Source: Candidatus Zambryskiibacteriota bacterium
GTDB taxonomy: Bacteria > Patescibacteriota > Minisyncoccia > Phycocordibacterales > WO2-35-19
Length of the DNA stretch: 64,000 nt
Reading direction: 5' to 3'
Assembly (NCBI GenBank): GCA_963840745.1
Contig: CAWJAC010000005.1
Location: forward strand, 91,615 to 155,614
In this document: piece after piece, positions 1 through 64,000 of the stretch
Position numbering within the stretch: position 1 is the stretch's first letter
How the letters are laid out: each line of letters starts with the position of its first letter
The notes under the pieces: generated by a model
What the model saw: the letters and a program-made list of their open reading frames with translations, nothing else
The model's database searches: none
What the model was told of the DNA's origin: nothing
Program-made: the position numbers and the translations under genes

Positions 1-233
1 CTCATGTGGCTTGTTCATCACCTCAATCTGCAATTTATGCCCTAGATGGAAAATTAGATAAATTTATGGATGTTTATAAAAACGGAGAATTATTTTTGGG
101 AGACATACACATTGAACCGCACCATGGTATAAATGTGAATTTTTCATCTCTCTCCGAGCTGGCTGACCTCCTTTTGGAAAATAAGGGAATGTCAATTCTT
201 GGCAATAAATATTATAATCTATATAAAGAATAG
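1..233 (+). CDS. hypothetical protein (3' end; gene begins upstream of window)
   Basis: Frame is open from the window edge to TAG at 231-233. No recognisable motif. Confidence 0.35.
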   Translation, partial: HVACSSPQSAIYALDGKLDKFMDVYKNGELFLGDIHIEPHHGINVNFSSLSELADLLLENKGMSILGNKYYNLYKE

Positions 234-235
234 CA

Positions 236-1849
236 ATGGATTTTAGTTTTACATTTGATTATTATTCAATATCTCTTTTAATCGGAGGTTTTACTGCGCT
301 TTTGTCCGGTTTTGTTGTTTATACACATAATAGAAATAGACTTGAAAACATAGCCTGGCTTTACTCCAACTTAACTTCCGCCATATGGAGTTTCGGATAC
401 TTCTCAATGATTACAGCCACTACCAAAGAAGTAGCTGTCTGGAGCAATATAATATTGCATATAGCGTCTATTTATATACCAATTTTTTATTTTCTATCGA
501 TTTCTTCCATTACAAACACCTATGAAAAATACAAAAAACAAATACTGGCTTTTTCTTTAATCGGTTTTATATTTGTTCTTCTGGTTCCCACAGCGTGGTT
601 TGTAAGAGACGTTATACCTAAAGCTCACTTTAATTTTGTGTGCGATGCTGGCCCTCTTTATATTTATTATACAATTTATTTCTTTGTTGTTGTTTTATAC
701 GCTTTATCCATAGTTATAAGGAAATTTAAAACCGAAACCGATCCAATCAACAGGCAAAGATATAGATATATTATTCTTTTTACCATATTCGGATTTGGTG
801 GAGGCGGAAGTGTATTTTTTCTTACTTTTAATGTACCAATTCTTCCATACCCGTTGATATTTTTCTCTTTATACCCGGCAGTTAGCGGCTATGCAATTTT
901 TAGATATCAACTTTTCAACGTAAGAATAATAATGACCGAATTATTAGTTTTTATTTTGTGGATATTCCTACTTATTAGGACCGTTATTGCGCAAAATATT
1001 CATGACATTGTCGCTAACGGCATCATACTATTACTAACTGTCGTGATAGGAATTTTCCTTATTCGTTCAGTAATGAAAGAAGTTCAATTGCGGGAACATA
1101 TTGAAAAATTGGCTAAGGATTTGGAAGTGGCAAATGAGAAGTTGAAAGGGCTGGATCAGTTGAAGTCTGAATTTTTGTCTCTGGCCACTCACCAGATCAG
1201 AGCGCCGCTTACGGCAATCAAAGGATATTCGTCAATGCTTTTGGAAGGAGATTTTGGAGTATTGCCGCAAAAGGCCAAAGATTCGGTGGATACTATAATG
1301 AAATCATGTCAGAATTTGATAAACATAGTCGGAGACTTTTTGAACATTTCAAGAATTGAGCAAGGTAGGATGGTCTACGAAAAAAGTATTTTTGACATTG
1401 GAGAATTGGTGAAAGAAGTAACAAATGAACTCAAACCAAATATTCAAAATGCCGGCTTGTCTTTAGAGCTTGAAATACCCAATAATTTTGGAGTCAAAGT
1501 GAATGCCGACAGAAATAAAATAAAACAGGTTATTGGCAATGTTATTGATAATGCTATCAAATATACTCCCCATGGCAGCATATATATTTCTGTATTTAAA
1601 GATAGAGACCTGGTAAAAGTGGCTGTTAAAGACAGTGGGGTAGGCATAGATCCGTCTGAAATAGGCAAACTTTTTGCTAAATTTTCTCGCACCAAAGATG
1701 CCAGCAAGACAAATGTTACCGGCACCGGCTTAGGTCTTTACATAGCCAAAAAAATGGTTGAGGCCCATCAGGGCGATATAAAAGTTTATTCCGAAGGAGT
1801 AGGTAAGGGAACTACTTTTACAATTGAACTGCCTATACATAAAGTATGA
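236..1849 (+). CDS. membrane-bound sensor histidine kinase
   Basis: 537 aa. Multi-TM N-terminal half and coiled-coil linker. H-box SEFLSLATHQIRAPLT; ATPase boxes DNAIKYT, DSGVGI, GTGLGL. No response regulator adjacent. Confidence 0.9.
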   Translation: MDFSFTFDYYSISLLIGGFTALLSGFVVYTHNRNRLENIAWLYSNLTSAIWSFGYFSMITATTKEVAVWSNIILHIASIYIPIFYFLSISSITNTYEKYKKQILAFSLIGFIFVLLVPTAWFVRDVIPKAHFNFVCDAGPLYIYYTIYFFVVVLYALSIVIRKFKTETDPINRQRYRYIILFTIFGFGGGGSVFFLTFNVPILPYPLIFFSLYPAVSGYAIFRYQLFNVRIIMTELLVFILWIFLLIRTVIAQNIHDIVANGIILLLTVVIGIFLIRSVMKEVQLREHIEKLAKDLEVANEKLKGLDQLKSEFLSLATHQIRAPLTAIKGYSSMLLEGDFGVLPQKAKDSVDTIMKSCQNLINIVGDFLNISRIEQGRMVYEKSIFDIGELVKEVTNELKPNIQNAGLSLELEIPNNFGVKVNADRNKIKQVIGNVIDNAIKYTPHGSIYISVFKDRDLVKVAVKDSGVGIDPSEIGKLFAKFSRTKDASKTNVTGTGLGLYIAKKMVEAHQGDIKVYSEGVGKGTTFTIELPIHKV

Positions 1850-2070
1850 AAATATTTGTAAAGGCAAAACCGGCGGCAAAGGAGGAAAAAGTAGAGAAAA
1901 TTGACGAGACAAATTTTGTTGTCTCGGTTAAAGAGCCGCCAGTGCAAGGTAGAGCCAATGCCGCCATTAGTAAAGCTTTAGCAGAATATTTTAAAGTTTC
2001 AAATTCGCAAGTGAAGCTAATATCCGGATTTTCTTCTAAACAGAAAGTGTTTGAAATTTTAACATGGTAA
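1846..2070 (+). CDS. DUF167/YggU-family small protein
   Basis: 74 aa. ATGA start/stop overlap with the kinase. Pattern KAKPAAK..VSVKEPPVQGRAN..L..FL typical of UPF0235/DUF167. Confidence 0.7.
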   Translation: MKIFVKAKPAAKEEKVEKIDETNFVVSVKEPPVQGRANAAISKALAEYFKVSNSQVKLISGFSSKQKVFEILTW

Positions 2071-2158
2071 AAAACGTAAAGATATTGCCACCATCTTATT
2101 CACAAGAATTGAAGCATAGCAATATTCCTCTGCAGGAAAATTTTGGTAGAATAGCCAC

Positions 2159-3796
2159 ATGACTCAAAAAGAAGCTCTGGATATATTGAAGACCGGCAGA
2201 AGCGTATTTCTGACCGGTGCTGCTGGCAGCGGCAAAACTTACGTATTACGGGAATATATACGTTACCTACAAAACCTTGATGCAAATATTGGCATTACTG
2301 CTTCAACCGGCATAGCTGCCACTCACATGGGAGGCATCACCATCCACAGCTGGAGCGGCATAGGCATTAGAGACAGTTTGAATAAAAGCGATTTGCAAGA
2401 AATTGCAGAAAAAAATTACGTAAAAAAGAAAGTCAAGAGTGCTTCGGTTTTGATTATAGATGAGATATCAATGCTCCACCACTACCGGCTGGACCTTGTA
2501 GATAAAGTAATAAAAGAAATAAAAGGATCAGGCGAACCTTTCGGAGGTATGCAAGTGGTTTTTTGCGGAGACTTCTTCCAATTGCCGCCGGTCAGACGAG
2601 CTGGCGAAGGGGAAGTGTTTTTCGCATACCACAGCAACGCCTGGAAAAGTTTGGATCTCAAAATATGCTACCTCTCAGAACAGCACAGGCAAAGCGATTT
2701 GGAATATTTAAAAATCTTAAATGAAATTAGGGACGCCAAGGTGGGAGAAAAGACGATGGAAATTTTGAAAACAAGATTCAACAAAAAATCTGAATATGAT
2801 GCCACCAAACTTTACTCGCACAACAAAAATGTTGATGCCGAAAACGAATCAGAACTTGGCAAACTTCCCGGTAATATTCACGAATACGAAATGCAATCGC
2901 ATGGACGCAAAAACCTTGTGGAAACCCTTAAAAAAAGCTGTCTGGCGCCTGAAATTTTGAGATTGAAAGAAGGCTCCAAAGTAATGTTTGTCAAAAATAA
3001 TTTTGAAGAAGGCTATGTCAACGGCACTCTAGCCACCGTTATTAAATGCGGCTTTGAGGAGATAAAAGCCAGGACCATTTCGAACAAAATAATTGATGTG
3101 GAAAGAGAAAGCTGGCGCATAGAAGAAGACGGCAAAAGCCGCGCTGAGATAGTGCAATACCCGTTGCGCTTGGCTTGGGCCATTACCGTCCACAAAAGTC
3201 AAGGAATGTCTCTAGACGCCGCCGAGGTTGATTTATCTGCCTCTTTTGAAAAGGGAATGGGTTATGTAGCTCTATCGCGCGTACGCTCACTTCAAGGGCT
3301 TTTCCTTAAGGGCTTAAACGATATGGCTCTTAAAATAAATGAAGAGATTTTGGAGCAAGACAATAAATTCAAAGACCTTTCAAAAACTTTTTCATTCTAT
3401 ATAAGAACAATGGGGGAGGATAAGCTTTCCAAAATGCATGAGGACTTCGCAGTGAAGGTGAGAGGGAAGAGACCTAAAGAAAAAAAGTTAGACACCGTAA
3501 GCGAGACCAAAAAAATGTTAGACGACGGCAAGAGTCTTAAAGATATAGTTAAAGAAAGAGGGCTTAAGCTCGGCACTATCTTAGATCACATAGAACAAAT
3601 AAAAAACAAAAATCCAAATTACAATATTTACAATCTTCGTGACGGCATACCCAAAAACAGATTTAAAGAAATTTACGGCGCTTTCCGCAAAGTAGGCGTC
3701 AGCGAAGGCGAGATGTATAAGCTAGCTCCCGTCAAAGAACTGCTCGGCCCCAAGTATTCTTACGAAGACCTCCGCCTAGTCCGCTTGTTCTTGTAA
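2159..3796 (+). CDS. PIF1/RecD-like superfamily-1 DNA helicase with C-terminal HTH-like extension
   Basis: Walker A GAAGSGKT, Walker B LIIDEISM, FCGDFFQLPPV, AITVHKSQG. Confidence 0.85.
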   Translation: MTQKEALDILKTGRSVFLTGAAGSGKTYVLREYIRYLQNLDANIGITASTGIAATHMGGITIHSWSGIGIRDSLNKSDLQEIAEKNYVKKKVKSASVLIIDEISMLHHYRLDLVDKVIKEIKGSGEPFGGMQVVFCGDFFQLPPVRRAGEGEVFFAYHSNAWKSLDLKICYLSEQHRQSDLEYLKILNEIRDAKVGEKTMEILKTRFNKKSEYDATKLYSHNKNVDAENESELGKLPGNIHEYEMQSHGRKNLVETLKKSCLAPEILRLKEGSKVMFVKNNFEEGYVNGTLATVIKCGFEEIKARTISNKIIDVERESWRIEEDGKSRAEIVQYPLRLAWAITVHKSQGMSLDAAEVDLSASFEKGMGYVALSRVRSLQGLFLKGLNDMALKINEEILEQDNKFKDLSKTFSFYIRTMGEDKLSKMHEDFAVKVRGKRPKEKKLDTVSETKKMLDDGKSLKDIVKERGLKLGTILDHIEQIKNKNPNYNIYNLRDGIPKNRFKEIYGAFRKVGVSEGEMYKLAPVKELLGPKYSYEDLRLVRLFL

Positions 3797-3825
3797 ATAC
3801 AAAACTATACAATATTTATATAAAT

Positions 3826-3854
3826 AATCTATACTAAACGCTCAGCGTCTAATA
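3826..3854. repeat. solitary copy of the REP-like element found next to the RAYT gene
   Basis: 29 nt (aatctatactaaacgctcagcgtctaata) identical to 45365-45393. Contains the small hairpin acgct-c-agcgt. Confidence 0.7.
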
Positions 3855-3887
3855 ATCCCTTTTCTTTTGCCTAATTTTTAATTAAAC

Positions 3888-4752
3888 TTGATTTATATGG
3901 AAAACATTAAAATATGGGAAGGAAATATGGGGGGTTATAAACTGCTTGATTCTGGTGGTAAAGAAAAACTGGAAGAAATTGGTGAACAGAGAATCGTGAG
4001 GGCAGAGCCGAGAGCTTGGTGGAAGAAAACAGTAGACAATAGACAGTATCTAATAGCTAAGGAAAAACAAAAAGACGGATTTGAGACAATTATAGATATT
4101 TTTGATGGTATAAAGGCAAAAATAAAATTTAAAGAAAGTTCAAAACATATCGGCATTTTCCCAGAGCAGTTTCCGCAATGGAAGTGGATTGAGGAAAAAG
4201 TAGCTAGCAGTCAGCAGCTAGCAGCCAGGGAAATAAATATTTTAAATTTTTTCGGCTACACAGGAATTGCAAGTTTGGTTGCGGCAAAAGCGGGAGCCTG
4301 AAAGTAACCCATGTTGATGCTTCAAAGCAATGAGTGTCGATTGGGCAAGAGAAAATCAAAAATTGTCGGGGTTGGAAGACGCAGCTATAAGATGGATTGT
4401 TGATGATGTTATTAAATTTGTAAATAAAGAAATTAAGCAAGGTAAAAAATATGACGCCATCATAATGGACCCACCGAGCTATGGCAAGGGACCAAAAGGC
4501 GAGGTTTGGAAAATAGAAGAGAAGTTGCCGGACTTGCTTACTGCCTGCCGAGAAATTTTGAGCGATAATCCTCTTTTTGTTATTTTCAATATGTACTCCA
4601 CCGAACTCTCATCAATTTCCGTTGCCAATTTGCTCTATGACATAACAAAAGATTTGGGCGGAACTATAGAATCAGGCGAGCTTGCCATTCCTCAGCAAAA
4701 TTCCGATCAACTGCTTCCTATGTCCATTTTTGCTCTCTGGCAAAATAACTAA
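3888..4752 (+). CDS. class I SAM-dependent methyltransferase (RlmI/YccW-like), interrupted by two 1-nt frame changes
   Basis: Fragments 3888-4301, 4301-4333 (KVTHVDASKQ) and 4330-4752. Restoring one C after 4298 and one A after 4330 gives ..FGYTGIASLVAAKAGALKVTHVDASKQMSVDWAREN..IIMDPPSYG. ATG at 3897 is the likelier start. Confidence 0.75.
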
Positions 4753-4771
4753 TTTTTGATACTATTAAATT

Positions 4772-5719
4772 ATGCAAAAAACATTACTTTCTGGACTTAA
4801 ACCAACGGGAAAGCCACATATAGGCAACTATTTTGGAATGATGAAGCAATGTGTAGATTTGCAATCTGAATACAATTCATATGTATTTGTTGCCGATTAC
4901 CACGCCTTGAACTTTATTCAGAATAAGGAAGAGATGAAATCTCTTATTATAGATGTAATGGTTGATTATCTTGCTATAGGCCTTAACCCAAACAAGTCAG
5001 TAATTTTCAAACAATCGGATGTGCCAGAACATACGGAGTTGGCTTGGATTTTTGACACCATAACCACCGTTCCATATTTGAAGCGTGCCCACGCCTACAA
5101 AGATGCCGTGGACAAGGGTGGTGAAGAAGATGTCAGCGCCGGCACTTTCACGTACCCTATGCTTATGGCGGCCGACATTTTACTTTACGATACCGACATT
5201 GTTCCGGTCGGTCAGGATCAAAAGCAACATATAGAATTTGCCCGCGACACGGCTGAAAAGTTTAACCGAATATTCGGGAAAATTTTTAAGCTACCGGAAC
5301 CTTACATAATTAAAGATGTGGAAACAGTACCGGGCATTGATGGAAGGAAAATGAGCAAAAGCTATAACAATACCATCTCACTATTTGCCGAAGATAATGA
5401 GATTGAAGAAAAAGTCATGAGTATTGTTACCGATTCAAAAGCAGAATATCCTGAAAATGTTTTTTACATTCATAAACTTTTCAGGCCAACATTAGAGCTG
5501 GATAAAATTTATGAGGAAAATAAAGGCAAATACAAAATAGTCAAAGAAATATTGATTGATGATTTAAAAAAATTTATTAAACCACTCCGAGAAAGAAGGG
5601 AAGAAATCGCTAAGAATTTGGATTTTGTAAACAAAGTTTTGGAAGAGGGAAAACAAAAGGCCCGCACTGCAGCTTCAGCCAAAATGCAAGCAGTTAAAAA
5701 AGCAATCGGAGTAATTTAA
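4772..5719 (+). CDS. trpS: tryptophan--tRNA ligase
   Basis: 315 aa. Class I signatures GKPHIGNYFG (HIGH) and KMSKS. Confidence 0.92.
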   Translation: MQKTLLSGLKPTGKPHIGNYFGMMKQCVDLQSEYNSYVFVADYHALNFIQNKEEMKSLIIDVMVDYLAIGLNPNKSVIFKQSDVPEHTELAWIFDTITTVPYLKRAHAYKDAVDKGGEEDVSAGTFTYPMLMAADILLYDTDIVPVGQDQKQHIEFARDTAEKFNRIFGKIFKLPEPYIIKDVETVPGIDGRKMSKSYNNTISLFAEDNEIEEKVMSIVTDSKAEYPENVFYIHKLFRPTLELDKIYEENKGKYKIVKEILIDDLKKFIKPLRERREEIAKNLDFVNKVLEEGKQKARTAASAKMQAVKKAIGVI

Positions 5720-5773
5720 GATACGAAATAATTAATATACTTAGCGAATTGCCACATAATTTAGATAAATAAC

Positions 5774-7182
5774 ATGAAAAGGATATATATTGGGGATTTA
5801 AAAAATGAGATAGGAAAGAGGTCGTTATAAAGGGCTGGGTGAATGTAAGAAGCGACCAAGGCAAAATGGTTTTTATGGATATGCGCGATATGTCAGGCAT
5901 TGTCCAATGTGTCGTTTTACCGGCCAGTTCTGCGATTGAAATAGCAAAGGAAATTAGGACGGAATGGGTTTTGGCTATTTCGGGCATAGTAAACAAAAGA
6001 CCGGATAAAAATGTCAAAGCCGGAGTTTTAAACGGCGATATAGAAATAGAAATTAAAAATATAGAAGTTTTGAATAAGTCGGAAACACTGCCTTTTGATA
6101 TTTCTTCTGATACAAAAGAAATAAATGAGGATGCTAGATTGAAATATAGATATTTGGATTTGCGTTCGGAGAGGATGCAAAATAATATAAGAACGCGCCA
6201 TAAGGTTATAAAACTGGTGCGAGATTCCTTTGATAAGGAAGGATTTGTAGAAATTGAAACACCAATCCTCACCAAATCAACCCCCGAAGGTGCTCGTGAT
6301 TTCGTAATTCCATCCAGACTTTATAAAGGAAAGTTTTACGCTCTGCCCCAGTCACCCCAACAATATAAACAACTTCTGATGACTGCCGGTTGTGAAAAAT
6401 ATTTCCAGATTGCCAAGTGTATGCGCGACGAAGATTCAAGGGGGGACAGACAGCCGGAATTCACTCAGCTTGATATGGAAATGAGTTTCGTTGAACGCGA
6501 AGATGTAATGGCGGTAAACGAAAGAATTTTGATTTCTATCGTAGAGACTTTGTATCCCAACAAAAAAATCCAAGAAAAACCATTTCCAAGAATCTCTTAC
6601 AAGGAAGCTATGGAAAAATATGGCACTGACCGACCGGATTTGAGAAAAGATAAAAATTATCCGGATCTTTTGGCTTTCGGCTGGGTTATAGATTTTCCAT
6701 TTTTTGAAAAAGTCAAAAATTCCGATAACAAGCAGACGAAGGGGGATTGGACCTTCACTCACAACCCATTTTCAAGACCAATTCCCGAGCATATGGAATG
6801 GCTTATGAAAAAAGAAAATTTGGACAAGATTACGACTTCTCAATATGATGTGATATTAAACGGCTACGAATTAGGCGGCGGGAGCATAAGAAATCATCAG
6901 GATGAGGCTTTGCAAAAAGTTTTTGAAATTCTTGGTTACGAAAAAGAATCCATAGAAGCAGACTTCGGCCATATGTTGCAAGCATTCAAATCGGGCACTC
7001 CTCCGCATGGCGGTATCGCCTGGGGGCTGGATCGGCTTGTAATGATCCTGCAGAACGAACCCAACATCCGCGAAGTTATGGCTTTCCCCAAAACCGGCGA
7101 GGGCAAAGACCTGATGATGAACGCTCCCTCCGAAATCTCCGAAAAGCAGCTCCGCGAACTTCATATAAAAATAAGAGAGTAA
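5774..7182 (+). CDS. aspS: aspartate--tRNA ligase, bacterial-type core without the GAD insertion; 5' end frameshifted
   Basis: Track ORF 5839-7182 carries QSPQQYKQLLM, FRDEDSRGDRQPEFTQLD and GGIAWGLDRL. ATG 5774 encodes MKRIYIGDLKNEIGK and joins EVVIKGWVNVR if one A is added to the run at 5815-5817. Confidence 0.85.
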
Positions 7183-7200
7183 ATATGGTAAAATAGCCAT

Positions 7201-7956
7201 ATGCCAGAAGATTTTAAGGTTAAAGTGGGAGAAGTTGAGGGGCCACTGGAGTTTATTTTGGATTTGATTGAAAAGAGGAAGCTCCACATAAGCGATGTGT
7301 CGCTTTCCCAGGTAGCCGACGAGTTCATAGAATACATAAAGTCTTTTGAGGAATTCCCCATGGAGACTTCGGCTGATTTTATCTTGGTGGCTTCTACATT
7401 ACTCCTCATAAAATCAAAATCACTTCTGCCAAACCTGCCGCTTACTGAGGAGGAACAGGGGAGTATTGAAGATTTGGAAAAGAGGTTGGCAAGTTATAAA
7501 AAATACAAGGAATTGGCAGCGGGCTTAGGAAAAATGTTTGGCAATTTTTTGTATTTTGCAAATGAAAGTAAAAAAATTAATGTGGTTTTTTCTCCAACTA
7601 GAGATATCACTTTAACATCCCTCAAAAGCGCTTTAATGGGAGTACTTCAAAATATGCCTCAGAAAATAGAGGCTTTGCCTAAGGTTGTGGTGGAAAAGAT
7701 AGTGAGCCTGGAAGAAATGGTAGAAAAACTTTCAGAAAGGATAAAAACTAGTCTAAAAACAAGTTTTAAAGATTTTTCCCGTTCGACAAGCTCAGGGCAA
7801 GTTGGCATGGATAAAGTAGAGAAAGTTAATGTTATAGTGAGTTTCTTGGCTATGTTAGAATTGGTAAAGCAGGGAATGGTGAGAGTAAACCAAAGCAAAC
7901 ATTTTGAAGATATTGAGATTGAAAGCGAGAGCACAGGAGTGCCAAGTTATTATTAA
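7201..7956 (+). CDS. scpA: segregation and condensation protein A
   Basis: 251 aa. N-terminal FEGPLEFILDLIEKRKLHISDVSLSQVADEF, typical of ScpA. Followed by scpB. Confidence 0.85.
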   Translation: MPEDFKVKVGEVEGPLEFILDLIEKRKLHISDVSLSQVADEFIEYIKSFEEFPMETSADFILVASTLLLIKSKSLLPNLPLTEEEQGSIEDLEKRLASYKKYKELAAGLGKMFGNFLYFANESKKINVVFSPTRDITLTSLKSALMGVLQNMPQKIEALPKVVVEKIVSLEEMVEKLSERIKTSLKTSFKDFSRSTSSGQVGMDKVEKVNVIVSFLAMLELVKQGMVRVNQSKHFEDIEIESESTGVPSYY

Positions 7957-7960
7957 AAAT

Positions 7961-8503
7961 ATGAATTTAGAACAAAAAATAGAAGCCATACTTTTTTATA
8001 AAAACGAGCCGATGGAGATCAAAAAGCTCTCCAAGCTTGTTGGTGTGGGAGAAAGAGAAACAAGAGAAGCTTTGCAAAATTTGGCTAAATTTTTAAGTGG
8101 GAGAGGAATTTGCCTAATAATGACAGATGCAGAGGTTAGCTTAGCCACAGCGCCAGAAATGGCCAGTTTTATTGAGCAAATAGCCAAAAACGAGATGAGT
8201 GATGAAATTGGCAAAGCGGGCTTGGAAACTTTGGCTATCGTGCTTTATAATAACCCTATCAGCCGAAGAGAGGTTGATTATATAAGAGGAGTAAACTCTA
8301 CTTTCATATTAAGAAATCTTTGTGTACGAGGCCTTATAGAAAGAGAACCTGATTCTAGAGATCTTCGAGTTTTCAAGTATAAAGGCAGTCTTTCTCTTTT
8401 GGCCCATCTCGGGCTAAAAACAATTGAAGAATTGCCGGAGTTTGATATGTTTAAAAATAAAATTGAGGAATCGAAAAATTTAATGCAAGAAAATGTGGAA
8501 TAA
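7961..8503 (+). CDS. scpB: segregation and condensation protein B
   Basis: Start chosen at ATG 7961 (MNLEQKIEAILFY..). Two winged-helix halves; GRPILY-like region replaced by GLIEREPDSR. Confidence 0.8.
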   Translation: MNLEQKIEAILFYKNEPMEIKKLSKLVGVGERETREALQNLAKFLSGRGICLIMTDAEVSLATAPEMASFIEQIAKNEMSDEIGKAGLETLAIVLYNNPISRREVDYIRGVNSTFILRNLCVRGLIEREPDSRDLRVFKYKGSLSLLAHLGLKTIEELPEFDMFKNKIEESKNLMQENVE

Positions 8504-9470
8504 ATTCAAAAAATTTTTTGATAAAGAAGCAATGACAAAATATTTTGTCCTTGCTCTTGTCTGCCTTTTGATTTTTTCAGTTTTAATTTTTAGTCTCCTT
8601 ATTATTGGAGAAAAATCTTTAAATAAAAAAAATGCGGCTACAGCTATTAAAACTCCAAATGCATTTGAAGAAATAGGTTTGGAAGCCAAAAGCGCAGTAG
8701 TTTGGGATGTTGTAGGCAAGCGAGAATTGTTTTCCAAAAATCCCGACCTACCTCTGCCACTGGCATCGCTAACCAAAGTGATGACTGCCGTTACCACTGA
8801 TGGAAAATTAAATGATGGGAAGAAAATAAAGATAACATCAGAAGATCTGCTGCCGGAAGGAAATTCCGGACTTGTAGTCGGAGATACCTGGTTAGCAAAA
8901 GATCTCAGGGATTTTACTTTACTTACTTCTTCCAATGATGGCGCTTCCGTTTTGGCGGCTGTCGCCGAATCCGAACAAATCATTCCTCCGTACAATAATG
9001 TACTGGCAAGCCCTGAAGAACTTAGGAATCAATTTATAAAAGAAATGAACAGCACTGCAACTAAAATTGGTCTATCAAACAGCAAATTTTTCAATGAAAA
9101 TGGACTGGATATAACGGTAGATAAAGGCGGAGCTTACGGGTCAGCCAAGGATATGGCTGTTCTTTTTGAATATACTCTTAAAAATTATCCAAAAATTTTA
9201 GAAGTCACCCGTTATAAAAATTTAGAGTTTACAAGCGCCGAGAATAAATATTCTGCCGAAAATACAAACACTATTATAGATAAAATTCCAGACATCATTG
9301 CTTCTAAAACCGGCTATACTGACCTTGCCGGCGGCAATTTAGTTGTCGCTTTTGACGCCGGCTTAAACCGTCCTATTATTGTTTCCGTCCTCGGATCAAC
9401 CCAAGAAGGCCGTTTTATTGATGCTCTCAAACTCATAGACGCTACCATTAAACAGCTTCCTAATTTATAA
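8493..9470 (+). CDS. serine-type D-Ala-D-Ala carboxypeptidase (S11, PBP5-like)
   Basis: N-terminal TM. SxxK (SLTK), SxN (SSND), KTG (SKTGYT). Confidence 0.85.
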   Translation: MWNKFKKFFDKEAMTKYFVLALVCLLIFSVLIFSLLIIGEKSLNKKNAATAIKTPNAFEEIGLEAKSAVVWDVVGKRELFSKNPDLPLPLASLTKVMTAVTTDGKLNDGKKIKITSEDLLPEGNSGLVVGDTWLAKDLRDFTLLTSSNDGASVLAAVAESEQIIPPYNNVLASPEELRNQFIKEMNSTATKIGLSNSKFFNENGLDITVDKGGAYGSAKDMAVLFEYTLKNYPKILEVTRYKNLEFTSAENKYSAENTNTIIDKIPDIIASKTGYTDLAGGNLVVAFDAGLNRPIIVSVLGSTQEGRFIDALKLIDATIKQLPNL

Positions 9471-9478
9471 TTTAAAAT

Positions 9479-10558
9479 ATGATAATTGATATTGTAAAAG
9501 TCTTTTTGCCGGCAGTGGGATCATTTATTTTGGGGATTTTGGTAACACCCATTTTAACCAATTTCCTTTATTCGCATAAAATGTGGAAGAAAAAAAGCGG
9601 CAAGATAGCTCTCGACGGCAACGAGGCGGCAATATTTAACGAACTCCACAAAGAAAAAGAGGTGAACACTCCGAGAATGGGAGGCATCATTATTTGGTTT
9701 AGTTCGGTTGTGGTCATCGTAGGTATTTGGCTGATATCGCAATTTTTCCCGGGGGATTTTATAAGTAAATTAGATTTCCTTTCTAGAAACCAAACTTGGA
9801 TTCCTTTGGGCACTTTGATACTCGGCTCTTTGGCCGGACTTGTTGACGACTACTTGGAGATAAAAAGATCTGAAAAGGTTAGCGGCAAAAACGGCGGGCT
9901 TTCTTTAAAAATACGCCTAACTATTGTTTCGGTTATAGCTTTGGCCTGCGCTTTTTGGTTTTATATAAAACTCGGCGTAGAGAGCATCGGCTTGCCATTC
10001 GGGTTTGGAGAATTATATCTGGGCCCTCTTTTTATATTATTGTTTTTGGCTACAGCGCTCTTTATTTACGCCGGGGGAGTGATTGACGGCCTTGATGGCT
10101 TGGCTGGAGGAGTCTTCACCACCATGTTTGCCGCTTATGGGGGCATAGCTTTTTACCAACAACAAATTAATTTGGCTGCTTTTTGCGCTACCGTGGCTGG
10201 AGGTATTTTGGCCTTCCTTTGGTTCAATATTCCACCTGCCAGATTTTATATGTCCGAGACCGGCACCATGGGGCTTACCATCACTCTTACCGTCGTAGCT
10301 TTTATGACCGACAAATTAGGGGGTGGTTATGGGTTTTTGGTACTTCCGGTAATTGCTTTGCCTTTGGTTGTTACTGTTTTTTCAAATTTAATTCAGGTTT
10401 TTTCAAAAAAGTTCAGAGGCAAGAAAGTTTTTATGGTAGCTCCTCTGCATCATCACTTTGAAGCTATCGGTTGGCCATCTTATAAAGTAGTGATGCGCTA
10501 CTGGATTATATCCCTCATGTGCGCCGTCCTCGGCATCACCTTGGCTTTGATTGGGTAA
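9479..10558 (+). CDS. mraY: phospho-N-acetylmuramoyl-pentapeptide transferase
   Basis: 359 aa, about 10 TM. DDxxE/DGLDGLA and PLHHHFE motifs. Confidence 0.92.
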   Translation: MIIDIVKVFLPAVGSFILGILVTPILTNFLYSHKMWKKKSGKIALDGNEAAIFNELHKEKEVNTPRMGGIIIWFSSVVVIVGIWLISQFFPGDFISKLDFLSRNQTWIPLGTLILGSLAGLVDDYLEIKRSEKVSGKNGGLSLKIRLTIVSVIALACAFWFYIKLGVESIGLPFGFGELYLGPLFILLFLATALFIYAGGVIDGLDGLAGGVFTTMFAAYGGIAFYQQQINLAAFCATVAGGILAFLWFNIPPARFYMSETGTMGLTITLTVVAFMTDKLGGGYGFLVLPVIALPLVVTVFSNLIQVFSKKFRGKKVFMVAPLHHHFEAIGWPSYKVVMRYWIISLMCAVLGITLALIG

Positions 10559-10585
10559 ATAAAGAAAAAGGGTTAGAATGTATAT

Positions 10586-11698
10586 ATGGCCACTAAGATT
10601 GGTAAAATAAGCAGACCGTTTTTGATTTTGACCATTGCACTTGTGGTAGGCGGTTTTTTTATTTTTAGTTCGGCTTCGCTCGGAATATTGGCTCGCAATG
10701 AAGCTGAGTTTTCCAGTGTCGCTTTTAATCAACTTTTCTATGGTTTATTTTTGGGTTCGATTGCCTGCCTTTTCTTTGCTCGAGTTGATTATCATCTTTG
10801 GAAAAAATATTCTCTTATTTTCTTTATTGGTTCCATATTGCTTACTCTTTTGGTTTTCGCACCGGGCATTGGAATAGAGCACGGCGGCGCCAGACGTTGG
10901 GTTGATCTAAGATTTATCTCTTTTCAACCAGCAGAATTTTTAAAACTTGCCTTTATAATGTATTTTGCCGCTTGGCTTTCAGGATTAAAAGAGAAGGTGA
11001 GCACTCTTTCCTGGGGACTTTTGCCTTTTTTGGTATTTTCTGGAATATTGGGCAGTTTATTGTTGGCTCAGCCGGACACTGATACTTTTGCCATCATTGT
11101 TTTTGCCTCTTTGGCCATGTATATAGCGAGCGGCGCCAAGTGGCGGCATGTGCTGTCTATATTCGTTGCTGGAGTATTGGTATTAACTATCCTTTATTTC
11201 ACTAGGCCATACATAAAACAAAGAATTGATGTAATGTTTCATCCGTCTCCAAACGACCAGACTAGCGGCTATCAGTTCAACCAATCCCTTATAGCTGTGG
11301 GTTCTGGACAAGTTTGGGGCAGAGGATTCGGACAAAGCATTCAAAAATTTTATTATCTGCCGGAGCCAATGGGTGATTCGGTTTTTGCGGTAGCAGCAGA
11401 AGAGTTTGGGTTCGTAGGAGCATTTACAATCATTGCGGTTTTCGTTATTTTTGGTTTGGAAGGCTTAAAAATATCATCTAAAGCGCAGGATAATTTTGGT
11501 AGACTAATGTCTCTCGGAATTGTTATACTTATAGTGTCCCAAGCGCTTGTAAATATAGGCGGCATGATCGGGGTTTTGCCTTTAACAGGTATCCCTCTGC
11601 CTTTTGTCAGCCAAGGAGGCACCGCTCTACTTATTACTTTAGTTGAGGCTGGAATAATGATGAGCATATCAAGGAGTAGCAAAAAAGTAAAAAATTAA
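10586..11698 (+). CDS. ftsW: SEDS family lipid II polymerase FtsW/RodA
   Basis: 370 aa polytopic. QPAEFLKL, GQSIQKFYYLPEPMGDSVFA and LPFVSQGGTAL motifs. Lies between mraY and murG. Confidence 0.88.
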   Translation: MATKIGKISRPFLILTIALVVGGFFIFSSASLGILARNEAEFSSVAFNQLFYGLFLGSIACLFFARVDYHLWKKYSLIFFIGSILLTLLVFAPGIGIEHGGARRWVDLRFISFQPAEFLKLAFIMYFAAWLSGLKEKVSTLSWGLLPFLVFSGILGSLLLAQPDTDTFAIIVFASLAMYIASGAKWRHVLSIFVAGVLVLTILYFTRPYIKQRIDVMFHPSPNDQTSGYQFNQSLIAVGSGQVWGRGFGQSIQKFYYLPEPMGDSVFAVAAEEFGFVGAFTIIAVFVIFGLEGLKISSKAQDNFGRLMSLGIVILIVSQALVNIGGMIGVLPLTGIPLPFVSQGGTALLITLVEAGIMMSISRSSKKVKN

Positions 11699-11702
11699 AA
11701 TT

Positions 11703-12836
11703 ATGAAAATAATATTCACGGGCGGAGGTACGGGTGGACATTTTTACCCAATCATAGCCATAGCCGAGTCAATTCAAAAAATTTCAAAAGAAAAAAAACT
11801 TTTATCGCCAGAAATGTTTTTTTGTTCGCCCTCTCCTTATAATCAAGGTCTTCTTTATGACCATAATATCCAATATAAAAAAGTCACTGCTGGTAAAATG
11901 CGCAGATATTTTTCATTGCTTAATTTTACCGATATTTTTAAAACAATTTGGGGAACTTTTATCGCTCTACTAGATGTTTTTGATATTTATCCGGATGTAG
12001 TCTTCAGTAAAGGCGGGTACGGCAGTTTTCCGGTAGTTCTCTCGGCACGCCTTTTGCGCATTCCGGTCTTTATTCACGAATCAGACTGCGCTCCCGGAAG
12101 AGTCAATAAGTGGGCAGGTAAATTTGCCGATCGGATTGCACTTTCCTATAAAGAAGCTGCGGAATATTTTCCCAAAGGAAAAGTAGCCTATACCGGCCAG
12201 CCGGTTTTAGAAGAGAAACTGACGCCAATTGAAAATGGCGCTGGAGAATTTTTTGATTTTGACACAAGCACTCCTACTATTTTCATCATGGGCGGTTCCC
12301 AAGGAGCAGAAACCATAAACAACATCGTTCTGGATATTTTGCCGGACCTCCTCAAAAATTTTCAGATCATACATCAAACTGGACAAGCAAATATTGAAGT
12401 TATAAAAGAATCTGCTGCCGCTATCCTTTTGAATAACCCAAATAAAAATAGATATAGACCCTTTGGGTACATGAACAGTTTAGAGATAAGAATGGCGGCC
12501 GGAATAGCAAGCCTCATTATAAGCAGGGGAGGTTCAACTATATTTGAAATAGCTTCTTGGCAGAAACCATCCATTATAATTCCCATAGCCGATTCAAACG
12601 AAAACCATCAGATCAAAAATGCTTTCGCTTACGCCAAAGATGGAGCTTGCTCTGTCTTAGAAGAAGAAAACTTAAAATCGCACATACTTCTGGCGGAAAT
12701 AAAGAGAATCATAGAAAATAAAGAGATCATCGAAAAAATGAAAATCGGGGGCAAAAATTTCTTCAAACCCGGCGCCGCTGATACTATTGCTCGCGAACTC
12801 CTCTCAATTATCTTTTCCCACGAAAAGTTGGAATAA
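11703..12836 (+). CDS. murG: UDP-GlcNAc:lipid I N-acetylglucosaminyltransferase
   Basis: GGGTGGHFYP N-terminus; GGSQGA and RGGSTIFE motifs. Confidence 0.9.
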   Translation: MKIIFTGGGTGGHFYPIIAIAESIQKISKEKKLLSPEMFFCSPSPYNQGLLYDHNIQYKKVTAGKMRRYFSLLNFTDIFKTIWGTFIALLDVFDIYPDVVFSKGGYGSFPVVLSARLLRIPVFIHESDCAPGRVNKWAGKFADRIALSYKEAAEYFPKGKVAYTGQPVLEEKLTPIENGAGEFFDFDTSTPTIFIMGGSQGAETINNIVLDILPDLLKNFQIIHQTGQANIEVIKESAAAILLNNPNKNRYRPFGYMNSLEIRMAAGIASLIISRGGSTIFEIASWQKPSIIIPIADSNENHQIKNAFAYAKDGACSVLEEENLKSHILLAEIKRIIENKEIIEKMKIGGKNFFKPGAADTIARELLSIIFSHEKLE

Positions 12837-12837
12837 A

Positions 12838-14196
12838 ATGAATACAAATAAAGAAAAAATTGTAGTGCGGTATCCGCCGTCTCCGACAGGCTTATTTCAT
12901 ATAGGCAACGCCAGAACTTTTCTTTTCAATTATCTTTTTGCCAAGCAAAATAACGGGCAAGTAGTTTTTCGGCTGGAGGACACGGACAAAGAGAGATCCA
13001 AAAAAGAATACGCTGACGATATCATTGAAAATTTAAAATGGCTCGGTATTGAGCCAGATTTTTCCACAACCGTGAGACAATCCGAAAGAAAAGATGTATA
13101 TAAAAAATATTTAGAGAAGCTTATAGTTGAAGGTAAAGCTTATTTATCAAAAGAAGAAACAATAGAAGAAGGACAGAGAGATGAGGTAATAAGGTTTAAA
13201 AATCCAAACAAAAAAATAAAATTCAATGATTTGATAAGGGGTGATATAGAATTTGACACAACGGAGCTTAAAGATTTTGTCATAGCCAAAAGTTTGGACG
13301 AGCCGGTTTATCATTTGGCCGTAGTGGTGGACGATTTTGAAATGGGAGTAACTCATGTAATAAGAGGAGATGATGGCATTTCCAACACTCCCAGACAAAT
13401 TCTTATTCAAGAAGCAATAGACGCGCCTCGACCCATTTACGCTCATTTGCCACTGATGCTCGCACCAGATGGAACTAAACTTTCCAAAAGAAAACATGGT
13501 GAGCAAGTTTCTGTTTCTTTCTATAGAAACTCCGGTTATTTGCCGGAAGCCATGATTAACTTCTTGGCCATGGTAGGCTGAAACCCCGGAGGAGATCAGG
13601 AAATTTTCAGTATGGAAGAACTTATAAAAATTTTTGATATAAAAAAAGTTCAAAAAAAGGGCGGTATATTTAATATAGAAAAACTTGACTGGCTGAATCG
13701 TGAATATATCCTTCACACTTCAAATGAAAAACAAATTCAAAATTTAAAAGAGCAAATCACAAATACCAAATATAAAGATAACAAAAAATGGCAAGATGAT
13801 GAATTTACAGAAAAATTTATTAAAATAATTTTAGACAGAATTCACAGATGGGGAGAGGTGAGGGAAGTGATAGAGGCAGGGGAGTTTGATTACCTTTTTG
13901 AAAAGCCAGTATTAGATAAAGAAAAAATATGCTGGAAAAATCAGAGCCTAGAAAAAGCAAAAGAAAATTTAGAAAAAGTTTTAAGAATATTAAATGAAGG
14001 AAATTATAACATCGTTAAAAACAAAATAATGGAACTAGCCGAGAAAGAGGGAAAAGGGGAAGTTCTTTGGCCATTACGTTATGCTCTATCAGGCAGAGAA
14101 AAATCTCCAGATCCATTTACCTTAATTGATATTTTGGGAATTAGAGAGAGCGAAGATAGACTTGACAAAGCCGTTGAAGTATTGAATATAAATTAA
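12838..14196 (+). CDS. gltX: glutamate--tRNA ligase with an in-frame TGA at a conserved Trp position
   Basis: RYPPSPTGLFHIGNART (HIGH) and KLSKR. Track ORFs 12787-13581 and 13612-14196 are in the same frame, separated only by TGA 13579-13581 in ..NFLAMVG[TGA]NPGGDQEIFSMEELI. Confidence 0.85.
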
Positions 14197-14197
14197 A

Positions 14198-15481
14198 ATG
14201 CCATCCAAAAAATTAATTGCGGTCATACTGGTAATATTTTTAATGATTAATACGGCAAGTACATCCTTTGCTCAGTCTATAGATGAAATTAAACAAAGTA
14301 TAACTGATCACAATAATAAAATAGAACAGTTGGATGCAGAAATAGCGGCTTATCAAAAACAGCTGGATCAAATAGGCGGTGAGGCCCAAACTCTGCAAAA
14401 CGCCATAAAAGTGCTCGATATAAATCAAAAAAAAATTAATGCCGAAATACAAAAGACCACTGCAAGCATACAAAATAGCAATTTGACTATTCAGAATTTA
14501 AGTGGTGAAATAGGAGATACAGAGACAAAGATTACCTCAAATGTAGAGGCCATCTCAAAAACCTTAAACGAAATTTACCAAAGTGATGACCAAACACTTA
14601 TAGAGAGTTTTCTTAATAATAAGAGTTTGGCCGATATTTTTGACGAATATGAATCAATCAGCCAATTTCAGCAAAAGGTAAGAGATCAATCAAAAGAGTT
14701 GAAAGCTTACGAAAATGATTTATCTAATAAAAAAACGGCTACCGAAGCAGAAAAACAAAAATTGATGTCCTTAAAATCACAGCTTAGCGACCAAAATAAG
14801 GTTTTGGATATAAACAAAAAGGAAAAAAACGATCTCTTGGCCACTACCAAAGACAAAGAGGCAAATTACAAAAAATTATTGACCGACCGTCAGGCCGAAA
14901 AGGATAAATTTGAAAAAGAACTGACCGATTATGAATCTCAGCTGCAGTTTAAGTTAAATCCAAGTAGCATACCTTCTTCTGGTTCTGGAGTTTTGGGCTG
15001 GCCACTTGATAAAATCCGCATAACTCAATTATTTGGAGATACTGATTTTGCCCGTAGTCATCCGGGCGCTTATAATGGTAATGGACATAATGGTGTTGAT
15101 TTTGCTGCAAATATAGGGACAATAGTCATGGCTGCGGCAAACGGCGTGGTCGTTGGTACCGGTAACACCGATATAGTCTGTCCAAACGCCTCCTATGGTA
15201 AGTGGGTTCTTATAAAACACATCAATGGACTTTCAACTTTATATGCACATTTGTCAATCATCAAGGTTACTCAGGGAGACAACGTCTCTAGAAGCGATAT
15301 AATAGGATATAGTGGTAATACCGGCTACACTACGGGGCCCCATTTGCACTTTGGCGTATTCGCTTCAGACGGCGTTCAGATTACCACCCTTAAGAGCAAG
15401 GTTTGCAGTGGCTCTTACACCATGCCGGTGGCCAGTTTTAGCGCTTATCTAAACCCGCTTTTATATTTGCCGAGTTTGTAA
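14198..15481 (+). CDS. coiled-coil M23 family metallo-endopeptidase (EnvC-like)
   Basis: Signal peptide and long coiled coil. C-terminal HNGVDFAA...GNTGYTTGPHLHFGV. Confidence 0.88.
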   Translation: MPSKKLIAVILVIFLMINTASTSFAQSIDEIKQSITDHNNKIEQLDAEIAAYQKQLDQIGGEAQTLQNAIKVLDINQKKINAEIQKTTASIQNSNLTIQNLSGEIGDTETKITSNVEAISKTLNEIYQSDDQTLIESFLNNKSLADIFDEYESISQFQQKVRDQSKELKAYENDLSNKKTATEAEKQKLMSLKSQLSDQNKVLDINKKEKNDLLATTKDKEANYKKLLTDRQAEKDKFEKELTDYESQLQFKLNPSSIPSSGSGVLGWPLDKIRITQLFGDTDFARSHPGAYNGNGHNGVDFAANIGTIVMAAANGVVVGTGNTDIVCPNASYGKWVLIKHINGLSTLYAHLSIIKVTQGDNVSRSDIIGYSGNTGYTTGPHLHFGVFASDGVQITTLKSKVCSGSYTMPVASFSAYLNPLLYLPSL

Positions 15482-15485
15482 TAAA

Positions 15486-15725
15486 ATGAATAGCATGAAA
15501 AATAAAAATCAAGGCGGAGGATCTATAACAATCATTATCATAGTTGTTGGCGCACTGGTTTTGCTCAAATATGTCTATAATATTGATGTGGTTAGCTTTT
15601 TGACCCAAGGACGATTTAGGGAATTGTTGGACCAATTTTACAAGTTGGGATCAGAAGGCTGGATAAAATACAGAGACACACTAATTAGCATCTGGAATTA
15701 TTTTCTCAAATTTCTAAAAAAATAA
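15486..15725 (+). CDS. small membrane protein, hypothetical
   Basis: 79 aa, one TM (ITIIIIVVGALVLL). Tightly follows the M23 gene. Confidence 0.45.
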   Translation: MNSMKNKNQGGGSITIIIIVVGALVLLKYVYNIDVVSFLTQGRFRELLDQFYKLGSEGWIKYRDTLISIWNYFLKFLKK

Positions 15726-15840
15726 GCAGGGAAGGGCTTTTCTTTTTGCCTAGCTAGTGACTACCGAAAAGATATATTGTGCGACGTTTATACCATAATG
15801 ATCCCATTTGCAAACAAACTAGAAAATTAGGCATAAACAA

Positions 15841-15880
15841 AAATCCCCTCTTGAGATAAGAAGGGATTTTTGTTTTTTTA
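15841..15880. terminator. bidirectional rho-independent terminator
   Basis: aaatcccctct-tgagata-agaagggattt stem with one mismatch. Followed by TTTTGTTTTTTT on + and flanked by an A-run (T-run on -). Lies between convergent genes. Confidence 0.6.
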
Positions 15881-16348
15881 TTTCATTGCTATCGTTGCCA
15901 AATCTTTATTATATTCAGTATAAGCGACAGTTTTCTCCCAACACTTGGAAGAGGACAGCCAGGGCTTGACTCCGTATTTCTCAAAGAGGACTCTGGCATA
16001 GGCTGTGTTCCCTTCCAGAGTCAATATATTAAACCCAAGCTTTTCAGAATTTTCATTATGGAAGTCTTCGTTGATCTGCATCACACCTCTGTCAGAAGTA
16101 TTTTTTTCTCCACGGAGCACTTGCCCATTACTGTCATGCTGGCGGAAACGGGACTCGCACTTGGCGATTTCAACCATTATAGGTATATCAGAAAAATAAT
16201 TTCTCACATATTCCTCTACCGTCATTGTCTTCTCAACTGAAATTTTTTTATTTTCAGGCGGAAGGATTTCTTTTATATCAACATTTTCAGGCAGGGCCGC
16301 GGGAATAGATGATGTCCCAAAGCCAGTAATACTTGAGGCGAGCATCAT
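15878..16348 (-). CDS. lytic transglycosylase (SLT/lysozyme-like) domain protein
   Basis: Pattern CESRFRQ....DRGVMQIN....GNTAYA typical of SLT-type catalytic domains. N-terminal anchor. Confidence 0.7.
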   Translation of the reverse strand: MMLASSITGFGTSSIPAALPENVDIKEILPPENKKISVEKTMTVEEYVRNYFSDIPIMVEIAKCESRFRQHDSNGQVLRGEKNTSDRGVMQINEDFHNENSEKLGFNILTLEGNTAYARVLFEKYGVKPWLSSSKCWEKTVAYTEYNKDLATIAMK

Positions 16349-16643
16349 AAACCCTATAGCAGTAGTCTGGAAGATAAGCCTATTGTTTAATTTTAATCTT
16401 GTCTCAATCTCCTACCCTTCAAAATCAATGGCAAGTTTTTTATTTTTGATTAAAACAAGTAGAGATGTCAGTCAGATAACCTCAAGCGCGAACCCCAAAA
16501 TTTTTTGCAAAATAATTTAAGTAAGTATGCCTGAGCCGAAAAACATCCCTATATAACGACAAAATCCAGCATTTACTGGATTTACATAAGCATAGCATTT
16601 TTTAATCTTGCTGTCAATAGCAAAATGTGGTGAAATATTTTGG

Positions 16644-17369
16644 TTATTTTAGTGCTGCATTTATGGCCTGCTCAAAATTTGTAAGCGGCTGAGCGCCAAC
16701 TAAAATCTGACCATTTACAAATACACTAGGCGTCCCTGTCACTCCGTATTTCTTGCCGGCATCAGTTTCGTTCAACACCTCTTGTTTGTATTTGCCGCTA
16801 TCCAAACATTGATTAAATTGTGAAGTGCTGAGCCCCAGAGTTTGGGCGATCTTTTTTTGATTTGCGCTAGAGGCCCAGTCTGATGATTCGCTTCCTTGAT
16901 GAGTAAACAAATAGTCATGATATTGCCAGAACATATTTTGATCTGCCGCGCAATGAGTCGCTTCCGCTGCTGTATTTGAATCAGGTCCCAGAAAAGCAAA
17001 ATCTTGATACATAAATTTAATTTTATCGGTATCGATGTATTCAGACTTTAATTTAGAGTAGACATCAGTGTAAAATTTTTCACAGAACGGACATCTGTAA
17101 TCGGCATATTCCACTACCGTTACTTTGGCCTTGCTGTTGCCTAAATATGGCGTATTTGGATTCAGATTCAACACAACTTTCCCGCCAGCCGGATTTTGGG
17201 TTCCCGCCTGCGCATTTTGCCCCTGAACTTGAGCTACCGCCTTACTTTGGAACCACAATATCTTACCGCTACTCCAGCAAATGCTTGTCGATATTAAAAT
17301 GGCGCCAATTAAAATACTCACGGGTACTAATAAATCTTTTTCTCCTATTCCATATTTTTTCCAAGACAT
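16644..17369 (-). CDS. DsbA-family thiol:disulfide oxidoreductase
   Basis: N-terminal TM, CPFC active site, thioredoxin-fold C-terminal GTPSVFVNG. Confidence 0.85.
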   Translation of the reverse strand: MSWKKYGIGEKDLLVPVSILIGAILISTSICWSSGKILWFQSKAVAQVQGQNAQAGTQNPAGGKVVLNLNPNTPYLGNSKAKVTVVEYADYRCPFCEKFYTDVYSKLKSEYIDTDKIKFMYQDFAFLGPDSNTAAEATHCAADQNMFWQYHDYLFTHQGSESSDWASSANQKKIAQTLGLSTSQFNQCLDSGKYKQEVLNETDAGKKYGVTGTPSVFVNGQILVGAQPLTNFEQAINAALK

Positions 17370-17385
17370 AATTGTATTATACAGG

Positions 17386-17828
17386 TTACTTTAATCCTTT
17401 GCAATTGGAAGCTGGTGTATAGCCGGGCAGCGCGAGCTTCCAGGGGTGGAATTAAAAGTTACGAGGTTTTGCGGAGAAATTTGTTTAGCTCCAGCACACC
17501 AAGGATAATGATATTTGGTGCCATTCTTTGAAGCGACTACCTGCCCGCCTTGGCTCGCCGAAGCTGTGGCGGAGGCGGCCAGAGAAGATGTAGCAACTCC
17601 TTTCACTTCCCCACTTACATCCGAAATAACCCTAACCGGCTGCCTTTTATCCTGCAGACCGGAGACCCGACCCAAAGAAAAAGCAATTATCGCCACAAGG
17701 ATAATAACCGCCGTAATAAAATATTTACCTTCTATAAAATTCCAAAAATTATCCTTCCAACTCCTCTCTTTTTTATAATCAGCATCTTCTGAAATAACGT
17801 ATTCTTCTATACTTTTATCTTCTTGCAT
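17386..17828 (-). CDS. membrane-anchored protein with Ada-like metal-binding C-terminal motif; C-terminus frameshifted twice
   Basis: [23 protein letters not shown]. Removing one C from each run (about 17444 and 17425) restores ..[18 protein letters not shown] with stop at 17386-17388. Confidence 0.55.
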
Positions 17829-17857
17829 TTTTAATTATTATCTATTATACTCTTTAT

Positions 17858-18130
17858 ATGGCACATAAAAAAGCCGCTGGTACAACTAAAAACGGGAGGG
17901 ATTCAGGTCCGCAATATCTCGGAGTCAAGCTCTCTGATGGAAGCCTCGCTACGGTAGGCTCTATTTTGGTACGCCAGAGAGGATCTAACATTCTCCCCGG
18001 CCCGAATGTTGGTATGGGCAAAGATTACACCCTTTTCGCTCTTAAGAACGGAAAGATTAAAATGATTTCTAAAAGAAAAGTTCACTTCGATGGTACTACT
18101 GTCACCAAAAAAATAGCGAGCGTAGTTTAA
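17858..18130 (+). CDS. rpmA: 50S ribosomal protein L27
   Basis: [29 protein letters not shown]. Confidence 0.95.
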
Positions 18131-18591
18131 TTTTCTGTTTCGATCACCAATTTGAATTCTCCTTTGTTCTTACCTGACTGCGCAGGCGGACCAACTTGAA
18201 CCAACACTATATGCTCCCCTATTTCTTTGATTGGCTTTGGAGTTACTAAAAATTCTGGACCAATTTCTATTTTTGCTTGATCCTTTAAGGCTTCGGATAT
18301 TTCTTCCGGATGAATTTTTTCAAACAAATGTCCTTTTTCATTTCCTTTCTTTTTTAAAACAATTTTCACACCCTTAAGCATTTCAATTTGTTTTTCCGTC
18401 AGTTTTTCCCTTATTTCAATTTCAGCAATATTAGTTGATTTCAAAATTTCAGCCTTTTTAACAGCTTCTGGGCTGGCATACTCTGCAAGTTTTTTGGGTA
18501 TCAAAAAATTGTTGGCATATCCATCCGCCACATTTTTAACTTCATATTTTCTGCCCACTCCTTTTATATCTTCTTTAAGAATGATTTTCAT
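18127..18591 (-). CDS. rplI: 50S ribosomal protein L9
   Basis: [36 protein letters not shown]. Confidence 0.92.
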
Positions 18592-18601
18592 ATTTTAGGA
18601 G

Positions 18602-19813
18602 TTATTTCATAAGATATTTAACCGCCGCATCCATTTGAGGATCTGCTCCATTTTTTGTATTTTCAAGGGTCAAAGGCACCTCAATATTTGGAGTGAGGCC
18701 GCCATTTGAAATTGACTTGCCAAAAGGAGTAAACCAATGAGCCACAGTTATTTTCAAAGAAGTATCCGAGGTAACAGGAACAAGCTCTTGAACAGAACCT
18801 TTGCCAAAAGTTCTTTCACCTACAAGAACAGCTTTATTATATTCCTGCAGGGCACCAGCTAAAATTTCGGAAGCTGAAGCGCTACCTTCATTGACCAAAA
18901 TCACAAATTTTAATTTGTCTGTAAAAATATCATAACCTTTGCTTCTATATATCGTCGGCGGTATTTTATCTCCATAATTTTCGGTCACCACCACTTTACC
19001 GGTCGGCAAAAACCAACTGGCCATATCAAGGGCCGCTTCCAAATAGCCTCCCGGATTATTGCGCAAATCGAGCACTAACTTATCTGAACCGGATTCCACA
19101 AATTGACGCAGGGCGCCACGAAACAGATCCGGTGAAGTGGCGGTAAAACTATATAGACTTATTACAAAAATATTTCCAGGCAATATTTTGGTATCTATAG
19201 TCGGTATTTCTATATTTGCTCTAACTAAAGTTTTTACTATCGGATCTTTCACTCCTTTTCTTTCAAAAGTGACAACGACAGAAGTGCCCACATCGCCCCT
19301 TATAAGTCCTATAGCTTCATCAGAAGACATATTTAAAGCAGACTTGTTTCCAATTGATATTATTTTGTCTCCGGCCTTCACGCCAGCTACATCTGCCGGA
19401 GTACCTTTAAGAGGAGCAATGACAGTTAAGAATCCGTCTTGCACTCCTATCTCCATACCAACACCACCAAAGGAGCCGCTTATTTCTTCTTCAAAAGATT
19501 TGGACTCCACCGGCGGGAAAAATACGGTGTACGGATCGCCATAAGAGCTGGCCAAGCCTTCGATAGCGCCCCAGACTTTAGTTTGGTTGCTTATCGGCGG
19601 AGTAGTCGAAGAAGCTGAGGAAAATTTTTGATCGAGCAAATTCCAGGCTTCCCAAAATGGCGCTAAATCCGCATTTTCGGTCGAGGTGGCATTTAAAAGT
19701 CCAACCGGCACATTGCTTAAAGAGCTTTTTTTGCCAGTATAAAAGCCAGTTGCAAACAAAATGGTTGCAATGATTAGTGACACTAAAACCTGTGTGTATC
19801 TTTCCTTATTCAT
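18602..19813 (-). CDS. S41 family C-terminal processing peptidase with PDZ domain
   Basis: Start at MNKERY (19813). PDZ GVKAGDKIISI; RNNPGGYL, GSASASEILAG, TFGKGSVQ. Confidence 0.88.
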   Translation of the reverse strand: MNKERYTQVLVSLIIATILFATGFYTGKKSSLSNVPVGLLNATSTENADLAPFWEAWNLLDQKFSSASSTTPPISNQTKVWGAIEGLASSYGDPYTVFFPPVESKSFEEEISGSFGGVGMEIGVQDGFLTVIAPLKGTPADVAGVKAGDKIISIGNKSALNMSSDEAIGLIRGDVGTSVVVTFERKGVKDPIVKTLVRANIEIPTIDTKILPGNIFVISLYSFTATSPDLFRGALRQFVESGSDKLVLDLRNNPGGYLEAALDMASWFLPTGKVVVTENYGDKIPPTIYRSKGYDIFTDKLKFVILVNEGSASASEILAGALQEYNKAVLVGERTFGKGSVQELVPVTSDTSLKITVAHWFTPFGKSISNGGLTPNIEVPLTLENTKNGADPQMDAAVKYLMK

Positions 19814-19859
19814 TTTCTGATATAATATATCATAACTTCTATCATTATCAAAAATCAAA

Positions 19860-20762
19860 ATGATTACCACCCGCTCATTTATGAATCAAGTTTGGATAGA
19901 CTTAAACTCCCCCACTAAGGAAGAAATCGATTCTCTGATACTGACTCAGAATATAAGCTCTGCTATTGCCAAAGACTTACTGGCGCCAACACCAACCCAA
20001 TATGCTAAGGAAAATGGCGATGCTATTTACGCGGTCCTGCACATACCGACTCTTAAGCATTCTAATTCCACCGAAAACATACAAGAAGTTGATTTCATAA
20101 TAAAAGCAGACAGTATAGTCACCGCAAGATATGATTCCATCGATGCGCTTCATTTTTTTGCCAAACAGATAGAAGTAAGCGAGATATTAAATAAAGGCAA
20201 AAATTCGCATTTATTTTTTGGCCTAATGAGAGAAATTTACAAATCACTGGCTGATGAGTTGGCATATATGGAAGACTGGATGAAAGAAATAGAAAAAAAT
20301 ATTTTTGAAGGCCAAGAAAAAGCGATGGTTTTCACCATTTCAAATGCCAGCAGAAATCTTTTAAACTTTAAAAGAACAGTTGATCCTCATGGCAATGTAT
20401 TTGAATTTCTGCGAGATATTGGTAAGGAAAAATTCGGTCAAGAGTTTGGGCTAGAGGTCAAAATTATTATGGAAGAGTGGAAACGAATGATAAAAAGAGT
20501 AAACAATCAAATGGATCTGATCGTAGAGCTGCGGGAAACCAATAATTCGATGCTCACCACCAAACAAAATGAAATAATGAAAACATTGGCAGTCGTTGGT
20601 TCTGTCTTGTTGCCTTTGTCAGTCATTGGCCAAATTTTTGGAATGAGTATTCATAATTTTCCTCTGATAGATAACCCCCATGCTTTTTGGATTATTTTGT
20701 CTATGATGGCCATCATAGCAGTTGTGACACTTATTTACGCTAAAGTTAAGAAATGGATGTGA
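19860..20762 (+). CDS. corA: CorA-like divalent cation transporter (GMS variant of the GMN motif)
   Basis: 300 aa with two C-terminal TMs. The loop reads FGMSIHNFP where CorA has YGMNF. Confidence 0.7.
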   Translation: MITTRSFMNQVWIDLNSPTKEEIDSLILTQNISSAIAKDLLAPTPTQYAKENGDAIYAVLHIPTLKHSNSTENIQEVDFIIKADSIVTARYDSIDALHFFAKQIEVSEILNKGKNSHLFFGLMREIYKSLADELAYMEDWMKEIEKNIFEGQEKAMVFTISNASRNLLNFKRTVDPHGNVFEFLRDIGKEKFGQEFGLEVKIIMEEWKRMIKRVNNQMDLIVELRETNNSMLTTKQNEIMKTLAVVGSVLLPLSVIGQIFGMSIHNFPLIDNPHAFWIILSMMAIIAVVTLIYAKVKKWM

Positions 20763-20798
20763 CGTCCCAGTACCGAAATTGACTTTTGTTGAAACTAT

Positions 20799-22184
20799 AT
20801 GACTCTTAAACTTTTTAACACCCTTACTAATAAAAAAGAAAAATTTGTACCGATCAAAAGTGGCCGAGTTTCAATGTACAACTGCGGACCGACAGTTTAT
20901 TTTTTTGCCCACATAGGCAATATGCGCGCCTATGTTTTTGCCGACACCTTAAAAAGAGTTTTTGAATATTTTGAATATGATGTAAAACAGGTTATAAATA
21001 TCACAGATGTCGGCCATTTGACTAGCGATGATGATTTAAAAGGAGACGATAAAATCGAAACAGCTGCAAAAAAAGAAGGAAAAACTGCAGAGGAAATCGC
21101 CAGATTTTACGAAAACGCCTATTACAAAGACCTGAAAGACTTAAATATAGAGACAAAAAATACCGAGTTCCCCAGAGCAACCGAGCATATAAAAGAACAG
21201 ATTGAAATAATAAAAATTCTCGAAGAAAAAGGTTTTGCTTACAGAATTTCCGACGGTATATATTTTGATACCAGCAAGTTCAAAGGGTACGGCAAACTTG
21301 GAAATATAAACGTAAAGGAACAGAGAGAAGGGGCGCGAGTAGAAATAAACAATGAAAAAAGAAACCCGGCCGATTTTGCATTATGGAAATTTTCTCCGCA
21401 GACAAACTCAGCAGAGAAGCGTCTTCAAGAATGGCCGAGTCCTTGGGGTGTCGGTTTCCCGGGCTGGCATATAGAATGTTCGGCAATGAGCCGCAAATAT
21501 TTGGGTCAGCCTTTTGATATCCACACCGGAGGAATCGATCATATCCCCGTACATCACAACAATGAAATTGCCCAGTCGGAGGCCGCTTTTGGTGTGCCTC
21601 TGGCAAATTATTGGCTTCATAATGAATTTTTGGCAGTTGGTGGAGAGAAAATGTCAAAATCCATTGGAAATATTTTCACCATTTCTGATTTAAAAGAAAG
21701 GAGAATCCATCCTCTCTCCTTCAGATATTGGCTTTTGATTTCCCATTATCGCACTCCGGCAAATTTCACTTGGGAAGCAGTAGCCGGAGTTCAAAATGCT
21801 TTTGAAAAGATTATTAACATATATTCCGAACTGCCAAACTCTGACACGATCGATGAAGAGCTCTTGGATAAGTTCGCCAAAGCCATCTCAGACGATTTGA
21901 ATACTTCTGTCGCCATTGCCCTGCTTCAGGAAGCAAAGTCTAAATTTGCGATAAACGAAATGGATAAGGTCTTGGGACTTAATATCGCAAAATTGTCGAT
22001 AGAAATAAAAGAAAATATTCCGGAAGAGATTTTGGAAATAAAAAAAGAAAGAGATTTGGCGCGCCAAGAAAAAAACTGGCAAAAAAGCGATGAACTAAGG
22101 ACAGAAATTGAAAAGGAAGGCTATGTTTTGGAAGACAAAAATAATGGGGGTATTATCCGAAAAAATTTGTCCTCTTTGATTTAA
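20799..22184 (+). CDS. cysS: cysteine--tRNA ligase
   Basis: MYNCGPTVYFFAHIGNMR (HIGH), WHIECS, KMSKSIGN. Confidence 0.93.
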   Translation: MTLKLFNTLTNKKEKFVPIKSGRVSMYNCGPTVYFFAHIGNMRAYVFADTLKRVFEYFEYDVKQVINITDVGHLTSDDDLKGDDKIETAAKKEGKTAEEIARFYENAYYKDLKDLNIETKNTEFPRATEHIKEQIEIIKILEEKGFAYRISDGIYFDTSKFKGYGKLGNINVKEQREGARVEINNEKRNPADFALWKFSPQTNSAEKRLQEWPSPWGVGFPGWHIECSAMSRKYLGQPFDIHTGGIDHIPVHHNNEIAQSEAAFGVPLANYWLHNEFLAVGGEKMSKSIGNIFTISDLKERRIHPLSFRYWLLISHYRTPANFTWEAVAGVQNAFEKIINIYSELPNSDTIDEELLDKFAKAISDDLNTSVAIALLQEAKSKFAINEMDKVLGLNIAKLSIEIKENIPEEILEIKKERDLARQEKNWQKSDELRTEIEKEGYVLEDKNNGGIIRKNLSSLI

Positions 22185-22214
22185 AAGTCCCTTTCCGTTA
22201 AAATCTAAAAATAA

Positions 22215-22285
22215 GCGAGATTAGTTTAGTGGTAAAATGGGTGCTTCCCAAGCATCAGACGCGAGTTCGATTCTCGCATCTCGCA
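22215..22285 (+). tRNA. tRNA-Gly (anticodon CCC)
   Basis: 71-nt cloverleaf folded by hand. Acceptor GCGAGAT/ATCTCGC, D-arm GTTT/AAAT, anticodon stem GGTGC/GCATC with loop TTCCCAA, T-arm GCGAG-TTCGATT-CTCGC. No encoded CCA. Confidence 0.88.
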
Positions 22286-22294
22286 CTAAGGTTA

Positions 22295-22672
22295 TTATCT
22301 AAATAGTTCTGCAAAAAAATCTTTTATTTTTTGCCAAGAAGAAATATTAGCGCTGGAAGTAGTAGCAGGCTGTCCCTCATCTACAATAACTGCCACTCTC
22401 TCCCCAGCTTGAGCCACATTTAATTTCTGGCGTATTTCAAAATTCATGCCTTCACTGGTTGAGAGACTTGCAAGCGATTCCTTCAAAAATTGATCTCTCT
22501 CTTCGAGTTTGGTTTTTTCTTCTTCCATCTGAACCAAAAGTTTTTGAGCTTCAATTTTTTTCTGATAAACGTTTTTGACTGAATTTAAAAGAAATCCAAA
22601 AATCAAAAGCAGAGCGAGAAAAGCCGCCAATCTTTTCCATTTATTTTCTCCCCTACTTTTGATACCTCTCAT
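22295..22672 (-). CDS. FtsB/DivIC-like septum formation initiator (TM plus coiled coil)
   Basis: 125 aa with one TM followed by a coiled coil (KKIEAQKLLVQMEEEKTKLEERDQ). Confidence 0.5.
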   Translation of the reverse strand: MRGIKSRGENKWKRLAAFLALLLIFGFLLNSVKNVYQKKIEAQKLLVQMEEEKTKLEERDQFLKESLASLSTSEGMNFEIRQKLNVAQAGERVAVIVDEGQPATTSSANISSWQKIKDFFAELFR

Positions 22673-22834
22673 GCTAATATGCTTATATATTTGTATGATT
22701 ATATGCTATGATCATAGCATGCTCTGGGATAAAAAAACTCAAAAAATCATAAAAATCGCCTGGTTTATAGTGGCCATTTTCCTAGTTTTAGGCATGGTTC
22801 TTATGTACATGCCAAGTCTATTTTCATAACACTC

Positions 22835-23986
22835 CTACTCAGGCTTCATTATTTTTATAAAAACATCTTGAGGGATTGAGATTTTGCCTCTTTCTTTCAT
22901 TTTCTTTTTGCCTTTTTTCTGCTTTTCCCGCAGCTTCATTTTGCGGGTAATATCACCGCCATACATATGTTGGGTAACATCTTTTCTGTACGCTGAAATA
23001 GTGCGCGAAGCTATAATCCTGCCACGAGCTTGCGCTTGAACTTTAAGCTCAAACATTTGACGAGGCAGGAGACTTTTTAGTTTATCTACCAATATTTCTG
23101 CTTCTTTTTCAACAATTCTTTTTGAGACCACCCTGGCCAAAGCCGGCTCCTCATCACCACCAATTAAAATTGAAAGCTTAGTCACTTCCGCATTCCTCAT
23201 TTCAGCATTTTCGTAAGAGAGAGAGGCATAACCTTGAGAAGCGCTTTTGAGCTTGTCAAAAAAACCGCGCATCAGTTCACGCAGAGGCATCAGACATTCA
23301 ACGTCAGATTTATCGTCGCCAAAACTTTGGGTTGAAGTTACTTCGGCCTCAAATTCATAAAGCAGAGGCATCAAGCCGCCGATATATTGAGTAGGGGCTA
23401 TAATGTGCACCTTTATCCAAGGCTCTTCCACTTTTTCGATCAACCCGTCTTCAGGAAAAAATGCCGGTGAAAATATTTTGGTTATTTTGTGGTCTTTACC
23501 TTCTACTTCATAGGTAATGGACGGTTGAGTAATAACCAAAGAAAGATTGAATTCTCTCCTCAGCCGCTCGGTTATAATTTCCAAATGGAGCATGCCCAAA
23601 AAACCGCACCTAAATCCCTTGCCCAAAACGCCTGATGATTCTTCCTCATAATAAAGAGATGAATCGGTTAGTTTTAGTTTAGCAAGAGATTGTCTGAGCA
23701 AGAGCAAGTCATTTTGGTCTTCGGGAAATATGGAGGCCCAGACGACAGGATTGGGAATGGCGTAACCTTCCAGAGCTTCTCCCTTTTCTTTTTCTTTGCC
23801 GACAGTATCACCGACTCTTACAGCGCCCGGAGTTTTGATACCGGTTACTATATAACCTATTTCTCCAGCCGAAAGCTTCTCGACCGCTATTTCTTCCGGA
23901 TGAAATATACCGACTTCCAAAGCTGTAAATTTCTGGCCAGCTATCCTAAAAATTAAATTGTCCCCCGACGACACTTCCCCACTCAT
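22835..23986 (-). CDS. lepA: elongation factor 4 (LepA), C-terminal fragment
   Basis: Domains II-V and the LepA C-terminal domain (..MYGGDITRKMKLREKQKKGKKKM). The alternative frame upstream reads [20 protein letters not shown] and joins the N-terminal fragment. Confidence 0.88.
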   Translation of the reverse strand: MSGEVSSGDNLIFRIAGQKFTALEVGIFHPEEIAVEKLSAGEIGYIVTGIKTPGAVRVGDTVGKEKEKGEALEGYAIPNPVVWASIFPEDQNDLLLLRQSLAKLKLTDSSLYYEEESSGVLGKGFRCGFLGMLHLEIITERLRREFNLSLVITQPSITYEVEGKDHKITKIFSPAFFPEDGLIEKVEEPWIKVHIIAPTQYIGGLMPLLYEFEAEVTSTQSFGDDKSDVECLMPLRELMRGFFDKLKSASQGYASLSYENAEMRNAEVTKLSILIGGDEEPALARVVSKRIVEKEAEILVDKLKSLLPRQMFELKVQAQARGRIIASRTISAYRKDVTQHMYGGDITRKMKLREKQKKGKKKMKERGKISIPQDVFIKIMKPE

Positions 23987-24039
23987 TATTCTAGCAAAAA
24001 CTATGATGCCCCGATGAGTTGAATACTTAAAATCAAAAA

Positions 24040-24624
24040 CTAAAGCTTGGAGGGCGGCAAATGACCCTTGAACTGCCCCTGAAGAGGACGCGGGGCGGGA
24101 ATTTTTTCTACAATAGTCTCCAAAAGTTTTTCTACCCCCTCCCCTGTTTTGCCTGAAGTCTCTATTATTTCATCTTCTCTGCATCCTATAAGAGAGACTA
24201 TTTCGTCTTTGACCTCAGAAACTCTGGCTAAGGCCGAATCTATTTTGCTTAAAGCGGGTATGATAGAGAGTCCCTGTTTTTTGGCCATAGCGAGCACGGA
24301 TAAAGTCTGGGCTTCAATACCTTGAGTAGCATCAACCAATAGAACCACCCCTTCTACGGCGCTTAAGGCTCGGGAAACTTCATAAGAAAAATCTATGTGC
24401 CCCGGTGTGTCAATCAAATTAAGAATATAATTTTTCCACAGCATCCTGACCGGCTGCATTTTTATGGTGATGCCCCGCTCCCTTTCCAATTCCATATTAT
24501 CCAAAACCTGCGCTTTCATTTTGCGTTTCTCAATAGTGTTTGTAATTTCAAGCATACGGTCCGCCAAAGTGGACTTGCCGTGATCTATGTGCGCTATAAT
24601 CCCAAAGTTTCTAATGTTTTGCAT
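24040..24624 (-). CDS. lepA: elongation factor 4 (LepA), N-terminal GTPase fragment
   Basis: AHIDHGKST (G1), DTPGH (G3). Frame is lost after EKIPAP at a C-run near 24090. Confidence 0.88.
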
Positions 24625-24636
24625 TCTAAATATAAT

Positions 24637-26313
24637 TTACATCATCTCTGGATCCGGGCTGATAATCTTAGCGCGCCAGATTTTTTTGTGAAGAACGGCC
24701 CAAACTTCTTTAAGTTCCGGCGAACCCAAAAGATAAAGAACAACAATGCCGGCAGCGACACCAATGATACCGGAGAAAAAACCCTGGAAAAAAATACCGA
24801 CAACCTTGTTTAGGTTGAAAATATTGTCAAAAATATTGAGTGAAAAATATGATACAAATCCCATAACAATTGAGGTCGCCAATACTTGAAAAAAAGTTTT
24901 CAAAACTCCTCTTGAAAATCCTTTGTAATCCCTTTGGAAAACAATCCAGAGGACAACCATATTGAAAAGCTCTCCGATTGACCAGCCCAAAGGCAAAGTC
25001 AGAACGATGGTGCCGGGAATGTCTTTGACCCGAAGTACCGTTTCCAAAATATTCCTAAACATGGGCGACATTCCGTACAAAACCATGAAGCTGAAACCTA
25101 ACGCCACAGTGAGGAATGCGTTGATGCCTTTGGCGATGAAAGGTTTTTTGGTGTTACCGGCTGCGTAATAGGCCCTGACAAACAAAAGGGTCATGTTTTG
25201 AAAAATGATGGAGGCGGCAAAGATAGCCAGAGCGGCGGCCGTAAGCCTGGTATCATACCAGTTGAACTGTCCGGAACCCAAAATGACCCGAACGATCTGA
25301 GCTCGGAGAACAATAAACATTGTGACGATTGGAACCGACCAAAAAATTATATGCTTGGCGGAATTGATCATCTGTTCTGTAAATTTTTTTGTATCGCCAG
25401 CCAAAAAAGACTGTATGAGTACCGGAAAAGCGGCTAGAGAGTAGCTGACACCAATAATAGAAAGAGGAACTGATTGCAAGTTGTAAGAAAAATTAAACAC
25501 AGCGATAGAACCGGCGGTCATTATAGAGGCAAACGAGACTAAAAATATCATGGAGATGTTGTCCGAACCTAAAGTGAAAGTTCTGGGCACCGAGACTAAG
25601 AGCACTTGTTTAATTTCCTTGAGATTATATCTCAGCCGGAGGCGCGGCAACATGCCGCGTTCGTGTATAAGAGGTATCTGAATTGCAAAATGAAAAAAAG
25701 CTCCAACAATCACTCCATAGGCTAGACCGGAGAGGCCAAAAGCCGGATACAAAAAGATAATTCCGAAAATTATACCAAGATTATAAAGTATCGGACTTAA
25801 TGAATAAAGGAAAAATCTCCTGTAAGCCTGAGTCAAGGTTCCAAAAATATTCGAGAGACCGAGGAATATGGGCGACAAAAGCAAAATTCTGGTCAGAGAG
25901 ATAACCTTGGTCAAGCTATTAGCGTTAAAGCCCGGAAAAAGATAGCGGGACAGCTCCGGAACAAAAAAGAAAACAACGGCGCAAGTCAGAACGATAAAAA
26001 GAAAAAAGAAAGAAAAAATATTGCCGATGAATTCCCTTCCGTTATCCTCGTCCTTTCCAAACCTTTCCATCATGAAAGGAATCAGAACGGAAATAGAGAC
26101 CATCGAGCCGACCGTGATGAATATAAAATCCGGTATTCTGAAAGCGGCATAATAAATATCCAAAGTATTGGTTGCTCCGAAATGGGCGGCCAAAATCCTA
26201 TCCCGAACAAGCGCTAAAATTTGGCTGCACAAAGCAAAAAATCCGAGAAGATACGCCGCCTGATGAAGACCGGATATTTCCTTGTGGAATATGCCTAATA
26301 TGCGTTTAACCAT
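24637..26313 (-). CDS. murJ: lipid II flippase MurJ/MviN
   Basis: 558 aa, about 14 TM, N-terminal ..RDRILAAHFGA..DIYYAAFRIPD. Confidence 0.88.
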   Translation of the reverse strand: MVKRILGIFHKEISGLHQAAYLLGFFALCSQILALVRDRILAAHFGATNTLDIYYAAFRIPDFIFITVGSMVSISVLIPFMMERFGKDEDNGREFIGNIFSFFFLFIVLTCAVVFFFVPELSRYLFPGFNANSLTKVISLTRILLLSPIFLGLSNIFGTLTQAYRRFFLYSLSPILYNLGIIFGIIFLYPAFGLSGLAYGVIVGAFFHFAIQIPLIHERGMLPRLRLRYNLKEIKQVLLVSVPRTFTLGSDNISMIFLVSFASIMTAGSIAVFNFSYNLQSVPLSIIGVSYSLAAFPVLIQSFLAGDTKKFTEQMINSAKHIIFWSVPIVTMFIVLRAQIVRVILGSGQFNWYDTRLTAAALAIFAASIIFQNMTLLFVRAYYAAGNTKKPFIAKGINAFLTVALGFSFMVLYGMSPMFRNILETVLRVKDIPGTIVLTLPLGWSIGELFNMVVLWIVFQRDYKGFSRGVLKTFFQVLATSIVMGFVSYFSLNIFDNIFNLNKVVGIFFQGFFSGIIGVAAGIVVLYLLGSPELKEVWAVLHKKIWRAKIISPDPEMM

Positions 26314-26358
26314 TAGTTACTAGAATACCACAATTTCACCGCCTACCAAAAACAGAAA

Positions 26359-26381
26359 GTATCAAAGGCAGCCTTTGACAC
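26359..26381. terminator. hairpin, copy 1 of the GTGTCAAAG/CTTTGACAC family
   Basis: gtatcaaagg-cag-cctttgacac, directly downstream of the repeat-protein stop. The minus-strand reading is followed by a T-rich tract. Confidence 0.55.
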
Positions 26382-26391
26382 GTTTTAACCT

Positions 26392-27622
26392 CTATCTAAA
26401 TTTGACACTGCCACCGCTTCCGCCACCGCGAATTTTGATGTTGGGGTTGGTTGCGTTCGGAGTTCCAGACCCACGGATTTTAACATGGGGAATGCCGGCG
26501 GGTGGCGGAGCTTCGCCGGGAGAGAAAAGTCCTATTGAAGTGACGGCCGAAGTGACAGTCGGGTCGGTTGTGGTAAATTCAAATTTGTAATAAAAACTGG
26601 TGCCAGTCAAGGAGAGAGACGACAAATTGATGGCGGTGGCATCGGTCATATGATTGCCAGATGATAAAGTGTCTGAACCCCATTTTACGCCACTTGAACT
26701 ATACCAGTCGCCACTGGCGGTTGAAGTTGAAAACTGGACAGTAACAGTAGTACCGGACGGCAGAGAAGAAACGTCGTAGCCAAAGAGTTCATTGCCTATG
26801 AGTGTCCCTCCGCCGGCGAGAAGGTTGGTAGACACCAAATCTCCCTGTTTGTATGTCAATATCCCTGAGCCGGCGGTATAATCCACGGCAACCGAGTCAA
26901 CATTCGGCGTATTATCAAAACCTGTGGTTGTAAAATGCAATTTATAATAAATCAGCGGCCCGCTCCAATTTAAAGCCGAAAGACTGATTGTGTTGGAGCC
27001 ATTCACCAGCGAATTTTCAGTCCAAGCTGTGCCGGTATTGTCATACCAATTAATTTTGTCACGAGAAAATTGGACGGTGACAGTTTGACCGGTGGTAATG
27101 GCAGTGGTAGCTGAAAATTGGGTGATGGCGCCGACATTGGAGAGGCCGGCCAAAAAATTGGTAGAAACCAAATCGCCATCCAAATAATAATCATGAGTCG
27201 GCCCGGCGATTTGAGTATAGCTCACATTGACAGCGTCAATTTGTGGAGTGCTGGTGGTAGCATTGCGATTGATATTTAATTTATAATAAAATACCGGACC
27301 AGTCCAACCAAGAGCGGAAATGTTGATGGTATTGACACCATTAGCAAGAGAATCTTCACCCCAAGCGGTGTTGGCGCTGTTATACCAATTAATTTTATTT
27401 CTAGAAAACTGCACAGTGACGGTTTCGCCAGCCCCAATGGTGGTGGTAGCCATAAACTGAGTAATGGCACCAACATCGGTCAAACCAGTCAAAAGATTGG
27501 TGGAAACCAGTGAGCCGGTTTTGTAATAGTCGGTGGCGTAAGCCGAGTGGGCGCCAAAAAAGAAAAAATACAAAAAGAAAAACGGTCATGAGTATAAATT
27601 TCGATTTGTAAGTTGCTTTCAC
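26392..27622 (-). CDS. secreted protein with three tandem ~113-aa repeats and a Gly/basic C-terminal tail
   Basis: Repeats share DLVSTN.LAGL..VGAITQF.ATT...G.TVTVQFSR.KINWY....TAW.E.SL.NG.NTI..SAL.W.GP..YYKL. The signal peptide (GTG 27622, MKATYKSKFILMTVFLFVFF) is in another frame and joins across a T-run near 27560. Confidence 0.6.
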
Positions 27623-27805
27623 CTGCTTTATTTTATCATACTTTTAATCATTTTTATCGACCTAAAATCGTCACCAAATTGAAACATGCCCAGGTGCTTT
27701 AGCGGCACTATTTAAAACGGTTTTTCGCCTTAATCCGAAACTTTCAGCGTGAATAAAATGTCCTAAATACGAATTGACTCGTGACACATATTTTTTCAAA
27801 CACCA

Positions 27806-27828
27806 GTGTCAAAGGGCATCTTTGACAC
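27806..27828. terminator. hairpin, copy 2 of the GTGTCAAAG family, abutting the RT-1 stop codon
   Basis: gtgtcaaag-ggcat-ctttgacac (9-bp stem), 1 nt from the RT stop at 27830-27832. Confidence 0.5.
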
Positions 27829-27829
27829 G

Positions 27830-28810
27830 TCAAGGTTGAATCTTGACTTTTTCGTAAATTTTATTTTTGCAATTTGAAACCACCCGCCGACGAATCAGCA
27901 TATAATCCGGTTTTATAAAATAGCCCAGAAAATCAATCCCATGGTTGGTTTCTTTTAATTTTGTCTTATCAAGATTCAATTTTATGGCCAAGCGATTCCC
28001 CAGAAAATTATTTATAACCGCTTCCAGCGCCAGCAATTTGGACTCGTCATTGTGAAGCAGGACAAAATCGTCCACATACCTCACATAATATTTCATTTCC
28101 AATTTTTGCTTTACAAAATAATCCAGTTCATTCAAATACATATTGGCAAAAAACTGCGAGCTGTAATTGCCGATGGGAAGCCCCGAGCCTTTGGGCGCGT
28201 AAAAAAGTGACTTGCGCCGCGGAATCAGATCAAACAAACGCCGGTCGCCCCTTATCTCGCAATTTTTGGCTGGTTCATGGAAAGTGATTGTTGAACCGAG
28301 CCAAAGTATTTCTTTTTTCCATTCTTCTGTCCGCTCCGCCTTCAAAATAAAATCATTAAAAATATAAAACAATATATCGTGTTTGATAGAGACAAAAAAA
28401 TTTTTGATATCAAGCTGAAGATAATGTACTTTGTCTTTCCCTCCACGCGAACAGGCGCGCAAGTATCTTCTCAGGGTTTTTACAGCTTGGTGCGTCCCCT
28501 TACCTTTGCGACAGGCAAAACTATTAAAGAAAAAACACTTGTCGCTTTCATCCAAAATTTCTCTAACCATTAAGTGGTGAACGATGCGGTCGCGAAAATC
28601 GGCGGCAAATATCTCTCTCGGCTGGGGATATTTAACCACAAAGCATATCGACCGGCCGGGCGCATAGGTTCCGTTTTTCAGTTCAGTGAGCAAATTCATC
28701 AAATTCTCTTCAAGATGGTACTCAAATTTCAAGGCGTTGTCGGTGCTGCGCTTATTTTTCCGGCAATCCAAATACGCTTTGTATAAATTAGTATATGAAA
28801 AAATAGTCAT
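27830..28810 (-). CDS. DGR-1 reverse transcriptase
   Basis: Start at MTIFSY (28810). RT motifs REIFAADFRDRIVHH and YVRYVDDFVLLH (YxDD). DGR-type motif LPIGNYSSQFFANMYLN. Confidence 0.9.
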   Translation of the reverse strand: MTIFSYTNLYKAYLDCRKNKRSTDNALKFEYHLEENLMNLLTELKNGTYAPGRSICFVVKYPQPREIFAADFRDRIVHHLMVREILDESDKCFFFNSFACRKGKGTHQAVKTLRRYLRACSRGGKDKVHYLQLDIKNFFVSIKHDILFYIFNDFILKAERTEEWKKEILWLGSTITFHEPAKNCEIRGDRRLFDLIPRRKSLFYAPKGSGLPIGNYSSQFFANMYLNELDYFVKQKLEMKYYVRYVDDFVLLHNDESKLLALEAVINNFLGNRLAIKLNLDKTKLKETNHGIDFLGYFIKPDYMLIRRRVVSNCKNKIYEKVKIQP

Positions 28811-28829
28811 AACATAAAACCCCACAAAA

Positions 28830-28860
28830 GACAGTGTCAAAGGCCGCCTTTGACACTGTC
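28830..28860. repeat. hairpin, copy 3 of the GTGTCAAAG family, at the avd/RT junction
   Basis: gacagtgtcaaagg-ccg-cctttgacactgtc, a perfect 14-bp stem. Contains the Avd stop codon. Confidence 0.6.
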
Positions 28861-29298
28861 TGCCCATTTGGCCCAGCCGCCGGCCATTTTTTCCATTTCG
28901 GCTATAAACTGCTCCTGCAAATGAGCAAACTGGTTTATTGAAATCAAGTTTATTTCTTGCGACATCCGCAAACGCATTTTCAATCTTTTAAATGCGGCGG
29001 CAAGCTCTGCGATCTTCTCTGCTTTGCGGTCATTGGGAAGAATATTTATTTCAACCACCAAATCAAGGCAACGCCAAGACAAATCAAGAATTTCCCGGCC
29101 GAGAGAATATTTATGTTCTCTCGGAAAACTGCGGATAATATTGTGCAAATACTTCGTCATCGCGTAAGATTTGCGGTAAAGAGACAGATTTTCGCAATCG
29201 CTCATTTTTTGGTTGTTTGGCTGTCTGAATAGGCGCTTCCCTTCTTTAGTGTGCAGAAGGTGCCCTTCTGCATTTATTTGCGGCAAACGCCCATTCAA
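28837..29298 (-). CDS. avd: DGR-1 accessory variability determinant (Avd-like four-helix-bundle protein)
   Basis: YRKSYAMTKYLHNIIRSFPREHKYSLGREI...EMEKMAGGWAKW. The likely true start is MSDCEN at 29205 (122 aa). Confidence 0.8.
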   Translation of the reverse strand: MNGRLPQINAEGHLLHTKEGKRLFRQPNNQKMSDCENLSLYRKSYAMTKYLHNIIRSFPREHKYSLGREILDLSWRCLDLVVEINILPNDRKAEKIAELAAAFKRLKMRLRMSQEINLISINQFAHLQEQFIAEMEKMAGGWAKWADSVKGGL

Positions 29299-29317
29299 AC
29301 CTTGCTTTTATAAATTT

Positions 29318-29441
29318 CCCGGAGACGCACCGCACGGCGTAGGCGTTATTCTTGTTGTTGTTGTTGTTCGGCACACCAGTGCTGAAATTGACGTTCCAAG
29401 CGTTCGTGGCACTGTTCTCAGTAGAGCTCCAGTATATGGAG
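29318..29441 (-). repeat. DGR-1 template repeat (TR)
   Basis: 124-nt gap-free match to 30540-30663. Coding-sense TR contains AAC AAC AAC AAC AAC. All 9 differences lie at TR adenines. Confidence 0.92.
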
Positions 29442-29618
29442 AACTGAATTCTCCCGCCTTTTCAATTCTCAAATATCTTAAAAAAATATTTTGCAATCAA
29501 TTCCCCATCATATTTGATGTAGGCGCGGGAGCGTGGTTTATATAGCAATCTCTCTTAAATCCGCGCAGCTTTTGCCGCAACAGCACTTAAGATTCCGGCC
29601 AAAGTTAATTAATAAAAT

Positions 29619-30449
29619 TTAATTTTCAATTTTCTTTTTGTTTTTCCGATTTTTCAAAAAATTTTTCTTTGACACAACTGACTTGCCCAGTTCTTTTTCA
29701 AGCTCTTTTCTGGCATTTCCGGCTATTTTTCCGCCTCGGTTTGCGTCTTGTTTTAGTTTTGGAATTCCCCTTGAATCTTCCTGACGATGAATTTCGGTTG
29801 TTGAACGCTCACCCAACATATTAAAAATAAGTTCAAAATCATCCATATGATCACGCAGATTTTCTCTTTTGAGTCCTTTTAGTTTTTTGTATTCACTCGG
29901 AGTAACGCCAAAAGTGGCTTTGGAAATTTCGGCAGTTAAAATTTCATATTCTCTTTCTTCTTTAGCTCCTCTTTTTTTCCATTCATCCGTCAATTCCTCG
30001 CGAATGGCGATGCCTCTCATTCTTTTCTCTATCCAATCATCGGAATATCCTTTGAGTTTGTAAAGTATCCTGGTTCTTTTTGTAGCCAATTCCGGATTTT
30101 CAATTTCTTGTACTCTTTCATACCCCACTTTTGCCAACCAGCGTTTGAATGGTTCAGCTTTGGGCGAAGGAATTGATTGGATGATGCGAAACATACCTTC
30201 CACATCGGCGCAATCTGTTTCTCTCATTTTTCCGTCTGGGGCTGGTAATTTCAACTGTCTACAAATTGTAGATAGTTGAAATCCGTCTTCATTTTTAATC
30301 CTAGCTTTCATAGCTGTCCAATATGCACTTGGTCTATCACTATCCGTCAATGTTTCTATAACATCAATAACAGAAAACCACCATTCATTTTGAAAAATGG
30401 TTTTTCTAATTTTTCGACCTTTAAATAACGCTATTTTTGTTGTTTCCAT
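29619..30449 (-). CDS. Bro-N / DNA-damage-inducible protein D (DinD)-like protein
   Basis: N-terminal Bro-N pattern (IRKTIFQNEWWFSVIDVIETLTDS..P..YW). C-terminal DinD-like region (AKVGYERVQEIENPELA...LTAEISKATFG). Confidence 0.7.
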   Translation of the reverse strand: METTKIALFKGRKIRKTIFQNEWWFSVIDVIETLTDSDRPSAYWTAMKARIKNEDGFQLSTICRQLKLPAPDGKMRETDCADVEGMFRIIQSIPSPKAEPFKRWLAKVGYERVQEIENPELATKRTRILYKLKGYSDDWIEKRMRGIAIREELTDEWKKRGAKEEREYEILTAEISKATFGVTPSEYKKLKGLKRENLRDHMDDFELIFNMLGERSTTEIHRQEDSRGIPKLKQDANRGGKIAGNARKELEKELGKSVVSKKNFLKNRKNKKKIEN

Positions 30450-30533
30450 TTTTTTATTCTCTTTTTTCGCGCGAGGATGGGAAAATAAAACTAAATTAAA
30501 AATTAAAAAATTAATAAATGGGGCAAATGGGAA

Positions 30534-30986
30534 CTACCACCCGGAGACGCACCGCACGGCGTAGGCGATATTCTTGCCGTTGCCGTTGCCCGGCACACCA
30601 GTGCTGAAATTGACGTTCCAAGCGTTCGTGGCACTGTACTCAGTAGAGCTCCAGTACATGGAGGTTCCGAAATTATTCCCGAATTTTGTCGCGCGGTAAG
30701 TGTATATGGCATTCAATTCATCAATTGTCGGCAATCGACCACCGATGGCTTTGCAAGCGTCTCGGGCCGCATAACTGCTGAAATTTATGGTGTTGTCGGC
30801 TTTCAGATTGTCTCCGTCCTGCCCGCCATCGATGCCGCATTGCGGCCTATCACAAGCCGTGTTGGTCGGTTTCCAGGCGTAAGCTTGTCCTCCGGGTAAG
30901 AGAAGTGGTGGCAACCAAAATATAATTTCCATCACCCAGACGATCGATAATGACATCATCGTAACCGGTGCCGCAAAACCAAACAT
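30534..30986 (-). CDS. DGR-1 variable target protein, DUF1566/C-type-lectin-like C-terminus
   Basis: GGRLPTIDELNAIY...MYWSSTEYSATNAWNVNFSTGVPGNGNGKNIAYAVRCVSGW. The 5' end is uncertain: frames upstream suggest a fusion with 30989-31171. Confidence 0.85.
   Translation of the reverse strand: MFGFAAPVTMMSLSIVWVMEIIFWLPPLLLPGGQAYAWKPTNTACDRPQCGIDGGQDGDNLKADNTINFSSYAARDACKAIGGRLPTIDELNAIYTYRATKFGNNFGTSMYWSSTEYSATNAWNVNFSTGVPGNGNGKNIAYAVRCVSGW
30540..30663 (-). repeat. DGR-1 variable repeat (VR)
   Basis: Covers the last ~41 codons of the target. Differs from the TR at + positions 30568, 30577, 30578, 30583, 30584, 30589, 30590, 30638 and 30657 only. Confidence 0.92.
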
Positions 30987-30988
30987 TG

Positions 30989-31171
30989 CTATCGCAAGTT
31001 CTGCTCGCTAAGACGTGCTACACCGGCGCCGGTATCAACCGTAGCATGCCAAGTGCTCGCCACTTTGGTGGAAGTAGAAAAGTCATCGCTCACCGTGAAA
31101 GCATACAATATCAGATAATAACCTGAAAATGCCAGCCCGATTATTCCGATGAAAATCACTCCGAATCGCAT
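30989..31171 (-). CDS. TM-anchor ORF, probably the 5' part of the DGR-1 target
   Basis: MRFGVIFIGIIGLAFSGYYLILYAF membrane anchor, ending 2 nt before the target ORF. A third frame in between reads CDSNVWFCGTGYDDVIIDRLGDGNYILVATT. Confidence 0.45.
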   Translation of the reverse strand: MRFGVIFIGIIGLAFSGYYLILYAFTVSDDFSTSTKVASTWHATVDTGAGVARLSEQNLR

Positions 31172-31355
31172 AGCTTTTATTTTGGGCGATAGTTTTTATT
31201 ATGTTCGTTATTTTTTTCATCATAAACGTTTGGTTAAATTATTAATTATTTTTATTATAACATTATTTTTTGTCCACATTATTACTTGACATTGTTTTTG
31301 GGTTTGATATGCTTGATCTATCCTTAGAAAACGCCGGCCTGTACGGCGTTTTCCT

Positions 31356-31961
31356 TTATATCTCTTTCTTTATCCTCATTTTCAAATCGTTAATATCAAT
31401 AAAGAAAACGTTTTTTCTGTTCTCGGCAATCAAATTTCGGAGTTTCGTTGAAAATCTAGAAATTGAATAACGAGGACCGCTTTTTATTTTTTTGGCATTG
31501 GAAACAATATGAACAATTGATCCATTTTCAATTACTTTTTTTATCAAATATTCAAAATCCCCGTCTCCAGTAAAAATGTAAAATTCAGAATCCGCTCCGG
31601 CACATTCCATAGCATCAACTGTCAAATCAACATCACAATTTGATTTTCTGTTATAACCCATATCGATTGTTTCTGAAAACTCATTGCCACATTTTGGGCA
31701 TTTAATTTTTATATTTTTATTTATATTTTTGTATGAAAATACCACTTTTGATCTAACAATTCCTCCGTCTTTCAATAGGAGTTCAAATTCTTTTTCGGTT
31801 TCTGAATCACCCGCATCTATGCCGGTATAAAAGAATACTTTTTCACATTTCCAATCATTTTTCAGGAATTTAAATAATTTTCTCCAATCTACCAAAAATC
31901 CCAAGACTTTTCGAGTAGTTGTCTCGGTGTTTTGAACATCTATAAAAGCAAATTTTTGCAT
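31356..31961 (-). CDS. NYN (LabA/DUF88-like) domain nuclease with inserted Zn-ribbon
   Basis: FIDVQN...FYTG...CDVDLTVDAM...IFTGDGDFEYL pattern, with CPKC insert. Confidence 0.7.
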   Translation of the reverse strand: MQKFAFIDVQNTETTTRKVLGFLVDWRKLFKFLKNDWKCEKVFFYTGIDAGDSETEKEFELLLKDGGIVRSKVVFSYKNINKNIKIKCPKCGNEFSETIDMGYNRKSNCDVDLTVDAMECAGADSEFYIFTGDGDFEYLIKKVIENGSIVHIVSNAKKIKSGPRYSISRFSTKLRNLIAENRKNVFFIDINDLKMRIKKEI

Positions 31962-32155
31962 ATGTTTATATTAACAAAATATTTGCACAATTTCTATAAT
32001 ATTAGTATTTTTAAAATAAAGAAGTTTAGAAAAGGCTGCACTTTACAGTCTTTTCTTTTTGATAATTCACTTCATTCAACTTCTCCCCTTTCCCCTCCCC
32101 TTTGACAAGGGGAGGGGCAGTCCGAGGAACGAGGACGGGGTGAGGTCGTTCTTAT

Positions 32156-34540
32156 TTAATTCCCTCCTTGTATCGGCGGTTCTATATTTTTAACTGGAGC
32201 ACTACTGGCTGGAGTATTGACGCTTGGAAATATTGATTTACCCGCTTTCATTTCAGATAATATGGTGCTCACTTCCTGATTGCCGGGGTTGGTAGCGCTT
32301 AAATCTGCAAACTGCTTTATGGCTTCATCTTTTCTGCCAAGCTGATAATAGGAAAGTCCCAGGTAGTATTGAGCATTGGCATAATTAGGAACTAAACTGG
32401 TTGCTTTTTCTAGGCTAGCCGCTGCGCCGGCAAAATCTTTTTGGTTGTATTCAAGCAGCCCCAATTGGAAATAAAGCCCGGAATTAGTCGGGTCAAGCAC
32501 GGTCGCCGACTGTACCGACTTCACAGCGTTAGGAATATCACCAGAAGCTATCTGAAGTTGAGCTAGAATATAATAAGCATCAGTGTAATTGCTTTTTAGG
32601 CTCAAAGCTTTGGCTACATCAGCTTTGGCAGTAGTAAAATCTCCAGCCAGAGCATCGAGCCTCCCCAGAGCCAGCGGCACCGAAGGATTGTTTGGGGAAA
32701 GAAGAGCTGCTTCTCCATAAGCGCCGCGAGCGCTATCTATGGAGCCGGCAATACCGTTCCCCGCCAGCACTTCATAAACCCTGCCGAGAGCAAACCAGTT
32801 TTGGAAATTACCGGGATCTATTTCTGTCGCTTTTTTAGCGGCCGCCACAGAGTTTCCAATCAGCCCTTGTATTTGGATCTTTACGGTGTCCGTAATCTGA
32901 TTTTGATTGGTAATGCCTCCCATGACATTGCTTAAATCAATGAGGGATATTTCGGTCAAGCCTCGCCAATAAACATCGCTTGGCACCATATTGATAGACT
33001 TGGCGACCGCGTCTTTGGCCAGCACCGTGTTGCCGGTACTTTGATATGCCAGTACTCCATTTTGGAAGATAACTGATGCTATTGCTCTTTCCCAAACAAA
33101 GTAACCGCCGGCAACAGAGACAATAAGCAAAACCACAATGGAAAGAACTGAAATAAAGTTGGTCTTTGGATTGGAAAATATATTTATCTTCCAAAGTCCT
33201 ATTATGCCTTGAGGCACTAAAGTGACCGTAAAGAGTCCGGTAAATATGAAGGCCAGCGCCAAAACAGCAATGCTTGGGGTGTAAAGGAAAAGCATAACCC
33301 AAAAATAGAGAGAGACCATGAAAGAAGAGACGGAGAGATATCTAGAGCGATTGGAGTTTGCTTGCGCAAATATAGCTTTGACACCACTGCCAACATACAT
33401 AACCATAAAGGCGAGCAAAGAGAGGAGACCCAAGAGGCCGGTAGTAATGGCTACGGTCGGTACAAAGCCAGAACCGGAATAAAAGTCGTCATTCCAAAAC
33501 TGCGTTTGATTTATATCTACCGGCTTGTGAGCCGCCCAAAACTCTGCAAAGCGATTTGGACCGATGCCGAGAGCAACATTTTGTTTCCAAGCGCTTATTG
33601 TTAAGTTCATGGTAGTCTGAAAATTAGGCCTGACTTCGGTTGTCTGCACTTTCATTACTTGTGAAAGATAGCCGCCAATACCGGTGCCGCCAAGCAAAAG
33701 AATAACTGAAGCTATCAAAACAGCCAGAGATGAAAGAGAGATTTTGCGATTATTTTCGGGAAGTTGTTCAACATCGTTCAATTTCGGCACAGGGACGACA
33801 GACCACGACAAAATATAGACAAAGAAAACCAGAGAAATGATGCCGAGCATTAAAACTGTCGGCATAAAATTTGCCGCCCCTATAAATAATATAGAGTAAG
33901 CCATGAGGACATACATAATGATTCTCATCTTCTTTGATACTTCGGTCATATTGAGAGCGCAAAGAGAAAATATGGTAGCAGCACCCAAAATAATAGCCGT
34001 ATCAATCACTCCGCCAGTGAGGAAAAGAGGCATTCTCGAAGCGACAAAGGCTGGTAAGAAGGACGCTCCAAAAGTACCGAGCAAAGTATAAACGACCAAA
34101 ACAGCGGTTGAATAAATAAAAGCCGAGATAACTTTACCCACCACTCCAATACTCCTAACCACCATTATCGTCATAAACATAGCAAAAACCAGCATCAAAA
34201 TTGAGCCGGAAGTGCCAAGATCAAATATTGAACCGACAATAGAAGCGCTGATGGCTCCAGAAAAAGCCGAAGACACCAGACAAATAACAGCAAACAAAAA
34301 CATCGGCAATAGATATTTAACTTTGGGTATTTCAATGACGCCAGTCGAAAGAACTGACGATAAGAAGACGGCAAATATTGCCACCAACCCCGTGGCTAGA
34401 AGCGTTATTTTGGCCACATACAAACTAACAGAAGCCCCGGGTACAAAAAAAACTGGCAAAAGAAAAACAAAGATTGCCAGAATGAGCCCCAACTTTTTAA
34501 CTAACACATTACCCGAACTACTTTGCACATTTTGTTCCAT
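32156..34540 (-). CDS. polytopic O-antigen-ligase-like membrane protein with C-terminal TPR repeats
   Basis: 794 aa with more than 12 TMs. Wzy_C-like loop (GIGPNRFAEFW). At least 6 TPR units at the C-terminus (..NPNNPSVPLALGRLDALAGDF..). Confidence 0.65.
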   Translation of the reverse strand: MEQNVQSSSGNVLVKKLGLILAIFVFLLPVFFVPGASVSLYVAKITLLATGLVAIFAVFLSSVLSTGVIEIPKVKYLLPMFLFAVICLVSSAFSGAISASIVGSIFDLGTSGSILMLVFAMFMTIMVVRSIGVVGKVISAFIYSTAVLVVYTLLGTFGASFLPAFVASRMPLFLTGGVIDTAIILGAATIFSLCALNMTEVSKKMRIIMYVLMAYSILFIGAANFMPTVLMLGIISLVFFVYILSWSVVPVPKLNDVEQLPENNRKISLSSLAVLIASVILLLGGTGIGGYLSQVMKVQTTEVRPNFQTTMNLTISAWKQNVALGIGPNRFAEFWAAHKPVDINQTQFWNDDFYSGSGFVPTVAITTGLLGLLSLLAFMVMYVGSGVKAIFAQANSNRSRYLSVSSFMVSLYFWVMLFLYTPSIAVLALAFIFTGLFTVTLVPQGIIGLWKINIFSNPKTNFISVLSIVVLLIVSVAGGYFVWERAIASVIFQNGVLAYQSTGNTVLAKDAVAKSINMVPSDVYWRGLTEISLIDLSNVMGGITNQNQITDTVKIQIQGLIGNSVAAAKKATEIDPGNFQNWFALGRVYEVLAGNGIAGSIDSARGAYGEAALLSPNNPSVPLALGRLDALAGDFTTAKADVAKALSLKSNYTDAYYILAQLQIASGDIPNAVKSVQSATVLDPTNSGLYFQLGLLEYNQKDFAGAAASLEKATSLVPNYANAQYYLGLSYYQLGRKDEAIKQFADLSATNPGNQEVSTILSEMKAGKSIFPSVNTPASSAPVKNIEPPIQGGN

Positions 34541-34730
34541 ATTATGACCCCTTCTGCTAGGTGCCTTGGCACTTCACATCCTCGCCTCAATCGCGTCAGA
34601 CGCGAAAGGGTAATTAAACAGGGTTATTAAGAACTAATAATTTTACTAATTAAAGAACATTTTCTCTGTCTCCATTCTACTATTTTACAGCAATTTAACC
34701 ATTTAAATATGTTGATAACTTTAATTAAAT

Positions 34731-35237
34731 TTAAGGGGTTGAGTTTCCGGTATTTCCTGAAGTGCCGCTATTTAGAGGAGCAACTTCCACTATTATATTA
34801 TTTATCGGATCATAGAGGATGGCTTTTTGGGCTTTAGTATAGATTAAAACTTTGTCGCCATTCTGAGCGTTAGCGAAGAACGGCTGGCCACGAAGTTTTT
34901 CTACGTCTGATATGGTCGCTACGGTTGGCTCTTCACTTTCCGGTAAAACAATGAGCTTGCCTACTTCTGCCACAATCTTTTGGACTTCGCCGGCTACAGC
35001 CGTCGGCGATCCGGACTCCAATTTTTTAGCTTTAAAATAAAAATTGACAGCCGCGCCAACGGAAACAACAACTATTAAAAGAATAATGGCATAAAAAACA
35101 TTTTGCTTTTTTATTTTTTGCCATATTTTAGGGTTGACTGGATTAGTTTTATTCTTCTCTTCTACTTTATTCGGCTCTTCTAGTTTTTCCGGTTCTATTG
35201 GCTCTTCTATTGGTTTGTTAAATCTTAAATCTTCCAC
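34731..35237 (-). CDS. membrane-anchored hypothetical protein
   Basis: 168 aa with an acidic/Pro-rich N-terminus, one TM and an extracytoplasmic domain. Confidence 0.5.
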   Translation of the reverse strand: MEDLRFNKPIEEPIEPEKLEEPNKVEEKNKTNPVNPKIWQKIKKQNVFYAIILLIVVVSVGAAVNFYFKAKKLESGSPTAVAGEVQKIVAEVGKLIVLPESEEPTVATISDVEKLRGQPFFANAQNGDKVLIYTKAQKAILYDPINNIIVEVAPLNSGTSGNTGNSTP

Positions 35238-35740
35238 ATTTTTAATTTTACCACAATTTTATTTTTCAGTACCATTGGGTCCTGCAATTTTTTATCAATT
35301 TTTGTTTCTTGTTGTTTGGTTTCTTTAAATCTTTTCCAAGATCTCTCCAAATGGAACATTTTCACCCGGCCTTCTGCGTATCGGCCGATAATATCGTCTA
35401 TCAAACCCGTATCAACTTTTGAACCATAGACTCCTTTAATCTGCTCCAAATAAACAATCATTTTGTTGCAGCTAGCCATAGCTTTTTCAAGCAAACTCAC
35501 TCCGCCTTTGAAATCGGCAAACCTTGTGCTATGCGCCTCTCCTATATATAGAGGCACAGACATACTGCAGTTCAGCATATTTTCCAAATAGTCGTATTTC
35601 AATCTTGCCAATTTCGGCTTCATATCTTTGGCGATTAAACAGGCGCATTCCATTGATTTTTGGTAAACATCTAAATCGCGAAAAGAGCGCACTGGTTTTT
35701 TGGGGACAAACGCTTTTTTGTAATTATTTTGATAAGTCAT
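35225..35740 (-). CDS. four-helix-bundle protein (23S rRNA IVS / Avd-related family)
   Basis: FRDLDVYQKSMECA...SVPLYIGEAHSTRF..F..LLEKAMASCNKMIVYLEQ. No RT or TR nearby. Confidence 0.7.
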   Translation of the reverse strand: MTYQNNYKKAFVPKKPVRSFRDLDVYQKSMECACLIAKDMKPKLARLKYDYLENMLNCSMSVPLYIGEAHSTRFADFKGGVSLLEKAMASCNKMIVYLEQIKGVYGSKVDTGLIDDIIGRYAEGRVKMFHLERSWKRFKETKQQETKIDKKLQDPMVLKNKIVVKLKMWKI

Positions 35741-35744
35741 ATTT

Positions 35745-37064
35745 TTATTTGTCTCTTCGGCTCAATGCCATGTCAATTTCGGCACGGGGACGAATAATTT
35801 TCAATTCATTTTCTTTTGGCACTTCGGCCATAGTGCCGTCGCGATAAAATACTCGCCTTTTCTTTTTTGTTTTATCAGATATTTTTTTGACTACATGAAG
35901 CGGATAAAACTGATAATAATCTTTTTCGTCAAACCAGGCGCAGACGAAGTTGAAAATCCGCAGGCCGGTCAGCCGCGACATAGCCAGAGCATACCAAGTG
36001 AGCTGTTCAATCGGTTTTTCCTTACTGGCATTTGGCTTGTAATCAAGCAAATGAATTTGGCCATTCCTAATTTGCACTATATCTATGTGTCCCGTCAATA
36101 ATTTTGGCATCTTTCTTGGATTTTTATCACCTTTTATTTCTATCATGCCCTCATTGCTGATTTTGAAATGCAAAACATTTTCCATATGCTCTACATCTTC
36201 GCGGCGAATGTAGACCGGCACTTCGGTAGCCACGGTGCAGCTATCATTGGCCAGCATAAACCTCTGCAATTCTTCATGGCGCTGTTTGTTGTCCGGTATG
36301 GATTGCAAAACAAAGGCGGTCAACCGATTGGCGTAATTAAATTTGGAACGAACTATCATATCGGCCTTATCAAATTTGCTGCGAATCTCCGACATCCTCT
36401 CGCCGTCTTGGAAATACTGATGGGGCGTCTCGCTGGAAACATTGTCCAAATAACTTTTGAGCGGCGAGAGCACGCGATTTTTGAATTCATCCAGCATTAA
36501 AATAGTTTTGGCCCGGTGATATCTGAATCTGTAAAGTTGGCGATGAGCCATGGTCGTCACTTCTATCACCTCTTTAGGACCAAACAATTTAATTGCGTAC
36601 GGCCGCAGTCTTTCGTATCGGCAAAGCTCCTTGTATTCATTTATCCAATCCGAAAGAGTGGCCGGCTCCGGTGCCACTCCGAATTTCTTTTTTATAATCC
36701 GGCAAGTTTCTTCAAGTGTCAGCCCCAAATTGTAATAACTCATTGATTCAATAATAATGTGCAAGGGGAAATGCTTGCCTTTTATATCCTGCGCCGTGAA
36801 AGTGCGGCCGCATCCTTCATTTTTGCACAAATACAATTGCACGGTTTGATTTACATTTTTCCTTACTCCCCTTTTGACGAAATTTTTGGATAGGCAGTAG
36901 GGGCAGATTTCGGCGGCCCGCTCCCGAAATTGACTTGGGTTGACAGCAGGAGCCTCTTTCTCTTCATTCATAACACCCCCTAACCCCCTCTTATCCTTAA
37001 GAGGGGGCACAAAAACATCCAGAATTTTATCCCACATTTTGGTTATTCTATTCATTGTATGCAC
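35745..37064 (-). CDS. InsA-like Zn-ribbon/HTH fused to a PD-(D/E)XK nuclease-like domain
   Basis: CPYC..x..CKNEGCGRTF then HTH (LTLEETCRIIKKKFG). C-terminal GHIDIVQ...IHLLDYKP (D..D/ExK). The probable true start is MNEEKE at 36971, downstream of a GC hairpin. Confidence 0.55.
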   Translation of the reverse strand: MHTMNRITKMWDKILDVFVPPLKDKRGLGGVMNEEKEAPAVNPSQFRERAAEICPYCLSKNFVKRGVRKNVNQTVQLYLCKNEGCGRTFTAQDIKGKHFPLHIIIESMSYYNLGLTLEETCRIIKKKFGVAPEPATLSDWINEYKELCRYERLRPYAIKLFGPKEVIEVTTMAHRQLYRFRYHRAKTILMLDEFKNRVLSPLKSYLDNVSSETPHQYFQDGERMSEIRSKFDKADMIVRSKFNYANRLTAFVLQSIPDNKQRHEELQRFMLANDSCTVATEVPVYIRREDVEHMENVLHFKISNEGMIEIKGDKNPRKMPKLLTGHIDIVQIRNGQIHLLDYKPNASKEKPIEQLTWYALAMSRLTGLRIFNFVCAWFDEKDYYQFYPLHVVKKISDKTKKKRRVFYRDGTMAEVPKENELKIIRPRAEIDMALSRRDK

Positions 37065-37094
37065 TCATATTAACAAAATATTTGTTGTATTTTA

Positions 37095-37334
37095 CTATTT
37101 ATAAAAAATCCCAAATATTTTGTCTTGAGGAAAAATTCTTTTCAGAGATCGAATGATAGCTTTTAATGTTCCTCTATCGATTTCTTTATGGAGAGGTATC
37201 GTTATAAATGTCCTTAAATCAGAGTCATTTTTTACGAGTCTAACATGGCTTCCTTTTTGTCGAATCACTTCAAAACCTTCTTTGACTAAAATCTTCAAAA
37301 GATTTTCTCCGGAAATTCTGCGAAGCTTAGGCAT
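37095..37334 (-). CDS. hicA: type II toxin HicA
   Basis: 79 aa. SGENLLKILVKEGFEVIRQKGSHVRL. Confidence 0.85.
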   Translation of the reverse strand: MPKLRRISGENLLKILVKEGFEVIRQKGSHVRLVKNDSDLRTFITIPLHKEIDRGTLKAIIRSLKRIFPQDKIFGIFYK

Positions 37335-37545
37335 AGGCGATTTTAGAAAAATCCATATTCATCATGACGGGAGGAAATGATTTCGCATTATCAGTATCTT
37401 CAATACTTACTTCTACCGCCTCTTTGATATTTAGAACTAATTCTTCAAAGGTTTTTCCTTGTGTAAATATGGCCTCTTCATCAGCCGAGGCAATATAAAA
37501 ACCATCCTCTCCTTTTGTTATTGTAAAATTGATTATCTTATTCAT
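37327..37545 (-). CDS. hicB: type II antitoxin HicB-like
   Basis: MNKIINFTITKGEDGFYIASADE..IFTQGKTFEELVLNIKEAVE. Overlaps hicA by 8 nt. Confidence 0.8.
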   Translation of the reverse strand: MNKIINFTITKGEDGFYIASADEEAIFTQGKTFEELVLNIKEAVEVSIEDTDNAKSFPPVMMNMDFSKIAYA

Positions 37546-37827
37546 ACTTCTATTATACCATACTCCATTTAAAAAAAATACTCTTTCCCATATCACGACA
37601 TTGGCTCATCAAAATCTCACGCTTTTCGGAGATTTTGGCACCTTGAGTGCTATCCGTGATATGAAAAAGAGTATTTTATTTGACATTTGGCAAATTTCAT
37701 TTCCCTTCCTAACCTCTCCAACTCCCCTTACTTTAAGGGGAGGGTTCGGAAGGAACAATTTCGGTAGTAGTTGAAGCGGTTGATTCAATCACTATCGGTG
37801 TTGTAGAAGCGACTACCGAAACCTCTA

Positions 37828-40047
37828 TCACTGCCGGTGTCGTAGTTGATGTGTCAGAAATGGTAGAAGTAGAAACTCCGGCAACTTCTGGCACAACGTG
37901 CGGTAGTGGCAGGAGATAATTGTAATCGTTCGAAAGTATCTCATTGTCGGCACCGCGATAGAACTAAACACCTTAGCCGATTTCACGGCCAGAGCGGTCC
38001 AGCTGAAAGGAACGTCTGTCGGAGCCGGTTTGTTGAGAAGAATAGTGAAGCCTTTTTCTGATTTATTGGTCACCAAAAATCTCACATCATTCGAGAAAAT
38101 CTGTTCTTCAATATTATTTCCACCAACCGGCATGGTGGAAGTAGCGGCCTGCGGTGAGCCTGTCGAATCCGTTGAGGAAGCCGCATCAAATGAAATAGTA
38201 GTGTTGACGATCGGCTGTTCCAAATATTCTCTATCAAATGTTACTTCTACTTCCCTACTGCCCGCCTTGACCACAGCAAACCCGGCCGTGTCTTTGGTGA
38301 AGTATGGTCGGCCTATAAATTCGGTATCCGACATGAGGCTTAAGTAATCACTGACAGATGAAATCTGATCTACATGCAAACCATTATTTAAAGTCAAAGG
38401 AGCGTCAATAGTAAGGCCATTTGGGTTCCCGAACATTGCGTTTATATCGATTGCTCCAGTACTGCTAGCGGTTTTCGCGGTTTCCAATATTTTTAACCTA
38501 TCACTCAAATCAGCAAAATTAAGCACCAATTTATCGGTAGTGGAAGCCAAAATATTTAAAGAATTTTCCAAACTCTCAAGAGTCAAAGAAGTGCTTGATG
38601 AAATTTGATTCAAATTTGCAAGTGAAGTTCCAATGTCTTTAACATTAAATCCGCTCGCCGTAACTTGACCGACAAAAGAAGCGTTGCCAAAAGCGTCAAC
38701 AGTAATGGCCGGCAAATCAACGCCTCGATATGAAGATTTCAAAGTGGAAGTGCCGTTAAGAGCATCTAACACATCAACAGCTCCGCCAATTTGTTTGATA
38801 GCGTTTAAAGCGACGGCAGACAGCGAACCGTAGTCAACGGTCATTGACCCGCTTGTGCCGTAAACCACTTCAGGAATTGTATTTTGGAGCTCTTGGGCTA
38901 TAAAGCCGAGGCCGGGCTGGCCGTTGGCTTTGTAATTAAATTCCCGCGGTTCAAGTTGCATGGCTGTAGCCAAACCATATCTCAAATCGGCGACATTGTA
39001 TTTGTAGGCGGCATCAGAAGAGTTGGTCCACACGCCGGTTGTGGTAAGTGTCGCCGTAGTTGTAGTTGATTGGAAAGAGAGGGTGCCGTCGGTAGACATC
39101 CAGAGCGAACGATACGAATTTCCGCTCTGCGGAGTCGGAGAAAGAGTCAAACCTCCGTTCTGATCATTAGAACTTTGAACAATTGCTAGTTTACCCCACG
39201 GACTCGTCGTCCCGATGCCGACATTGCCGTGGCCATCTATTCTCATTCTTTCCCCAAGCCCATTAATGTCTGAATTATAGGTAGAAAAAGCCATATATCC
39301 GTTAGTTATCGTAGCGCCAAGCCCAGCAGTAATGCGTTGTGTTTCTGTTAACCCGTTTCCTGCATACCACGAAATATGGGAAGTTAAGTTTAAGCCGTTA
39401 GCGTAATTGAGTCTTAAGGCTTCAGCATCAACAGCTTGCCCCGATTGGTCCAATGTCAAAAGTGGGTTAGTAGCAAGTTGCCCTGCGCCAGGCTGGATAA
39501 GGACATTTGTTTTGCCAGTGATAGCCGTTGCATCTTGAATAAACAGAGTTTGATTTGCCGTTCCTCCATTTGGCTGAACTTGCAAAGTATATGTCGGCGT
39601 GCTCGTCCCGATGCCGACGTTGCCTGCATTTGTTACGACTAAACCAGTTCCACTTGACCCACTGACATTTAACGCCTGATTAGTATTTAAAATATCGGCA
39701 CCAAGAATCTGCAATTTAGCTGATGGGGTCGCGATTCCCATGCCGATATTGCCTGAATTTTGCTGCACTACAAACTGATTTATGCCAATTGTCAAACCAC
39801 CCGTTGAAATTGTTGAGGTGGCCACCGTGCTGGTGGCATTAAAATTACCAAAGGTCGGAGTGGAGGTGGCTACAATTGCTCCAGTTCCATTTGTTGAGAG
39901 TATTGAGTTGATGGCACAGCGGATAAAGTGACAGCACCGGTAATGGGGACGGAAAATCCGGTGGCCGTTAAGATACCGGTTGAAGGAACAAAAGATAATT
40001 TTGTTGTGGAAATTTTTGCCGCGGTGTTGCCTGCAGCGGTAGTCCAA
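37828..40047 (-). CDS. giant tail-fibre-like surface protein, fragment 6 of 6 (contains S74 intramolecular-chaperone-like domain)
   Basis: GN(I/V)G(M/I)G(I/T)..P..KL motifs. S74-like WTNSSDAAYKYNVADLRYGLATAMQLEPREFNYK...GFIAQELQNTIPEVV...VDYGSLSAVALNAIKQ at about 38785-39030. True frame runs from about 39915 to about 37950. A further frame runs to TAA 37734-37736. Confidence 0.65.
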   Translation of the reverse strand: MDYRCRQHRGKNFHNKIIFCSFNRYLNGHRIFRPHYRCCHFIRCAINSILSTNGTGAIVATSTPTFGNFNATSTVATSTISTGGLTIGINQFVVQQNSGNIGMGIATPSAKLQILGADILNTNQALNVSGSSGTGLVVTNAGNVGIGTSTPTYTLQVQPNGGTANQTLFIQDATAITGKTNVLIQPGAGQLATNPLLTLDQSGQAVDAEALRLNYANGLNLTSHISWYAGNGLTETQRITAGLGATITNGYMAFSTYNSDINGLGERMRIDGHGNVGIGTTSPWGKLAIVQSSNDQNGGLTLSPTPQSGNSYRSLWMSTDGTLSFQSTTTTATLTTTGVWTNSSDAAYKYNVADLRYGLATAMQLEPREFNYKANGQPGLGFIAQELQNTIPEVVYGTSGSMTVDYGSLSAVALNAIKQIGGAVDVLDALNGTSTLKSSYRGVDLPAITVDAFGNASFVGQVTASGFNVKDIGTSLANLNQISSSTSLTLESLENSLNILASTTDKLVLNFADLSDRLKILETAKTASSTGAIDINAMFGNPNGLTIDAPLTLNNGLHVDQISSVSDYLSLMSDTEFIGRPYFTKDTAGFAVVKAGSREVEVTFDREYLEQPIVNTTISFDAASSTDSTGSPQAATSTMPVGGNNIEEQIFSNDVRFLVTNKSEKGFTILLNKPAPTDVPFSWTALAVKSAKVFSSIAVPTMRYFRTITIISCHYRTLCQKLPEFLLLPFLTHQLRHRQ

Positions 40048-40427
40048 AGCGGATAGACAGACGACACTGTTGCCAAGTCATCAGCGGAATTAACCGGCAC
40101 GGTAATATCGATGCTGCCATCAAAAGCCGTTCCATTAATATTTTTAGTAGCAAAAAGTTTGGTGGCGGTGGAAGCGTTGCCGGAGAAAGCGCCGGAAAAT
40201 GTTGTAGCTGTGAATGTTCCCCCGCCGGAAATATTATTGCCACTCATTGCAATATTGCCAAACATATTTAATCCACCAGCACCAATATTTGATGCCAGTG
40301 TTGTTGAAGTCGCATTAAAATTGCCAAACGTCGGAGTGGTGGTGGAAACAAATCTTGTGCCGTCAAAAGCAAGCAAAGTGTTGTTGGCAAATGAGGTAGC
40401 GTTAGTGCCGCCGTTTGCAATGCCCAA
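39870..40427 (-). CDS. giant tail-fibre-like surface protein, fragment 5 of 6
   Basis: GIANGGTNATSF...FSGNASTATKLFATKNINGTAFDGSIDITV, a fibre-type repeat. Joins its neighbours by 1-nt shifts near 40448 and 39915. Confidence 0.6.
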   Translation of the reverse strand: MGIANGGTNATSFANNTLLAFDGTRFVSTTTPTFGNFNATSTTLASNIGAGGLNMFGNIAMSGNNISGGGTFTATTFSGAFSGNASTATKLFATKNINGTAFDGSIDITVPVNSADDLATVSSVYPLWTTAAGNTAAKISTTKLSFVPSTGILTATGFSVPITGAVTLSAVPSTQYSQQMELEQL

Positions 40428-40435
40428 AGTGCCGG

Positions 40436-41263
40436 TCAGAGAAGTGAGGGCGCCGTCAAGTTGCCGAAATATGCATAGGTGGATGAGGCATAGGTGGCCG
40501 AGAGCAAAGTGGTGGAAGCATTGGCAAAAGTCTGCAGTCCAGTCCAGCTGTTGGCATTGGCCAGATTGAGACCAATGGTGACAGCCGCATTTTCGGCGCC
40601 GGAGTTGTTGACTGTCAATCCGCCACTGGCGGCGTTGGCCAGGGTGGCTAAGTAGTTGCCGGTGGTGTCAGTGCCGAGGATGATCAAGTCAGCTAAGGTT
40701 GAGGCCCCGGTGCCTCCATACAAAACCCCGATGGTGGTGGTCGCTCCGACCACGCCGGCTCTGACATCAAGCGGGCCGTTCAGAGTTGAGGCCAGATTGA
40801 TGGTGCCGACATTGAGATTGGTGGTGGAGGCGGTGATGAAGGAAGAGTATGAAGTGGAAGAAGAGTATGAGGAGGAGAACAAACCACCACCGGAGATATT
40901 GTTTCCACCCATGGCAATGTTGCCGGCCATGGTGCCTCCTGTCAGAGCCAGGTTGCCGGAAGCCGTGCCGGTCAGGGCGGCCGTGATGGTGCCGGCAGAG
41001 AAGTTGCCGCTTGAATCGCGAGCCACCAAAGTGTTTGCAGTGTTTGTTGAGGAAGTGGCCACATTGCCGAAGGTGTTAACACCGGTGAAGTATGGAATGT
41101 TGCCGATGACAGCGGCGGAGGAGGTGGACAGTCCGCCAAAGCCGACTGTGGTGCCGGAGAGAGTGATGGGCCAGGTGACGGAGATGGCGGCTTGCTTCCC
41201 GCTGAAAGTATTGTAGTCGGAGGTGGAGAGACAGCCGGCTTGCGAACCGTGGCGGTGAGGCAA
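40436..41263 (-). CDS. giant tail-fibre-like surface protein, fragment 4 of 6
   Basis: AGCLSTSDYNTFSGKQAAISVTWPITLSGTTVGFGG...LVARDSSGNFSAGTITAALTG. Confidence 0.6.
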   Translation of the reverse strand: MPHRHGSQAGCLSTSDYNTFSGKQAAISVTWPITLSGTTVGFGGLSTSSAAVIGNIPYFTGVNTFGNVATSSTNTANTLVARDSSGNFSAGTITAALTGTASGNLALTGGTMAGNIAMGGNNISGGGLFSSSYSSSTSYSSFITASTTNLNVGTINLASTLNGPLDVRAGVVGATTTIGVLYGGTGASTLADLIILGTDTTGNYLATLANAASGGLTVNNSGAENAAVTIGLNLANANSWTGLQTFANASTTLLSATYASSTYAYFGNLTAPSLL

Positions 41264-41940
41264 GTCAGTGTGGCGGCTGCGCTTCCGATGACTGAAATGG
41301 CGTGATCGAGAGAGAGAGCTCCTGTGGCAGAAAGTGATGTGGTGGCCACCGAGCCTAACTTGGCCGGCACACCGTTAGTGGTTGTCCAATATGCCAGATT
41401 GCTCATGACTTCACCTGATGAAGTGGCCAGTTGGTTTGAGAGTGTGATAGTGCCGCCGAGAGCCACTGTGCCTCCGCCACTTAAACCAGTGCCTGTGTTA
41501 ACGGTGACGGAAGTGTTGGTCAAACCGAGAGAACCTGAATTGTTTGTCAGTCCCGTGCCAGCCAGATTGTTAAATGATTGATTTCCCACGATGAGATTGG
41601 TGGTGGAGGCGGTGATGAAGGAAGAGTATGAGGTGGAGGAGGAGTATGCAAAAGTTTGATTGCCAATAAATGTTTGAGCGGCATCGGTGCGAGCTAAGGT
41701 GGCGTTAGAGTCAGGTAGGGTGAAAGTTTTTTCAGATGATGTTGGGCCCACGAATTTGGTAAAGCCATTGCCTGTGCCGCCATATGTTGAAGCAATGATT
41801 TGATTGAGATCAGCTGAACCGTTAAAGGTGTTGCCATAAATTGATCGAGAGTTTGCAAGTGTGGTGGCTGTACTGGCATTGCCTGTCAAAGCAGCAGTGA
41901 TGATGCCGGCTGCAAAGTTGCCTGAGGCATCTCGGGCCAC
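40972..41940 (-). CDS. giant tail-fibre-like surface protein, fragment 3 of 6
   Basis: ARDASGNFAAGIITAALTGNASTATTLANSRSIYGNTFNGSADL. The last ~95 residues of the track ORF are an out-of-frame read of fragment 4. Confidence 0.6.
   Translation of the reverse strand: MARDASGNFAAGIITAALTGNASTATTLANSRSIYGNTFNGSADLNQIIASTYGGTGNGFTKFVGPTSSEKTFTLPDSNATLARTDAAQTFIGNQTFAYSSSTSYSSFITASTTNLIVGNQSFNNLAGTGLTNNSGSLGLTNTSVTVNTGTGLSGGGTVALGGTITLSNQLATSSGEVMSNLAYWTTTNGVPAKLGSVATTSLSATGALSLDHAISVIGSAAATLTCLTATVRKPAVSPPPTTILSAGSKPPSPSPGPSLSPAPQSALADCPPPPPLSSATFHTSPVLTPSAMWPLPQQTLQTLWWLAIQAATSLPAPSRPP
41052..41187. repeat. intragenic 136-bp direct repeat, copy A
   Basis: Matches 41965-42100 with 4 mismatches and no gaps. 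Confidence 0.85.
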
Positions 41941-44102
41941 AAAGGCTCGGCGGTATTGATTGATGAAGTGGCCACATTGCCGAAGGTGTTAACTCCGGTG
42001 AAGTATGGAATGTTGCCGATGACAGCGGCGCATGAGGTGGACAGTCCGCCAAAGCCGACTGTGGTGCCGGAGAGAGTGATGGGCCAGGTGACGGAGATGG
42101 TTCCCTGTTTTCCATTGAGTGTAGTTTGCAAATCTGTTCCTCCTAATGAAAGTGTTCCAAAGAACACATTGGTTGATAAGGCATATGTTGAAGAGAATAA
42201 TGTTGAAGAAGCGTTGGTGAATGTTTGTAATCCAGTCCAGATATTTGCATTTGCTAAATTTAGAGTCAGAGCATTGCCTGAAATTTGTAACCCGCTACCA
42301 GTTAAATCATTAAATGATTCGCCATTAACAATTAAATTTGTAGTACTCGCAGTATTAAAAGATGAATATGCAGTTGATGAAGAGTATCCGAAGGAAAGAA
42401 TGGAGGTGGTGGCAGAGACTCCAACTGATGGATGGGTGAAGGCATCGTATGAATACAGCGGTGAGCCGAAGTCGGACACTTGCGATTTGGTGATTAAGAG
42501 ATTGGGCAGAGAGATGATGGAAGAGATTGAAGTGGTACCCATTTCAATTTTTCCATTATTTAAAGTGTTTAGTGAAGTTTGTAAATCATTGCCACTGAGA
42601 GAGAGGGTGCCGAAGTATGCATTGGTTGATGAAGCATAAACGGAGGAGAAGAGAGTGGAGGAAGCATTGGCAAATGTTTGCAAGCCAGTGAAAATATTAT
42701 TTTTATAAAGTTTAGCAATGGTGGTCGATGCATCAATGTATGAATTAACAACTGAAGTATCAAGAGTAAGCGCACCGCCGGTATTAATAAGTCCCGAGCC
42801 CAATAAATTGTTAAAAGAATTATTTCCTACAATTAAATTGGTGGTGCTTGCGGTGTTGAATGAAGAATAAATGGTCGAAGATGAATAAAGGAAACTGACA
42901 TTGCCGCTGGCGCGCCAGACATTTGTGCCATCGGTTGCCCAATTACCGGTAGTGGCTCCGCCAATAATATTGCCCGCCCAATAAAGATCACCATTTGAAT
43001 TATAAAGACGAGAAGATGAATCGGAAGGAATGGAAGTAGAAGCAATATAGAAAGCGCCATCTAAAGTTAAAGTGTCTTGCCTTGTGGTAGTACCTACCGC
43101 AAGCCAATCTGTAGCAGAAAGATTAGTGGCAGTAGTAGTTCCAAATGTGGCAGAGTCGGAAACTGAAAGAGAAGTGAATGATCCGGAATCAGCAGAAACA
43201 GAAGAGCCAGAAAAAGAAGAATTGGTAATTGTAGAGCTGTCTATATTGGCAATGCTGTTTTTAATGCTGCCACTTAAATTATCAATAATCCTGTCATTTT
43301 GATTTGTGATGTAATAGCGATTGACGTTTGGAACTGTATTTGAAACGAAAGGCAATGTCAGGAAATAATTTTTTAATTGCGCGATTTGCGTGTCTACATA
43401 ATTTCTATCGGAGCTGGCCACAAAAACAGTTTTAGCTATGCTTGCTCCCGCCGAAGTGGGAGCGGAGGTGGGAGAAGTGGTGGAGGATGTATTATTTTCA
43501 ACGATAATAGTGCCTCCATTATTTGAAAGCCAAGGTTTTATTATTTTATACGCAGTATCTTTTATCCATCCAGAAACAGATTGCAATCCATCTACAGAAA
43601 ATATAGAAGAAGCAAGCTGACTGCTATTTTGCCCCAAGTTTGAGGCATTTTTCTTAAATTTTGAATAATTACTTTCCAATTCATTCACATAAGGACCAAA
43701 GACATAGGACAGCTCTCCTTTGACATGACTACCAAAATTATTTGGAATCAACTTAGCCATGCTTTCTTTTCCAAAAACAAAACCAAAAGCAGAGAGTAAA
43801 ACAAAGGAAACTATGGTGGCATTTATGGCAAGCTTTTCGAAATTAGACTTCTTTTTTGGTCTTTTTATTGCCTCCTCAATACTACTCAGAGCAATATATT
43901 TTGCCGCATTTGCGTCAAACTTTTTTTCCAAAACTGGAAATAATGGTTTATCATCCTTGTGATATAAGGGTTTTACCACTCCGACATCTCGGGTGCCCGA
44001 GATATTCGATTTTATCCCCTTCTTTTTCCAGTGGAAAAATAACATCTGAAGCTGAGTTTTTACTATATTTAGGGATATTTTTTTCTTTACTTTCTCTATC
44101 AT
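41886..44102 (-). CDS. giant tail-fibre-like surface protein, fragment 2 of 6
   Basis: TM anchor (AINATIVSFVLLSAFGFVFG), then Ser/Thr/Asn-rich repeats (YSSSTxYSSFxTASTTNLIV). Confidence 0.65.
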   Translation of the reverse strand: MIEKVKKKISLNIVKTQLQMLFFHWKKKGIKSNISGTRDVGVVKPLYHKDDKPLFPVLEKKFDANAAKYIALSSIEEAIKRPKKKSNFEKLAINATIVSFVLLSAFGFVFGKESMAKLIPNNFGSHVKGELSYVFGPYVNELESNYSKFKKNASNLGQNSSQLASSIFSVDGLQSVSGWIKDTAYKIIKPWLSNNGGTIIVENNTSSTTSPTSAPTSAGASIAKTVFVASSDRNYVDTQIAQLKNYFLTLPFVSNTVPNVNRYYITNQNDRIIDNLSGSIKNSIANIDSSTITNSSFSGSSVSADSGSFTSLSVSDSATFGTTTATNLSATDWLAVGTTTRQDTLTLDGAFYIASTSIPSDSSSRLYNSNGDLYWAGNIIGGATTGNWATDGTNVWRASGNVSFLYSSSTIYSSFNTASTTNLIVGNNSFNNLLGSGLINTGGALTLDTSVVNSYIDASTTIAKLYKNNIFTGLQTFANASSTLFSSVYASSTNAYFGTLSLSGNDLQTSLNTLNNGKIEMGTTSISSIISLPNLLITKSQVSDFGSPLYSYDAFTHPSVGVSATTSILSFGYSSSTAYSSFNTASTTNLIVNGESFNDLTGSGLQISGNALTLNLANANIWTGLQTFTNASSTLFSSTYALSTNVFFGTLSLGGTDLQTTLNGKQGTISVTWPITLSGTTVGFGGLSTSCAAVIGNIPYFTGVNTFGNVATSSINTAEPLWPEMPQATLQPASSLLL
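41965..42100. repeat. intragenic 136-bp direct repeat, copy B
   Basis: Matches 41052-41187. Encodes ISVTWPITLSGTTVGFGGLSTS.AAVIGNIPYFTGVNTFGNVATS. Confidence 0.85.
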
Positions 44103-44418
44103 TTATATCTTCATTTTGCTCTTTTTTTAGACTTCTTAGATTTTTTGGATTTGCCGATTTTACAGCCAAACCATTTTTTTTAAGTCGGCGAGTTTTGAGG
44201 GTTTTCTTGTGAGCAAGTAGATTTTTATTTTTGTGATCTAAAATTTCGTTCTCTAAGACATACCAGCTCCTGCCAACCAGACTGGCAGAGATTTTTTTTG
44301 CTCTGCAAAGTTGTCCGACATAATCACTGTCATAGCCGGTGATGTCAGCAGCTCGGCTAGCCGAGATGTATTTTTTACCTTTCAGATAGAGAGTCTTATT
44401 CACATATATATTATACAA
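43951..44418 (-). CDS. giant tail-fibre-like surface protein, fragment 1 of 6 (N-terminal HTH-like module)
   Basis: KKYISASRAADITGYDSDYVGQLCRAKKISASLVGRSWYV. Joins fragment 2 by a shift near 43990. Confidence 0.55.
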   Translation of the reverse strand: MYNIYVNKTLYLKGKKYISASRAADITGYDSDYVGQLCRAKKISASLVGRSWYVLENEILDHKNKNLLAHKKTLKTRRLKKNGLAVKSANPKNLRSLKKEQNEDINDRESKEKNIPKYSKNSASDVIFPLEKEGDKIEYLGHPRCRSGKTLISQG

Positions 44419-44732
44419 TCTCGGCTAGACGAGATGATAAAAAAGATGTGGATAAATAAGAAATATTTTAAGATGTAAAAGTTAAAATTAAAAGTTTACA
44501 AAAACCTTAAAATTAATTAGGTATATACCTGAATGTATTACTATAGAGATTAAGCGTTTTATTAAAGCAGAATAGCCTTATATATTTTTGAATTATAGTT
44601 TTACATTTTGATTTTTAAACTTTTAATTTTCAATAGTTATCCACATTATTAAACTTGTATAAACATATCTATCCATCTTATAATGTTTATGTAGGTTTTA
44701 TAATGTTTACTTAATAGAAGATTATTAAAAAT

Positions 44733-44978
44733 ATGAATAAATATATAACAATAATGGAGGCCGCTAATATATTAGGTGTTTCTAAGATCACTCTAAGAAA
44801 TTGGGATAAATCCGGTAAGCTTAAAGCCCACCGCCACCCATTTAATAACTATAGAGTCTATAAACTAGAAGATATTGACAAAGTGATAGAAATGATTGAG
44901 AGTGATAATTTCATTATTAAAAAGAAGAAAAACGAGATTCGCAAGCTTGCTGTTCATCACCTGGAAGAAGGTGAGTAA
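44733..44978 (+). CDS. MerR/excisionase-type HTH DNA-binding protein
   Basis: ITIMEAANILGVSKITLRNWDKSGKLKAHRHPFNNYRVYKLEDI. Confidence 0.75.
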   Translation: MNKYITIMEAANILGVSKITLRNWDKSGKLKAHRHPFNNYRVYKLEDIDKVIEMIESDNFIIKKKKNEIRKLAVHHLEEGE

Positions 44979-45372
44979 GAAAGTAAATTTCTGAATATTT
45001 AATGTATATATTATTAAATATAAAAAAGACAATCAAGCTAAGAATATTCTAAACCAGAATTGTTATAAATAACAACCACAAAAACATTCCCCTCTCTTTT
45101 ATATATAAAATATATTGATAGTAGTATATTTCTATAAGTTTAATTTTTATTGATTTTTAAATAAAAATGTTTCCTATCATCTCAATTAAATAAACTTGTT
45201 TTGGTATAAATAAAATCAAACCAAACAGAGATTAACAGAGATTAGATCTTCTCCAGCTCATCTAAGTTGACATTGTATACATCACAAACTAGCTCAATAC
45301 TGTGTGAAATTATGTAATACAAATTACACTAAACCATTAATATGGTGCAACATCTTGTTGTAAAAATCTATA

Positions 45373-45412
45373 CTAAACGCTCAGCGTCTAATATTAGACG
45401 CTGAGCGTTTAG
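45373..45412. repeat. 40-bp perfect palindrome (REP/IS200-type hairpin) upstream of the RAYT gene
   Basis: ctaaacgctcagcgtctaat|attagacgctgagcgtttag, 20/20 arms. The left arm recurs at 3826-3854. Confidence 0.85.
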
Positions 45413-45468
45413 TAGTTATCCACACACTGAAAAACAGCACCAGAAGCTTCTGCTATACTAGAAGCATC

Positions 45469-46137
45469 ATGAGATTAGAGAATTTTGCAGAAAAAGAGTA
45501 CTACCACGTCTTTGGCAGAGGTGTTAATAAAGAAAAAATATTTATTGATGACCACGACAAGGCAAGATTTATATTTTTAATTACCCATTTTCAGTCCCCT
45601 ATCAAGATATATAATGTTAATTGGTATACAGAAAGTTTTATCAAAAAAAATTATTTTAGTACTAAAGAAGACAGAGTTAAGGAGATAGTCAACAAAAGAA
45701 ATATTGAGCTTGTTTCTTTTGTTCTGATGTCAAATCATTTTCATCTTTTGGTCCAAAATTTGGAAGATCGTATATTATCGGTATATATGCATCGAATCCT
45801 TACCGCCTATAGTAAATATTTCAATAACAAATATAAAAAGAAAGGACATGTTTTTGAGGGTCCATTTGGAGCAACGCATATTAAGAACAACACTCAACTA
45901 TTGCACCTATCTGCTTATATACACAAGAATCCAAAAGAGATCAGGGGCTGGGAAAATACTTACAATAAATATCCGTACTCAAGCTATCAGGACTTCATCG
46001 GTCTAAATAGATGGGGTCATTTGCTGTCCCCCGATATAGTTCTAAAACAGTTTAAAGACCAAACAAAATATAAGGATTTTGTGGATACCAGCACCGCCAA
46101 AGAAGGTCTAAATGGCCTTGAGAATGAGGTCCTTTAA
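45469..46137 (+). CDS. IS200/IS605-type Y1 (HUH) transposase, RAYT-like
   Basis: YHVFGRGVNKEKIF; HUH as SNHFHLLV; catalytic Tyr region LSAYIHKNP. Confidence 0.8.
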   Translation: MRLENFAEKEYYHVFGRGVNKEKIFIDDHDKARFIFLITHFQSPIKIYNVNWYTESFIKKNYFSTKEDRVKEIVNKRNIELVSFVLMSNHFHLLVQNLEDRILSVYMHRILTAYSKYFNNKYKKKGHVFEGPFGATHIKNNTQLLHLSAYIHKNPKEIRGWENTYNKYPYSSYQDFIGLNRWGHLLSPDIVLKQFKDQTKYKDFVDTSTAKEGLNGLENEVL

Positions 46138-47519
46138 GATAGTTGGATTGGCAGACCCTTTGGTCTCTTTCATACACTGGCCGACTAAAAATTGGATGGC
46201 TGAGAGCTTCCGGCTTTATACTCTTCCACTACTTTTTGATTTTGTTCCATCACTTTTTTTACAACCAAGATTAGCTCCGCTTCATTACTTTTTTGAATAA
46301 GATCTTCCTTATCTGCAATGACGCGAGGATCTCCGCCTTCATTTACTAAAATTTGAATTATGTCTTTAGCCCCCCGTGAAGAAAGTTCGCCCGAATTTAT
46401 CATATTAACTACGGTGGCAACCGACTCGGGGTTTACACTAAAAGCCACCTCACCCAAACTTGCCAAGTCACTTACGACATAATTGGAAAGCAGCTGGAAA
46501 TCATTCTTTTTAAGCGAAGAGGCTATCTTTTCAAAAATATTACCTAAAGCGATATTTGAAATATAAAAATTAATGTCGCTCCCTTTGAGGCTGTAATCTT
46601 TTTTAAACCTCTCCCTCTTTTGGGCTGGTGTTTCATTTAATTCTCGACGTAAAGACTCCTCACTTAATTCGCTTAATTCGCTTAATTTTAGTTTTGGAAG
46701 ATCAGGATCAGGAAAGTAGCGATAGTCGTGAGAATCTTCTTTGGACCTCTGGGAGAAAGTTATCTGTTTTTTATCATCCCAGCCCCTAGTCTCTTGGGCC
46801 ACCTTCTCACCTTTCTCTAGAACTTCTGCCTGCCTCTCAAGTTCATACGCAATCGCCTTCTCAGCCGAGCGGAAAGAATTCAGATTTTTTACTTCTACTT
46901 TAGTCCCTAAGGTCTGGTCTTTGGAAAGTGAAATATTGGCTTCAAGCCTCATTTCCCCCTTCTCCATATTGGCCTCCGCCACTCCTAGATACTGCAATAA
47001 AAGCTGCAATTCCTCGCCAAATTTAACAACTTCTTCGGCTGAATGCATAACTGGTTCGGTCACAAGTTCTAAAAGAGGTACTCCTGCACGATTAAAATCA
47101 ACCAGACTATAACCCTTTCCCTCACTTCCTTCGGGACCTTCGGCATGCATTGATTTGGCTGTATCCTCCTCCAAATGAACCCTTGTAATTTTAACTCCTA
47201 AAAGTTCTCCGCCCAAAACCAATGGATGTTTGTATTGGCTTATCTGGTAGCCTTTAGGAATGTCCGGGTAAAAATAATTTTTGCGGTCAAACTCAGTAAA
47301 ATGGCCGATCTTACCACCAACTGAGAGTCCCACTTTCAAAACACATTTGGCCGCCTCTTTGTTTATAACAGGCAAAGTACCCGGATGTCCAAGACAAACC
47401 GGACAAATGTTTACATTCGGCCTCTTTTCGTCTGTGTCATTTTTGCAGGCGCAAAACATCTTGGTTTTGGTCTTAAGTTCGGCGTGAATTTCAAGGCCTA
47501 TTGTTGGTTTGTATTCCAT
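46108..47519 (-). CDS. gatB: Asp/Glu-tRNA amidotransferase subunit B; 3' end frameshifted
   Basis: MEYKPTIGLEIHAELKTKTKMFC..CPVCLGHPGTLP. Track ORF ends at 46185. Adding one A near 46209 restores ..EYKAGKLSAIQFLVGQCMKETKGSANP.. with stop at 46108. Confidence 0.88.
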
Positions 47520-47552
47520 ATATCATATGATAATAACTCACCACGCCCTCTC

Positions 47553-47795
47553 TTACAAATCTTTGTAGGTGTTGTTGTTTTTTCGGTCTATTTTAATAAT
47601 ATTCACATTTTGTCCTTCCCAAGAAAATACAATTCTTATACCGCCTTTTCTAACTCTATATAAAACGTCAAAACCGCTTAATTTTTTAAAATTAAGACCT
47701 TCAAAATTCTTATTTTTGATTGATTTTAGGCAATTCTCAACAATTACCCTCTCTTTCTTAGATAATTTATTTAGAAATTTATCTATCTTGTTCAT
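47553..47795 (-). CDS. RelE/ParE-family type II toxin
   Basis: 80 aa. KKLSGFDVLYRVRKGGIRIVFSWEGQNVNIIKIDRKNNNTY. Confidence 0.75.
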   Translation of the reverse strand: MNKIDKFLNKLSKKERVIVENCLKSIKNKNFEGLNFKKLSGFDVLYRVRKGGIRIVFSWEGQNVNIIKIDRKNNNTYKDL

Positions 47796-48039
47796 TGAGT
47801 CTTTTCAGAGATTTAAGCGCCTCATCTATAGAAATGCCTTTTTTATTTATTTTAGTGAAATCAACAACCGTTTCCCACAAATTATCATTGTCCTCATCAA
47901 AAGGGACCATATTAAAAACAGGCCTTGATCGGCGAATAACAGTAAAAGTTTCTCCCTTGTTTAAACGGTTGATATATTTGCCAGTATTCAATCTCAAGTC
48001 TTTAAGACCTATTATTTTGTTTCTTGATTTAGTTATCAT
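47779..48039 (-). CDS. Phd/YefM-like antitoxin
   Basis: 86 aa. IGLKDLRLNTGKYINRLNKGETFTVIRRSRPVFNMVP. Overlaps the toxin by 17 nt. Confidence 0.7.
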   Translation of the reverse strand: MITKSRNKIIGLKDLRLNTGKYINRLNKGETFTVIRRSRPVFNMVPFDEDNDNLWETVVDFTKINKKGISIDEALKSLKRLNEQDR

Positions 48040-48076
48040 ATGCTATAAGTTTACCTGAAGATAAACTTCTGTCAAG

Positions 48077-49066
48077 TTATTTGTTTGATATATTGAAAGA
48101 TTTCATTTTTTTGCTGTATTCGATGACAGTACGCACGTATTCGGCGTGGCTCCAAGTGAGAGGCGTGGCTGACAGAGGTTCTCCGGTATAAGGATTTAGC
48201 TGTTCGGAAAGCATTCCGGAATTTGCAAATTTGGCCACCCATTCTATATCTTTGGCCGCCTCTTCAAGCTCTAGCGTAGAAGCAGCTACTGCTATTTTAT
48301 ATTGAGTAAACCAGAGAGTAGTGACAAACCACGGATTACCAGTCGAATCTCCGCCTTCGACATGAGAATATTTGTCTCCTTCGTAGCGAGCAAAACCCCC
48401 AATACTAATACCTCTACAGAGCCTGCTGCTTAATATTCTAAAAGCTTCTTTCATTCTCGGATCATCGCTAGAGATCACTCCAAAACGAAACGGGCCATAA
48501 AAACTGCTGGCATCCAGATTGACATCTTTCTCTAATTTATCACCAATAAGCTTGAAAAAATATTTGCCGCCTTCGTTCCAAAGTGAAGTCAAAATGGCTT
48601 TGCGTAAAATTTCCGCCTCATTATAAAACTTATTAGAGTCCTCTTCCTTGCCTAAGGTCTTGGCAAAACTATGAGCGGCAATCAAACCTCCATAAACCAA
48701 AGATGCGGTAAACGGTGAGACTCCATACTGTTCTTCCCATAAATCGTAACTCGGCAAAGGCAGTCCCGAATGGATATCTCTGTAATGAATTAAAAAATCA
48801 GCCGCTTTTTTTATAAAAATATTGTATAGCTTCTCAATAAATTCCAAATCTTTGGCTCTTATATAATGTTCCCAAAGACCGACTAGGAGAACAGCAGTCT
48901 CGTCTTCTTGAATGGCAAGCTGCCTCTTTCCATCTTTAACCCATGGATGCCATGAACTGCCAAGAGAATGGTCCGGCTGGTATTTGTGCAAAACATAACC
49001 CTCTTCGGTTAAAATACCACTGGCAAAATCATAAAATCTTCTGGAAACATCATAAAATCCGGCCAT
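48077..49066 (-). CDS. glycoside hydrolase family 15 (glucoamylase-like), C-terminal fragment
   Basis: (alpha/alpha)6 catalytic region: LWEEQYGVSPFTASLVYGGL, WFVTTLWFTQY, LSEQLNPYTGEPLSATPLTWSHAEY. Confidence 0.8.
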   Translation of the reverse strand: MAGFYDVSRRFYDFASGILTEEGYVLHKYQPDHSLGSSWHPWVKDGKRQLAIQEDETAVLLVGLWEHYIRAKDLEFIEKLYNIFIKKAADFLIHYRDIHSGLPLPSYDLWEEQYGVSPFTASLVYGGLIAAHSFAKTLGKEEDSNKFYNEAEILRKAILTSLWNEGGKYFFKLIGDKLEKDVNLDASSFYGPFRFGVISSDDPRMKEAFRILSSRLCRGISIGGFARYEGDKYSHVEGGDSTGNPWFVTTLWFTQYKIAVAASTLELEEAAKDIEWVAKFANSGMLSEQLNPYTGEPLSATPLTWSHAEYVRTVIEYSKKMKSFNISNK

Positions 49067-49067
49067 A

Positions 49068-50036
49068 TCAAAACTCCAAGCGGCAAAACAGGCGTCCCTT
49101 GGCCAGATATAGCCATAAGTATCTCCTCCATACTGAACATTGCCGGAATCGAGCCGAGGCTAAAATCCCTCCCCGTTCATCAGAGTGCGCTCTCATTACC
49201 AAAAGTGAATCATAAAATAAATTTTTAGCCTTCTCGGATAATCCATTGAAAGAGATATCAACCTGACCCGTCCAGGCCGTCCAAAAATCTTTAGTGGATT
49301 CAAGCAAATGCTCCGGAGATTTTTCAAAAATATATTCAAGCAGTTCACAAACATCTTTATACGTTTCTGCCACCATAACCCAATAATACAGAGTAATGGA
49401 ACCGTTCTCTCCAACGTCTCTGTTCCAACTAATGACAGAGTCTACCACTCCGTGTTCAATGGGATTTTTGGATAAAATACCATCTTCAGCATCTTTCCAG
49501 GTGCCCTCTTTGCCCTCGGCGCCGCAAAAGCCGATGCTGAAGTCTTGGAAAGGCTTATTTTCGCAGACTCCTCCGGTTAAAAAAACTCTCCTGCCTTTGT
49601 AGTGGATTATTGATTCAATGGTGCTTGAAAAATAAGCGGTATCGGCATGATTGGTATCCCCTATTTTAAACTGCTGGTTTAAGAATATTTTTATGTTGCG
49701 CGTCTTTGAGTCTTTGTTGGTCAGTGTAATTTTTCTTAAAAAAATATTCTTTTCATTGTAAACAATATCGGTCGATTCTAGATTAATTTTTGCTCTATTA
49801 TTCGACGCTTGCATTTTGGAGACCATAGTATTTCTCTCGTATCTTATATCAATATTCCACTCCCCATTGTCAATCCAATGCATCCCGCCATCAACAAAAA
49901 CTCCAATCTTGTGCATTTGGTTTGATCCGATATGATTTTCCTGACCGATATAAGGGAAATAAAAATCCCTGACCTGTCCGAATTTATCAAGACAGACCAA
50001 ACTATTGCCATTTCCCAAAACCATTGAGCGAGCCAT
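49068..50036 (-). CDS. glycoside hydrolase family 15, N-terminal fragment
   Basis: MVLGNGNSLVCLDKFGQVRDFYFPYIGQENH. Frame is lost near 49155. The alternative frame reads LDSGNVQYGGDTYGYIWPRDACFAAWSFDMAGF. Confidence 0.8.
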   Translation of the reverse strand: MARSMVLGNGNSLVCLDKFGQVRDFYFPYIGQENHIGSNQMHKIGVFVDGGMHWIDNGEWNIDIRYERNTMVSKMQASNNRAKINLESTDIVYNEKNIFLRKITLTNKDSKTRNIKIFLNQQFKIGDTNHADTAYFSSTIESIIHYKGRRVFLTGGVCENKPFQDFSIGFCGAEGKEGTWKDAEDGILSKNPIEHGVVDSVISWNRDVGENGSITLYYWVMVAETYKDVCELLEYIFEKSPEHLLESTKDFWTAWTGQVDISFNGLSEKAKNLFYDSLLVMRAHSDERGGILASARFRQCSVWRRYLWLYLAKGRLFCRLEF

Positions 50037-50137
50037 ACAAAAATTATATCATAAAATAAAAACCCCACCCCCGCCCTCCCCTTGATCAGGGGAGGGAAAA
50101 CAAAAAACTTGCAATAGAAACTTCACTTCCTTTCCCA

Positions 50138-50178
50138 GAGGGTGACCCTTGAGGATTCTGCCCCAAAGGGTCACCCTC
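50138..50178. terminator. 13-bp perfect hairpin overlapping the RT-2 stop codon
   Basis: gagggtgaccctt-(15 nt)-aagggtcaccctc. A second GC hairpin, ccctcccct-tgatc-aggggaggg, lies at 50064-50086. Confidence 0.5.
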
Positions 50179-51157
50179 AATTCCTCTTTCCTTTAATCCA
50201 ATTCTTGGGTATTCTACGATTTAGCTTCTGTAACAGCTTAATCTTCAATCCTCTTGATCGACAATGAGAGAGAATGCCGTTATAGGAAGAAAAATTCTTA
50301 TCAGTAGCTTTCCTTAACATTCTCTTCTTGGTTTTAGTCCTCAAAATTCTGTAATTGGGAAAACAAACATAACCAAGATAATCAATACCGCTTGAATAAG
50401 TTTTTAAGACTATCTTATCCGGATGGATTTTTAGTTTCAGATTTTTCTCTGTAAAATCTTGAATCTTTAAAAGGCATGCCTCTAAAAAACTTCTGTCCGG
50501 GTGCATAAGTAAAAAATCATCAGCATATCTGATATATCCTCCAACTTTCAATTCGTGCTTCACAAACTGGTCGAGCTTATTCATGTAAATATTGGCGAAA
50601 ATCTGAGAAGTGAGATTGCCAAGCGGTATGCCAGAGTCAAAACTTTCCGTTATATCTTCAAGAAGTTTGATTAATCTGCCATCAAAAGTCTCTTTTCTTA
50701 ATATTTTTAGAAGTATTTCGTGATCAACGGAATCAAAAAATTTCTTGATGTCCAGCTTCAATATCCACAAAGTCCTGCTATTGTTGCGAGAAAGCTTAAG
50801 CCCCATTTTATGAAGGCGTTTAATAGCCCAATGAGTGCCTTTGTATTTTCTGGAAGACCATGAATCAAAGATGAATTTCTTGTCCCACATCTGCTCTATG
50901 ACTCTGATAATTGCATGATGCAAAAGCCTGTCACGGACACTTGCCTTGTGGATATGCCTCTTTTTTGGATCATTAATGAAAAAGGAAAAATAACCGCCAT
51001 GTTTATAAGTCCCATTTACCAGATCTTCATGCAATCTAAAAATATTGTCTTCAAGACTAAGCTCAAACTCAGCGACATCCTTCTTTCTCCTTTTGTCCCT
51101 ACGAAACTCAGTCCAAGCGTCGAACAAATTTTTTAATGAAATAATTTTTTCAAACAT
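50177..51157 (-). CDS. DGR-2 reverse transcriptase
   Basis: Start MFEKII at 51157 (alternative 51181). RHIHKASVRDRLLHH, IRYADDFLLMH (YxDD). DGR-type IPLGNLTSQIFANIYMN. Confidence 0.9.
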   Translation of the reverse strand: MFEKIISLKNLFDAWTEFRRDKRRKKDVAEFELSLEDNIFRLHEDLVNGTYKHGGYFSFFINDPKKRHIHKASVRDRLLHHAIIRVIEQMWDKKFIFDSWSSRKYKGTHWAIKRLHKMGLKLSRNNSRTLWILKLDIKKFFDSVDHEILLKILRKETFDGRLIKLLEDITESFDSGIPLGNLTSQIFANIYMNKLDQFVKHELKVGGYIRYADDFLLMHPDRSFLEACLLKIQDFTEKNLKLKIHPDKIVLKTYSSGIDYLGYVCFPNYRILRTKTKKRMLRKATDKNFSSYNGILSHCRSRGLKIKLLQKLNRRIPKNWIKGKRN

Positions 51158-51158
51158 A

Positions 51159-51536
51159 ATGAATACAAAAAATGATATCAAAACCGCCGAACAAACTCCT
51201 CTGTTTCAGGCGGTCTATAAGTTGTATCTATCATGGTATGTCAGATGCAGCCAAATTCCAAAGAAAGACAGGTTTACCATCGGCCAAAAAACGGAAAACT
51301 TGCTTTTGGAGATTCTGATTCTTATAGTTACCGCTTACCACACAAACAATCCGGAATATAAAAGGCAATCTCTGTCTAAAGCAAATACTTTGCTTGAGTG
51401 CATTAAGGTTACTATTCGACTGGCCAAAGATGTAAAAGCTCTGGAACAGCGCTGGTACATAGATTATCAGACCAGAATCCAAGAAATGGGCAAAATGCTA
51501 GGCGGGTGGATCTCTAGCACAAAACTTGATTTATGA
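51159..51536 (+). CDS. avd: DGR-2 Avd-like four-helix-bundle protein, divergent from the RT
   Basis: AVYKLYLSWYVRCSQIPKKDRFTIGQKTE...IQEMGKMLGGWISS. Same ..P(K/R)..(F/Y)(T/S)(I/L)G.. and M.GGW pattern as Avd-1. Confidence 0.75.
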   Translation: MNTKNDIKTAEQTPLFQAVYKLYLSWYVRCSQIPKKDRFTIGQKTENLLLEILILIVTAYHTNNPEYKRQSLSKANTLLECIKVTIRLAKDVKALEQRWYIDYQTRIQEMGKMLGGWISSTKLDL

Positions 51537-51759
51537 TATACTTAAATTTATGATAAATATGACATTAAAAAAACCAAACAGTAGAGTGCTTTTCTCAAGC
51601 CTTTGGGAGGCCCGTAGGAGAATTTCAACGCTTACAAAGCAACAAAAATCTACCCTTGAAAAGGAGTGGGATGTTGAGCATGCCTACTACTCTAGCGCCC
51701 TGGAAGGAAGTAAACTAGATAAGAAAGAGTTCGAAAAATTAGGAGAAAAGATTGATTAA
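51526..51759 (+). CDS. small protein carrying a Fic inhibitory-helix motif (S/T)xxxE(G/N)
   Basis: ..EHAYYSSALEGSKLDKKEFE... Either a class-I-like Fic antitoxin or the detached N-terminus of the next gene. Confidence 0.5.
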   Translation: MIYDILKFMINMTLKKPNSRVLFSSLWEARRRISTLTKQQKSTLEKEWDVEHAYYSSALEGSKLDKKEFEKLGEKID

Positions 51760-51767
51760 ATACCGCT

Positions 51768-52409
51768 ATGGCAGAACGACCTCATAACGAAGAAGAATTA
51801 CAAAAGCGAGAGGCTGTCGGAGTAATCCGAGCCTCTCGTTTTGTCAGACGTTATGCCAATTCGCATAAACCAATTGATGTAAATACCATCTCACTTGTTC
51901 ACAAAGAAATATTTAAAGAAGCTTGGCCAGAAATAGCAGGTAAATATCGTTATGAAAATTTGAAAATTACCGACTCAAAACATTTACCGCCACACTATTC
52001 TCAAGTTTCTGAACAGATGGAGGATGCAGGAAGAGAATTTTCCAACCAACTTGAAAAACTCCAAAAAGTTGAAGGTCTCTTAATTATGAACCAAAATCCA
52101 ACCGATGAAGTTTTGAGGGTCATTGACGATATTGTGACCTGTGCCGCTTGGATACATCACCTCATTACTTACATACATCCGTTTCGTGACGGCAATGGCA
52201 GAACTGCGCGACTGGTGGCAAATCTTATTTTGGAACGCTATGGTTTGGTCGGTATTTCCATAAAGATGGAAAAGGAAAACAAAAATAAGTACCGCCAAGC
52301 TCTTGCTCAAATCGACAATGTTAAAGATTATAAACCGCTCAAAGCCATTATTTACGAGGGATTGATTGATCGTTATAACGGAGTGAGTATAAAATATTAC
52401 AATGTTTAG
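51768..52409 (+). CDS. Fic domain protein
   Basis: HPFRDGNGRTARL (HxFx[DE]GNGRxxR). Confidence 0.85.
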   Translation: MAERPHNEEELQKREAVGVIRASRFVRRYANSHKPIDVNTISLVHKEIFKEAWPEIAGKYRYENLKITDSKHLPPHYSQVSEQMEDAGREFSNQLEKLQKVEGLLIMNQNPTDEVLRVIDDIVTCAAWIHHLITYIHPFRDGNGRTARLVANLILERYGLVGISIKMEKENKNKYRQALAQIDNVKDYKPLKAIIYEGLIDRYNGVSIKYYNV

Positions 52410-52482
52410 ATATTTGAAAGTTCTTGTTTAATAAGCTATTATTATAGTGTCTGAAATTTTATTACTTTTTTAATATAAAATT

Positions 52483-52923
52483 ATGTCAGAAAAATTTGAA
52501 AAAGGTATCACCCCTGAGGGGTCCAAAGAGAAGTTTTATGTGTTTGTCGAGCTTGGAACTAGAGATTTTGAATACGAGGTACATGCATCATCTGAAGAAG
52601 AAGCAGAAAAACTTGCTGAACAAGCGATAAACGAGCAGGGGTTAAAAATATCAAATATTGAAGTAAATGAAAAAGCGCTTAATCCTGATCATATAGATGG
52701 CAAATTGGGAGACGAAACAAAAGAAAGCCAAAAAACATATTATGTTTTTGTTGAACTTGGGACAAAAGGGTTAAATTTTGAAGTAATAGCCACATCAGAA
52801 GAAAAAGCCGAACAAATTGCCGCTGACAAAGTTAACGAAAGAGGACTGAAAGTTGCATATGTTGAAGCCAACAAACAACCACCCTCCCCAATGTTATCAG
52901 ATGTTGAAATGTTGGAAGAATAA
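52483..52923 (+). CDS. hypothetical protein made of two tandem ~60-aa repeats
   Basis: KFYVFVELGTRDFEYEVHASSEEEAEKLAEQAINEQGLKISNIEVNEKA versus KTYYVFVELGTKGLNFEVIATSEEKAEQIAADKVNERGLKVAYVEANKQ. Confidence 0.5.
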   Translation: MSEKFEKGITPEGSKEKFYVFVELGTRDFEYEVHASSEEEAEKLAEQAINEQGLKISNIEVNEKALNPDHIDGKLGDETKESQKTYYVFVELGTKGLNFEVIATSEEKAEQIAADKVNERGLKVAYVEANKQPPSPMLSDVEMLEE

Positions 52924-52956
52924 ATTTTTAGAGTTAAATTAGCAAAATACACAGCC

Positions 52957-52988
52957 AAAACGAACGGATAAATGTCCGTTCGTTTTTT
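52957..52988 (+). terminator. rho-independent terminator (12-bp stem plus T-run), abutting the TR-2 3' end on the other strand
   Basis: aaaacgaacgga-taaatg-tccgttcgtttt followed by ttttct. Confidence 0.7.
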
Positions 52989-53004
52989 CTCTATGAGAGT
53001 GACT

Positions 53005-53120
53005 TCGGAGGGAAACAACACCCAAATTGTCGTTGCGATTGTCGGGGTTATCGTTGTTGACGTTGACGCCGTTGCGGTCAGCGTTGCCGAGATTCACAAG
53101 CTTGCCGTTAGAGGAAAGGG
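53005..53120 (-). repeat. DGR-2 template repeat (TR)
   Basis: Coding-sense TR is rich in AAC/AAT codons (..NGKLVNLGNADRNGVNVNNDNPDNRNDNLGVVSLR). 115-nt gap-free alignments to three VRs. Confidence 0.92.
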
Positions 53121-53417
53121 TTGTTTTTGCGTCTCTCCATCCAAATCAGGGGCCGTAACTGGGCAGACGCATCTTATAGGATGTAAGTAGCGCCTGTTGT
53201 GTAAAAATGCGGTGGCTGATTTAATCCGTCACCTAAGTGAATTTACATAAATCACCACTCCAGAGCGACGCAAGCAGTTCTTCTCTCATAATTCAATATT
53301 GGCGAGAATCATGACATGCACGATCCTTCATTAGCCATAAGCATTATACACCAAAAAATTGCGGCGAAGAAACCAAAGGTTTAAAGAAAAAAGATCTAAA
53401 GTATCAAGAGAGAAAAA

Positions 53418-54401
53418 TCAGCGGAGGGAAACAACACCCAAACCGTCGTGGCGACAGCCGGGGTTACCGCTGCTGACGCTGACGCCGTTACGGTCAGCGC
53501 TGCCGAGATACACAAGCCTGCCGTCAGAGGAAAGGGCGTTTGACCAGTCGTAATTTGCTTCCAAAATGCCTCTTTCTTTTTTGTTTCTAAACTGCAAAAC
53601 CCAGTCGTACAATATTTCAGCCGGAATTCGCCTGTGATTTTTATTTATCAAAAGTTCCGAGAGTTTCTTGGCCACTTCTTTCCAGTTTTTATCATAATCT
53701 TCGTCAAGCATTTTTTGTAAACCTTCAAGGAATTCGTCAGTGCATTCTTCCTGCTCCTCCTTTGAAACAGAATCCAAACCCAAAAGATAATCACGCAACA
53801 CTTTAGTCTGCTCTATATAATTTTTACTTGTGGAATCAGGTACAAAATTTTTGCCAACCAGTTTCCATTCAGTCCTTAAGGAAGCGTTTTTGAAAAAATC
53901 TTCTTCACTGTACCAATCTGTATCATAAAGCAATTTTTCCTGTTCTTCTTCGCTATCTTCTTCTAAAATTGCTTGCATTAGACCGTTCATTCTCTCCATA
54001 GTCATAGGAGAGCCTTCTCCATCGCTTTCCACTCTTAATACAAGCATCTCTCCATTCTCTTTGGCTTTCTCCAATACTTCCGGACCATAAGGAATAGCCG
54101 GTATTTTATCGGTAGAAACTTCAAAGCCAAAAGTGTTCTTTATTTCTTCAACTCCATAAAAACTTTCGCCCATAATTTCTTGGGCTTGCTCGTATGAAGT
54201 CTCCATTCCTTCACTTGTCTTTTTACTGCCAACACCAAGTTCTTGCTTAAGTTTTATATATTTCTCTTTTATGGCCTTGAGTTCCTGAACACTTAAAACG
54301 CTAAGGTCCCGACCTCTTTGAATACCGGTTATTTCTTCAAGAATTTTAGAGCCGAGTTCACTCTCTTTTTCGGGATTTGTAGTTTTAGGTGCGCCTTCCA
54401 T
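53418..54401 (-). CDS. DGR-2 variable target protein A
   Basis: 327 aa with no signal peptide or TM. C-terminus ..NYDWSNALSSDGRLVYLGSADRNGVSVSSGNPGCRHDGLGVVSLR contains VR-A. Confidence 0.85.
   Translation of the reverse strand: MEGAPKTTNPEKESELGSKILEEITGIQRGRDLSVLSVQELKAIKEKYIKLKQELGVGSKKTSEGMETSYEQAQEIMGESFYGVEEIKNTFGFEVSTDKIPAIPYGPEVLEKAKENGEMLVLRVESDGEGSPMTMERMNGLMQAILEEDSEEEQEKLLYDTDWYSEEDFFKNASLRTEWKLVGKNFVPDSTSKNYIEQTKVLRDYLLGLDSVSKEEQEECTDEFLEGLQKMLDEDYDKNWKEVAKKLSELLINKNHRRIPAEILYDWVLQFRNKKERGILEANYDWSNALSSDGRLVYLGSADRNGVSVSSGNPGCRHDGLGVVSLR
53422..53536 (-). repeat. DGR-2 variable repeat A
   Basis: 14 differences from the TR at TR adenines, plus one synonymous non-A difference (53490). 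Confidence 0.9.
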
Positions 54402-54487
54402 ATTTATTGTTTATTAGTTTTATTTTATTTAAAGCCAGTATATCATAAAAAATTTCGCGGAAAAACCAAAGAAACAAAGAAAAAAGG

Positions 54488-55412
54488 TCAAAGCTTCAAG
54501 ATGAGAAAAGAACAGCGGAGGGAAACAACACCCAAATAGTCGCCGCGACTGTCGGGGTGAACGTTGCTGACGTAGACGCCGTAGCGGTCAGCGTCGCCGA
54601 GAATCACAAGCTCGCCGTCAGAGGAAAGGGCTGCTGTCCAATCGTAAGTCTTCTCTAAAATTCGCTCGTTATTGCCCTTTATAGAGAGTAGGATGTCATA
54701 AAGGACTTCAGGTGGCAGTCTTCTATGATTTTTGTTTACGGTAAGCTCGAGAGAGCCTTCTGGCCGCTTCTTGCCAATCCGATTTCATGATCTCATTGAT
54801 TTCTGCAAGAACCTTGTCAGAACATTCTTTCGCCTCATCTTCAGTCAGAGAACCAACCGAAGCAAGATATTCTCTTAAAATTTTTGTCTGTTCAATATAA
54901 TTTGTGGAATTTTCTGCTTTGCCTCCATATGAAGTGGTTATGGATTCCGGCAACGGTGCTTTTGATGTTAACCTCCATTTCAAGCGAGGGTGAGCATTTG
55001 GAATTGGCGTACCATCTTTATTTATTCCAGTATAAAATGGCTCATCTTTATACCAACAACTACTTTCTAATTTTGCTGAGCCAGACTTATCTTGTCCGTA
55101 CAAAACTTTAACTTTTTCTCCAGTAGCAGGGTCGGTCAATTCAGGAATAATTTCAAGCATATGAGATATGGTCAGGAATTTGCCTTCACTATCTTTATCA
55201 ACCCCCAACACAAGCATCTCTCCATTTTCTTTAGCTTTTTCAAGATCATCTGGTGAATATGGCATATCAGGAATGTCTTCAAGAGCTACTTTGATGCCAA
55301 AAGTCTTTTCAATTTTCTCCGGTCCCATATAATCCTTACCAAGCATTTCTTTGGCCAATTCCATTTTTTTCAATAGAGTATCAGGTAAAGCTCTTCTCTC
55401 CGGCTTTGGCAA
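54488..55412 (-). CDS. DGR-2 variable target protein B (frameshifted; altered stop)
   Basis: Track ORF 54723-55412. The VR frame continues ..LELTVNKNHRRLPPEVLYD...YDWTAALSSDGELVILGDADRYGVYVSNVHPDSRGDYLGVVSLRCSFLILKL to TGA 54488. Shift near 54750. The ORF may start upstream of 55412. Confidence 0.7.
54516..54630 (-). repeat. DGR-2 variable repeat B
   Basis: 13 differences from the TR, all at TR adenines. Confidence 0.9.
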
Positions 55413-55546
55413 TTTACCACTTGCTTCAACTTCAGCTTTTAATTTCTCAATATCTTTAATAAGTCCGGCTTTCTCTGGAGATACACCACCAATTTCCAGT
55501 CTTTTTCTTTTTGACTCACCTGGTTTAGGTTTATATTCAACCAGTC

Positions 55547-56638
55547 TTATGAGCTCCCCGAGCTTTTTCTGTCGGCATCACTTTCCAATTTATTGGCATA
55601 ATAATAACGGAGAGCTTGCTGCATGGTTTCGTTTATATCTCCATTGTAGAATCTCAAAATAAAATCCCTGACTCTGCGAGGTTCCATACGATCATCGTAA
55701 GTGAACGATTGTGGCTGGTCCTCGGCAATTTTTCTGTTTTTCAAAAGTTCTTTGGCCGCTCTATGGAATTCTTTAAATTTTTCCAAGACTTCAGGCAGTC
55801 CGGGAATATCTTGTAGTTGCTCTGTTGTTAAACCTTCGCCTCTGGCCCTAAGGAACATGTCGGGAGTTATATTTTGCGTTCCAGATCCAATTCCAAAAAA
55901 AGCATCTGTTGAAAATGAGAATGTGCCTTCTGGAAGTTCGGTTGGCAGTTTTTTGTAAACCCATCTTCGAAGTTGAGCAGGATCTAGTGGTTCTCGGCCA
56001 AAATATCCTTTGCCTGGAGGGTTCATAAGAGCGATAATCTTGGTTTTTTCTTTATTTACCGCCACTGCTTCAGAAGCGTCTTCAGACAACACAACATCAC
56101 CACCCCTTTCAAGAGAGTCTAAAACTTCATGGAGGCGAATGAGGATATTCGGGGCTGAAGCATTGAATTCGTCCAATATAATTATTTTTGTCTTGCCTTC
56201 TTCTTGCCTCAAACCGCTTGTTACTTTGCCGTCTGCAAAAATATATTCAGGATCTTCAGGTTTGCTTTTATGAGGATTGGGAATGTATCTGCCCATCAAA
56301 TCTTCAACATCAGTTGCGCCGTTAAGGTTCGCATAATGAATCTCCCAACCAAGTTCAGCTGCCATTTTTTTAACAGTAGTAGTTTTCCCTAAAGAAGTAC
56401 CTCCATCAACAAGTAATGGTTCACCACTTACAAACGCCACAGCGATATCCCTTTGAAGAGGCAAAGCAACTTCTTTGTCATTTATAAAATCTTTGTATTG
56501 CTCTCTTCTTGGTATAAATTGACCATTGCCACCTTTTGCTTTTTCCAAAGTGACTCCTAAATATGACGCTGAATTTTCAGTTTCAGTTATTGGCTCTAAA
56601 TTTTCTGGTGCTTCAGGTTGTGATTCGCTAAATTTCAT
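55547..56638 (-). CDS. MoxR-like AAA+ ATPase
   Basis: Walker A GGTSLGKTT, Walker B IIILDEFNA. AAA_5/MoxR-type length and layout. Confidence 0.8.
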   Translation of the reverse strand: MKFSESQPEAPENLEPITETENSASYLGVTLEKAKGGNGQFIPRREQYKDFINDKEVALPLQRDIAVAFVSGEPLLVDGGTSLGKTTTVKKMAAELGWEIHYANLNGATDVEDLMGRYIPNPHKSKPEDPEYIFADGKVTSGLRQEEGKTKIIILDEFNASAPNILIRLHEVLDSLERGGDVVLSEDASEAVAVNKEKTKIIALMNPPGKGYFGREPLDPAQLRRWVYKKLPTELPEGTFSFSTDAFFGIGSGTQNITPDMFLRARGEGLTTEQLQDIPGLPEVLEKFKEFHRAAKELLKNRKIAEDQPQSFTYDDRMEPRRVRDFILRFYNGDINETMQQALRYYYANKLESDADRKSSGSS

Positions 56639-56641
56639 AAT

Positions 56642-57055
56642 TTATATTGTTGATTGATATGCCGGACCGCAATTGGCTAATATATCCCAACCTTTGTCTT
56701 GAAGTTTATTCAAATCTTCTTTCAAGACAAGAAAAATTACACAACCATTGGCATAGTCTGGTGAAAATGTTTTTGACTTCATTTCGGTCTTGTCAAAAAT
56801 CTCCACCTGGCCGGTAGGATACTGAACCAAAAAATCATAAAAATCTTTACTCATATTCTCCTCAATGGAAAGATACGTTTTTGGAGAATTGAATAAATCT
56901 GAAATATTATCTGATCGCTTAAATCCCTCATCATCCATTGCTGCCGAAAAATCGCTCAACTGATCTCTATCTTTGGCCACAATTAGACCAACTTCTTTTT
57001 GGCCAAAAGTTACTTTCAGGAAATCCAGGAATTCTTTGTTTTCAGTTTCTTTCAT
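56642..57055 (-). CDS. hypothetical protein (first gene of the MoxR operon)
   Basis: 137 aa with no motif recognised. Its stop is 3 nt from the MoxR start. Confidence 0.45.
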   Translation of the reverse strand: MKETENKEFLDFLKVTFGQKEVGLIVAKDRDQLSDFSAAMDDEGFKRSDNISDLFNSPKTYLSIEENMSKDFYDFLVQYPTGQVEIFDKTEMKSKTFSPDYANGCVIFLVLKEDLNKLQDKGWDILANCGPAYQSTI

Positions 57056-57194
57056 ATAGCTTATTTATACTAAAAACAATGGATATTTGCAACTTTATAT
57101 TTGTTACCAACATACTGACCGGCAATGTTTAAAAGTAAACTTTATAAACTTTTGAGAATTTGCCTAACTTTATAAAGTTTGCTAAAATAGCTCC

Positions 57195-58127
57195 ATGACA
57201 ACAAAACAAAAATTAGAGATTATTCAAAAGATGCTGGGACTTACCCAGACTAAACTGGCAGAGAGATTTGATGTATCCTTCCCTACTCTTAACAGTTGGC
57301 GAACTGGCAAATCTACACCGAGACCCAAAATGCAAGCCACAATAGACGAGTTATTTTTGGAAGTAACAGGGCAAAAAATAATTCCGGAAGATGCTCTTGT
57401 GGCCAAAAAACAGGCGCTATTGCAAAAATCAAAAGAACATAAAAACATAGTCGCTGAGATTTTGAATAACCCAGATGTCAGAGATCAATTCATTCTCAAA
57501 CTCACTTATCACAGTAACAAAATAGAAGGCAGCACTTTGAGTGAACCGGACACGGCAGCCATCCTTTTTGATAACGCAGCCTTACCTAACAAAAGTTTGA
57601 CCGAACAACTTGAAGCCAAAAATCATCAAACGGCTTTGAATTATTTGTTTGATCATATCGCTAAAAAAGAAAAAATTGACGAAATATTTGTGTTAAAACT
57701 GCACAGCGTTTTAATGAACGGGGTTCGTCCTGATGCTGGCGCTTACCGCAATCATGCCGTCCGAATAACTGGCGTCAATTTACCTACTGCAAATTATGTG
57801 AGTGTACCCAAGCTTACAGCAGAAGTCATAAAACGAATTGAAAACAAAAACAATGATAACATAATCGCTATTTCTGCGAATATACACAGCAAATTCGAAC
57901 AAATCCACCCATTTTCAGATGGAAATGGCCGGGTCGGCCGACTGCTTATGAATGCAATGTTACTTGAGGCAAATTTTGCTCCAGCGATCATTCGCCAGCA
58001 GCAAAAACAGCTTTACTACACCTATCTTTACAAAGCCCAAACTACAGAAGACCAGAGTCAACTCCAAAATTTCCTTTGCGATTCTATTTTTTATGGATTC
58101 GAAATTTTAGAACGCAAAGATAAATAA
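57195..58127 (+). CDS. Fic domain protein with N-terminal XRE-type HTH
   Basis: LGLTQTKLAERFDVSFPTLNSWRTG. Internal inhibitory motif SNKIEGS. HPFSDGNGRVGRL. Confidence 0.85.
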   Translation: MTTKQKLEIIQKMLGLTQTKLAERFDVSFPTLNSWRTGKSTPRPKMQATIDELFLEVTGQKIIPEDALVAKKQALLQKSKEHKNIVAEILNNPDVRDQFILKLTYHSNKIEGSTLSEPDTAAILFDNAALPNKSLTEQLEAKNHQTALNYLFDHIAKKEKIDEIFVLKLHSVLMNGVRPDAGAYRNHAVRITGVNLPTANYVSVPKLTAEVIKRIENKNNDNIIAISANIHSKFEQIHPFSDGNGRVGRLLMNAMLLEANFAPAIIRQQQKQLYYTYLYKAQTTEDQSQLQNFLCDSIFYGFEILERKDK

Positions 58128-58228
58128 AAACAGGAAAACCAAAGAATCAAAGAAAAAAGATCAAAGATTCAAGTAGAGACCCGCCTCCGCCTCTCGCTAC
58201 GCTCGGGCTACGGACGGGCAAGGAAGAA

Positions 58229-59196
58229 CTAGCGGAGGGAAACAACACCCAAATAGTCGTCGCGATGGCCTGGGCTAGCGGTGTAGACGTCGACGCCGCT
58301 GCGGCCAGCGCTGCCGAGACTCACAAGCCTGCCGCCAGAGGAAAGGGTATTAGACCAATCCCAGTTTTTTTCTAAAATACCTCTATCTTTTTTATTTTTG
58401 AATTGCAGTATCCAGTCGTATATTATTTCAGCCGGGGTACGTCTGTGGTTTTTATTGATCATGAGTTCAGATAATCTCTTGGCAACTTCTTTCCAATTCT
58501 TTTCCCAATCTTTATCTAACATATCTTGAAGTTCTTTTAGAACATCGTCAGTACATTCTTCTTTTTCTTCATCAGAAAGTGACTCTAGATTTAGGAGATA
58601 ATCTCGTAATACTTTAGTCTGCTCTATATAATTTTTACCAGTAGAATTCGGCACAAAATTTTTGCCAACTAATTTCCATTCGGTTTTGACTGAAATTTCT
58701 TTAAAAAATGGCTCATTTATATACCAATCTTGATCATAAAATAGTTTACCTTCTTTATCTTTATCCATCTTTGATTCCATCATTGCTTTCATTTCCAACA
58801 TGGTCATAGAAGCTCCGCTCCCGTTATATTCAATTCTAAGTATTAGGAATTCACCCAATTCTTTGGCTTTCTCCAAAACTTCTGAACTATATGATACGGG
58901 AGGAATTTTGTCAGCAGAAAATTCAAAACCAAAAGCGTTTTTTATCTCTTCCACTCCGTAAAAACTGTCGCCCATAATCTCCTGGGCTTGTTCGTATGAA
59001 GTTTCTAATTCTTCCTCACTTTCAATATTTAATTCTTGCTTTAACTTTATATATTTCTCTTTGATGGTTTTCAACTCTTTTACACTTAAAGCACCTAGGT
59101 CACGGCCCTTTTGTATATGTTCTATTTCTTTAAAAATAGCAGACGAGGAATTTTCGCTTTTTTTCCCTCTTCTTTTTTAATTGGCGATCCTTCCAT
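58229..59196 (-). CDS. DGR-2 variable target protein C (5' end frameshifted)
   Basis: Track ORF 58229-59074. ATG 59196 (MEGSPIKKEEGKK) rejoins if the A7 run (59158-59164 on +) is A8. C-terminus ..NWDWSNTLSSGGRLVSLGSAGRSGVDVYTASPGHRDDYLGVVSLR. Confidence 0.8.
58233..58347 (-). repeat. DGR-2 variable repeat C
   Basis: 16 differences from the TR at TR adenines, plus one synonymous non-A difference (58271). Confidence 0.9.
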
Positions 59197-59206
59197 TTTT
59201 TAAATA

Positions 59207-61282
59207 CTAAAAATTTTGATAATTGGCAATCACTTCTTTTATAAGGTCAGCCAGCTTCTCGGCCATCTCTTCCACCTTAACATTTGCAATGCTATTTGGA
59301 TAATATCTGCCAACATGGTCGGTCCCCCCGCCTATACCCAAGCCTATCAAACGAATATCGCTTTCTTCAAGCACTTGTTTAATCATTTTGCCAAGTTCAT
59401 ATTTTGTTCTCGGATGCATTGAAGATTCTTCGGGTGTTCCATCAGACATAACAATTAAAAATTTTTGATCGGCTTTTTGTTTCTCTAATCTTTTTGAAGC
59501 TTGCTCCAATGCCCAACCGTCATCATTCCATCTGGCCTTCCCCGTATCGCTAGTATCATTTACTTCTTGAAGCATGCCACCCATATGCTCTCTTATAATT
59601 TTTGACATCTGTTCTCCAAAATCTTGATACTCATATATGCGGTCATTGAACCCAAGTATTTCAAGGTTGATCGACAAACGGTTCAAAACTTCCGACAAAA
59701 CAATAACAGCTTTAAAAGTTTCTTCTATTTTATTTCCATTAGACATGGAACCGGAAAGATCAACCAACATGGAAATAGCGTAGTCTTTTTCTTTTGGAAG
59801 TTCTCTCTTTTGCCATGCCTTGCTTTCCATCGCCGGAACTGATTTGGCTTTTTCTTGAATCCTTCTCTTGATGTCTATTCTCTTGCCGGTAGTGAAGCCG
59901 CTTTTCCAGCCCCTGGCTCTACGCTCCACAAATATCTCTCTCAAATCATTTTCAAGTTTGTCTATGAGAGGAAGGACTTCTTTCCTCATTCGTTCATAAA
60001 CATTTTCATCCTTTTTTAATTCTTTAGCCACTCTGTCCTTATATTTTTTCAATTCTTCCTCATCAACTTCTTGTGTTTCTTTTCCGGTTTTTGCTTCTTG
60101 TTCAACTTCTTGTTTTGGCTTAACTTCCGCATCCCGTTCCGCCTTCTTTTCCGGATTATCAGAAAGTTTGCCTTGTAATTCCTCATTGAGAGCTTCTTCA
60201 AATTCTTTCATGGCTTTTTCAGCCTTATCTTTTATTTCTTTTTGCTCTCCTTCAGGAAGAGATTGTATGTACTCTTTTATTTTTTGTTTTAAATCTTTTG
60301 AAAGAGAGTCTAAATCTACAGGTTTGCCCCCCGGAGATTGTTCTTCTTCCATATCTTGTGGCACACCTTCTTTGGCCTGCTTGTCCGCCGTAGCTTCAGC
60401 GGAGGCGGATTCAATAGCTTTTTTAATAGCTTCTTCTAAAGCTTGCTGCTCTTCCGGAGTTAATTTATCTTTTAATTCTTGTGGCATTCCTTTTTCTCCC
60501 TTTTCTTCACCTTCGCCTTTCTCTTTCTGCATATCCTTTAACAATTCTTCCATTTTCTGATCTTCCATATCGGCCTCTACAAGTTTTTTAAATTCCGGCC
60601 AGATCTGATCTCTGTTTATTTGATACGAAAGCTCGGCATATTTTCTGATCAAGCCCTCGCTTTTATCAGCCTCTTGCCTGGAAGGATACCTAAGCCAAGA
60701 ATCTTGTGCTGATAACAAGGTCGCTTCCACCACAGTCTTCACTTCTTCCGGCAAATCAGATGACAATCCAAATTCTTGTCCTTTAGTTTCCCTAAACCAT
60801 TGTTTTATATATTCGAATCCGGCCTGCATAAATCTGGGTTTATATCCCAATTTTTGATCGGCCTTTTCTCTGGCTTTGGCTTCAAAATCCAAATCTTGCT
60901 CGTAAGCCAGACCCATCTGCTCTCCGAATTTTGGATAACTTTCAGCTACAAAGTTGTTATCTCTCGGATCTTCTATGGAGTTCATCATGAAAGAAAACCC
61001 CGGTTGTTTCCATTCTTCAAGAGGAATAAAATCTGTTCGACTGATTCTTCTATGGCCTCCTTCGTGAGAAATAACGAATCTTAAATAATCCATCGGTTTT
61101 TCCAAAAGATCTTTAGGATCAATTCGTATTATGTTATTTTTAAAATCCCAATACCAACCACCGCCAGGTTCATTAAGCTCAATTGGAATACTAAAGTCTT
61201 TGCCTATAAAATATGCCAAAGATGAGAGTGTTTGCTGTTTCTGTTTTATTTCTTCCTGCTGCTGCGGGAGTAAATTGGGCAA
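59207..61282 (-). CDS. vWA domain protein with N-terminal HExxH metallopeptidase-like region and acidic coiled-coil linker
   Basis: VISHEGGHR (HExxH); MIDAS MLVDLSGSMS; long E/K-rich middle segment. 691 aa. Confidence 0.75.
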   Translation of the reverse strand: MPNLLPQQQEEIKQKQQTLSSLAYFIGKDFSIPIELNEPGGGWYWDFKNNIIRIDPKDLLEKPMDYLRFVISHEGGHRRISRTDFIPLEEWKQPGFSFMMNSIEDPRDNNFVAESYPKFGEQMGLAYEQDLDFEAKAREKADQKLGYKPRFMQAGFEYIKQWFRETKGQEFGLSSDLPEEVKTVVEATLLSAQDSWLRYPSRQEADKSEGLIRKYAELSYQINRDQIWPEFKKLVEADMEDQKMEELLKDMQKEKGEGEEKGEKGMPQELKDKLTPEEQQALEEAIKKAIESASAEATADKQAKEGVPQDMEEEQSPGGKPVDLDSLSKDLKQKIKEYIQSLPEGEQKEIKDKAEKAMKEFEEALNEELQGKLSDNPEKKAERDAEVKPKQEVEQEAKTGKETQEVDEEELKKYKDRVAKELKKDENVYERMRKEVLPLIDKLENDLREIFVERRARGWKSGFTTGKRIDIKRRIQEKAKSVPAMESKAWQKRELPKEKDYAISMLVDLSGSMSNGNKIEETFKAVIVLSEVLNRLSINLEILGFNDRIYEYQDFGEQMSKIIREHMGGMLQEVNDTSDTGKARWNDDGWALEQASKRLEKQKADQKFLIVMSDGTPEESSMHPRTKYELGKMIKQVLEESDIRLIGLGIGGGTDHVGRYYPNSIANVKVEEMAEKLADLIKEVIANYQNF

Positions 61283-61436
61283 GAATTTGTTTTTCTCTTT
61301 CTGGTTTTAAAGCTCGGAAAATCTCTCCGGCATTTCTGCAGTTTTATTTTCAGGTGTTTCGCCGTCTAATTTAATGCCTTCCATGGTTTCCATAATACCA
61401 CTTTTATTAATTCTTTTTAACCTGCTAGAATAAGGT

Positions 61437-62040
61437 ATGCCAGACGAAGAAAACATACAACAAACGCCAGAACCACGACAGAAGCACCTGTCCAGCAGGC
61501 AGATTCTATGCCTCGCCGAAATGCCCCCTGTAGCCACCGAAGCCCCCGCAAGCCCGGAGGACCCCTTTCCCGGCCAAAGATGATAATTCCGCAAATGAGC
61601 CATTAGAACAGAATACACAAATTTCTCAACCTGAAATAACGCCCCCTAACCCCCTCTTACCATCCGACGTCCGCTTCCCGGAAAAGCAAGAGGGAAAACC
61701 GGAAACCCCAACAACAGAAAGCGAAATAAAAATTCCCGAACCAACAACCTCTCCCTCGCCAGAGCAGCCAACGGCTCAGATGGTGGCAAGTGAGCCGTTG
61801 GAGAAAAGGCGCGAAAATCTGAGTAAGGCAAATCTAACAAGACAAAATAAGAAGAGAAAGAAAATTGATGTAATTTTAAATTTGTTTGCTGAAAATTCAA
61901 AAATAACAAACGACGAAGTAGAAAAACTTTTGCATGTCTCTGACGCGACGGCGACAAGATATTTGGAAACTTTGGAAAAAGAAGGAAAAATACAACAAGT
62001 CGGAAAAACTGGAAAATATACACATTACGAAAAAATTTGA
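61437..62040 (+). CDS. Pro/Glu-rich protein with C-terminal winged-HTH (frameshifted)
   Basis: Track ORF 61780-62040 (..ITNDEVEKLLHVSDATATRYLETLEKEGKIQQVGKTGKYTHY). The frame stays open upstream to about 61530. ATG 61437 with an AAGG SD is one frame off. Confidence 0.5.
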
Positions 62041-62152
62041 GTAACAAATATGCACTCTAAACGGCTCTTACTAGGTAACGGCTCAAATGGCGGGAAATGA
62101 GTCGTTGTCCCCAAAACTTTTACAAGACCTATTATGGTATAATAAACATAAC

Positions 62153-62629
62153 ATGGCTACACAAAGCATAAAATCTCCATACACAGCCGAAAACGTGGCA
62201 AAGTATCTCATATATCTAGCTTCGCAAGAATTTGTAGGTGACAACAAAGAAAGAGAAGGTATTACTAATTTGAAGCTACAGAAAATTTTGTATTTTGCTC
62301 AGGCGTTTTATCTTGCTAAACTCGGCAAGCCCCTTTTTGCTGATAAAATAGAAGCTTGGGGATATGGGCCTGTCGTGCCTAGTGTCTATAAAAAATTTAA
62401 AGAGAATGGAAGCGACCCGATCATTCTTGAAGAAGACAAATCATCAATTGCTGAAGAAGACAAAGAAAATTTGAAAAGAATATGGAGTACTTTCGGTGGA
62501 TATTCCGCAAGTAGACTTGTTGATATCACACACGCTCACACTCCATGGAAAGAAGCCCACACCTCTCCAACTCAAATAATTTCCCATAAGTCACTTAAAG
62601 AATACTACAGTCCCCTGCTTAACAAGTAG
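62153..62629 (+). CDS. Panacea/SocA (DUF4065) domain protein, putative antitoxin
   Basis: ITNLKLQKILYFAQAFYLAKLGKPLFADKIEAWGYGPVVPSVYKKFK. Start at MATQSI (62153). Confidence 0.75.
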   Translation: MATQSIKSPYTAENVAKYLIYLASQEFVGDNKEREGITNLKLQKILYFAQAFYLAKLGKPLFADKIEAWGYGPVVPSVYKKFKENGSDPIILEEDKSSIAEEDKENLKRIWSTFGGYSASRLVDITHAHTPWKEAHTSPTQIISHKSLKEYYSPLLNK

Positions 62630-62646
62630 CATGGGTAATCCGTGCT

Positions 62647-63043
62647 ATGGAACCAGAGACTCCTACAAAATTTGATTTAAGACAAACTGAATCAAAAGTA
62701 TTTTTTGCTATTTGCGATTGTTCACTTGATAAAAAATATTCCTTCTGGAAATTAAGCAGAGAACAGGCGGAAAAATTTATTAAAAAGACTAAAGTATATA
62801 GAAAAACTAACATGGGGACAATGGATTTCTCTTCCTCGCGAAAGTGGGCTGACTCCAGAAAAACCTGGAACTGAAAGTTTTGGAATGGTAGATGAGCAAA
62901 ACACTTGTGAGAGGAAATTTGTAGAGCAATATTATTTTCATTTTCGTGTAGAGCAAAAAGGTCTTTTTCGCATCTTTGGATATCAGAGGGATCAGTTTTT
63001 CTGCATAATACAAATAGATTTTGACGGTAAAATACACCACTAA
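62647..63043 (+). CDS. putative partner toxin of the Panacea protein (frameshifted)
   Basis: Frame 1 runs 62647 to about 62785, then frame 2 reads ..KLTWGQWISLPRESGLTPEKP...FRVEQKGLFRIFGYQRDQFFCIIQIDFDGKIHH to TAA 63041. Shift in an A5 run. Confidence 0.45.
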
Positions 63044-63069
63044 CGGCTCATTTCCTGCCATTTGAGCCG

Positions 63070-64000
63070 TTAAACCTCGCTAAATCTCAGGGGTCGCATT
63101 TTGTTGAGAGAGACTTCATGCTCTTGCTTTTTTTGGGCGTCGGAGAGGCGCAGGCGCATATCTTGCATGACATTCATATAAGCGATGAAGGCTTCGTAAG
63201 GCGATTCGTAAGGCGAAAAATATTTGTGAACATCGCCATCGTTCCACCATTTGGTGCACATATAATAGAAGTGGTCAGAAGTTTGCAGGCGGCGCCAATC
63301 TTCGATAAGTCCGGATCGTCAATGTGAATTATTTCTTTACCCAAAGCATAAATGGTGTCCAGAGCTTCTTTTTGCAAATCATTTCCAGTCCAAGCCGAAA
63401 GATCGCGCTCGGTATCGGCCCAAGAGACATGGTAAGGCACATCAAGCTCGCCCTTAGCTTCGTAGCGATTTATAACTTCAGACGGAGTGGCAAAATTATT
63501 ATCCGGATGTTTTCAAGATTTCGCCGGGCAAATATTTCAAAAATTCAAATATGCCCGTATCTTCCCACTGATGTTCGCCAAATGTCTCATAATCCATAAA
63601 AAGATTTATGGTATTCGCCGTTGCCGTTATGAGCAGAAATCCAATCGGCAAATTTTGGTGCTGTTAGAGGAAATTCTTTCCAACTCCTCTCGCTAAAACG
63701 AAAAGCGATGTCATCTGAAAGGCGGTAGTGTTTGAGGAGTAATTTTATATTTTCTGTGCCAACTGGCTTGTAAACAAAAGTAGGGCTGCGCCAGCCCAAA
63801 ATACCATCGGCCCCTTCGGCCAAAATACCTTTATAGCCCATGCGCTCCGCCATCTTGGCAATCGCATTAGAATAAATGAGCTCGGTGTTGCGGAAAACAG
63901 AAGGTGTGACTCCGAACAAATCGTGAATTTTTTTGCGATGAAGACCAACTTGGATTTACAAATTCTTCTTCATTATAAATAGAGGCCAGTGAGTGGTGAT
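63070..64000 (-). pseudogene. glycoside hydrolase family 57 (alpha-amylase/branching-enzyme-like), 3' part, at least 4 frame disruptions; continues beyond window
   Basis: Fragments read ..LFGVTPSVFRNTELIYSN..LSDDIAFRFS.., MDYETFGEHQWEDTGIFEFL, YHVSWADTERDLSAWTGN, WRRLQTSDHFYYMCTKWWNDGDVHKYFSPYESPYEAF across different frames. Confidence 0.8.

Follow-up and report, generated by a model that had tools for sequence, protein, structure and literature searches.

Cell-encoded diversity-generating retroelements (DGRs) of the Patescibacteria (CPR) make up 'DGR clade 2' (Roux et al. 2021, PMC8144416). The closest sequenced relative of the locus described here, L001 (ENA contig BUCK21-1 scaffold_12922), shares with it the order target-TR-avd-RT followed by a large repeat-protein gene, a target family that joins an N-terminal anchor to an Lcl_C domain (67% identity), a GC-rich TR/VR 3' end (..GGTGCGTCTCCGG), and adenine-biased TR/VR differences. 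Unlike L001, the locus carries a Bro-N gene between VR and TR, REP-like palindromes after avd and within the reverse transcriptase (RT) gene, two TGA codons that cut the RT, two frameshifts that cut the target, and a strongly structured TR-avd spacer of 112 nt, as against about 30 nt in L001. The same order, including the gene downstream of the RT, recurs in L001, L004, L021 and L023, each of which has its own adenine-biased TR/VR pair, and relatives occur in Moranbacteria, Paceibacterota, Staskawiczbacteria and other Patescibacteria MAGs.

Two further systems provide points of comparison. LdtA of Legionella pneumophila exemplifies the category 'd'/CLec2 DGR targets with DUF1566 (Wu et al. 2018, PMC5758913). 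In the Legionella DGR, as here, the target is a short protein anchored at the surface, its C-terminal VR lying in a variable domain that matches DUF1566/Lcl_C, and our fold model resembles the Legionella Lcl C-terminal domain; the host phylum is different, and the anchor here is an N-terminal hydrophobic segment rather than a demonstrated lipoprotein signal. With the Bordetella phage BPP-1 DGR (mtd-avd-TR-brt) the locus has in common the RT fold and motifs, Avd, adenine-specific TR-to-VR transfer, a GC-rich common 3' end and structured RNA 3' of the TR. It differs from the phage element in gene order (TR-avd-RT versus avd-TR-RT), in its chromosomal setting, in having an Lcl_C rather than an Mtd-type C-type-lectin domain, and in that the 75 nt downstream of the VR contain no GC-rich GRNA-loop hairpin.

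The locus is a genuine DGR of the cell-encoded Patescibacterial (CPR) type, from an ultra-small bacterium, and its setting is chromosomal, given its housekeeping neighbours (aaRS genes, mraY, ftsW, murG, murJ and gatB). As assembled, it has most likely been recently inactivated or strongly attenuated (probability about 0.62). An earlier note on this DNA had reported a complete DGR that looks functional; the assignment as a DGR is borne out by the adenine footprint, the DGR-type RT, the bAvd protein and the Lcl_C target, but neither 'complete' nor 'functional' fits an RT cut by two in-frame TGAs and a target split by two +1 frameshifts. The features discussed below are collected in Table 1; the window is the whole 64-kb stretch of DNA that was analysed.

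Table 1. Features of the DGR locus, its palindromes and the second DGR, in window coordinates.
Feature	Coordinates	Strand	Basis or remark
TR	29318..29441	-	ungapped partner of VR
VR	30540..30663	-	124-nt ungapped match to TR; last 41 codons of target gene
Leader 5' of TR, non-coding	29442..29618	-	alignment with L001
TR-avd spacer, structured: long stem around hairpin 29251-29273	29206..29317	-	folding
avd, 122 aa	28837..29205	-	Pfam bAvd, E = 7e-16
RT N-terminal 326 codons: NTE, fingers, palm, first thumb helix	27830..28810	-	RVT_1 (Pfam)
RT C-terminal remnant: thumb helices 2-3, motif NSYLGHFIHAESFGLRRK, frame of N-terminal part kept	27671..27808	-	tblastn, alignment
Conserved gene downstream of RT	26392-27573
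Target N-terminal piece, third frame: hydrophobic anchor and DDFSTSTKV..TWHATVDTGAGVARL	30989..31171	-	homologous to L001 target residues 3-75
Target middle piece, second frame (..TCDSNVWFCGTGYDDVIIDRLGDGNYILVATT..)	30862..31011	-	tblastn, residues 70-119 of 224-aa homologue
Target C-terminal ORF: Lcl_C/DUF1566 C-type-lectin-like domain with VR	30534..30986	-	Pfam Lcl_C, E = 9e-11
Bro-N domain gene ('dinD-like'), between VR and TR	29619..30449	-	Pfam Bro-N, E = 6e-13
Palindrome A, GTGTCAAAG GCGGC CTTTGACAC, avd/RT junction	28834..28856	.	REP-like
Palindrome B, perfect 23 nt, in variable linker of RT thumb	27806..27828	.	REP-like
Palindrome C, one mismatch, 11 nt past stop of conserved downstream gene	26359..26381	.	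REP-like
Second DGR RT, uninterrupted, 334 aa	50177-51181		22 kb from first cassette
Second DGR avd (bAvd)	51195-51509
Second DGR TR	~53005-53145

Adenine-specific rewriting of the VR

Recounting the TR/VR alignment on the minus strand gave 9 mismatches and 0 gaps in 124 nt (TR plus-strand positions 29435, 29416, 29368, 29367, 29362, 29361, 29356, 29355 and 29346), in exact agreement with the earlier note, which had also read the AAC run of the TR and the VR peptide GVPGNGNGKNI correctly. In the coding sense all nine mismatches fall on TR adenines (seven A>G and two A>T), and the VR differs from the TR at none of the 89 other positions. Adenine accounts for 35 of the 124 TR bases, rather than for the '20-odd' given previously, and the probability that nine random mismatches would all fall on A is 5e-6. 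Relative to the VR frame, 34 of the 35 adenines occupy codon position 1 or 2, and the nine changes are all non-synonymous (I>M, N>Y, N>G three times and N>I). Similarity between TR and VR ends sharply at either side, and the two constitute the sole copy pair of their sequence in the window (repeat family D9). This footprint, with 9 of 9 differences at adenines and 0 of 89 elsewhere, establishes that the VR has been rewritten; the lack of non-adenine differences speaks for a recent date of the latest homing event.

The 3'-terminal 21 nt of the TR (GCCGTGCGGTGCGTCTCCGGG), which are 81% GC in a window of 40% GC, are the same in the VR, and the 27-nt 3' end common to both is present at only two sites in the 64 kb. 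TR and VR diverge sharply past GGG. No IMH/IMH* mismatch pattern is visible at this GC-rich 3' end; the identical end is itself IMH-like. A hairpin downstream of the VR is not universal among DGRs. The GC-rich hairpin or cruciform found 4-34 bp downstream of the VR in phage-type DGRs (PMC3240598) was not found here, the 75 nt after the VR folding at -7.2 kcal/mol with z = -0.7, which is no improvement on shuffled sequences.

The VR lies at the C-terminus of the target, in what is predicted with moderate model confidence to be a C-type-lectin-type fold. The earlier note had listed C-terminal VRs in C-type-lectin-fold (DUF1566-type) targets among the defining traits of DGRs, in keeping with the Pfam match and the position of the VR found here. 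An AlphaFold model has a mean pLDDT of 68, with values above 80 for residues 41-100 (blocks 5-10) and of 71 for the 13 residues at the C-terminal end; the folds most like it are 8q4e, which is the C-terminal domain of Legionella Lcl, as well as intimin and C-type lectins. True homology of the C-terminal ORF begins at about 30875, and the ORF is 67% identical to L001 target residues 115-224 (tblastn).

On the Bordetella phage paradigm, the TR and its structured flanks would be transcribed, an RT-Avd complex would make cDNA of the TR while misincorporating opposite template adenines, and this cDNA would replace the VR, anchored by the GC-rich 3' end in which TR and VR are identical. The outcome, which the footprint shows here, is the rewriting of about 17 Asn-rich codons, predicted to lie on the ligand-binding face of a C-type-lectin-like protein that is anchored in the membrane at the cell surface.

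Avd, flanking RNA and the reverse transcriptase

Gene order on the minus strand (target/VR, Bro-N, TR, avd, RT) is as described earlier, including an Avd gene between TR and RT. The avd product matches NCBIfam DivGenRetAVD as well as Pfam bAvd, the former over positions 1-104 of the 104 in the profile at 66.7 bits, below the curated 80-bit cutoff. Its final eight codons and TGA stop come from palindrome A; the Avd of L001 terminates in ..GGWSKWC, without a palindrome. The Bro-N gene is probably a floating insertion outside the DGR core. L001 has no Bro-N gene at that site, where its VR and TR are 220 nt apart, and homologues with 66-81% identity occur elsewhere in cassettes L010, L019 and L021 and on the contig of P0002, a relative discussed below.

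Both flanks of the TR appear to be structured. Folding of 29200-29320, which covers the TR-avd spacer, gave an MFE of -43.1 kcal/mol (z = -6.2), with 0 of 200 shuffled sequences equally stable, and the spacer is a candidate counterpart of the Sp RNA of the Bordetella phage DGR, which serves to prime and position the template (bioRxiv 10.1101/2023.10.23.563531). On the other side, the leader holds TTTGGCCGGA (29594-29603), common to L001, and in the predicted fold of 29195-29640 (z = -5.4) a leader segment pairs with GCCAAA immediately past the 3' spacer; the leader is presumably part of the DGR RNA.

The RT is of the DGR clade. It has the [I/L]GxxxSQ motif (IGNYSSQFFAN, residue 213) and YVDD (residue 245), both of which the earlier note had picked out. 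Among solved structures, the one nearest to it in sequence is bRT of the Bordetella phage (8ub7; E = 1e-35), followed in the PDB by a chain deposited as 'Retron-type reverse transcriptase' (E = 6.5e-12). Some 8000 homologues, typically about 385 aa long, were found, among them P0002, with 69% identity and a model for which 8ub7 is the best fold match (TM 0.84, normalised to target; E = 7.5e-21). The protein itself is a singleton cluster from a single contig, and searches turned up neither reads nor another assembly of the strain. Translation is likely to start at the ATG at 28810, since the 19 codons upstream of it in the listed ORF overlap avd.

Stops, frameshifts and REP-like palindromes

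The RT ORF ending at 27830, the edge of the element in the earlier note, is truncated. In-frame TGAs lie at 27830-27832 and 27809-27811, and the thumb motif NSYLGHFIHAESFGLR is kept in frame beyond both; with the L001 RT as tblastn query, a single HSP (28810-27689) crosses the two stops. The ORF ends 82 residues past YVDD, versus at least 104 residues in 75 of 75 scorable relatives, all of which have the thumb motif in one uninterrupted ORF. Here no uninterrupted frame includes the whole thumb. Stops at this site occur in none of the 75 scorable relatives, and the palindrome in none of 81 RT-relative loci. The stops precede the last two of the three thumb helices (residues 332-349 and 352-363 in the P0002 model); in bRT the thumb touches the template:primer duplex and the 'Thumb Ring' RNA (bioRxiv 10.1101/2023.10.23.563531). 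Compared with P0002, the C-terminal remnant is about as well conserved as the rest of the protein, which would point to a recent break. TGA is an ordinary stop in this genome, where it ends about a quarter of well-defined genes and is otherwise absent from within the frames of real genes of the window, gltX excepted.

The RT lacks thumb helices 2-3 because a palindrome copy and an adjoining hairpin bring the two TGAs in frame: the 3' arm of palindrome B contains the second, and a small hairpin (27829-27847) bears the first. The second cannot be a base-calling error, as it is an integral triplet of a palindrome that is perfect and of which metagenomes contain further copies with exactly the same sequence and loop (ATGCC). 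Both TGAs are followed by C. TGA-C is reputedly the leakiest stop context, and some full-length RT may be made.

REP elements and REP-associated tyrosine transposases (RAYTs) have been described by Bertels and Rainey (2011, PMC3116915). The palindrome here (GTGTCAAAG-N5-CTTTGACAC; three copies in the window versus none expected) belongs to a REP-like family. Like REPs, it is short, has many dispersed copies that often lie directly 3' of genes, occurs at both ends of IS200-like Y1 transposase genes and occasionally forms inverted doublets. At least 120 exact copies occur in metagenome contigs, and loop variants recur among the copies listed; at 12 of the 120 loci listed, an IS200-like Y1 transposase gene begins or ends no more than about 50 nt from it, and 49 of 121 listed copies are inside ORFs of at least 100 aa. 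Unlike REPs, it represents another sequence family, with low-GC groundwater and sediment contigs as apparent hosts; there are three copies in the 64-kb window, one of them inside a protein-coding gene; and the window's own Y1 transposase gene is flanked by a different palindrome, the REP-like one not being seen there. Its distribution suggests that the palindrome is, or was, mobile. One copy would then have come to lie after avd, one in the RT thumb linker and one after the next gene, the RT copy with its hairpin crippling the RT. Palindrome A is extended to a 14-bp stem followed by TTTTGTGGGGTTTT and is terminator-like (-30.1 kcal/mol, z = -4.2).

The target gene has two +1 frameshifts between membrane anchor and lectin-like domain. 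With the intact 224-aa homologue as tblastn query, three frames are needed to span it, the middle piece differing in frame from both adjoining pieces; a 211-aa ORF that is collinear with the homologue is recovered when one nucleotide is deleted near 31009 and another within 30876-30893. The earlier suggestion that the target is membrane-anchored if fused to the upstream ORF thus holds for the ancestral protein, whose anchor is homologous to that of intact relatives, but not for the gene as assembled. The indels may be assembly artefacts. The window also contains an in-frame TGA at the conserved Trp of LLGW in gltX, a 1-nt frameshift in a part of lepA that has G4/C4 runs, and a frame shift in a T6 run of the downstream gene. 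The gltX and lepA lesions raise the possibility that some indels of the window are assembly errors; either that, or the organism tolerates or suppresses such lesions, and in both cases the argument that the target is a pseudogene is weakened.

Is the element active?

These lesions in conserved or essential genes are one reason to consider that the DGR is fully functional. Its target frameshifts would then be consensus or assembly errors, and either its RT TGAs would be translated, for instance as Trp, or a separately made C-terminal peptide would complement the 326-aa RT well enough. The identity of TR and VR at 89 of 89 non-adenine positions, the conserved, in-frame RT C-terminal segment and the TGA-C context are all in keeping with such activity, and we regard it as a serious though clearly less probable reading. 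It has to contend with the ordinary use of TGA as a stop, with two consecutive read-throughs that would multiply two low efficiencies, and with the uniqueness of the stops and palindrome at the RT site. In addition, a derived feature, the terminator-like palindrome at the avd/RT junction, would stand in the way, and two indels in 640 nt of target far exceed the window average of about 1 lesion per 6 kb (a rough tally of about 10 in 64 kb). Alternatively, the element's own RT may be dead and the VR diversified in trans by the second DGR, which has an intact RT and Avd, a TR and three adenine-mutated VRs. This we consider very improbable: the two RTs are only about 33% identical, the window repeat comparison revealed no detectable similarity between the TRs and flanks of the two DGRs, and the Bordetella RT-Avd complex requires the specific RNA elements that flank the TR of its own system (bioRxiv 10.1101/2023.10.23.563531).

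The palindromes might also be regulator binding sites or intrinsic terminators that are not mobile, the RT copy being an attenuator or operator that evolved in place. Some metagenome copies have a TATAAT-like -10 box 11-13 nt away, which in several listed copies looks by eye like an extended TGTGGTATAAT, and TTGACA lies within the 3' arm; T-rich tracts come after copies A and C, both of which have terminator-like scores, and the stem is conserved in sequence, without covariation. Yet most of the copies close to a promoter immediately precede Y1 transposase genes, other copies adjoin the 3' ends of such genes in the classic REP-RAYT layout, and many listed copies are inside ORFs; we therefore think a purely regulatory origin unlikely, and the two RT stop codons remain under either reading.

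Recent inactivation or strong attenuation of the DGR accordingly remains our preferred reading. A variant of it, which we hold to be improbable, is that the RT is throttled rather than dead, with a low but useful level of UGA decoding, probably as Trp, and with the two UGA-C codons, brought into the thumb linker by the palindrome, keeping full-length RT at a very low level; low-rate decoding of UGA as Trp would explain the TGA at a universally conserved Trp codon of gltX. If this were the case, a mobile, previously undescribed Patescibacterial palindrome of the REP/RAYT type would act as a rheostat for targeted hypermutation.

The DGR-1 cassette and its adenine footprint

DGR-1 is a genuine diversity-generating retroelement (DGR) of a well-known kind, belonging to the CPR clade and carrying a DUF1566/Lcl_C target. 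As the earlier note had proposed, a reverse transcriptase (RT), an Avd, a template repeat (TR) with its variable region (VR), and an Lcl_C target domain were all detected, and both claimed RT motifs (IGNYSSQFFAN and YVDD) are present. The avd product covers the entire NCBIfam DGR Avd model. In sequence comparisons with solved structures, the RT best matched that of the Bordetella phage DGR (8ub7, E = 1e-35; next match, 6.5e-12), and no significant match was found for the Avd or for the C-terminal fragment of the RT alone. The C-terminal 113 residues of the target were modelled with AlphaFold (mean pLDDT 68; >80 over residues 41–100), a prediction for which the earlier note had called, and the model matched the folds of the Legionella Lcl C-terminal domain, intimin and classical C-type lectins; DUF1566-type targets make up DGR target category 'd' (Wu et al., PMC5758913). 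Because its neighbours are housekeeping genes (aminoacyl-tRNA synthetases, mraY, ftsW, murG, murJ, gatB and scpA/B), the setting of DGR-1 is chromosomal. Directly upstream of the target, on the same strand, lies a gene for an NYN-domain protein (a predicted RNase; 31356–31961), with a strong hairpin (31327–31353) between the two.

Coordinates of DGR-1, of the second DGR and of associated elements (window positions, except for the Bro-N homologues, which are numbered on their own loci)
Feature	Position	Strand	Description
DGR-1 TR	29318–29441	minus	124-nt ungapped alignment with VR
DGR-1 VR	30540–30663	minus	124-nt ungapped alignment with TR
RVT_1 (RT)	27830–28867		Pfam
bAvd	28837–29298		Pfam
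Bro-N	29619–30449		Pfam
Lcl_C (formerly DUF1566)	30534–30986		Pfam
Target piece 1	30989–31171		anchor and DDFST..TWHATVDT segment
Target piece 2	30862–31011		CDSNVWFCG..GDGNYILVA segment
Target piece 3	30875 to 30537		lectin-like domain
Palindrome A	28834–28856		3' end of avd
Palindrome B	27806–27828		perfect, 23 nt, GTGTCAAAG-ATGCC-CTTTGACAC; contains second RT TGA
Hairpin adjoining palindrome B	27829–27847		small; contains first RT TGA
Palindrome C	26359–26381		one mismatch; directly after gene downstream of RT
Second DGR RT	50177–51181	minus	334 aa, uninterrupted, ~33% identical to DGR-1 RT
Second DGR bAvd	51195–51509	plus	divergent
Second DGR TR	~53005–53145	minus	
Second DGR VRs (three)	53413–53567, 54507–54661, 58224–58378		3' ends of paralogous genes
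Bro-N homologue, locus L010	2–502		
Bro-N homologue, locus L019	2408–3229		
Bro-N homologue, locus L021	7083–8140		

The footprint of DGR-1 is adenine-specific. Recounting returned the TR/VR pair at the coordinates originally claimed, with all 9 differences at adenines of the TR (7 A>G, 2 A>T) and none at its 89 non-adenine positions. The TR contains 35 adenines, not the '20-odd' first estimated, and the probability that nine random differences would all hit adenines is 5e-6. Nearly all of these adenines (34/35) fall on the first or second base of a codon in the VR frame, and each of the 9 changes contributes to an amino acid substitution (I>M, N>Y, three N>G, N>I). The similarity between TR and VR ends sharply on both flanks; within the window, the DGR-1 TR has no additional VR, and the 27-nt 3' end common to both repeats has no further occurrence. 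Following the Bordetella paradigm, TR-containing RNA would be copied by RT–Avd with misincorporation at adenines, and the resulting cDNA would substitute for the VR.

The 112-nt spacer between TR and avd is predicted to form a long stem enclosing a hairpin (29200–29320, -43.1 kcal/mol, z = -6.2), and the entire non-coding region (29195–29640) also has an unusually stable predicted fold (z = -5.4). In the latter, a leader segment shared with the closest relative, TTTGGCCGGA, pairs with GCCAAA past the spacer. This predicted pairing resembles the duplex between an upstream segment and the spacer RNA (Sp) in the Bordetella bRT system (bioRxiv 10.1101/2023.10.23.563531); the related loci gave no covariation support for it. 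The sequence TTGGCCGG was rejected as a motif shared widely among related cassettes: 22 of 81 loci contain it, but its positions are scattered, so that it is conserved only with the closest relative. No hairpin of the kind that phage-type DGRs need was found downstream of the DGR-1 VR.

Relatives and gene order

Homologues of the DGR-1 RT number ~8000, with a typical length of ~385 aa. The closest, P0002 (69% identity), is encoded on an ENA contig (L001) in the order target (224 aa, Lcl_C), TR, avd, RT and large repeat protein; the same synteny occurs at three further loci (L004, L021 and L023), and each of these has a TR/VR pair of its own with adenine-biased differences. Among species-representative genomes, a single-protein RT query found no close relatives and a profile query found only relatives of ≤59% identity, mostly in MAGs of Patescibacteria (e.g. 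Moranbacteria, Paceibacterota and Staskawiczbacteria), a distribution that agrees with the CPR-restricted, cell-encoded DGR clade 2 (Roux et al., PMC8144416). The gene after the RT (26392–27622) is present in all close relatives; it encodes >1082 aa in L001 and only ~393 aa in the window, where it contains internal 232-nt repeats and a frame shift within a T6 run puts its signal-peptide-like start (the 27401–27622 ORF) out of frame.

Homologues of the Bro-N gene, found at four other positions in related cassettes, share 66–81% amino acid identity across lineages, as against ~50–55% for the adjacent DGR RTs, and the slot of the gene changes from one cassette to the next (upstream of the target, in the VR–TR gap, just before the RT or after it). 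This combination suggests a mobile or repeatedly recruited gene tied to the clade of DGR-1, and Bro-N between VR and TR is probably best seen as a floating insertion.

A second, separate DGR occupies positions 50177–59137. Its three VRs show 14–17 differences each, 45 of the 47 lying at TR adenines; its target proteins have no Pfam match, and two Fic-domain-like genes (51768–52409 and 57195–58127) are interspersed among its components. The middle target (54512–55412) has a frameshift at ~54748 (context ctctctcgag), as a result of which its VR falls outside the annotated ORF.

Interrupted reading frames

The RT ORF begins with an ATG at 28810 and runs for 326 codons to a TGA (27830–27832); a second in-frame TGA (27809–27811) follows eight codons past the first, and beyond it the frame resumes as ..KKYVSRVNSYLGHFIHAESFGLRRKTVLNSAAK.., reaching 27671. 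With the RT of L001 as query, tblastn gave a single alignment spanning both stops. In a multiple alignment the stops lie in a linker of variable length. What follows them is the C-terminal motif with the highest conservation, and this motif is part of one uninterrupted ORF in 75 of 75 scorable related loci; in these loci the ORF extends at least 104 residues past YxDD, as against 82 in the window RT. A model of P0002 (pLDDT 85), which matches the Bordetella phage RT (bRT) over its full length (TM 0.84), has a thumb of three helices (308–319, 332–349 and 352–363), and its sole disordered stretch is the linker between helices one and two. Given the place of the stops and this model, the window RT as assembled lacks two of its three thumb helices. 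The thumb of bRT touches the template:primer duplex as well as a 'Thumb Ring' of RNA that is required for cDNA synthesis (bioRxiv 10.1101/2023.10.23.563531).

The target is likewise divided as assembled, an intact 224-aa homologue mapping to the window in three reading frames. A 211-aa ORF collinear with that homologue results if a single base is removed near 31009 and another within 30876–30893, and further homologues of 194–198 aa have the same architecture. The suggestion that the target is membrane-anchored if its pieces are fused thus holds for the ancestral protein and not for the assembled one, in which they are unfused.

Other genes in the window are also broken. In gltX (12787–14196), a single continuous frame that aligns end to end with solved GluRS, one TGA (13579–13581) stands at the exact place of the conserved Trp in ..LLGW.. 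of the solved structures; it may be a consensus error or a true lesion, or it may hint that UGA is read through as Trp. The lepA (EF4) gene (22835–24624) is divided between two ORFs in different frames, one for the GTPase and one for the C-terminal part, and is restored by a 1-nt insertion anywhere in 24040–24171, an interval with G4/C4 runs. A giant repetitive surface-protein gene (37828–44418) with a Peptidase_S74 chaperone domain falls into five or more overlapping ORFs on the minus strand, and some of its breaks coincide with internal 184-nt repeats (41027–41210 and 41940–42123). Since most housekeeping genes in the window match full-length profiles, the assembly is not poor overall. The gltX and lepA lesions are hard to accept as true biology; consensus errors may therefore account for part or all of the single-base indels, those of the target included. 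The RT stops differ from these indels in being integral bases of a recurrent palindrome.

Three ways of translating through the RT stops were considered and rejected. Genome-wide recoding of TGA (as Gly or Trp) conflicts with TGA ending 10 of 41 well-defined ORFs and with real genes being otherwise devoid of internal TGA; a selenocysteine insertion signal finds no Rfam match in the window, and the second TGA lies within the palindrome stem; and a bypass like that in T4 gene 60 would need a matching pair of take-off and landing codons, of which the correct frame offers none. The TGA at the gltX Trp codon nevertheless leaves room for appreciable UGA read-through in the source organism, and for this reason we keep the reading that DGR-1 is functional, albeit as an unlikely one. 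With an RT cut by two in-frame TGAs and a target in three frames, the description of DGR-1 as complete and functional-looking does not apply to the element as assembled: DGR-1 was active recently, yet is not intact.

A REP-like palindrome family

What broke the RT appears to be a family of REP-like palindromes that is associated with IS200-like Y1 transposases. Palindrome A, whose 14-bp stem precedes a T-rich tract, gives avd eight extra codons and a stop that are not found in L001. A scan of metagenome contigs returned at least 120 loci (L082–L201) with exact copies of GTGTCAAAG-N5-CTTTGACAC, and none was found in viral contigs. Among the matches listed, the loci are mostly of 30–46% GC, many from groundwater or sediment sets, and a few loop variants recur, the commonest being the ATGCC/GGCAT of the RT copy; at some loci the palindrome forms tandem or inverted doublets. 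In 12 of the at least 120 loci an IS200-like Y1 transposase gene has the palindrome directly next to its 5' or 3' end, the same layout as that of REP elements and RAYT transposases (PMC3116915), and the family looks like one of the REP/RAYT type. On the strength of these metagenome copies and their Y1 neighbours, we read the three window palindromes as REP-like elements that would be mobile. Were they instead regulator sites or terminators, the RT stops would still be in place.

The palindrome is not a conserved trait of the RT clade, being missing from 81 of 81 RT-relative loci, nor could it be tied to the window's own Y1_Tnp gene (45469–46137), which has a different palindrome at its flank. 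Upstream of that gene is a perfect 44-nt palindrome (45371–45414) made of two inverted copies of TAGACGCTGAGCGTTTAG, and a third copy is intergenic (3834–3851); the TAGACGCTGAGCGTTTAG palindromes are a second, distinct REP-like family in the same genome. In the searchable literature we found no description linking REPINs or RAYTs to Patescibacteria.

By itself, DGR-1 is one addition to the thousands of CPR DGRs on record, its target class (DUF1566/Lcl_C) being already known, and the RT-truncating REP-like palindrome is its sole unusual element. The Y1-linked REP-like family in low-GC groundwater and sediment contigs may merit separate study. Automated DGR callers would count DGR-1 as complete, with RT domain, Avd, TR and VR all detectable, and DGR-1 offers a concrete case for checking ORF integrity before any DGR is called active.

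Follow-up and report, generated by a model that had tools for sequence, protein, structure and literature searches.

A probable giant surface fibre of Patescibacteria with an internal S74 chaperone-type domain and a lectin-like head

A 64,000-nucleotide stretch of DNA (hereafter the window) contains what we read, with a probability of roughly 0.7, as a chromosomal Patescibacterial (Parcubacteria-type) gene for a trimeric, N-terminally membrane-anchored surface fibre built of phage-tail-fibre-type modules, the breaks in its frame being most likely errors. A lectin-like head, lying beyond an S74 chaperone domain, plausibly makes this fibre a host-attachment device.

On the minus strand, between 44418 and 37733, seven stop-free segments joined at six frame junctions yield a protein of 2,226 aa (Table 1), in agreement with the ~2,200 aa of a first-pass annotation of this DNA. 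That annotation had described six ORFs connected by 1-nt shifts. The continuity holds, and fibre-like sequence runs on through all six junctions, but the segments number seven and the sixth junction consists of four indels instead of a single-base shift. After frame correction, no stop occurs within the 2,226 codons; the closing TAA had been recognized correctly but placed one base off, at 37734 instead of 37733-37735. Comparison with homologues suggests that translation likely starts at GTG 44403 (MNKTLYLKGKKYIS), as it does in them, rather than at TTG 44418.

Table 1. Features of the fibre gene and its product (window coordinates)
Feature	Position	Strand	Evidence or detail
Reconstructed fibre gene	37733..44418	-	2,226 codons + stop
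Stop-free segments	44424-43951, 44102-41886, 41988-40972, 41374-40436, 40667-39870, 40077-37828, 37963-37733	-	
HTH_17-like (excisionase/MerR-type) N-terminal module, predicted cytoplasmic	44224..44361	-	Pfam HTH_17
Single TM helix, aa 196-216, INATIVSFVLLSAFGFVFG	43770..43832	-	hydropathy maximum 2.14 over 19 residues
Conserved juxtamembrane domain (W284, KPW, PNVNRYYITNQND)	43278..43769	-	invariant columns in homologue alignment
Variable shaft, reconstruction aa 380-1500, tail-fibre-like repeats	39916..43277	-	repeat families, PHROG tail-fibre matches
High-G+C cassette within shaft, contains J2, J3, J4	40400..42200	-	G+C ~50-60%
Pre-S74 beta-helix-type region, three GN[VI]G[IM]G..P..[KT]L loops	39019..39915	-	motif match
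Peptidase_S74 core	38860..39018	-	Pfam E=1.8e-10, 41.3 bits vs cut-off 22
Putative catalytic Ser1799 and Lys1804 (SDAAYK)	39016-39018; 39001-39003	-	codons checked
Rest of chaperone-like region (helices, short strands)	38467..38859	-	AF2 model of P0001, pLDDT 55-79
38-residue helix	38467-38580	-	AF2 model of P0001, secondary structure
H-type-lectin-like beta-sandwich head (GRPYFTxDTAGFAxVK ... KGFTIxLNK ... FSWxALAVK)	37990..38304	-	AF2 core pLDDT >90, Foldseek
S/T/V/P-rich low-complexity tail + TAA	37733..37897	-	composition; similar tails after lectin module in homologues
J1	44005..44030 (~44017)	-	one extra base; A5/G4/A4 runs
J2	41940..41950 (~41945)	-	one base missing
J3	41240..41255 (~41248)	-	one base missing, between ACN Thr codon and GGT Gly codon
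J4	40448..40462 (~40454)	-	one base missing, between ACN and GGC
J5	39905..39925 (~39916)	-	one base missing
J6	37898..37947	-	four indels (+2, +1, +10, +1 nt) vs intact L001, 99.5% identical

Several junctions find individual support. The site equivalent to J1 is uninterrupted in six homologues, and an internal paralogous copy of the J2 region is contiguous, reading TTGGTGGCT where the broken copy reads TTGTGGCC. The reconstruction at J3 restores a C-x9-C spacing also present in the intact homologue L096. Protein P0041 is continuous across the equivalent of J5 (...TLSGTAINSILSTNGTG...), and P0001 is uninterrupted at J6 (...AVPTEIPSTITIIPAAVPEVAGV...). The 10-nt indel at J6 is atypical of a base-calling error. 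Other genes of the window are damaged as well: lepA and gatB are frameshifted, gltX carries TGA at a conserved Trp (TGA being a normal stop otherwise), the GH15 gene shows one shift, and the GH57 gene four shifts in 0.9 kb. In contig L082 the orthologues of GH15 and GatB are unbroken. Because all these genes are broken too and the 99.5%-identical contig L001 is intact at J6, we consider the six breaks to be probably consensus or assembly errors at a repetitive, population-variable locus, rather than the marks of a dead gene.

A recently inactivated pseudogene, in which some or all of the six breaks are real mutations of the strain, is an unlikely explanation, although the best of the alternatives. 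It would account for the density of disruptions, some six-fold higher in the fibre gene (6 in 6.7 kb) than in the rest of the window (at least 8 in ~57 kb), and for the 10-nt indel; moreover, the fibre gene of L001 is itself frameshifted, in a different way, and surface-fibre genes are often variable or dispensable. However, since those eight or more comparable lesions strike other genes, the essential gatB, lepA and gltX included, the case for a dead gene is weakened. The window and L001 are also reciprocally intact, the former being broken at J6 and the latter in a 439-aa gene, orthologues elsewhere are intact, and not one nonsense codon has accumulated in the corrected frame.

The N-terminal module had been called HTH-like from the start; the likeness is there but weak, with a sub-threshold Pfam score for HTH_17 (E=4e-4, 21 bits against a cut-off of 27) and matches at E<=0.01 in three of seven homologues. 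A block of the form KYISAsrAAxxTGYxsDYIGQLCRxKKIxAxLvGRSWYV, with 22 invariant residues, is nevertheless kept across homologues. The one TM segment noted previously is indeed the only hydrophobic segment, and its position is conserved in homologues and in P0220, a syntenic orthologue encoded by one uninterrupted ORF of 1,284 aa in which HTH and TM, S74 and lectin follow in the same order. The motif KRPKKK precedes the helix; the N-terminus should therefore lie inside the cell and the fibre outside. Identity to P0220 is 47% over the N-terminal third (P0220 aa 1-334) and 34% over the C-terminal third (aa 378-1193).

The shaft, which is absent from P0220, is S/T/N/G-rich and carries phage-tail-fibre motifs. 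The repeats reported at first pass were all found again: YSSSTxYSSFxTASTTNL four times, ARDxSGNFxAGxITAALTG twice and GN[VI]G[IM]G..P..[KT]L three times. Their description as typical of phage tail fibres, and the proposed origin from fibre modules, are both supported by PHROG tail-fibre families and phage tblastn matches that span the shaft and the S74 part. Local repeats are common to the shaft and 335 proteins. Within the shaft, the G+C content of the cassette peaks at 55-60% in 40400-41400, against ~39% for the window, and the repeat units that use GC-rich codons in the cassette recur with AT-rich codons at 42155-42889.

Searches returned no close relative of the cassette, and since it is also missing from the orthologue, part of the shaft could be chimeric. 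The 40.4-42.2 kb cassette, or everything above 39228, might then stem from a different strain or organism, repeat or capping-loop sequences held in common having led the assembly to join the two, and the true gene would be shorter, like the 1,284-aa orthologue. We find this rather improbable. Besides the deviant G+C content, it draws on the orthologue lacking ~1,120 aa, on the 99.5% identity to contig L001 stopping at the GNVGIGT motif at 39228, beyond which the two are unrelated, and on the short-read contigs of relatives ending within the fibre gene. Against it, the cassette keeps the repeat families of its AT-richer flanks (64-91% DNA identity) as well as their reading frame logic, and it sits mid-way in a 167-kb contig. 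Intact giant relatives of 2,000-5,500 aa indicate that such lengths are normal, and biological exchange of modules at conserved motifs is equally expected.

Downstream of the shaft, the three capping-type loops begin at aa 1554, 1597 and 1729, the third lying 70 aa ahead of the putative catalytic serine and starting at 39228, exactly where the identity to L001 sets in. A fibre or beta-helix with capping-loop motifs upstream of S74 is thus present at the level of motifs: GNVGIGT..P..KL equals the S74-associated capping-loop consensus of the Bdellovibrio mosaic adhesive trimers (MATs) and MyRF (PMC10769870). A search of PDB sequences produced a weak local match to one MAT protein, Bd2133 (8OND; E=0.0034, query aa 155-224 to chain aa 196-271), and the fibre shows no similarity to Bd2133 beyond this GNVGIGT..P..KL match.

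The S74-type segment had been placed at 38785-39030, a span that encloses the significant Pfam match. All 58 positions of the Peptidase_S74 profile (PF13884) are covered, and an HMM built from 11 S74 segments agrees with the assignment; the AF2 monomer model is of low confidence here. The residues S1799-D-A-A-Y-K1804 fit the S-D-x-x-x-K arrangement of the Ser-Lys dyad. Both Ser and Lys(+5) are kept in 14 of 14 aligned S74+lectin proteins, which have differing N-termini. Because the dyad is retained in every such protein examined, we propose that the domain probably cleaves between Ser1798 and Ser1799. The extension of ~350 residues after S74 proves to be 352 residues past the Pfam match, or 428 from the catalytic Ser to the end, with a separate folded domain among them. 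It had been called atypical, and for phages it is: in PHROG profiles the S74 match ends 10-160 positions before the profile end.

Structure prediction of this extension, a step suggested at first pass, resolves it into a long helix, an H-type-lectin-like beta-sandwich and an S/T/P tail, the last already recognized as T/S/V/P-rich. The 38-residue helix probably forms a coiled coil, judging from the model. In Foldseek searches with two independent AF2 models of the head, the top matches were H-type lectins (probability 1.0, E 0.009-0.03), at a moderate TM score of 0.53-0.59 normalised to target and with a high rmsd over the full alignment. The agglutinins of Helix aspersa and Helix pomatia, together with SLL-2 and discoidin II, matched at E 0.013-0.03 and a TM score of 0.58. 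The predicted six-stranded beta-sandwich thus resembles HPA/discoidin to a moderate degree. Of 27 family members, 16 give a weak match to Pfam H_lectin (PF09458), the best at E=1.3e-5; the window copy has no H_lectin match at E<=10, and a profile search of PDB sequences with the head found nothing.

The head module is widespread. It forms 2,692 protein clusters at E<=1e-3 and occurs at 148 loci in GTDB species genomes, nearly all of them titled CPR lineages; in the 80 loci kept, it lies 40-330 aa from the C-terminus of uninterrupted ORFs that extend to more than 3,500 aa. Its position is nearly always C-terminal on giant Patescibacterial proteins and occasionally on pilin-like ones, such as P0004 with its type IV pilin-type N-terminus. 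That the extension consists of a helix and a lectin-like head, a head so common on giant Patescibacterial proteins, strengthens the adhesin reading. S74 precedes it in a minority of ~3-5% (2 of 80 loci; 5 of 130 representatives). A pattern scan of IMG/VR gave no relative of the module, and the phage matches of the fibre stop short of it.

One may ask whether the lectin-like module and S/T/P tail instead retain the protein on the glycans of its own wall or S-layer, the distal tip being, in relatives with a signal peptide, the N-terminal end. Most giant relatives do carry a signal peptide and a conserved INFQGKL domain at their start, with nothing else that would obviously anchor them, and S/T/P-rich segments are the usual wall-spanning regions of monoderm surface proteins. 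We nonetheless regard retention on the cell's own wall as doubtful: the same module ends pilin-like proteins that are anchored by their N-terminus, the fibre protein and P0220 already possess an N-terminal TM anchor, and H-type lectins, like the matching C-terminal domains of phage tailspikes and pyocins, are receptor-binding parts.

The surroundings of the gene are cellular, as was thought initially. The two flanks, of ~37 kb and 19 kb, contain housekeeping genes (for MraY, FtsW, MurG, MurJ, several aminoacyl-tRNA synthetases, LepA, GatB and ScpAB), along with two retroelements and a HicAB pair. The window also has a BRO-N protein, DGR cassettes and toxin-antitoxin genes. Four other Patescibacteria/Parcubacteria contigs (L082, L083/L084, L085) keep the order GH15-GatB-Y1_Tnp-MerR-fibre, L083 and L084 encoding the same protein, P0041, and one of the four encoding the intact P0220. 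All named homologues come from Patescibacteria/Parcubacteria, in keeping with the episymbiont lineage first supposed. The phage-like S74 and shaft motifs and the BRO-N, DGR and toxin-antitoxin genes might suggest a tail fibre, of a prophage or derived from a phage, that continues to serve a virus or tailocin-like particle. This is very improbable given that Pfam and PHROG scans of the 19-37 kb flanks revealed no capsid, portal, terminase, tail tube, sheath or baseplate genes, that housekeeping synteny persists in the four contigs, that a TM anchor is not a virion feature and that the head is missing from the IMG/VR scan.

As a membrane-anchored surface fibre, the protein would keep its N-terminal domain in the cytoplasm and display the remainder outside. 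S74 would join three chains into a trimer and nucleate the folding of the shaft ahead of it, a role known from phage fibres, the MAT fibres of Bdellovibrio and MYRF, and would probably also cut at the Ser1798-Ser1799 bond. The head may bind a surface glycan of a host cell or another surface, acting either as the distal fibre tip or, after cleavage, as a separate, possibly still associated trimer. Cleavage would sever the head from the fibre, which fits a simple 'tip adhesin' picture badly. A more speculative idea, to which we give little credence, is that S74 has been repurposed in this Patescibacterial family from a discarded folding aid to a processing switch, cutting after trimer nucleation and releasing, or leaving non-covalently docked, a ready-made trimeric lectin composed of chaperone, coiled coil and head. 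The conserved cytoplasmic HTH-like domain could also link the fibre to DNA or a cytoplasmic partner. If so, an organism with few secretion systems could shed or arm a host-binding agglutinin, and coupling through the HTH-like domain would turn the fibre protein from a passive adhesin into a contact sensor.

Among known systems, H-type lectins (PF09458: Helix pomatia and Helix aspersa agglutinins, SLL-2, discoidin I/II C-domains) provide the best structural matches to the head. Known members form trimers whose subunit interfaces hold the binding sites for GalNAc-type sugars, an arrangement that would suit a trimeric fibre. However, their sequence identity to the head is 12-18%, with the window copy below Pfam detection, and the head has a long insert between strands (aa ~2066-2100 of the reconstruction) and sits in the context of a bacterial giant protein.

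The eukaryotic membrane-bound transcription factor MYRF/MyRF (PMC3742443, PMC8326128) also has an internal S74/ICA domain followed by further domains, a capping-loop motif upstream of it, an N-terminal DNA-binding-type domain (putative in the fibre) and one TM helix. Its order, however, is DNA-binding domain, S74, TM, so that cytosolic cleavage frees the transcription factor, and beyond S74 it has no homology to the Patescibacterial fibre. In the fibre, the TM helix separates the HTH-like domain from S74 (aa 1799 onwards); S74 should therefore be outside the cell, where cleavage cannot free the HTH, and we rejected a MYRF-like membrane-tethered transcription factor on this ground.

Phage fibres and tailspikes with a C-terminal chaperone, such as the K1F endosialidase (PDB 3GW6) and T5 pb1 (PDB 4UW8), share the Pfam-significant S74, the Ser-Lys dyad and the beta-helix or fibre repeats ahead of it. 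The Patescibacterial fibre differs in its lack of virion context, its membrane-anchored N-terminus and the 428 aa, folded head included, that follow the Ser. Phage chaperones form the very end of the chain, about 130-160 aa past the cut, and are discarded.

The MAT fibres of Bdellovibrio bacteriovorus are cell-encoded adhesins that end in a self-cleaving SDxxxK S74 domain, as in Bd3182, or in non-S74 tips (Bd2133, Bd2740, Bd2734), lectin folds included (PMC10769870). Like the Patescibacterial fibre, they are cell-encoded, long, beta-helical, related to phage fibres and trimeric, as the Patescibacterial fibre probably is; both combine the SDxxxK motif with the capping loop V-G-G/N-pi-x-x-P-x-x-x-L (GNVGIGTxxPxxKL in the fibre), both have mosaic, exchangeable tips, lectin folds among them, and both organisms live by contact with other bacteria. 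In contrast to the MATs, whose signal peptide precedes a conserved ~130-aa beta-rich N-domain, the fibre begins with the HTH_17-like domain, the TM helix and a lineage-specific juxtamembrane domain; it also belongs to another phylum, is about twice as long and bears an H-type-lectin-like head, which is not among the described MAT tips. Whereas MATs end in either S74 or a tip, the Patescibacterial fibre has its tip after S74. This combination of S74 with a tip domain is undescribed for MATs. We take the fibre to be a new version of the cell-encoded S74 adhesins.

ORF reading of the minus strand from 44424 to 37733 gives seven long segments that are free of stops and alternate in frame, and reading of the neighbouring frames reveals that the fibre-like sequence switches frame at each of the six overlaps (J1 to J6, see the table below). 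The first-pass annotation had described six ORFs continuing one another across 1-nt shifts: continuity holds at every junction, but the segments number seven and J6 is not a single-base event. The joined frames encode 2,226 residues with no stop, in line with the ~2,200 residues estimated then, and the gene ends with TAA as reported, at 37733-37735 rather than 37734. Judged by its sequence, GTG 44403 is the likely start, yielding MNKTLYLKG..., which matches homologues. The J1 join is backed by six contiguous homologues (39-57% identity) and the J2 join by an internal paralogous copy, which reads TTGGTGGCT against TTGTGGCC at J2. Joining at J3 restores a Cys-x9-Cys spacing, as in the uninterrupted homologue L096. 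The homologue P0041 is continuous through the site equivalent to J5 (...TLSGTAINSILSTNGTG...), and P0001, a 97% identical protein, is uninterrupted across the equivalent of J6. Bases are missing at ACN|GG in J3 and J4 and at G(G)TG in J2 and J5, a shared context suggestive of systematic error, in sites too few to claim it.

Frame junctions and other features of the window, with their coordinates
Feature	Position	Strand	Remarks
J1	about 44017	minus	one surplus base
J2	about 41945	minus	one base missing
J3	about 41248	minus	one base missing
J4	about 40454	minus	one base missing
J5	about 39916	minus	one base missing
J6	37898-37947	minus	cluster of +2, +1, +10, +1 nt vs 99.5%-identical Logan contig L001
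HicA and putative HicB genes	37095-37596	minus	79 aa; 89 aa, no Pfam match
MerR/HTH_17 small gene	44733-44978	plus	divergent from fibre gene
IS200-like Y1 transposase homologue	45469-46137	plus	
Spurious antisense ORFs	40111-40569, 40656-41216, 41956-42639	plus	long; from high-G+C shaft stretch
Complete DGR	27830-30986	minus	
DGR reverse transcriptase	27830-28867	minus	
DGR Avd protein	28837-29298	minus	phrog_3206, E=1.5e-23
DGR template repeat	29318-29441	minus	
DGR variable repeat	30540-30663	minus	3' end of ORF 30534-30986
Second retroelement	50177-59074		
Second reverse transcriptase	50177-51181		
155-nt repeat copies	52997, 53413, 54507, 58224		copies at the 3' end of ORF 53418-54401 and of ORF 58229-59074

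Frameshift-rich assemblies can make genes of this kind appear dead. That the fibre gene is a real pseudogene is unlikely in our view, even though its breaks lie about six times as densely as the window average and a 10-nt indel falls within J6. Lesions of the same kind interrupt other genes of the window: gltX is broken by a TGA (13579-13581) at exactly the conserved Trp of ...LLGW..., lepA by a -1 shift at about 24070 and, relative to the intact proteins of the syntenic contig L082 (ENA ERZ27254845), gatB by a frame change about 35 codons before its end (about 46210), the GH15 gene by one shift (about 49151; a single 651-aa ORF in L082) and the GH57 gene by four shifts within 0.9 kb (63073-63998). 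Furthermore, the window and L001, 99.5% identical over 3.9 kb, are each intact where the other is broken, the fibre gene of L001 having a further shift of its own farther up the gene, and the corrected frame contains no nonsense codon at all. Taken together, these observations favour errors in the consensus, more frequent where the sequence is repetitive or heterogeneous, over decay of the gene. A code reading UGA as sense in gltX was rejected: TGA closes seven normal genes at their proper domain ends. As for independent copies of the broken segments, exact look-ups returned no record of P0002, P0040 or two ORFs of the window. In a long-contig MAG (CAWCTC010000001.1, 280376-300786), an ORF encoding S74 and lectin domains opens with an out-of-frame-looking repeat translation, MEYLLQLLLRQ..., which suggests that the fibre gene is frameshifted in that assembly too.

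The reconstructed protein begins with a block strongly conserved among its homologues. The HTH-like module proposed for this region stands as a conserved block, but its HTH_17 match at residues about 20-67 is below the Pfam threshold (E=4e-4); HTH_17 is found at E<=0.01 in three of seven homologues, and hhalign gave no significant match between this module and the neighbouring MerR/HTH_17 gene. The one TM segment predicted earlier corresponds to the sole strongly hydrophobic stretch, residues 196-216. Since KRPKKK lies just before it, the predicted topology has the N-terminus in the cytoplasm and the other 2,000 residues outside the cell. The shaft (13% Ser, 14% Thr, 9% Asn, 10% Gly) contains the repeats previously listed, and its tail-fibre-like character is borne out by matches of several pieces to PHROG tail-fibre families. 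No NCBIfam model matches any part of the protein, and the top PDB sequence match, a weak one, is Bd2133 (8OND, E=0.0034), one of the Bdellovibrio mosaic adhesive trimer (MAT) fibres. Upstream of S74 lie three GN[VI]G[IM]G..P..[KT]L motifs, identical to the capping-loop consensus that Caulton et al. (PMC10769870) described upstream of S74 in MAT fibres and in the eukaryotic transcription factor MyRF.

The S74-type segment of the first reading is a significant Peptidase_S74 match (window 38860-39018; 41.3 bits, Pfam cut-off 22) starting exactly at Ser1799 of S-D-A-A-Y-K1804. On sequence and on this Ser + Lys(+5) dyad, we regard the fibre protein as a true S74-domain protein. Structure prediction, which had also been proposed for the S74 region, was carried out there as a monomer AF2 model of P0001; it gave pLDDT of 55-79, and its Foldseek matches concern the lectin only. 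Although poor overall, this model has helices past the S74 core, then a 38-residue helix and a confident beta domain.

A model of this C-terminal head, residues 1990-2156 of the window's own protein, built with 26 relatives, reached a mean pLDDT of 82, with a core above 90. In Foldseek, its highest-ranking matches all belong to the H-type lectins (Helix aspersa and Helix pomatia agglutinins, SLL-2 and discoidin II; probability 1.0, E 0.013-0.03, target-normalised TM 0.58), followed by C-terminal domains of phage tailspikes and R-pyocin fibres. The second, independent AF2 model, that of P0001, gives the same ranking. At the sequence level, Pfam H_lectin matches 16 of the 27 head-family members weakly (best E=1.3e-5) and not the window copy, the head profile has no match among PDB sequences, and neither Pfam-A nor NCBIfam has a family model dedicated to the head. 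We therefore label the modelled domain H-type-lectin-like, by fold and not by sequence membership.

This head is very widespread. A six-sequence alignment scanned against GTDB, with one genome for each species, found 148 head loci, nearly all of them under CPR titles (Parcubacteria, Paceibacteria, Nomurabacteria, Doudnabacteria, Kaiserbacteria and others, with many bins labelled Saccharibacteria); a few bins are probably mislabelled, and the scan found no relative above 60% identity. In the 80 loci kept, the head lies 40-330 aa from the end of uninterrupted ORFs, many longer than 2,000 aa and several longer than 3,500 aa. A profile search of 1.84 billion representatives returned 2,692 clusters at E<=1e-3 (1,755 at E<=1e-10), with proteins of up to 5,555 aa. 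The N-termini vary: most have a signal peptide and an INFQG(K/R)L domain, some the HTH+TM arrangement (L058, P0220, P0295), and some short proteins begin like a type IV pilin (in P0004, TIGR02532 scores above its cut-off). The metagenome proteins P0004 and P0005 are short, with a type IV prepilin N-terminus (GFTLVE-type), a short helical stalk, the head and an S/T/P tail; they may be Patescibacteria minor pilins tipped with a lectin. No head relative was found in IMG/VR, and phage tblastn and PHROG matches end at S74, short of the head. Full-text literature searching never paired H-type lectin with any Patescibacteria term searched. Host recognition and attachment in Patescibacteria (CPR) are largely unknown beyond a few Saccharibacteria, and the head provides a concrete candidate attachment module, found at the end of giant surface proteins in their thousands and of some proteins that resemble pilins. 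What stands out here is this uncharacterised head together with the placing of S74 before it.

An S74 domain stands before the head in a small minority: 2 of 80 GTDB loci and 5 of 130 further representatives (about 3-5%). The arrangement is nevertheless recurrent: six additional cases (P0001, P0003, P0015, P0019, P0028, P0029) were found, both kinds of N-terminus are represented among the fusions, and lengths span 394 aa to 5,152 aa (P0263). All 14 aligned S74+head proteins keep the dyad despite wide divergence, so that the catalytic residues look selected, which argues for cleavage. For the rule that an S74 chaperone has to sit at the C-terminus and be discarded, this locus offers a natural test case.

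The fibre gene has a cellular setting. The window encodes a histidine kinase, Pif1, four aminoacyl-tRNA synthetases, ScpA/B, MraY, FtsW, MurG, MurJ, LepA and GatB, along with glycoside hydrolases, a TPR protein, HicAB, Fic and two reverse transcriptases. Pfam and PHROG scans detected no virion gene in the window, in agreement with the absence of phage context noted at first. The order (RT)-GH15-GatB-Y1_Tnp-MerR-fibre recurs in L082, in two contigs from the 0.1 µm fraction of Hainich groundwater (L083 and L084, both encoding P0041) and in L085 (GCA_012514175.1, named Parcubacteria group bacterium). L082 encodes P0220, an intact 1,284-aa ORF with the same domain order (HTH+TM, S74, helix, lectin, tail); the other three contigs terminate within the fibre gene. 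Residues 6-379 and 1502-2158 align to P0220 at 47% and 34% identity, and about 1,120 extra shaft residues lie between these ends in the window protein. Among the neighbours, the adjoining MerR/HTH_17 gene is conserved best, at 89% identity to L082. The Y1 transposase homologue, syntenic in L082 and L083/L084 (its position in L085 is occupied by a 210-aa gene with no Pfam match), is probably domesticated rather than mobile, given this synteny. Directly downstream of the fibre gene, the HicA/putative HicB pair is present in L001 and absent at the syntenic L082 locus.

The shaft appears mosaic. The identity shared by L001 and the window sets in precisely with the opening codon of the third GNVGIGT motif (window 39228, L001 nt 999), where the sequence reads GNVGIGTTSPWGKL; upstream of 39228 the two fibre genes are unrelated. 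The conserved loop motif may be a recombination joint for module exchange. Between 40400 and 42200, a 1.8-kb stretch has about 50-60% G+C (peak 55-60% in 40400-41400; window about 39%) and no close relative in any collection searched, metagenome scan included, and it encodes repeat types found in its AT-richer neighbours. One reading is exchange of modules at conserved motifs, of the kind known from phage fibres and MATs; the alternative, that part of the shaft is an assembly chimera, is unlikely in our view.

The window also harbors a complete diversity-generating retroelement (DGR), in which all nine mismatches between template and variable repeat are A-to-N on the coding strand. Near the second reverse transcriptase, a 155-nt repeat family has copies at the ends of two ORFs that are paralogous over 265-300 nt; its mismatches have only a partial adenine bias, and this element may be a DGR with several targets. 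A template/variable pair of one of the window's two retroelements was rejected as the origin of the 184-nt repeat internal to the fibre gene (41027/41940), which has 22 mismatches without adenine bias.

Set beside the observed domain order, topology signals, kept dyad, head fold and head distribution, a working model would have S74 nucleate trimerisation and folding of the fibre, cleavage fall between Ser1798 and Ser1799, the head bind glycan, and the fibre serve attachment to a host. In most relatives the head follows the shaft directly, with no S74, an argument for the head being the working tip; in the S74+head subgroup, the kept dyad argues that the head may be cut off. Likeness to MYRF is limited to the internal S74, the position of the TM segment excluding the MYRF mechanism. 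Phage S74 fibres have S74 at the C-terminus, unlike the fibre protein. Of known systems, the Bdellovibrio MAT family of cell-encoded fibres comes closest, although the fibre protein lacks the N-terminus expected of MATs; furthermore, whereas MATs carry S74 or a tip domain, the fibre protein joins S74 with a tip.

Follow-up and report, generated by a model that had tools for sequence, protein, structure and literature searches.

DGR-2, in the window (the whole 64,000-nt stretch of DNA that was analysed), is probably a normal, functional DGR of the CPR clade with the B3 order VR ... TR -> <- avd | RT ->, in which a Fic cassette sits as a passenger between avd and the template-RNA gene. It should be reported neither as broken nor as a new kind of DGR. 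The element would consist of two modules. In the protein module, avd and RT would be transcribed divergently from abutting start codons (CAT-N-ATG). The second module would be a template-RNA gene made up of a -10 promoter (53348-53343), a structured leader, the TR, a 3′ segment that pairs with the leader, and a stem-loop (52986-52957). The equivalent of this stem-loop in relatives holds the avd stop codon within its loop and would double there as the avd terminator. In the lineage of the window, a 1,436-bp cassette was inserted exactly at the seam between the modules. It would have become part of the avd operon, ahead of the original terminator, and it increased the TR-RT distance from ~417 nt to ~1,850 nt. 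The element would have kept working because the RT-Avd complex can use a TR RNA supplied in trans. We infer promoter use, the 3′ end of the RNA and this use in trans; by analogy with the Bordetella DGR RNA, the leader and the stem-loop may take part in priming, in stopping and in the binding of Avd.

Protein genes and their arrangement in relatives

The protein-coding part of DGR-2 has the following features.

50177 to 51157, minus strand: RT, 326 aa from the ATG at 51157 (Pfam RVT_1, 2.6e-26)
51155 to 51161: start-codon junction CAT-T-ATG, read from the sequence, with the two ATGs 1 nt apart
51159 to 51536, plus strand: avd, 125 aa (Pfam bAvd, 9.5e-18)

The RT translation contains LGNLTSQ and YADD, which fit the [I/L]GxxxSQ and YxDD motifs of DGR-type enzymes, and every close homologue of this RT adjoins TR/VR pairs. 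Avd scores 65 bits against the Pfam bAvd model (cutoff 40) and 72 bits, slightly below the 80-bit cutoff, against NCBIfam DivGenRetAVD. The last four codons of avd (KLDL*) were swapped in by the insertion, the genes of relatives terminating in CKTNG* or similar.

The first-pass annotation placed the RT and avd starts on opposite strands, 1 nt apart, and relatives support both positions, the ATG at 51157 (minus strand) and the ATG at 51159 (plus strand). Conservation of RT starts exactly at MFEKIISLKNLF (MFEKI), with the in-frame sequence upstream not conserved, and L002 and L065 have stop codons seven codons upstream of the avd ATG. The spacing is 1 nt in the window and in L001, 0 nt (CATATG) in L002 and L065 and 4 nt in L003 to L007; among close relatives in general the junction has 0-6 nt or a slight overlap. 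The RT and avd promoters would then each lie within the coding region of the other gene, a valid expectation for the whole clade. An RT start at the TTG at 51181, offered earlier as an alternative that would overlap avd, is unlikely, as N-terminal conservation in the relatives begins only at MFEKI.

An opposite-strand avd head-to-head with RT is found at 68 of 80 loci with related RTs. In all 56 loci with every part mapped, the TR lies upstream of RT on one strand, with avd between them on the other, as in architecture B3, TR-(avd)-RT, which accounts for 90% of CPR DGRs (Wu et al. 2018, NAR 46:11, PMC5758913). At 55 of these loci the TR, on the RT strand, is positioned -33 to +58 nt past the avd stop codon and 382-499 nt from RT. 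Only the window falls outside these ranges, with ~1,460 nt from the avd stop codon to the TR and ~1,850 nt from RT to the TR. This agrees with the earlier description, in which 1.85 kb and four plus-strand genes separate the TR from RT, the TR 3′ end being ~1,849 nt from the RT ATG. A B3 element is expected to have no unrelated genes between TR and avd, a position occupied in the window by the 1,436-bp, three-gene insertion; DGRs with sandwiched genes are also listed by Wu et al. (PMC5758913). Judged from the sequences of the relatives, the ancestral layout had avd on the strand opposite RT, the two start codons abutting.

A separate observation concerns simple-sequence tracts. Poly-C or (CA)n tracts are present in the 5′ coding region of 47 related avd genes, that of the window being without one, and avd tract length is the sole difference between some otherwise identical contigs. 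This pattern suggests phase variation.

The candidate template RNA gene and its targets

The TR and the genes that carry its VRs lie on the minus strand.

53006 to 53120, minus strand: TR, 115 nt, with adenine-specific mismatches to three VRs
53418 to 54401, minus strand: target A, 327 aa, with VR-A (53422-53536) at the C-terminus
54507 to 56638, minus strand: target B (Pfam AAA_5), split into at least three frames, with VR-B (54516-54633)
57077 to 59203: second window-specific insertion, with HTH-Fic (57195-58127, plus strand) and target C (58229-59074, minus strand), from Pfam matches
58233 to 58348, minus strand: VR-C, in target C

The mismatches between TR and VR fall at TR adenines in 14 of 15 cases for VR-A, 14 of 14 for VR-B and 16 of 17 for VR-C (44/46 in total), VR-A and VR-C having one non-adenine mismatch each. 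VR-A and VR-C each run up to the stop codon of their target. The TR and all VRs share their final 21 nt (TTTGGGTGTTGTTTCCCTCCG) without a difference and diverge beyond, consistent with an IMH-like 3′ boundary. Target A has no match in Pfam or PDB. The orthologue of target B in relatives is a single AAA_5-ATPase-VR protein, encoded by one ORF in L001 (5699-8086). The insertion that carries target C is absent from L001, L002, L083 and L084. Target C is only 68% identical to target A, yet VR-C is identical to the TR at all but one of the non-adenine sites, which requires retrohoming in this lineage. The VRs follow their own TR at non-adenine sites in the window, L001 and L002, and the available sequences of L081 and L094 end before the VRs. 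Polarisation of TR states against L001 and L002 is ambiguous as to whether retrohoming postdates the insertion of the Fic cassette.

The region around the TR contains elements that together could constitute a transcription unit.

53343 to 53348, minus strand: -10-like TATAAT box, candidate promoter for transcription of the TR RNA; the conserved GGCUAAUGAAG follows 6 nt downstream
53121 to 53336, minus strand: TR-RNA leader, about 215 nt (alignment A2 and RNAalifold, covariance model R1)
52992 to 52999, minus strand: CUCUCAUA, 3′ strand of a predicted helix with leader positions 53283-53290 (UAUGAGAG) that loops out the TR
52957 to 52986: 13-bp stem-loop from the terminator scan, with a T-run on the plus strand

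The box is conserved in relatives with RT identities of 45-92% as TGnTATAAT/TATACT, 8-16 nt ahead of the leader motif. In the window the extended -10 is imperfect, with GTG immediately adjoining TATAAT, and TATAAT at 53343-53348 has no recognisable -35 box. The leader includes a hairpin, P1 (53336-53301), and a long-range helix between 53273-53262 and 53138-53127. Its pairing is well preserved, with 95.6% of alignment cells paired, versus 71% when shuffled and 39-47% when slid, double changes in 20 of 25 pairs, and a covariation score of 0.716 versus 0.09-0.15 in slid controls. Model R1 has one match per DGR in ~40 loci and one in the window. A scan of the leader against Rfam returned no family and two sub-threshold chance matches, on the opposite strand at the hairpin. 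Duplexes between the leader and the post-TR segment, evaluated in 20 loci, are more stable for own pairs than for cross pairs (-15.2 vs -9.7 kcal/mol, permutation p<5e-5); the subgroup that includes the window has a helix of 8 bp only, ranks 9 of 20 in the own-versus-cross comparison and so gives weaker support. Most Avd-type DGRs are reported to combine a stem-loop close behind the 3′ end of the TR with a duplex between upstream and downstream sequences (Handa et al., bioRxiv 10.1101/2023.10.23.563531).

The first reading that a strong hairpin bounds the 3′ side of the TR holds, as there are 13 pairs followed by the T-run on the plus strand. The arms covary in L001, L002 and L065, and the stem-loop still adjoins the TR after the insertion. 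Read on the plus strand, it is predicted to terminate the avd operon intrinsically. On the minus strand, where it lies directly 3′ of the TR RNA and only four T follow, it is a candidate for the TR-RNA terminator and/or an Avd-binding stem-loop. With these flanking elements, the TR looks like an autonomous, trans-acting RNA gene.

The Fic cassette

The DNA between avd and the stem-loop has the following components.

about 51520 to 52961, plus strand: lineage-specific insertion, 1,436 bp including one CAAAAC copy (absent/present comparison in relatives)
51550 to 51759 (alternative start 51526), plus strand: 69-aa ORF with the Fic inhibitory-helix motif S-x-x-x-E-G (YYSSALEGS)
51768 to 52409, plus strand: Fic-domain protein, 213 aa (Pfam Fic, 8.4e-17; motif HPFRDGNGRTAR)
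52483 to 52923, plus strand: duplicated-domain ORF, 146 aa, with two ~51-aa repeats (24/51 residues identical between the halves)

Direct repeats of CAAAAC (51520-51525 and 52956-52961) flank the insertion. It is absent from L001, L002, L065, L082, L083 and L085, in which the equivalent of window position 51521 joins directly to 52950/52956, and present in L081 (99.9% identity) and L094 (86.9% nucleotide identity over 3.2 kb). With L084, which counts through the second insertion, the insert-free relatives number seven. The 1.85-kb distance between TR and RT is thus the result of an insertion and not of an inversion. The TR of L094 carries an L001-type segment, so the phylogeny of the insert is not clean, and loss of the insert or recombination in relatives is possible.

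The Fic protein matches the PADLOC families PDC-S04 (5e-23) and SoFic (9e-18), and the 69-aa ORF, which is called as a separate gene in both L081 and L094, has a weak N-terminal match to PDC-S04. An active-site motif, HPFRDGNGRTAR, that conforms to HxFx(D/E)GNGRxxR, together with a separate small ORF containing YSSALEG, is the sequence pattern of a class I Fic pair; scores of the cassette are far below the cutoffs of the NCBIfam VbhT and Fic equivalog models. The product of the 69-aa ORF may be antitoxin-like or, alternatively, the N-terminal part of a split class II Fic. The tandem-repeat ORF (52483-52923) has no above-cutoff match in Pfam and only three homologue clusters were found.

Selection and alternative readings

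Relative to L094, dN/dS values are 0.05 for RT, 0.02 for Avd, 0.04 for the 69-aa ORF, 0.22 for Fic and 0.12 for the tandem-repeat ORF, with dS of 0.4-1.1. As the split layout is shared with L094, which is 13% diverged, and dN/dS is 0.02-0.22, the layout has been inherited and is probably functional. The insertion at the seam, kept under purifying selection in two lineages, would indicate from a natural case that the units can be separated and that TR RNA is able to work in trans.

The first-pass annotation had proposed either that an inversion from 51159 to about 52990 disrupted a canonical cassette or that the arrangement is a functional, trans-acting one. A canonical collinear element left non-functional or crippled by such an inversion would account for the plus-strand block of avd, Fic and ORF between the minus-strand TR and RT. 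It would also fit with DGR-1 of the same window, in which VR (30540-30663), TR (29318-29441), avd (28837-29298) and RT (27830-28867) all map, as was initially stated, collinearly to the minus strand. The DGR-1 RT is, however, only 37% identical to the DGR-2 RT and so comes from a different lineage. The synteny comparison with relatives that had been suggested as a check detected no inversion; relatives and window differ by an insertion with defined breakpoints, and the reversed avd is the norm of the clade (68/80 loci), published as B3 (PMC5758913). With strong purifying selection on RT and Avd within the split layout as well, the inversion is scarcely credible. The other branch of the proposal is the one supported, as L094 has the same split layout and RT, Avd and the cassette genes are under purifying selection. 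A decaying relic, with frozen VRs and a system inactivated by the insertion, is suggested by the frameshifts in target B, the single non-adenine mismatches in VR-A and VR-C, two insertions, the altered Avd C-terminus and a TR-state polarisation that gave no direct sign of retrohoming after the insertion. Such decay is very unlikely given that RT, Avd, TR, the leader and the stem-loop have each remained intact, that Avd and RT have dN/dS of 0.02-0.05 over dS of 0.6-0.7 with the insert in both genomes, and that VR-C, in a gene so different from target A, matches the TR at all but one non-adenine site.

The annotation had also placed the TR directly after target A on the minus strand, correctly, as the target A stop codon (53418) is 297 nt upstream, and had proposed that TR RNA is made by read-through of the target operon and used in trans. 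Use in trans is supported by the shared layout and purifying selection; read-through fits less well, since the conserved TATAAT box and covarying leader between VR-A and TR favour a gene of its own. If the TR RNA were promoterless, the transcript in insert-free relatives would run antisense through avd into RT, and the insertion would have uncoupled RT. Between target A and the TR in the window there is indeed no strong terminator, only a weak candidate (53270-53253), the hairpin has just four T on the TR strand, and in many relatives the gap between TR and avd stop codon, 0-8 nt, leaves no room for a hairpin. The box keeps its distance from the 5′ motif of the leader across the relatives, however, a strong terminator hairpin separates VR from TATAAT box in the L003 group, and purifying selection on RT persists despite 1.85 kb of antisense genes upstream; read-through is therefore rather unlikely. 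It is also quite improbable that the Fic cassette was recruited to an accessory or regulatory role in the DGR, transcribed jointly with avd and serving, for instance, to couple Fic modification to diversification. The cassette has the orientation of avd, lies before the avd terminator and is maintained under purifying selection in two lineages, and the same locus gained another Fic gene (HTH-Fic) along with target C. Against this, no homologues of Fic, the 69-aa ORF or the tandem-repeat ORF adjoin avd in 80 other loci, a 62% homologue of the tandem-repeat ORF is located beside a DDE transposase, the tandem-repeat ORF is itself preceded by a promoter-like site (52414-52442), and the Fic genes resemble stand-alone defence or toxin-antitoxin families (PDC-S04, SoFic).

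Known systems and wider meaning

Beyond the reading of DGR-2 as a B3 element with a passenger cassette, a broader possibility, advanced tentatively, is that the template of this CPR clade is an autonomous, promoter-driven ncRNA gene with an RT/Avd-recruiting, priming/stop domain 5′ of the TR, that the insertion reveals action in trans at 1.85 kb, and that avd is tract-gated in most relatives. If so, the topology would be retron-like, the reverse of the Bordetella Sp arrangement; the Fic insertion would be a natural experiment on a TR RNA working 1.85 kb from avd and RT; and the avd tracts would be a stochastic on/off switch of targeted hypermutation in most relatives, the window excepted. The leader and tracts bear on the means by which DGR RNAs other than that of the Bordetella model recruit RT-Avd, and on how cells limit the cost of a hypermutator. 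No description of a leader RNA with its own promoter or of avd tracts was found in Rfam 15 or the searchable literature, a coverage outside which lies Paul et al. 2017, reportedly the source of a groundwater set of CPR DGRs.

Like the CPR B3 DGRs (Wu et al. 2018, PMC5758913), DGR-2 has a TR upstream on the RT strand with an opposite-strand avd between, several targets whose VRs are C-terminal, including a P-loop/AAA NTPase-VR fusion (Wu category g1), and a Zambryskibacteria-like CPR host genome. It differs in its three extra genes between avd and TR, in a TR-RT distance of 1.85 kb versus 382-499 nt in 55 relatives, and in the replaced avd C-terminus. The cassette shares the HPFxDGNGRxxR core, and an inhibitory S-x-x-x-E-G from a small upstream ORF, with toxin/antitoxin and defence Fic systems (class I VbhT/VbhA; SoFic, PDC-S04). 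It scores far below equivalog cutoffs and may be a split class II Fic, and a location inside a DGR avd operon is not a known feature of such systems.

The Bordetella phage BPP-1 DGR (mtd-avd-TR-brt; Handa et al. 2018; bioRxiv 10.1101/2023.10.23.563531) likewise has adenine-specific transfer from TR to VR, an RT with Avd, a stem-loop that directly follows the TR on its 3′ side, and a TR-bracketing pairing of the flanks, predicted in DGR-2. The parts of BPP-1 are, however, collinear on one transcript, whereas in DGR-2 avd is antisense and the TR unit apparently has its own promoter; and the structured priming Sp RNA of BPP-1 is the 140 nt 3′ of the TR, whereas the large structured domain of DGR-2 is 5′ of it. 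Retron ncRNAs (msr-msd, a1/a2 pairing) are alike in topology only, with a 5′ structured domain followed by the template, a 5′:3′ helix that brings the 5′ domain beside the template 3′ end, and a separate ncRNA gene used by the RT. There is no indication in DGR-2 of a branched product or priming G; its RT is of the DGR type and its output is retrohoming into VRs.

Layout of DGR-2 and its relatives

The first-pass annotation described DGR-2 as a split element, with RT and avd starting back to back and the TR isolated from both, and ORF prediction, Pfam searches, the hairpin and the TR/VR comparisons recovered every feature where it had been placed. TR adenines are the site of 44 of the 46 mismatches between the TR and the three VRs, and the ATG codons of RT (51157-51155) and avd (51159-51161) are 1 nt apart. 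Exact-protein look-ups with Avd (125 aa) and RT (326 aa) returned no match; gene callers probably used other start codons.

Features of the DGR-2 locus (window coordinates)
50177-51157 (alternative start 51181), minus: RT (Pfam RVT_1, 2.6e-26)
51159-51536, plus: avd (Pfam bAvd, 9.5e-18)
51526/51550-51759: small ORF (ORF listing)
51768-52409: Fic protein (ORF listing and Pfam scans)
52483-52923: tandem ORF, 146 aa, its two halves 47% identical
52957-52986: hairpin, 13 bp, followed by a T-run
53006-53120, minus: TR, 115 nt, matching three VRs
53422-53536: VR-A, in target A
54516-54633: VR-B
58233-58348: VR-C, in target C
57195-58127, plus: HTH-Fic gene, in a second insertion
58229-59074, minus: target C, paralogue of target A, with VR-C matched to the TR, in the second insertion
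53369-53413, 54462-54506 and 58135-58179, plus: copies of repeat family D5

A genome scan with the RT protein identified 80 loci, nearly all in Patescibacteria MAGs, the nearest relatives being Zambryskibacteria (78-92% identity). With an Avd profile, 68 of the 80 loci proved to have avd on the strand opposite to RT and directly upstream of it, and collinear avd and RT genes are limited to three distant, non-CPR loci (L070, L075, L077). A search for adenine-mismatch repeats puts the TR shortly past the avd stop codon, on the strand of RT, with a VR 240-470 nt further upstream, a layout already defined as architecture B3, "TR-(avd)-RT" (Wu et al. 2018, PMC5758913). In 55 other loci, the TR ends between -33 and +58 nt from the avd stop and 382-499 nt from RT; the window, at ~1,460 and ~1,850 nt, is the sole outlier for both distances. 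The hairpin between TR and avd is not universal, as about half of the loci have just 0-20 nt there.

The abutting start codons are real, and an RT start at 51181 that overlaps avd is unlikely, since RT conservation begins at MFEKIISL(K/E)NLFDAW in ten close relatives, with unrelated in-frame translations upstream, and the avd frame in L002 and L065 has two stop codons seven codons ahead of the ATG. The start codons of close relatives are arranged as CATATG (spacing 0), CATTATG (1), CATATTTATG (4) or a CCATGA overlap. Across the whole clade, the avd and RT promoters would each lie inside the other gene, or the mRNAs would be nearly leaderless. A consensus scan for divergent promoters gave weak 9/12 matches at close to chance level (17 found, 11.4 expected), and so we make no claim on their positions. 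The -10-like strings within the first codons of avd and RT are not kept in L065 or L003.

DGR-1, the second DGR of the window (27830-30986, minus strand), is collinear, as the first-pass annotation had it, with VR, an unrelated 276-aa gene, TR, avd and RT following one another on a single strand, an order that equals B3 except that avd is forward. The two DGRs belong to different lineages; their RTs share only 37% identity, and the GGYUAAUGAA leader motif of DGR-2, when sought at DGR-1, was absent. The DGR-1 target ends in a C-lectin-like VR of the YAVRCVSGW type.

A Fic cassette inserted between avd and the hairpin

The unusual TR distance had been attributed either to an inversion that broke a canonical cassette or to a functional trans-acting arrangement. 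Synteny rejects the inversion, as the clade shares the back-to-back layout and relatives differ from the window by an insertion. In three genomes (L001, L002, L065) and three metagenome contigs (L082, L083, L085), blastn alignments join window position 51521 directly to 52950-52956, and the 1,436 extra bp in the window are bounded by a CAAAAC direct repeat (51520-51525 and 52956-52961). In the insert-free relatives, the avd frame enters the hairpin and the stop codon is in the hairpin loop, from which it follows that the cassette landed between the last codons of avd and its terminator. The hairpin arms covary (ACGAACGG/CCGTTCGT, ACGAACAG/CTGTTCGT, AACGGGCAA/TTGCCCGTT). After the insertion, Avd ends in KLDL* in place of CKTNG*, and the hairpin has stayed with the TR.

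An assembly artefact is ruled out by L081, a contig from a different sample that is 99.9% identical to the window over 1,776 nt. The order RT, 1-nt gap, avd, 69-aa ORF, Fic, tandem ORF, hairpin, TR and leader recurs in L094, which is 13% diverged and comes from a third sample. Window to L094 dN/dS values are 0.05 for RT, 0.02 for Avd, 0.04 for the 69-aa ORF, 0.22 for Fic and 0.12 for the tandem ORF, with dS of 0.4-1.1. With related contigs of the same layout under selection, the comparison that the first-pass annotation had itself proposed, disruption by rearrangement is refuted. DGR-2 is a CPR B3 DGR with a passenger Fic cassette; the original observation stands and its interpretation is supported in part.

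The sole two differences between L081 (1622-1623) and the window (52974-52975) are a GT to AC change in the hairpin next to the TR, which affects its 3' arm and loop and shortens the stem from 13 to 11 pairs. The TR segment of L094 (4452-4569) is of the L001 type (CCCAGGGCAACGC), rather than that of the window (CCCCGACAATCGC), despite the insert, so that insert presence and TR allele give no single clean tree, which may point to recombination or to several gains and losses.

The translated 69-aa ORF contains a Fic inhibitory-helix motif, YSSALEG, and the Fic protein contains HPFRDGNGRTAR and is matched by the PADLOC profiles PDC-S04 and SoFic, with the small ORF weakly aligned to the N-terminus of one PDC-S04 profile. 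Judged by these motifs, the pair could be either a class I-like antitoxin and toxin or a stably split class II Fic. The other 80 loci have no homologues of the cassette components, and a homologue of the tandem ORF (62%) adjoins a DDE transposase elsewhere. Our reading is that the cassette is mobile cargo which became part of the avd operon; a role as a recruited DGR accessory is conceivable but lacks support. A second window-specific insertion (57077-59203), absent from L001, L002, L083 and L084, carries the HTH-Fic gene and target C, and both insertions in the DGR-2 locus thus brought a Fic gene.

Retrohoming, targets and avd tracts

RT, Avd, the TR and targets A and C are intact, and in the window, L001 and L002 the VRs track their own TR at non-adenine positions. 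Target C is only 68% identical to target A, but VR-C equals the TR at all but one non-A site, a match which shows that retrohoming has taken place in this lineage. Derived non-A states in the TR gave an ambiguous timing of retrohoming relative to the insertion: the window TR state at CCCCGACAATC is ancestral, common to L002, and signals conflict at the G/A site of AACGAT. Target A has no PDB sequence match, and targets A and C have no Pfam or NCBIfam match. Target B (54507-56638, minus) is the orthologue of a ~720-800-aa AAA_5 ATPase-VR fusion that is a single protein in L001, L002, L004, L006, L007 and L062. In the window it is divided into three or more frames (55547-56638, 54723-55412 and the VR-B piece), the result of either pseudogene formation or sequencing errors. 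Despite this, VR-B differs from the TR at adenines alone (14/14). The ~45-nt A/G-rich D5 sequence, conserved immediately downstream of all three VRs, may be part of a target-site recognition region that extends beyond the IMH, the constant 3' boundary of the VR.

In 47 related avd genes, but not in the window, there is a poly-C (8-12) or (CA)n (12-29 nt) tract in the 5'-coding region, for example at L010:9964, L033:2004, L034:6947 and 1289, L035:9959, L037:9942 and L056:1311, and also in L086-L093. The tract is positioned between an upstream ATG and the conserved N-terminal DIPIF motif of Avd. For 46 of the 80 loci it falls within 20-136 nt ahead of the RT match; the remainder of the 1.1 Mb contains just 13 tracts of this sort, two of which are at second DGRs. 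That ATG shares the reading frame of the Avd body in no more than 7 of the 47 genes. Six contigs that share one RT protein sequence differ over 3.2 kb at this tract alone, which reads G9-G11 on the strand of RT (and G12 in L092, a seventh contig); their avd is called as 128 aa (ON) or 113/101 aa (OFF). Such a pattern suggests phase variation of a DGR accessory gene through strand slippage. No account of it was found in the literature searched; Paul et al. 2017 (PMC5436926) may describe the tract or the leader.

A structured leader upstream of the TR

The 297-nt spacer from VR-A to the TR is conserved above coding DNA (83-84% vs about 75% in L065). It has a TATAAT box (53348-53343; TGnTATAAT or TATACT in relatives) 6-16 nt ahead of a conserved GGYUAAUGAA motif, and encodes a structured leader of ~215 nt, with the P1 hairpin motif GGYUAAUGAA-hp-YCRCCGAAAU. 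The candidate promoter box and the leader together span 53121-53348 (minus), and occur in about 40 related loci. In a 25-locus alignment, P1 is accompanied by a long-range helix (53273-53262 with 53138-53127) that ends 6 nt before the TR. In these helices, 95.6% of cells are paired, compared with 71% in shuffles (0/500) and 39-47% with slid partners, double changes occur in 20 of 25 pairs, and the covariation score is 0.716 vs 0.09-0.15. A P1 covariance model matches about 40 loci, once for each DGR and in every case on the strand of RT and upstream of the TR; the 64-kb window has exactly one match (53295-53339). The same UUUACGGAU loop recurs in a second hairpin in many relatives. An Rfam 15 search of 52800-53500 returned no relevant family.

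We regard the TR as a self-contained RNA gene, a conclusion in part demonstrated and in part inferred. Such a gene would explain why the avd-hairpin seam tolerates insertion, and would make a dedicated promoter more likely than the read-through from target A that had been proposed. The leader RNA family and the avd tracts of relatives are more novel than the DGR-2 finding itself.

Directly 5' of the long-range helix, a segment of the leader is complementary to the stretch that follows the TR on its 3' side (UAUGAGAG : CUCUCAUA in the window), with a mean duplex energy of -15.2 kcal/mol for own pairs vs -9.7 for cross-pairs (p<5e-5). In the Bordetella DGR, Avd binds a stem-loop that directly follows the TR, and cDNA synthesis is stopped by a duplex between upstream and downstream sequences; both elements are predicted in most Avd-type DGRs (Handa et al., bioRxiv 10.1101/2023.10.23.563531). 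By analogy, DGR-2 would resemble the Bordetella system in its stem-loop 3' of the TR and its upstream:downstream duplex, but it differs in having a large structured domain 5' of the template.
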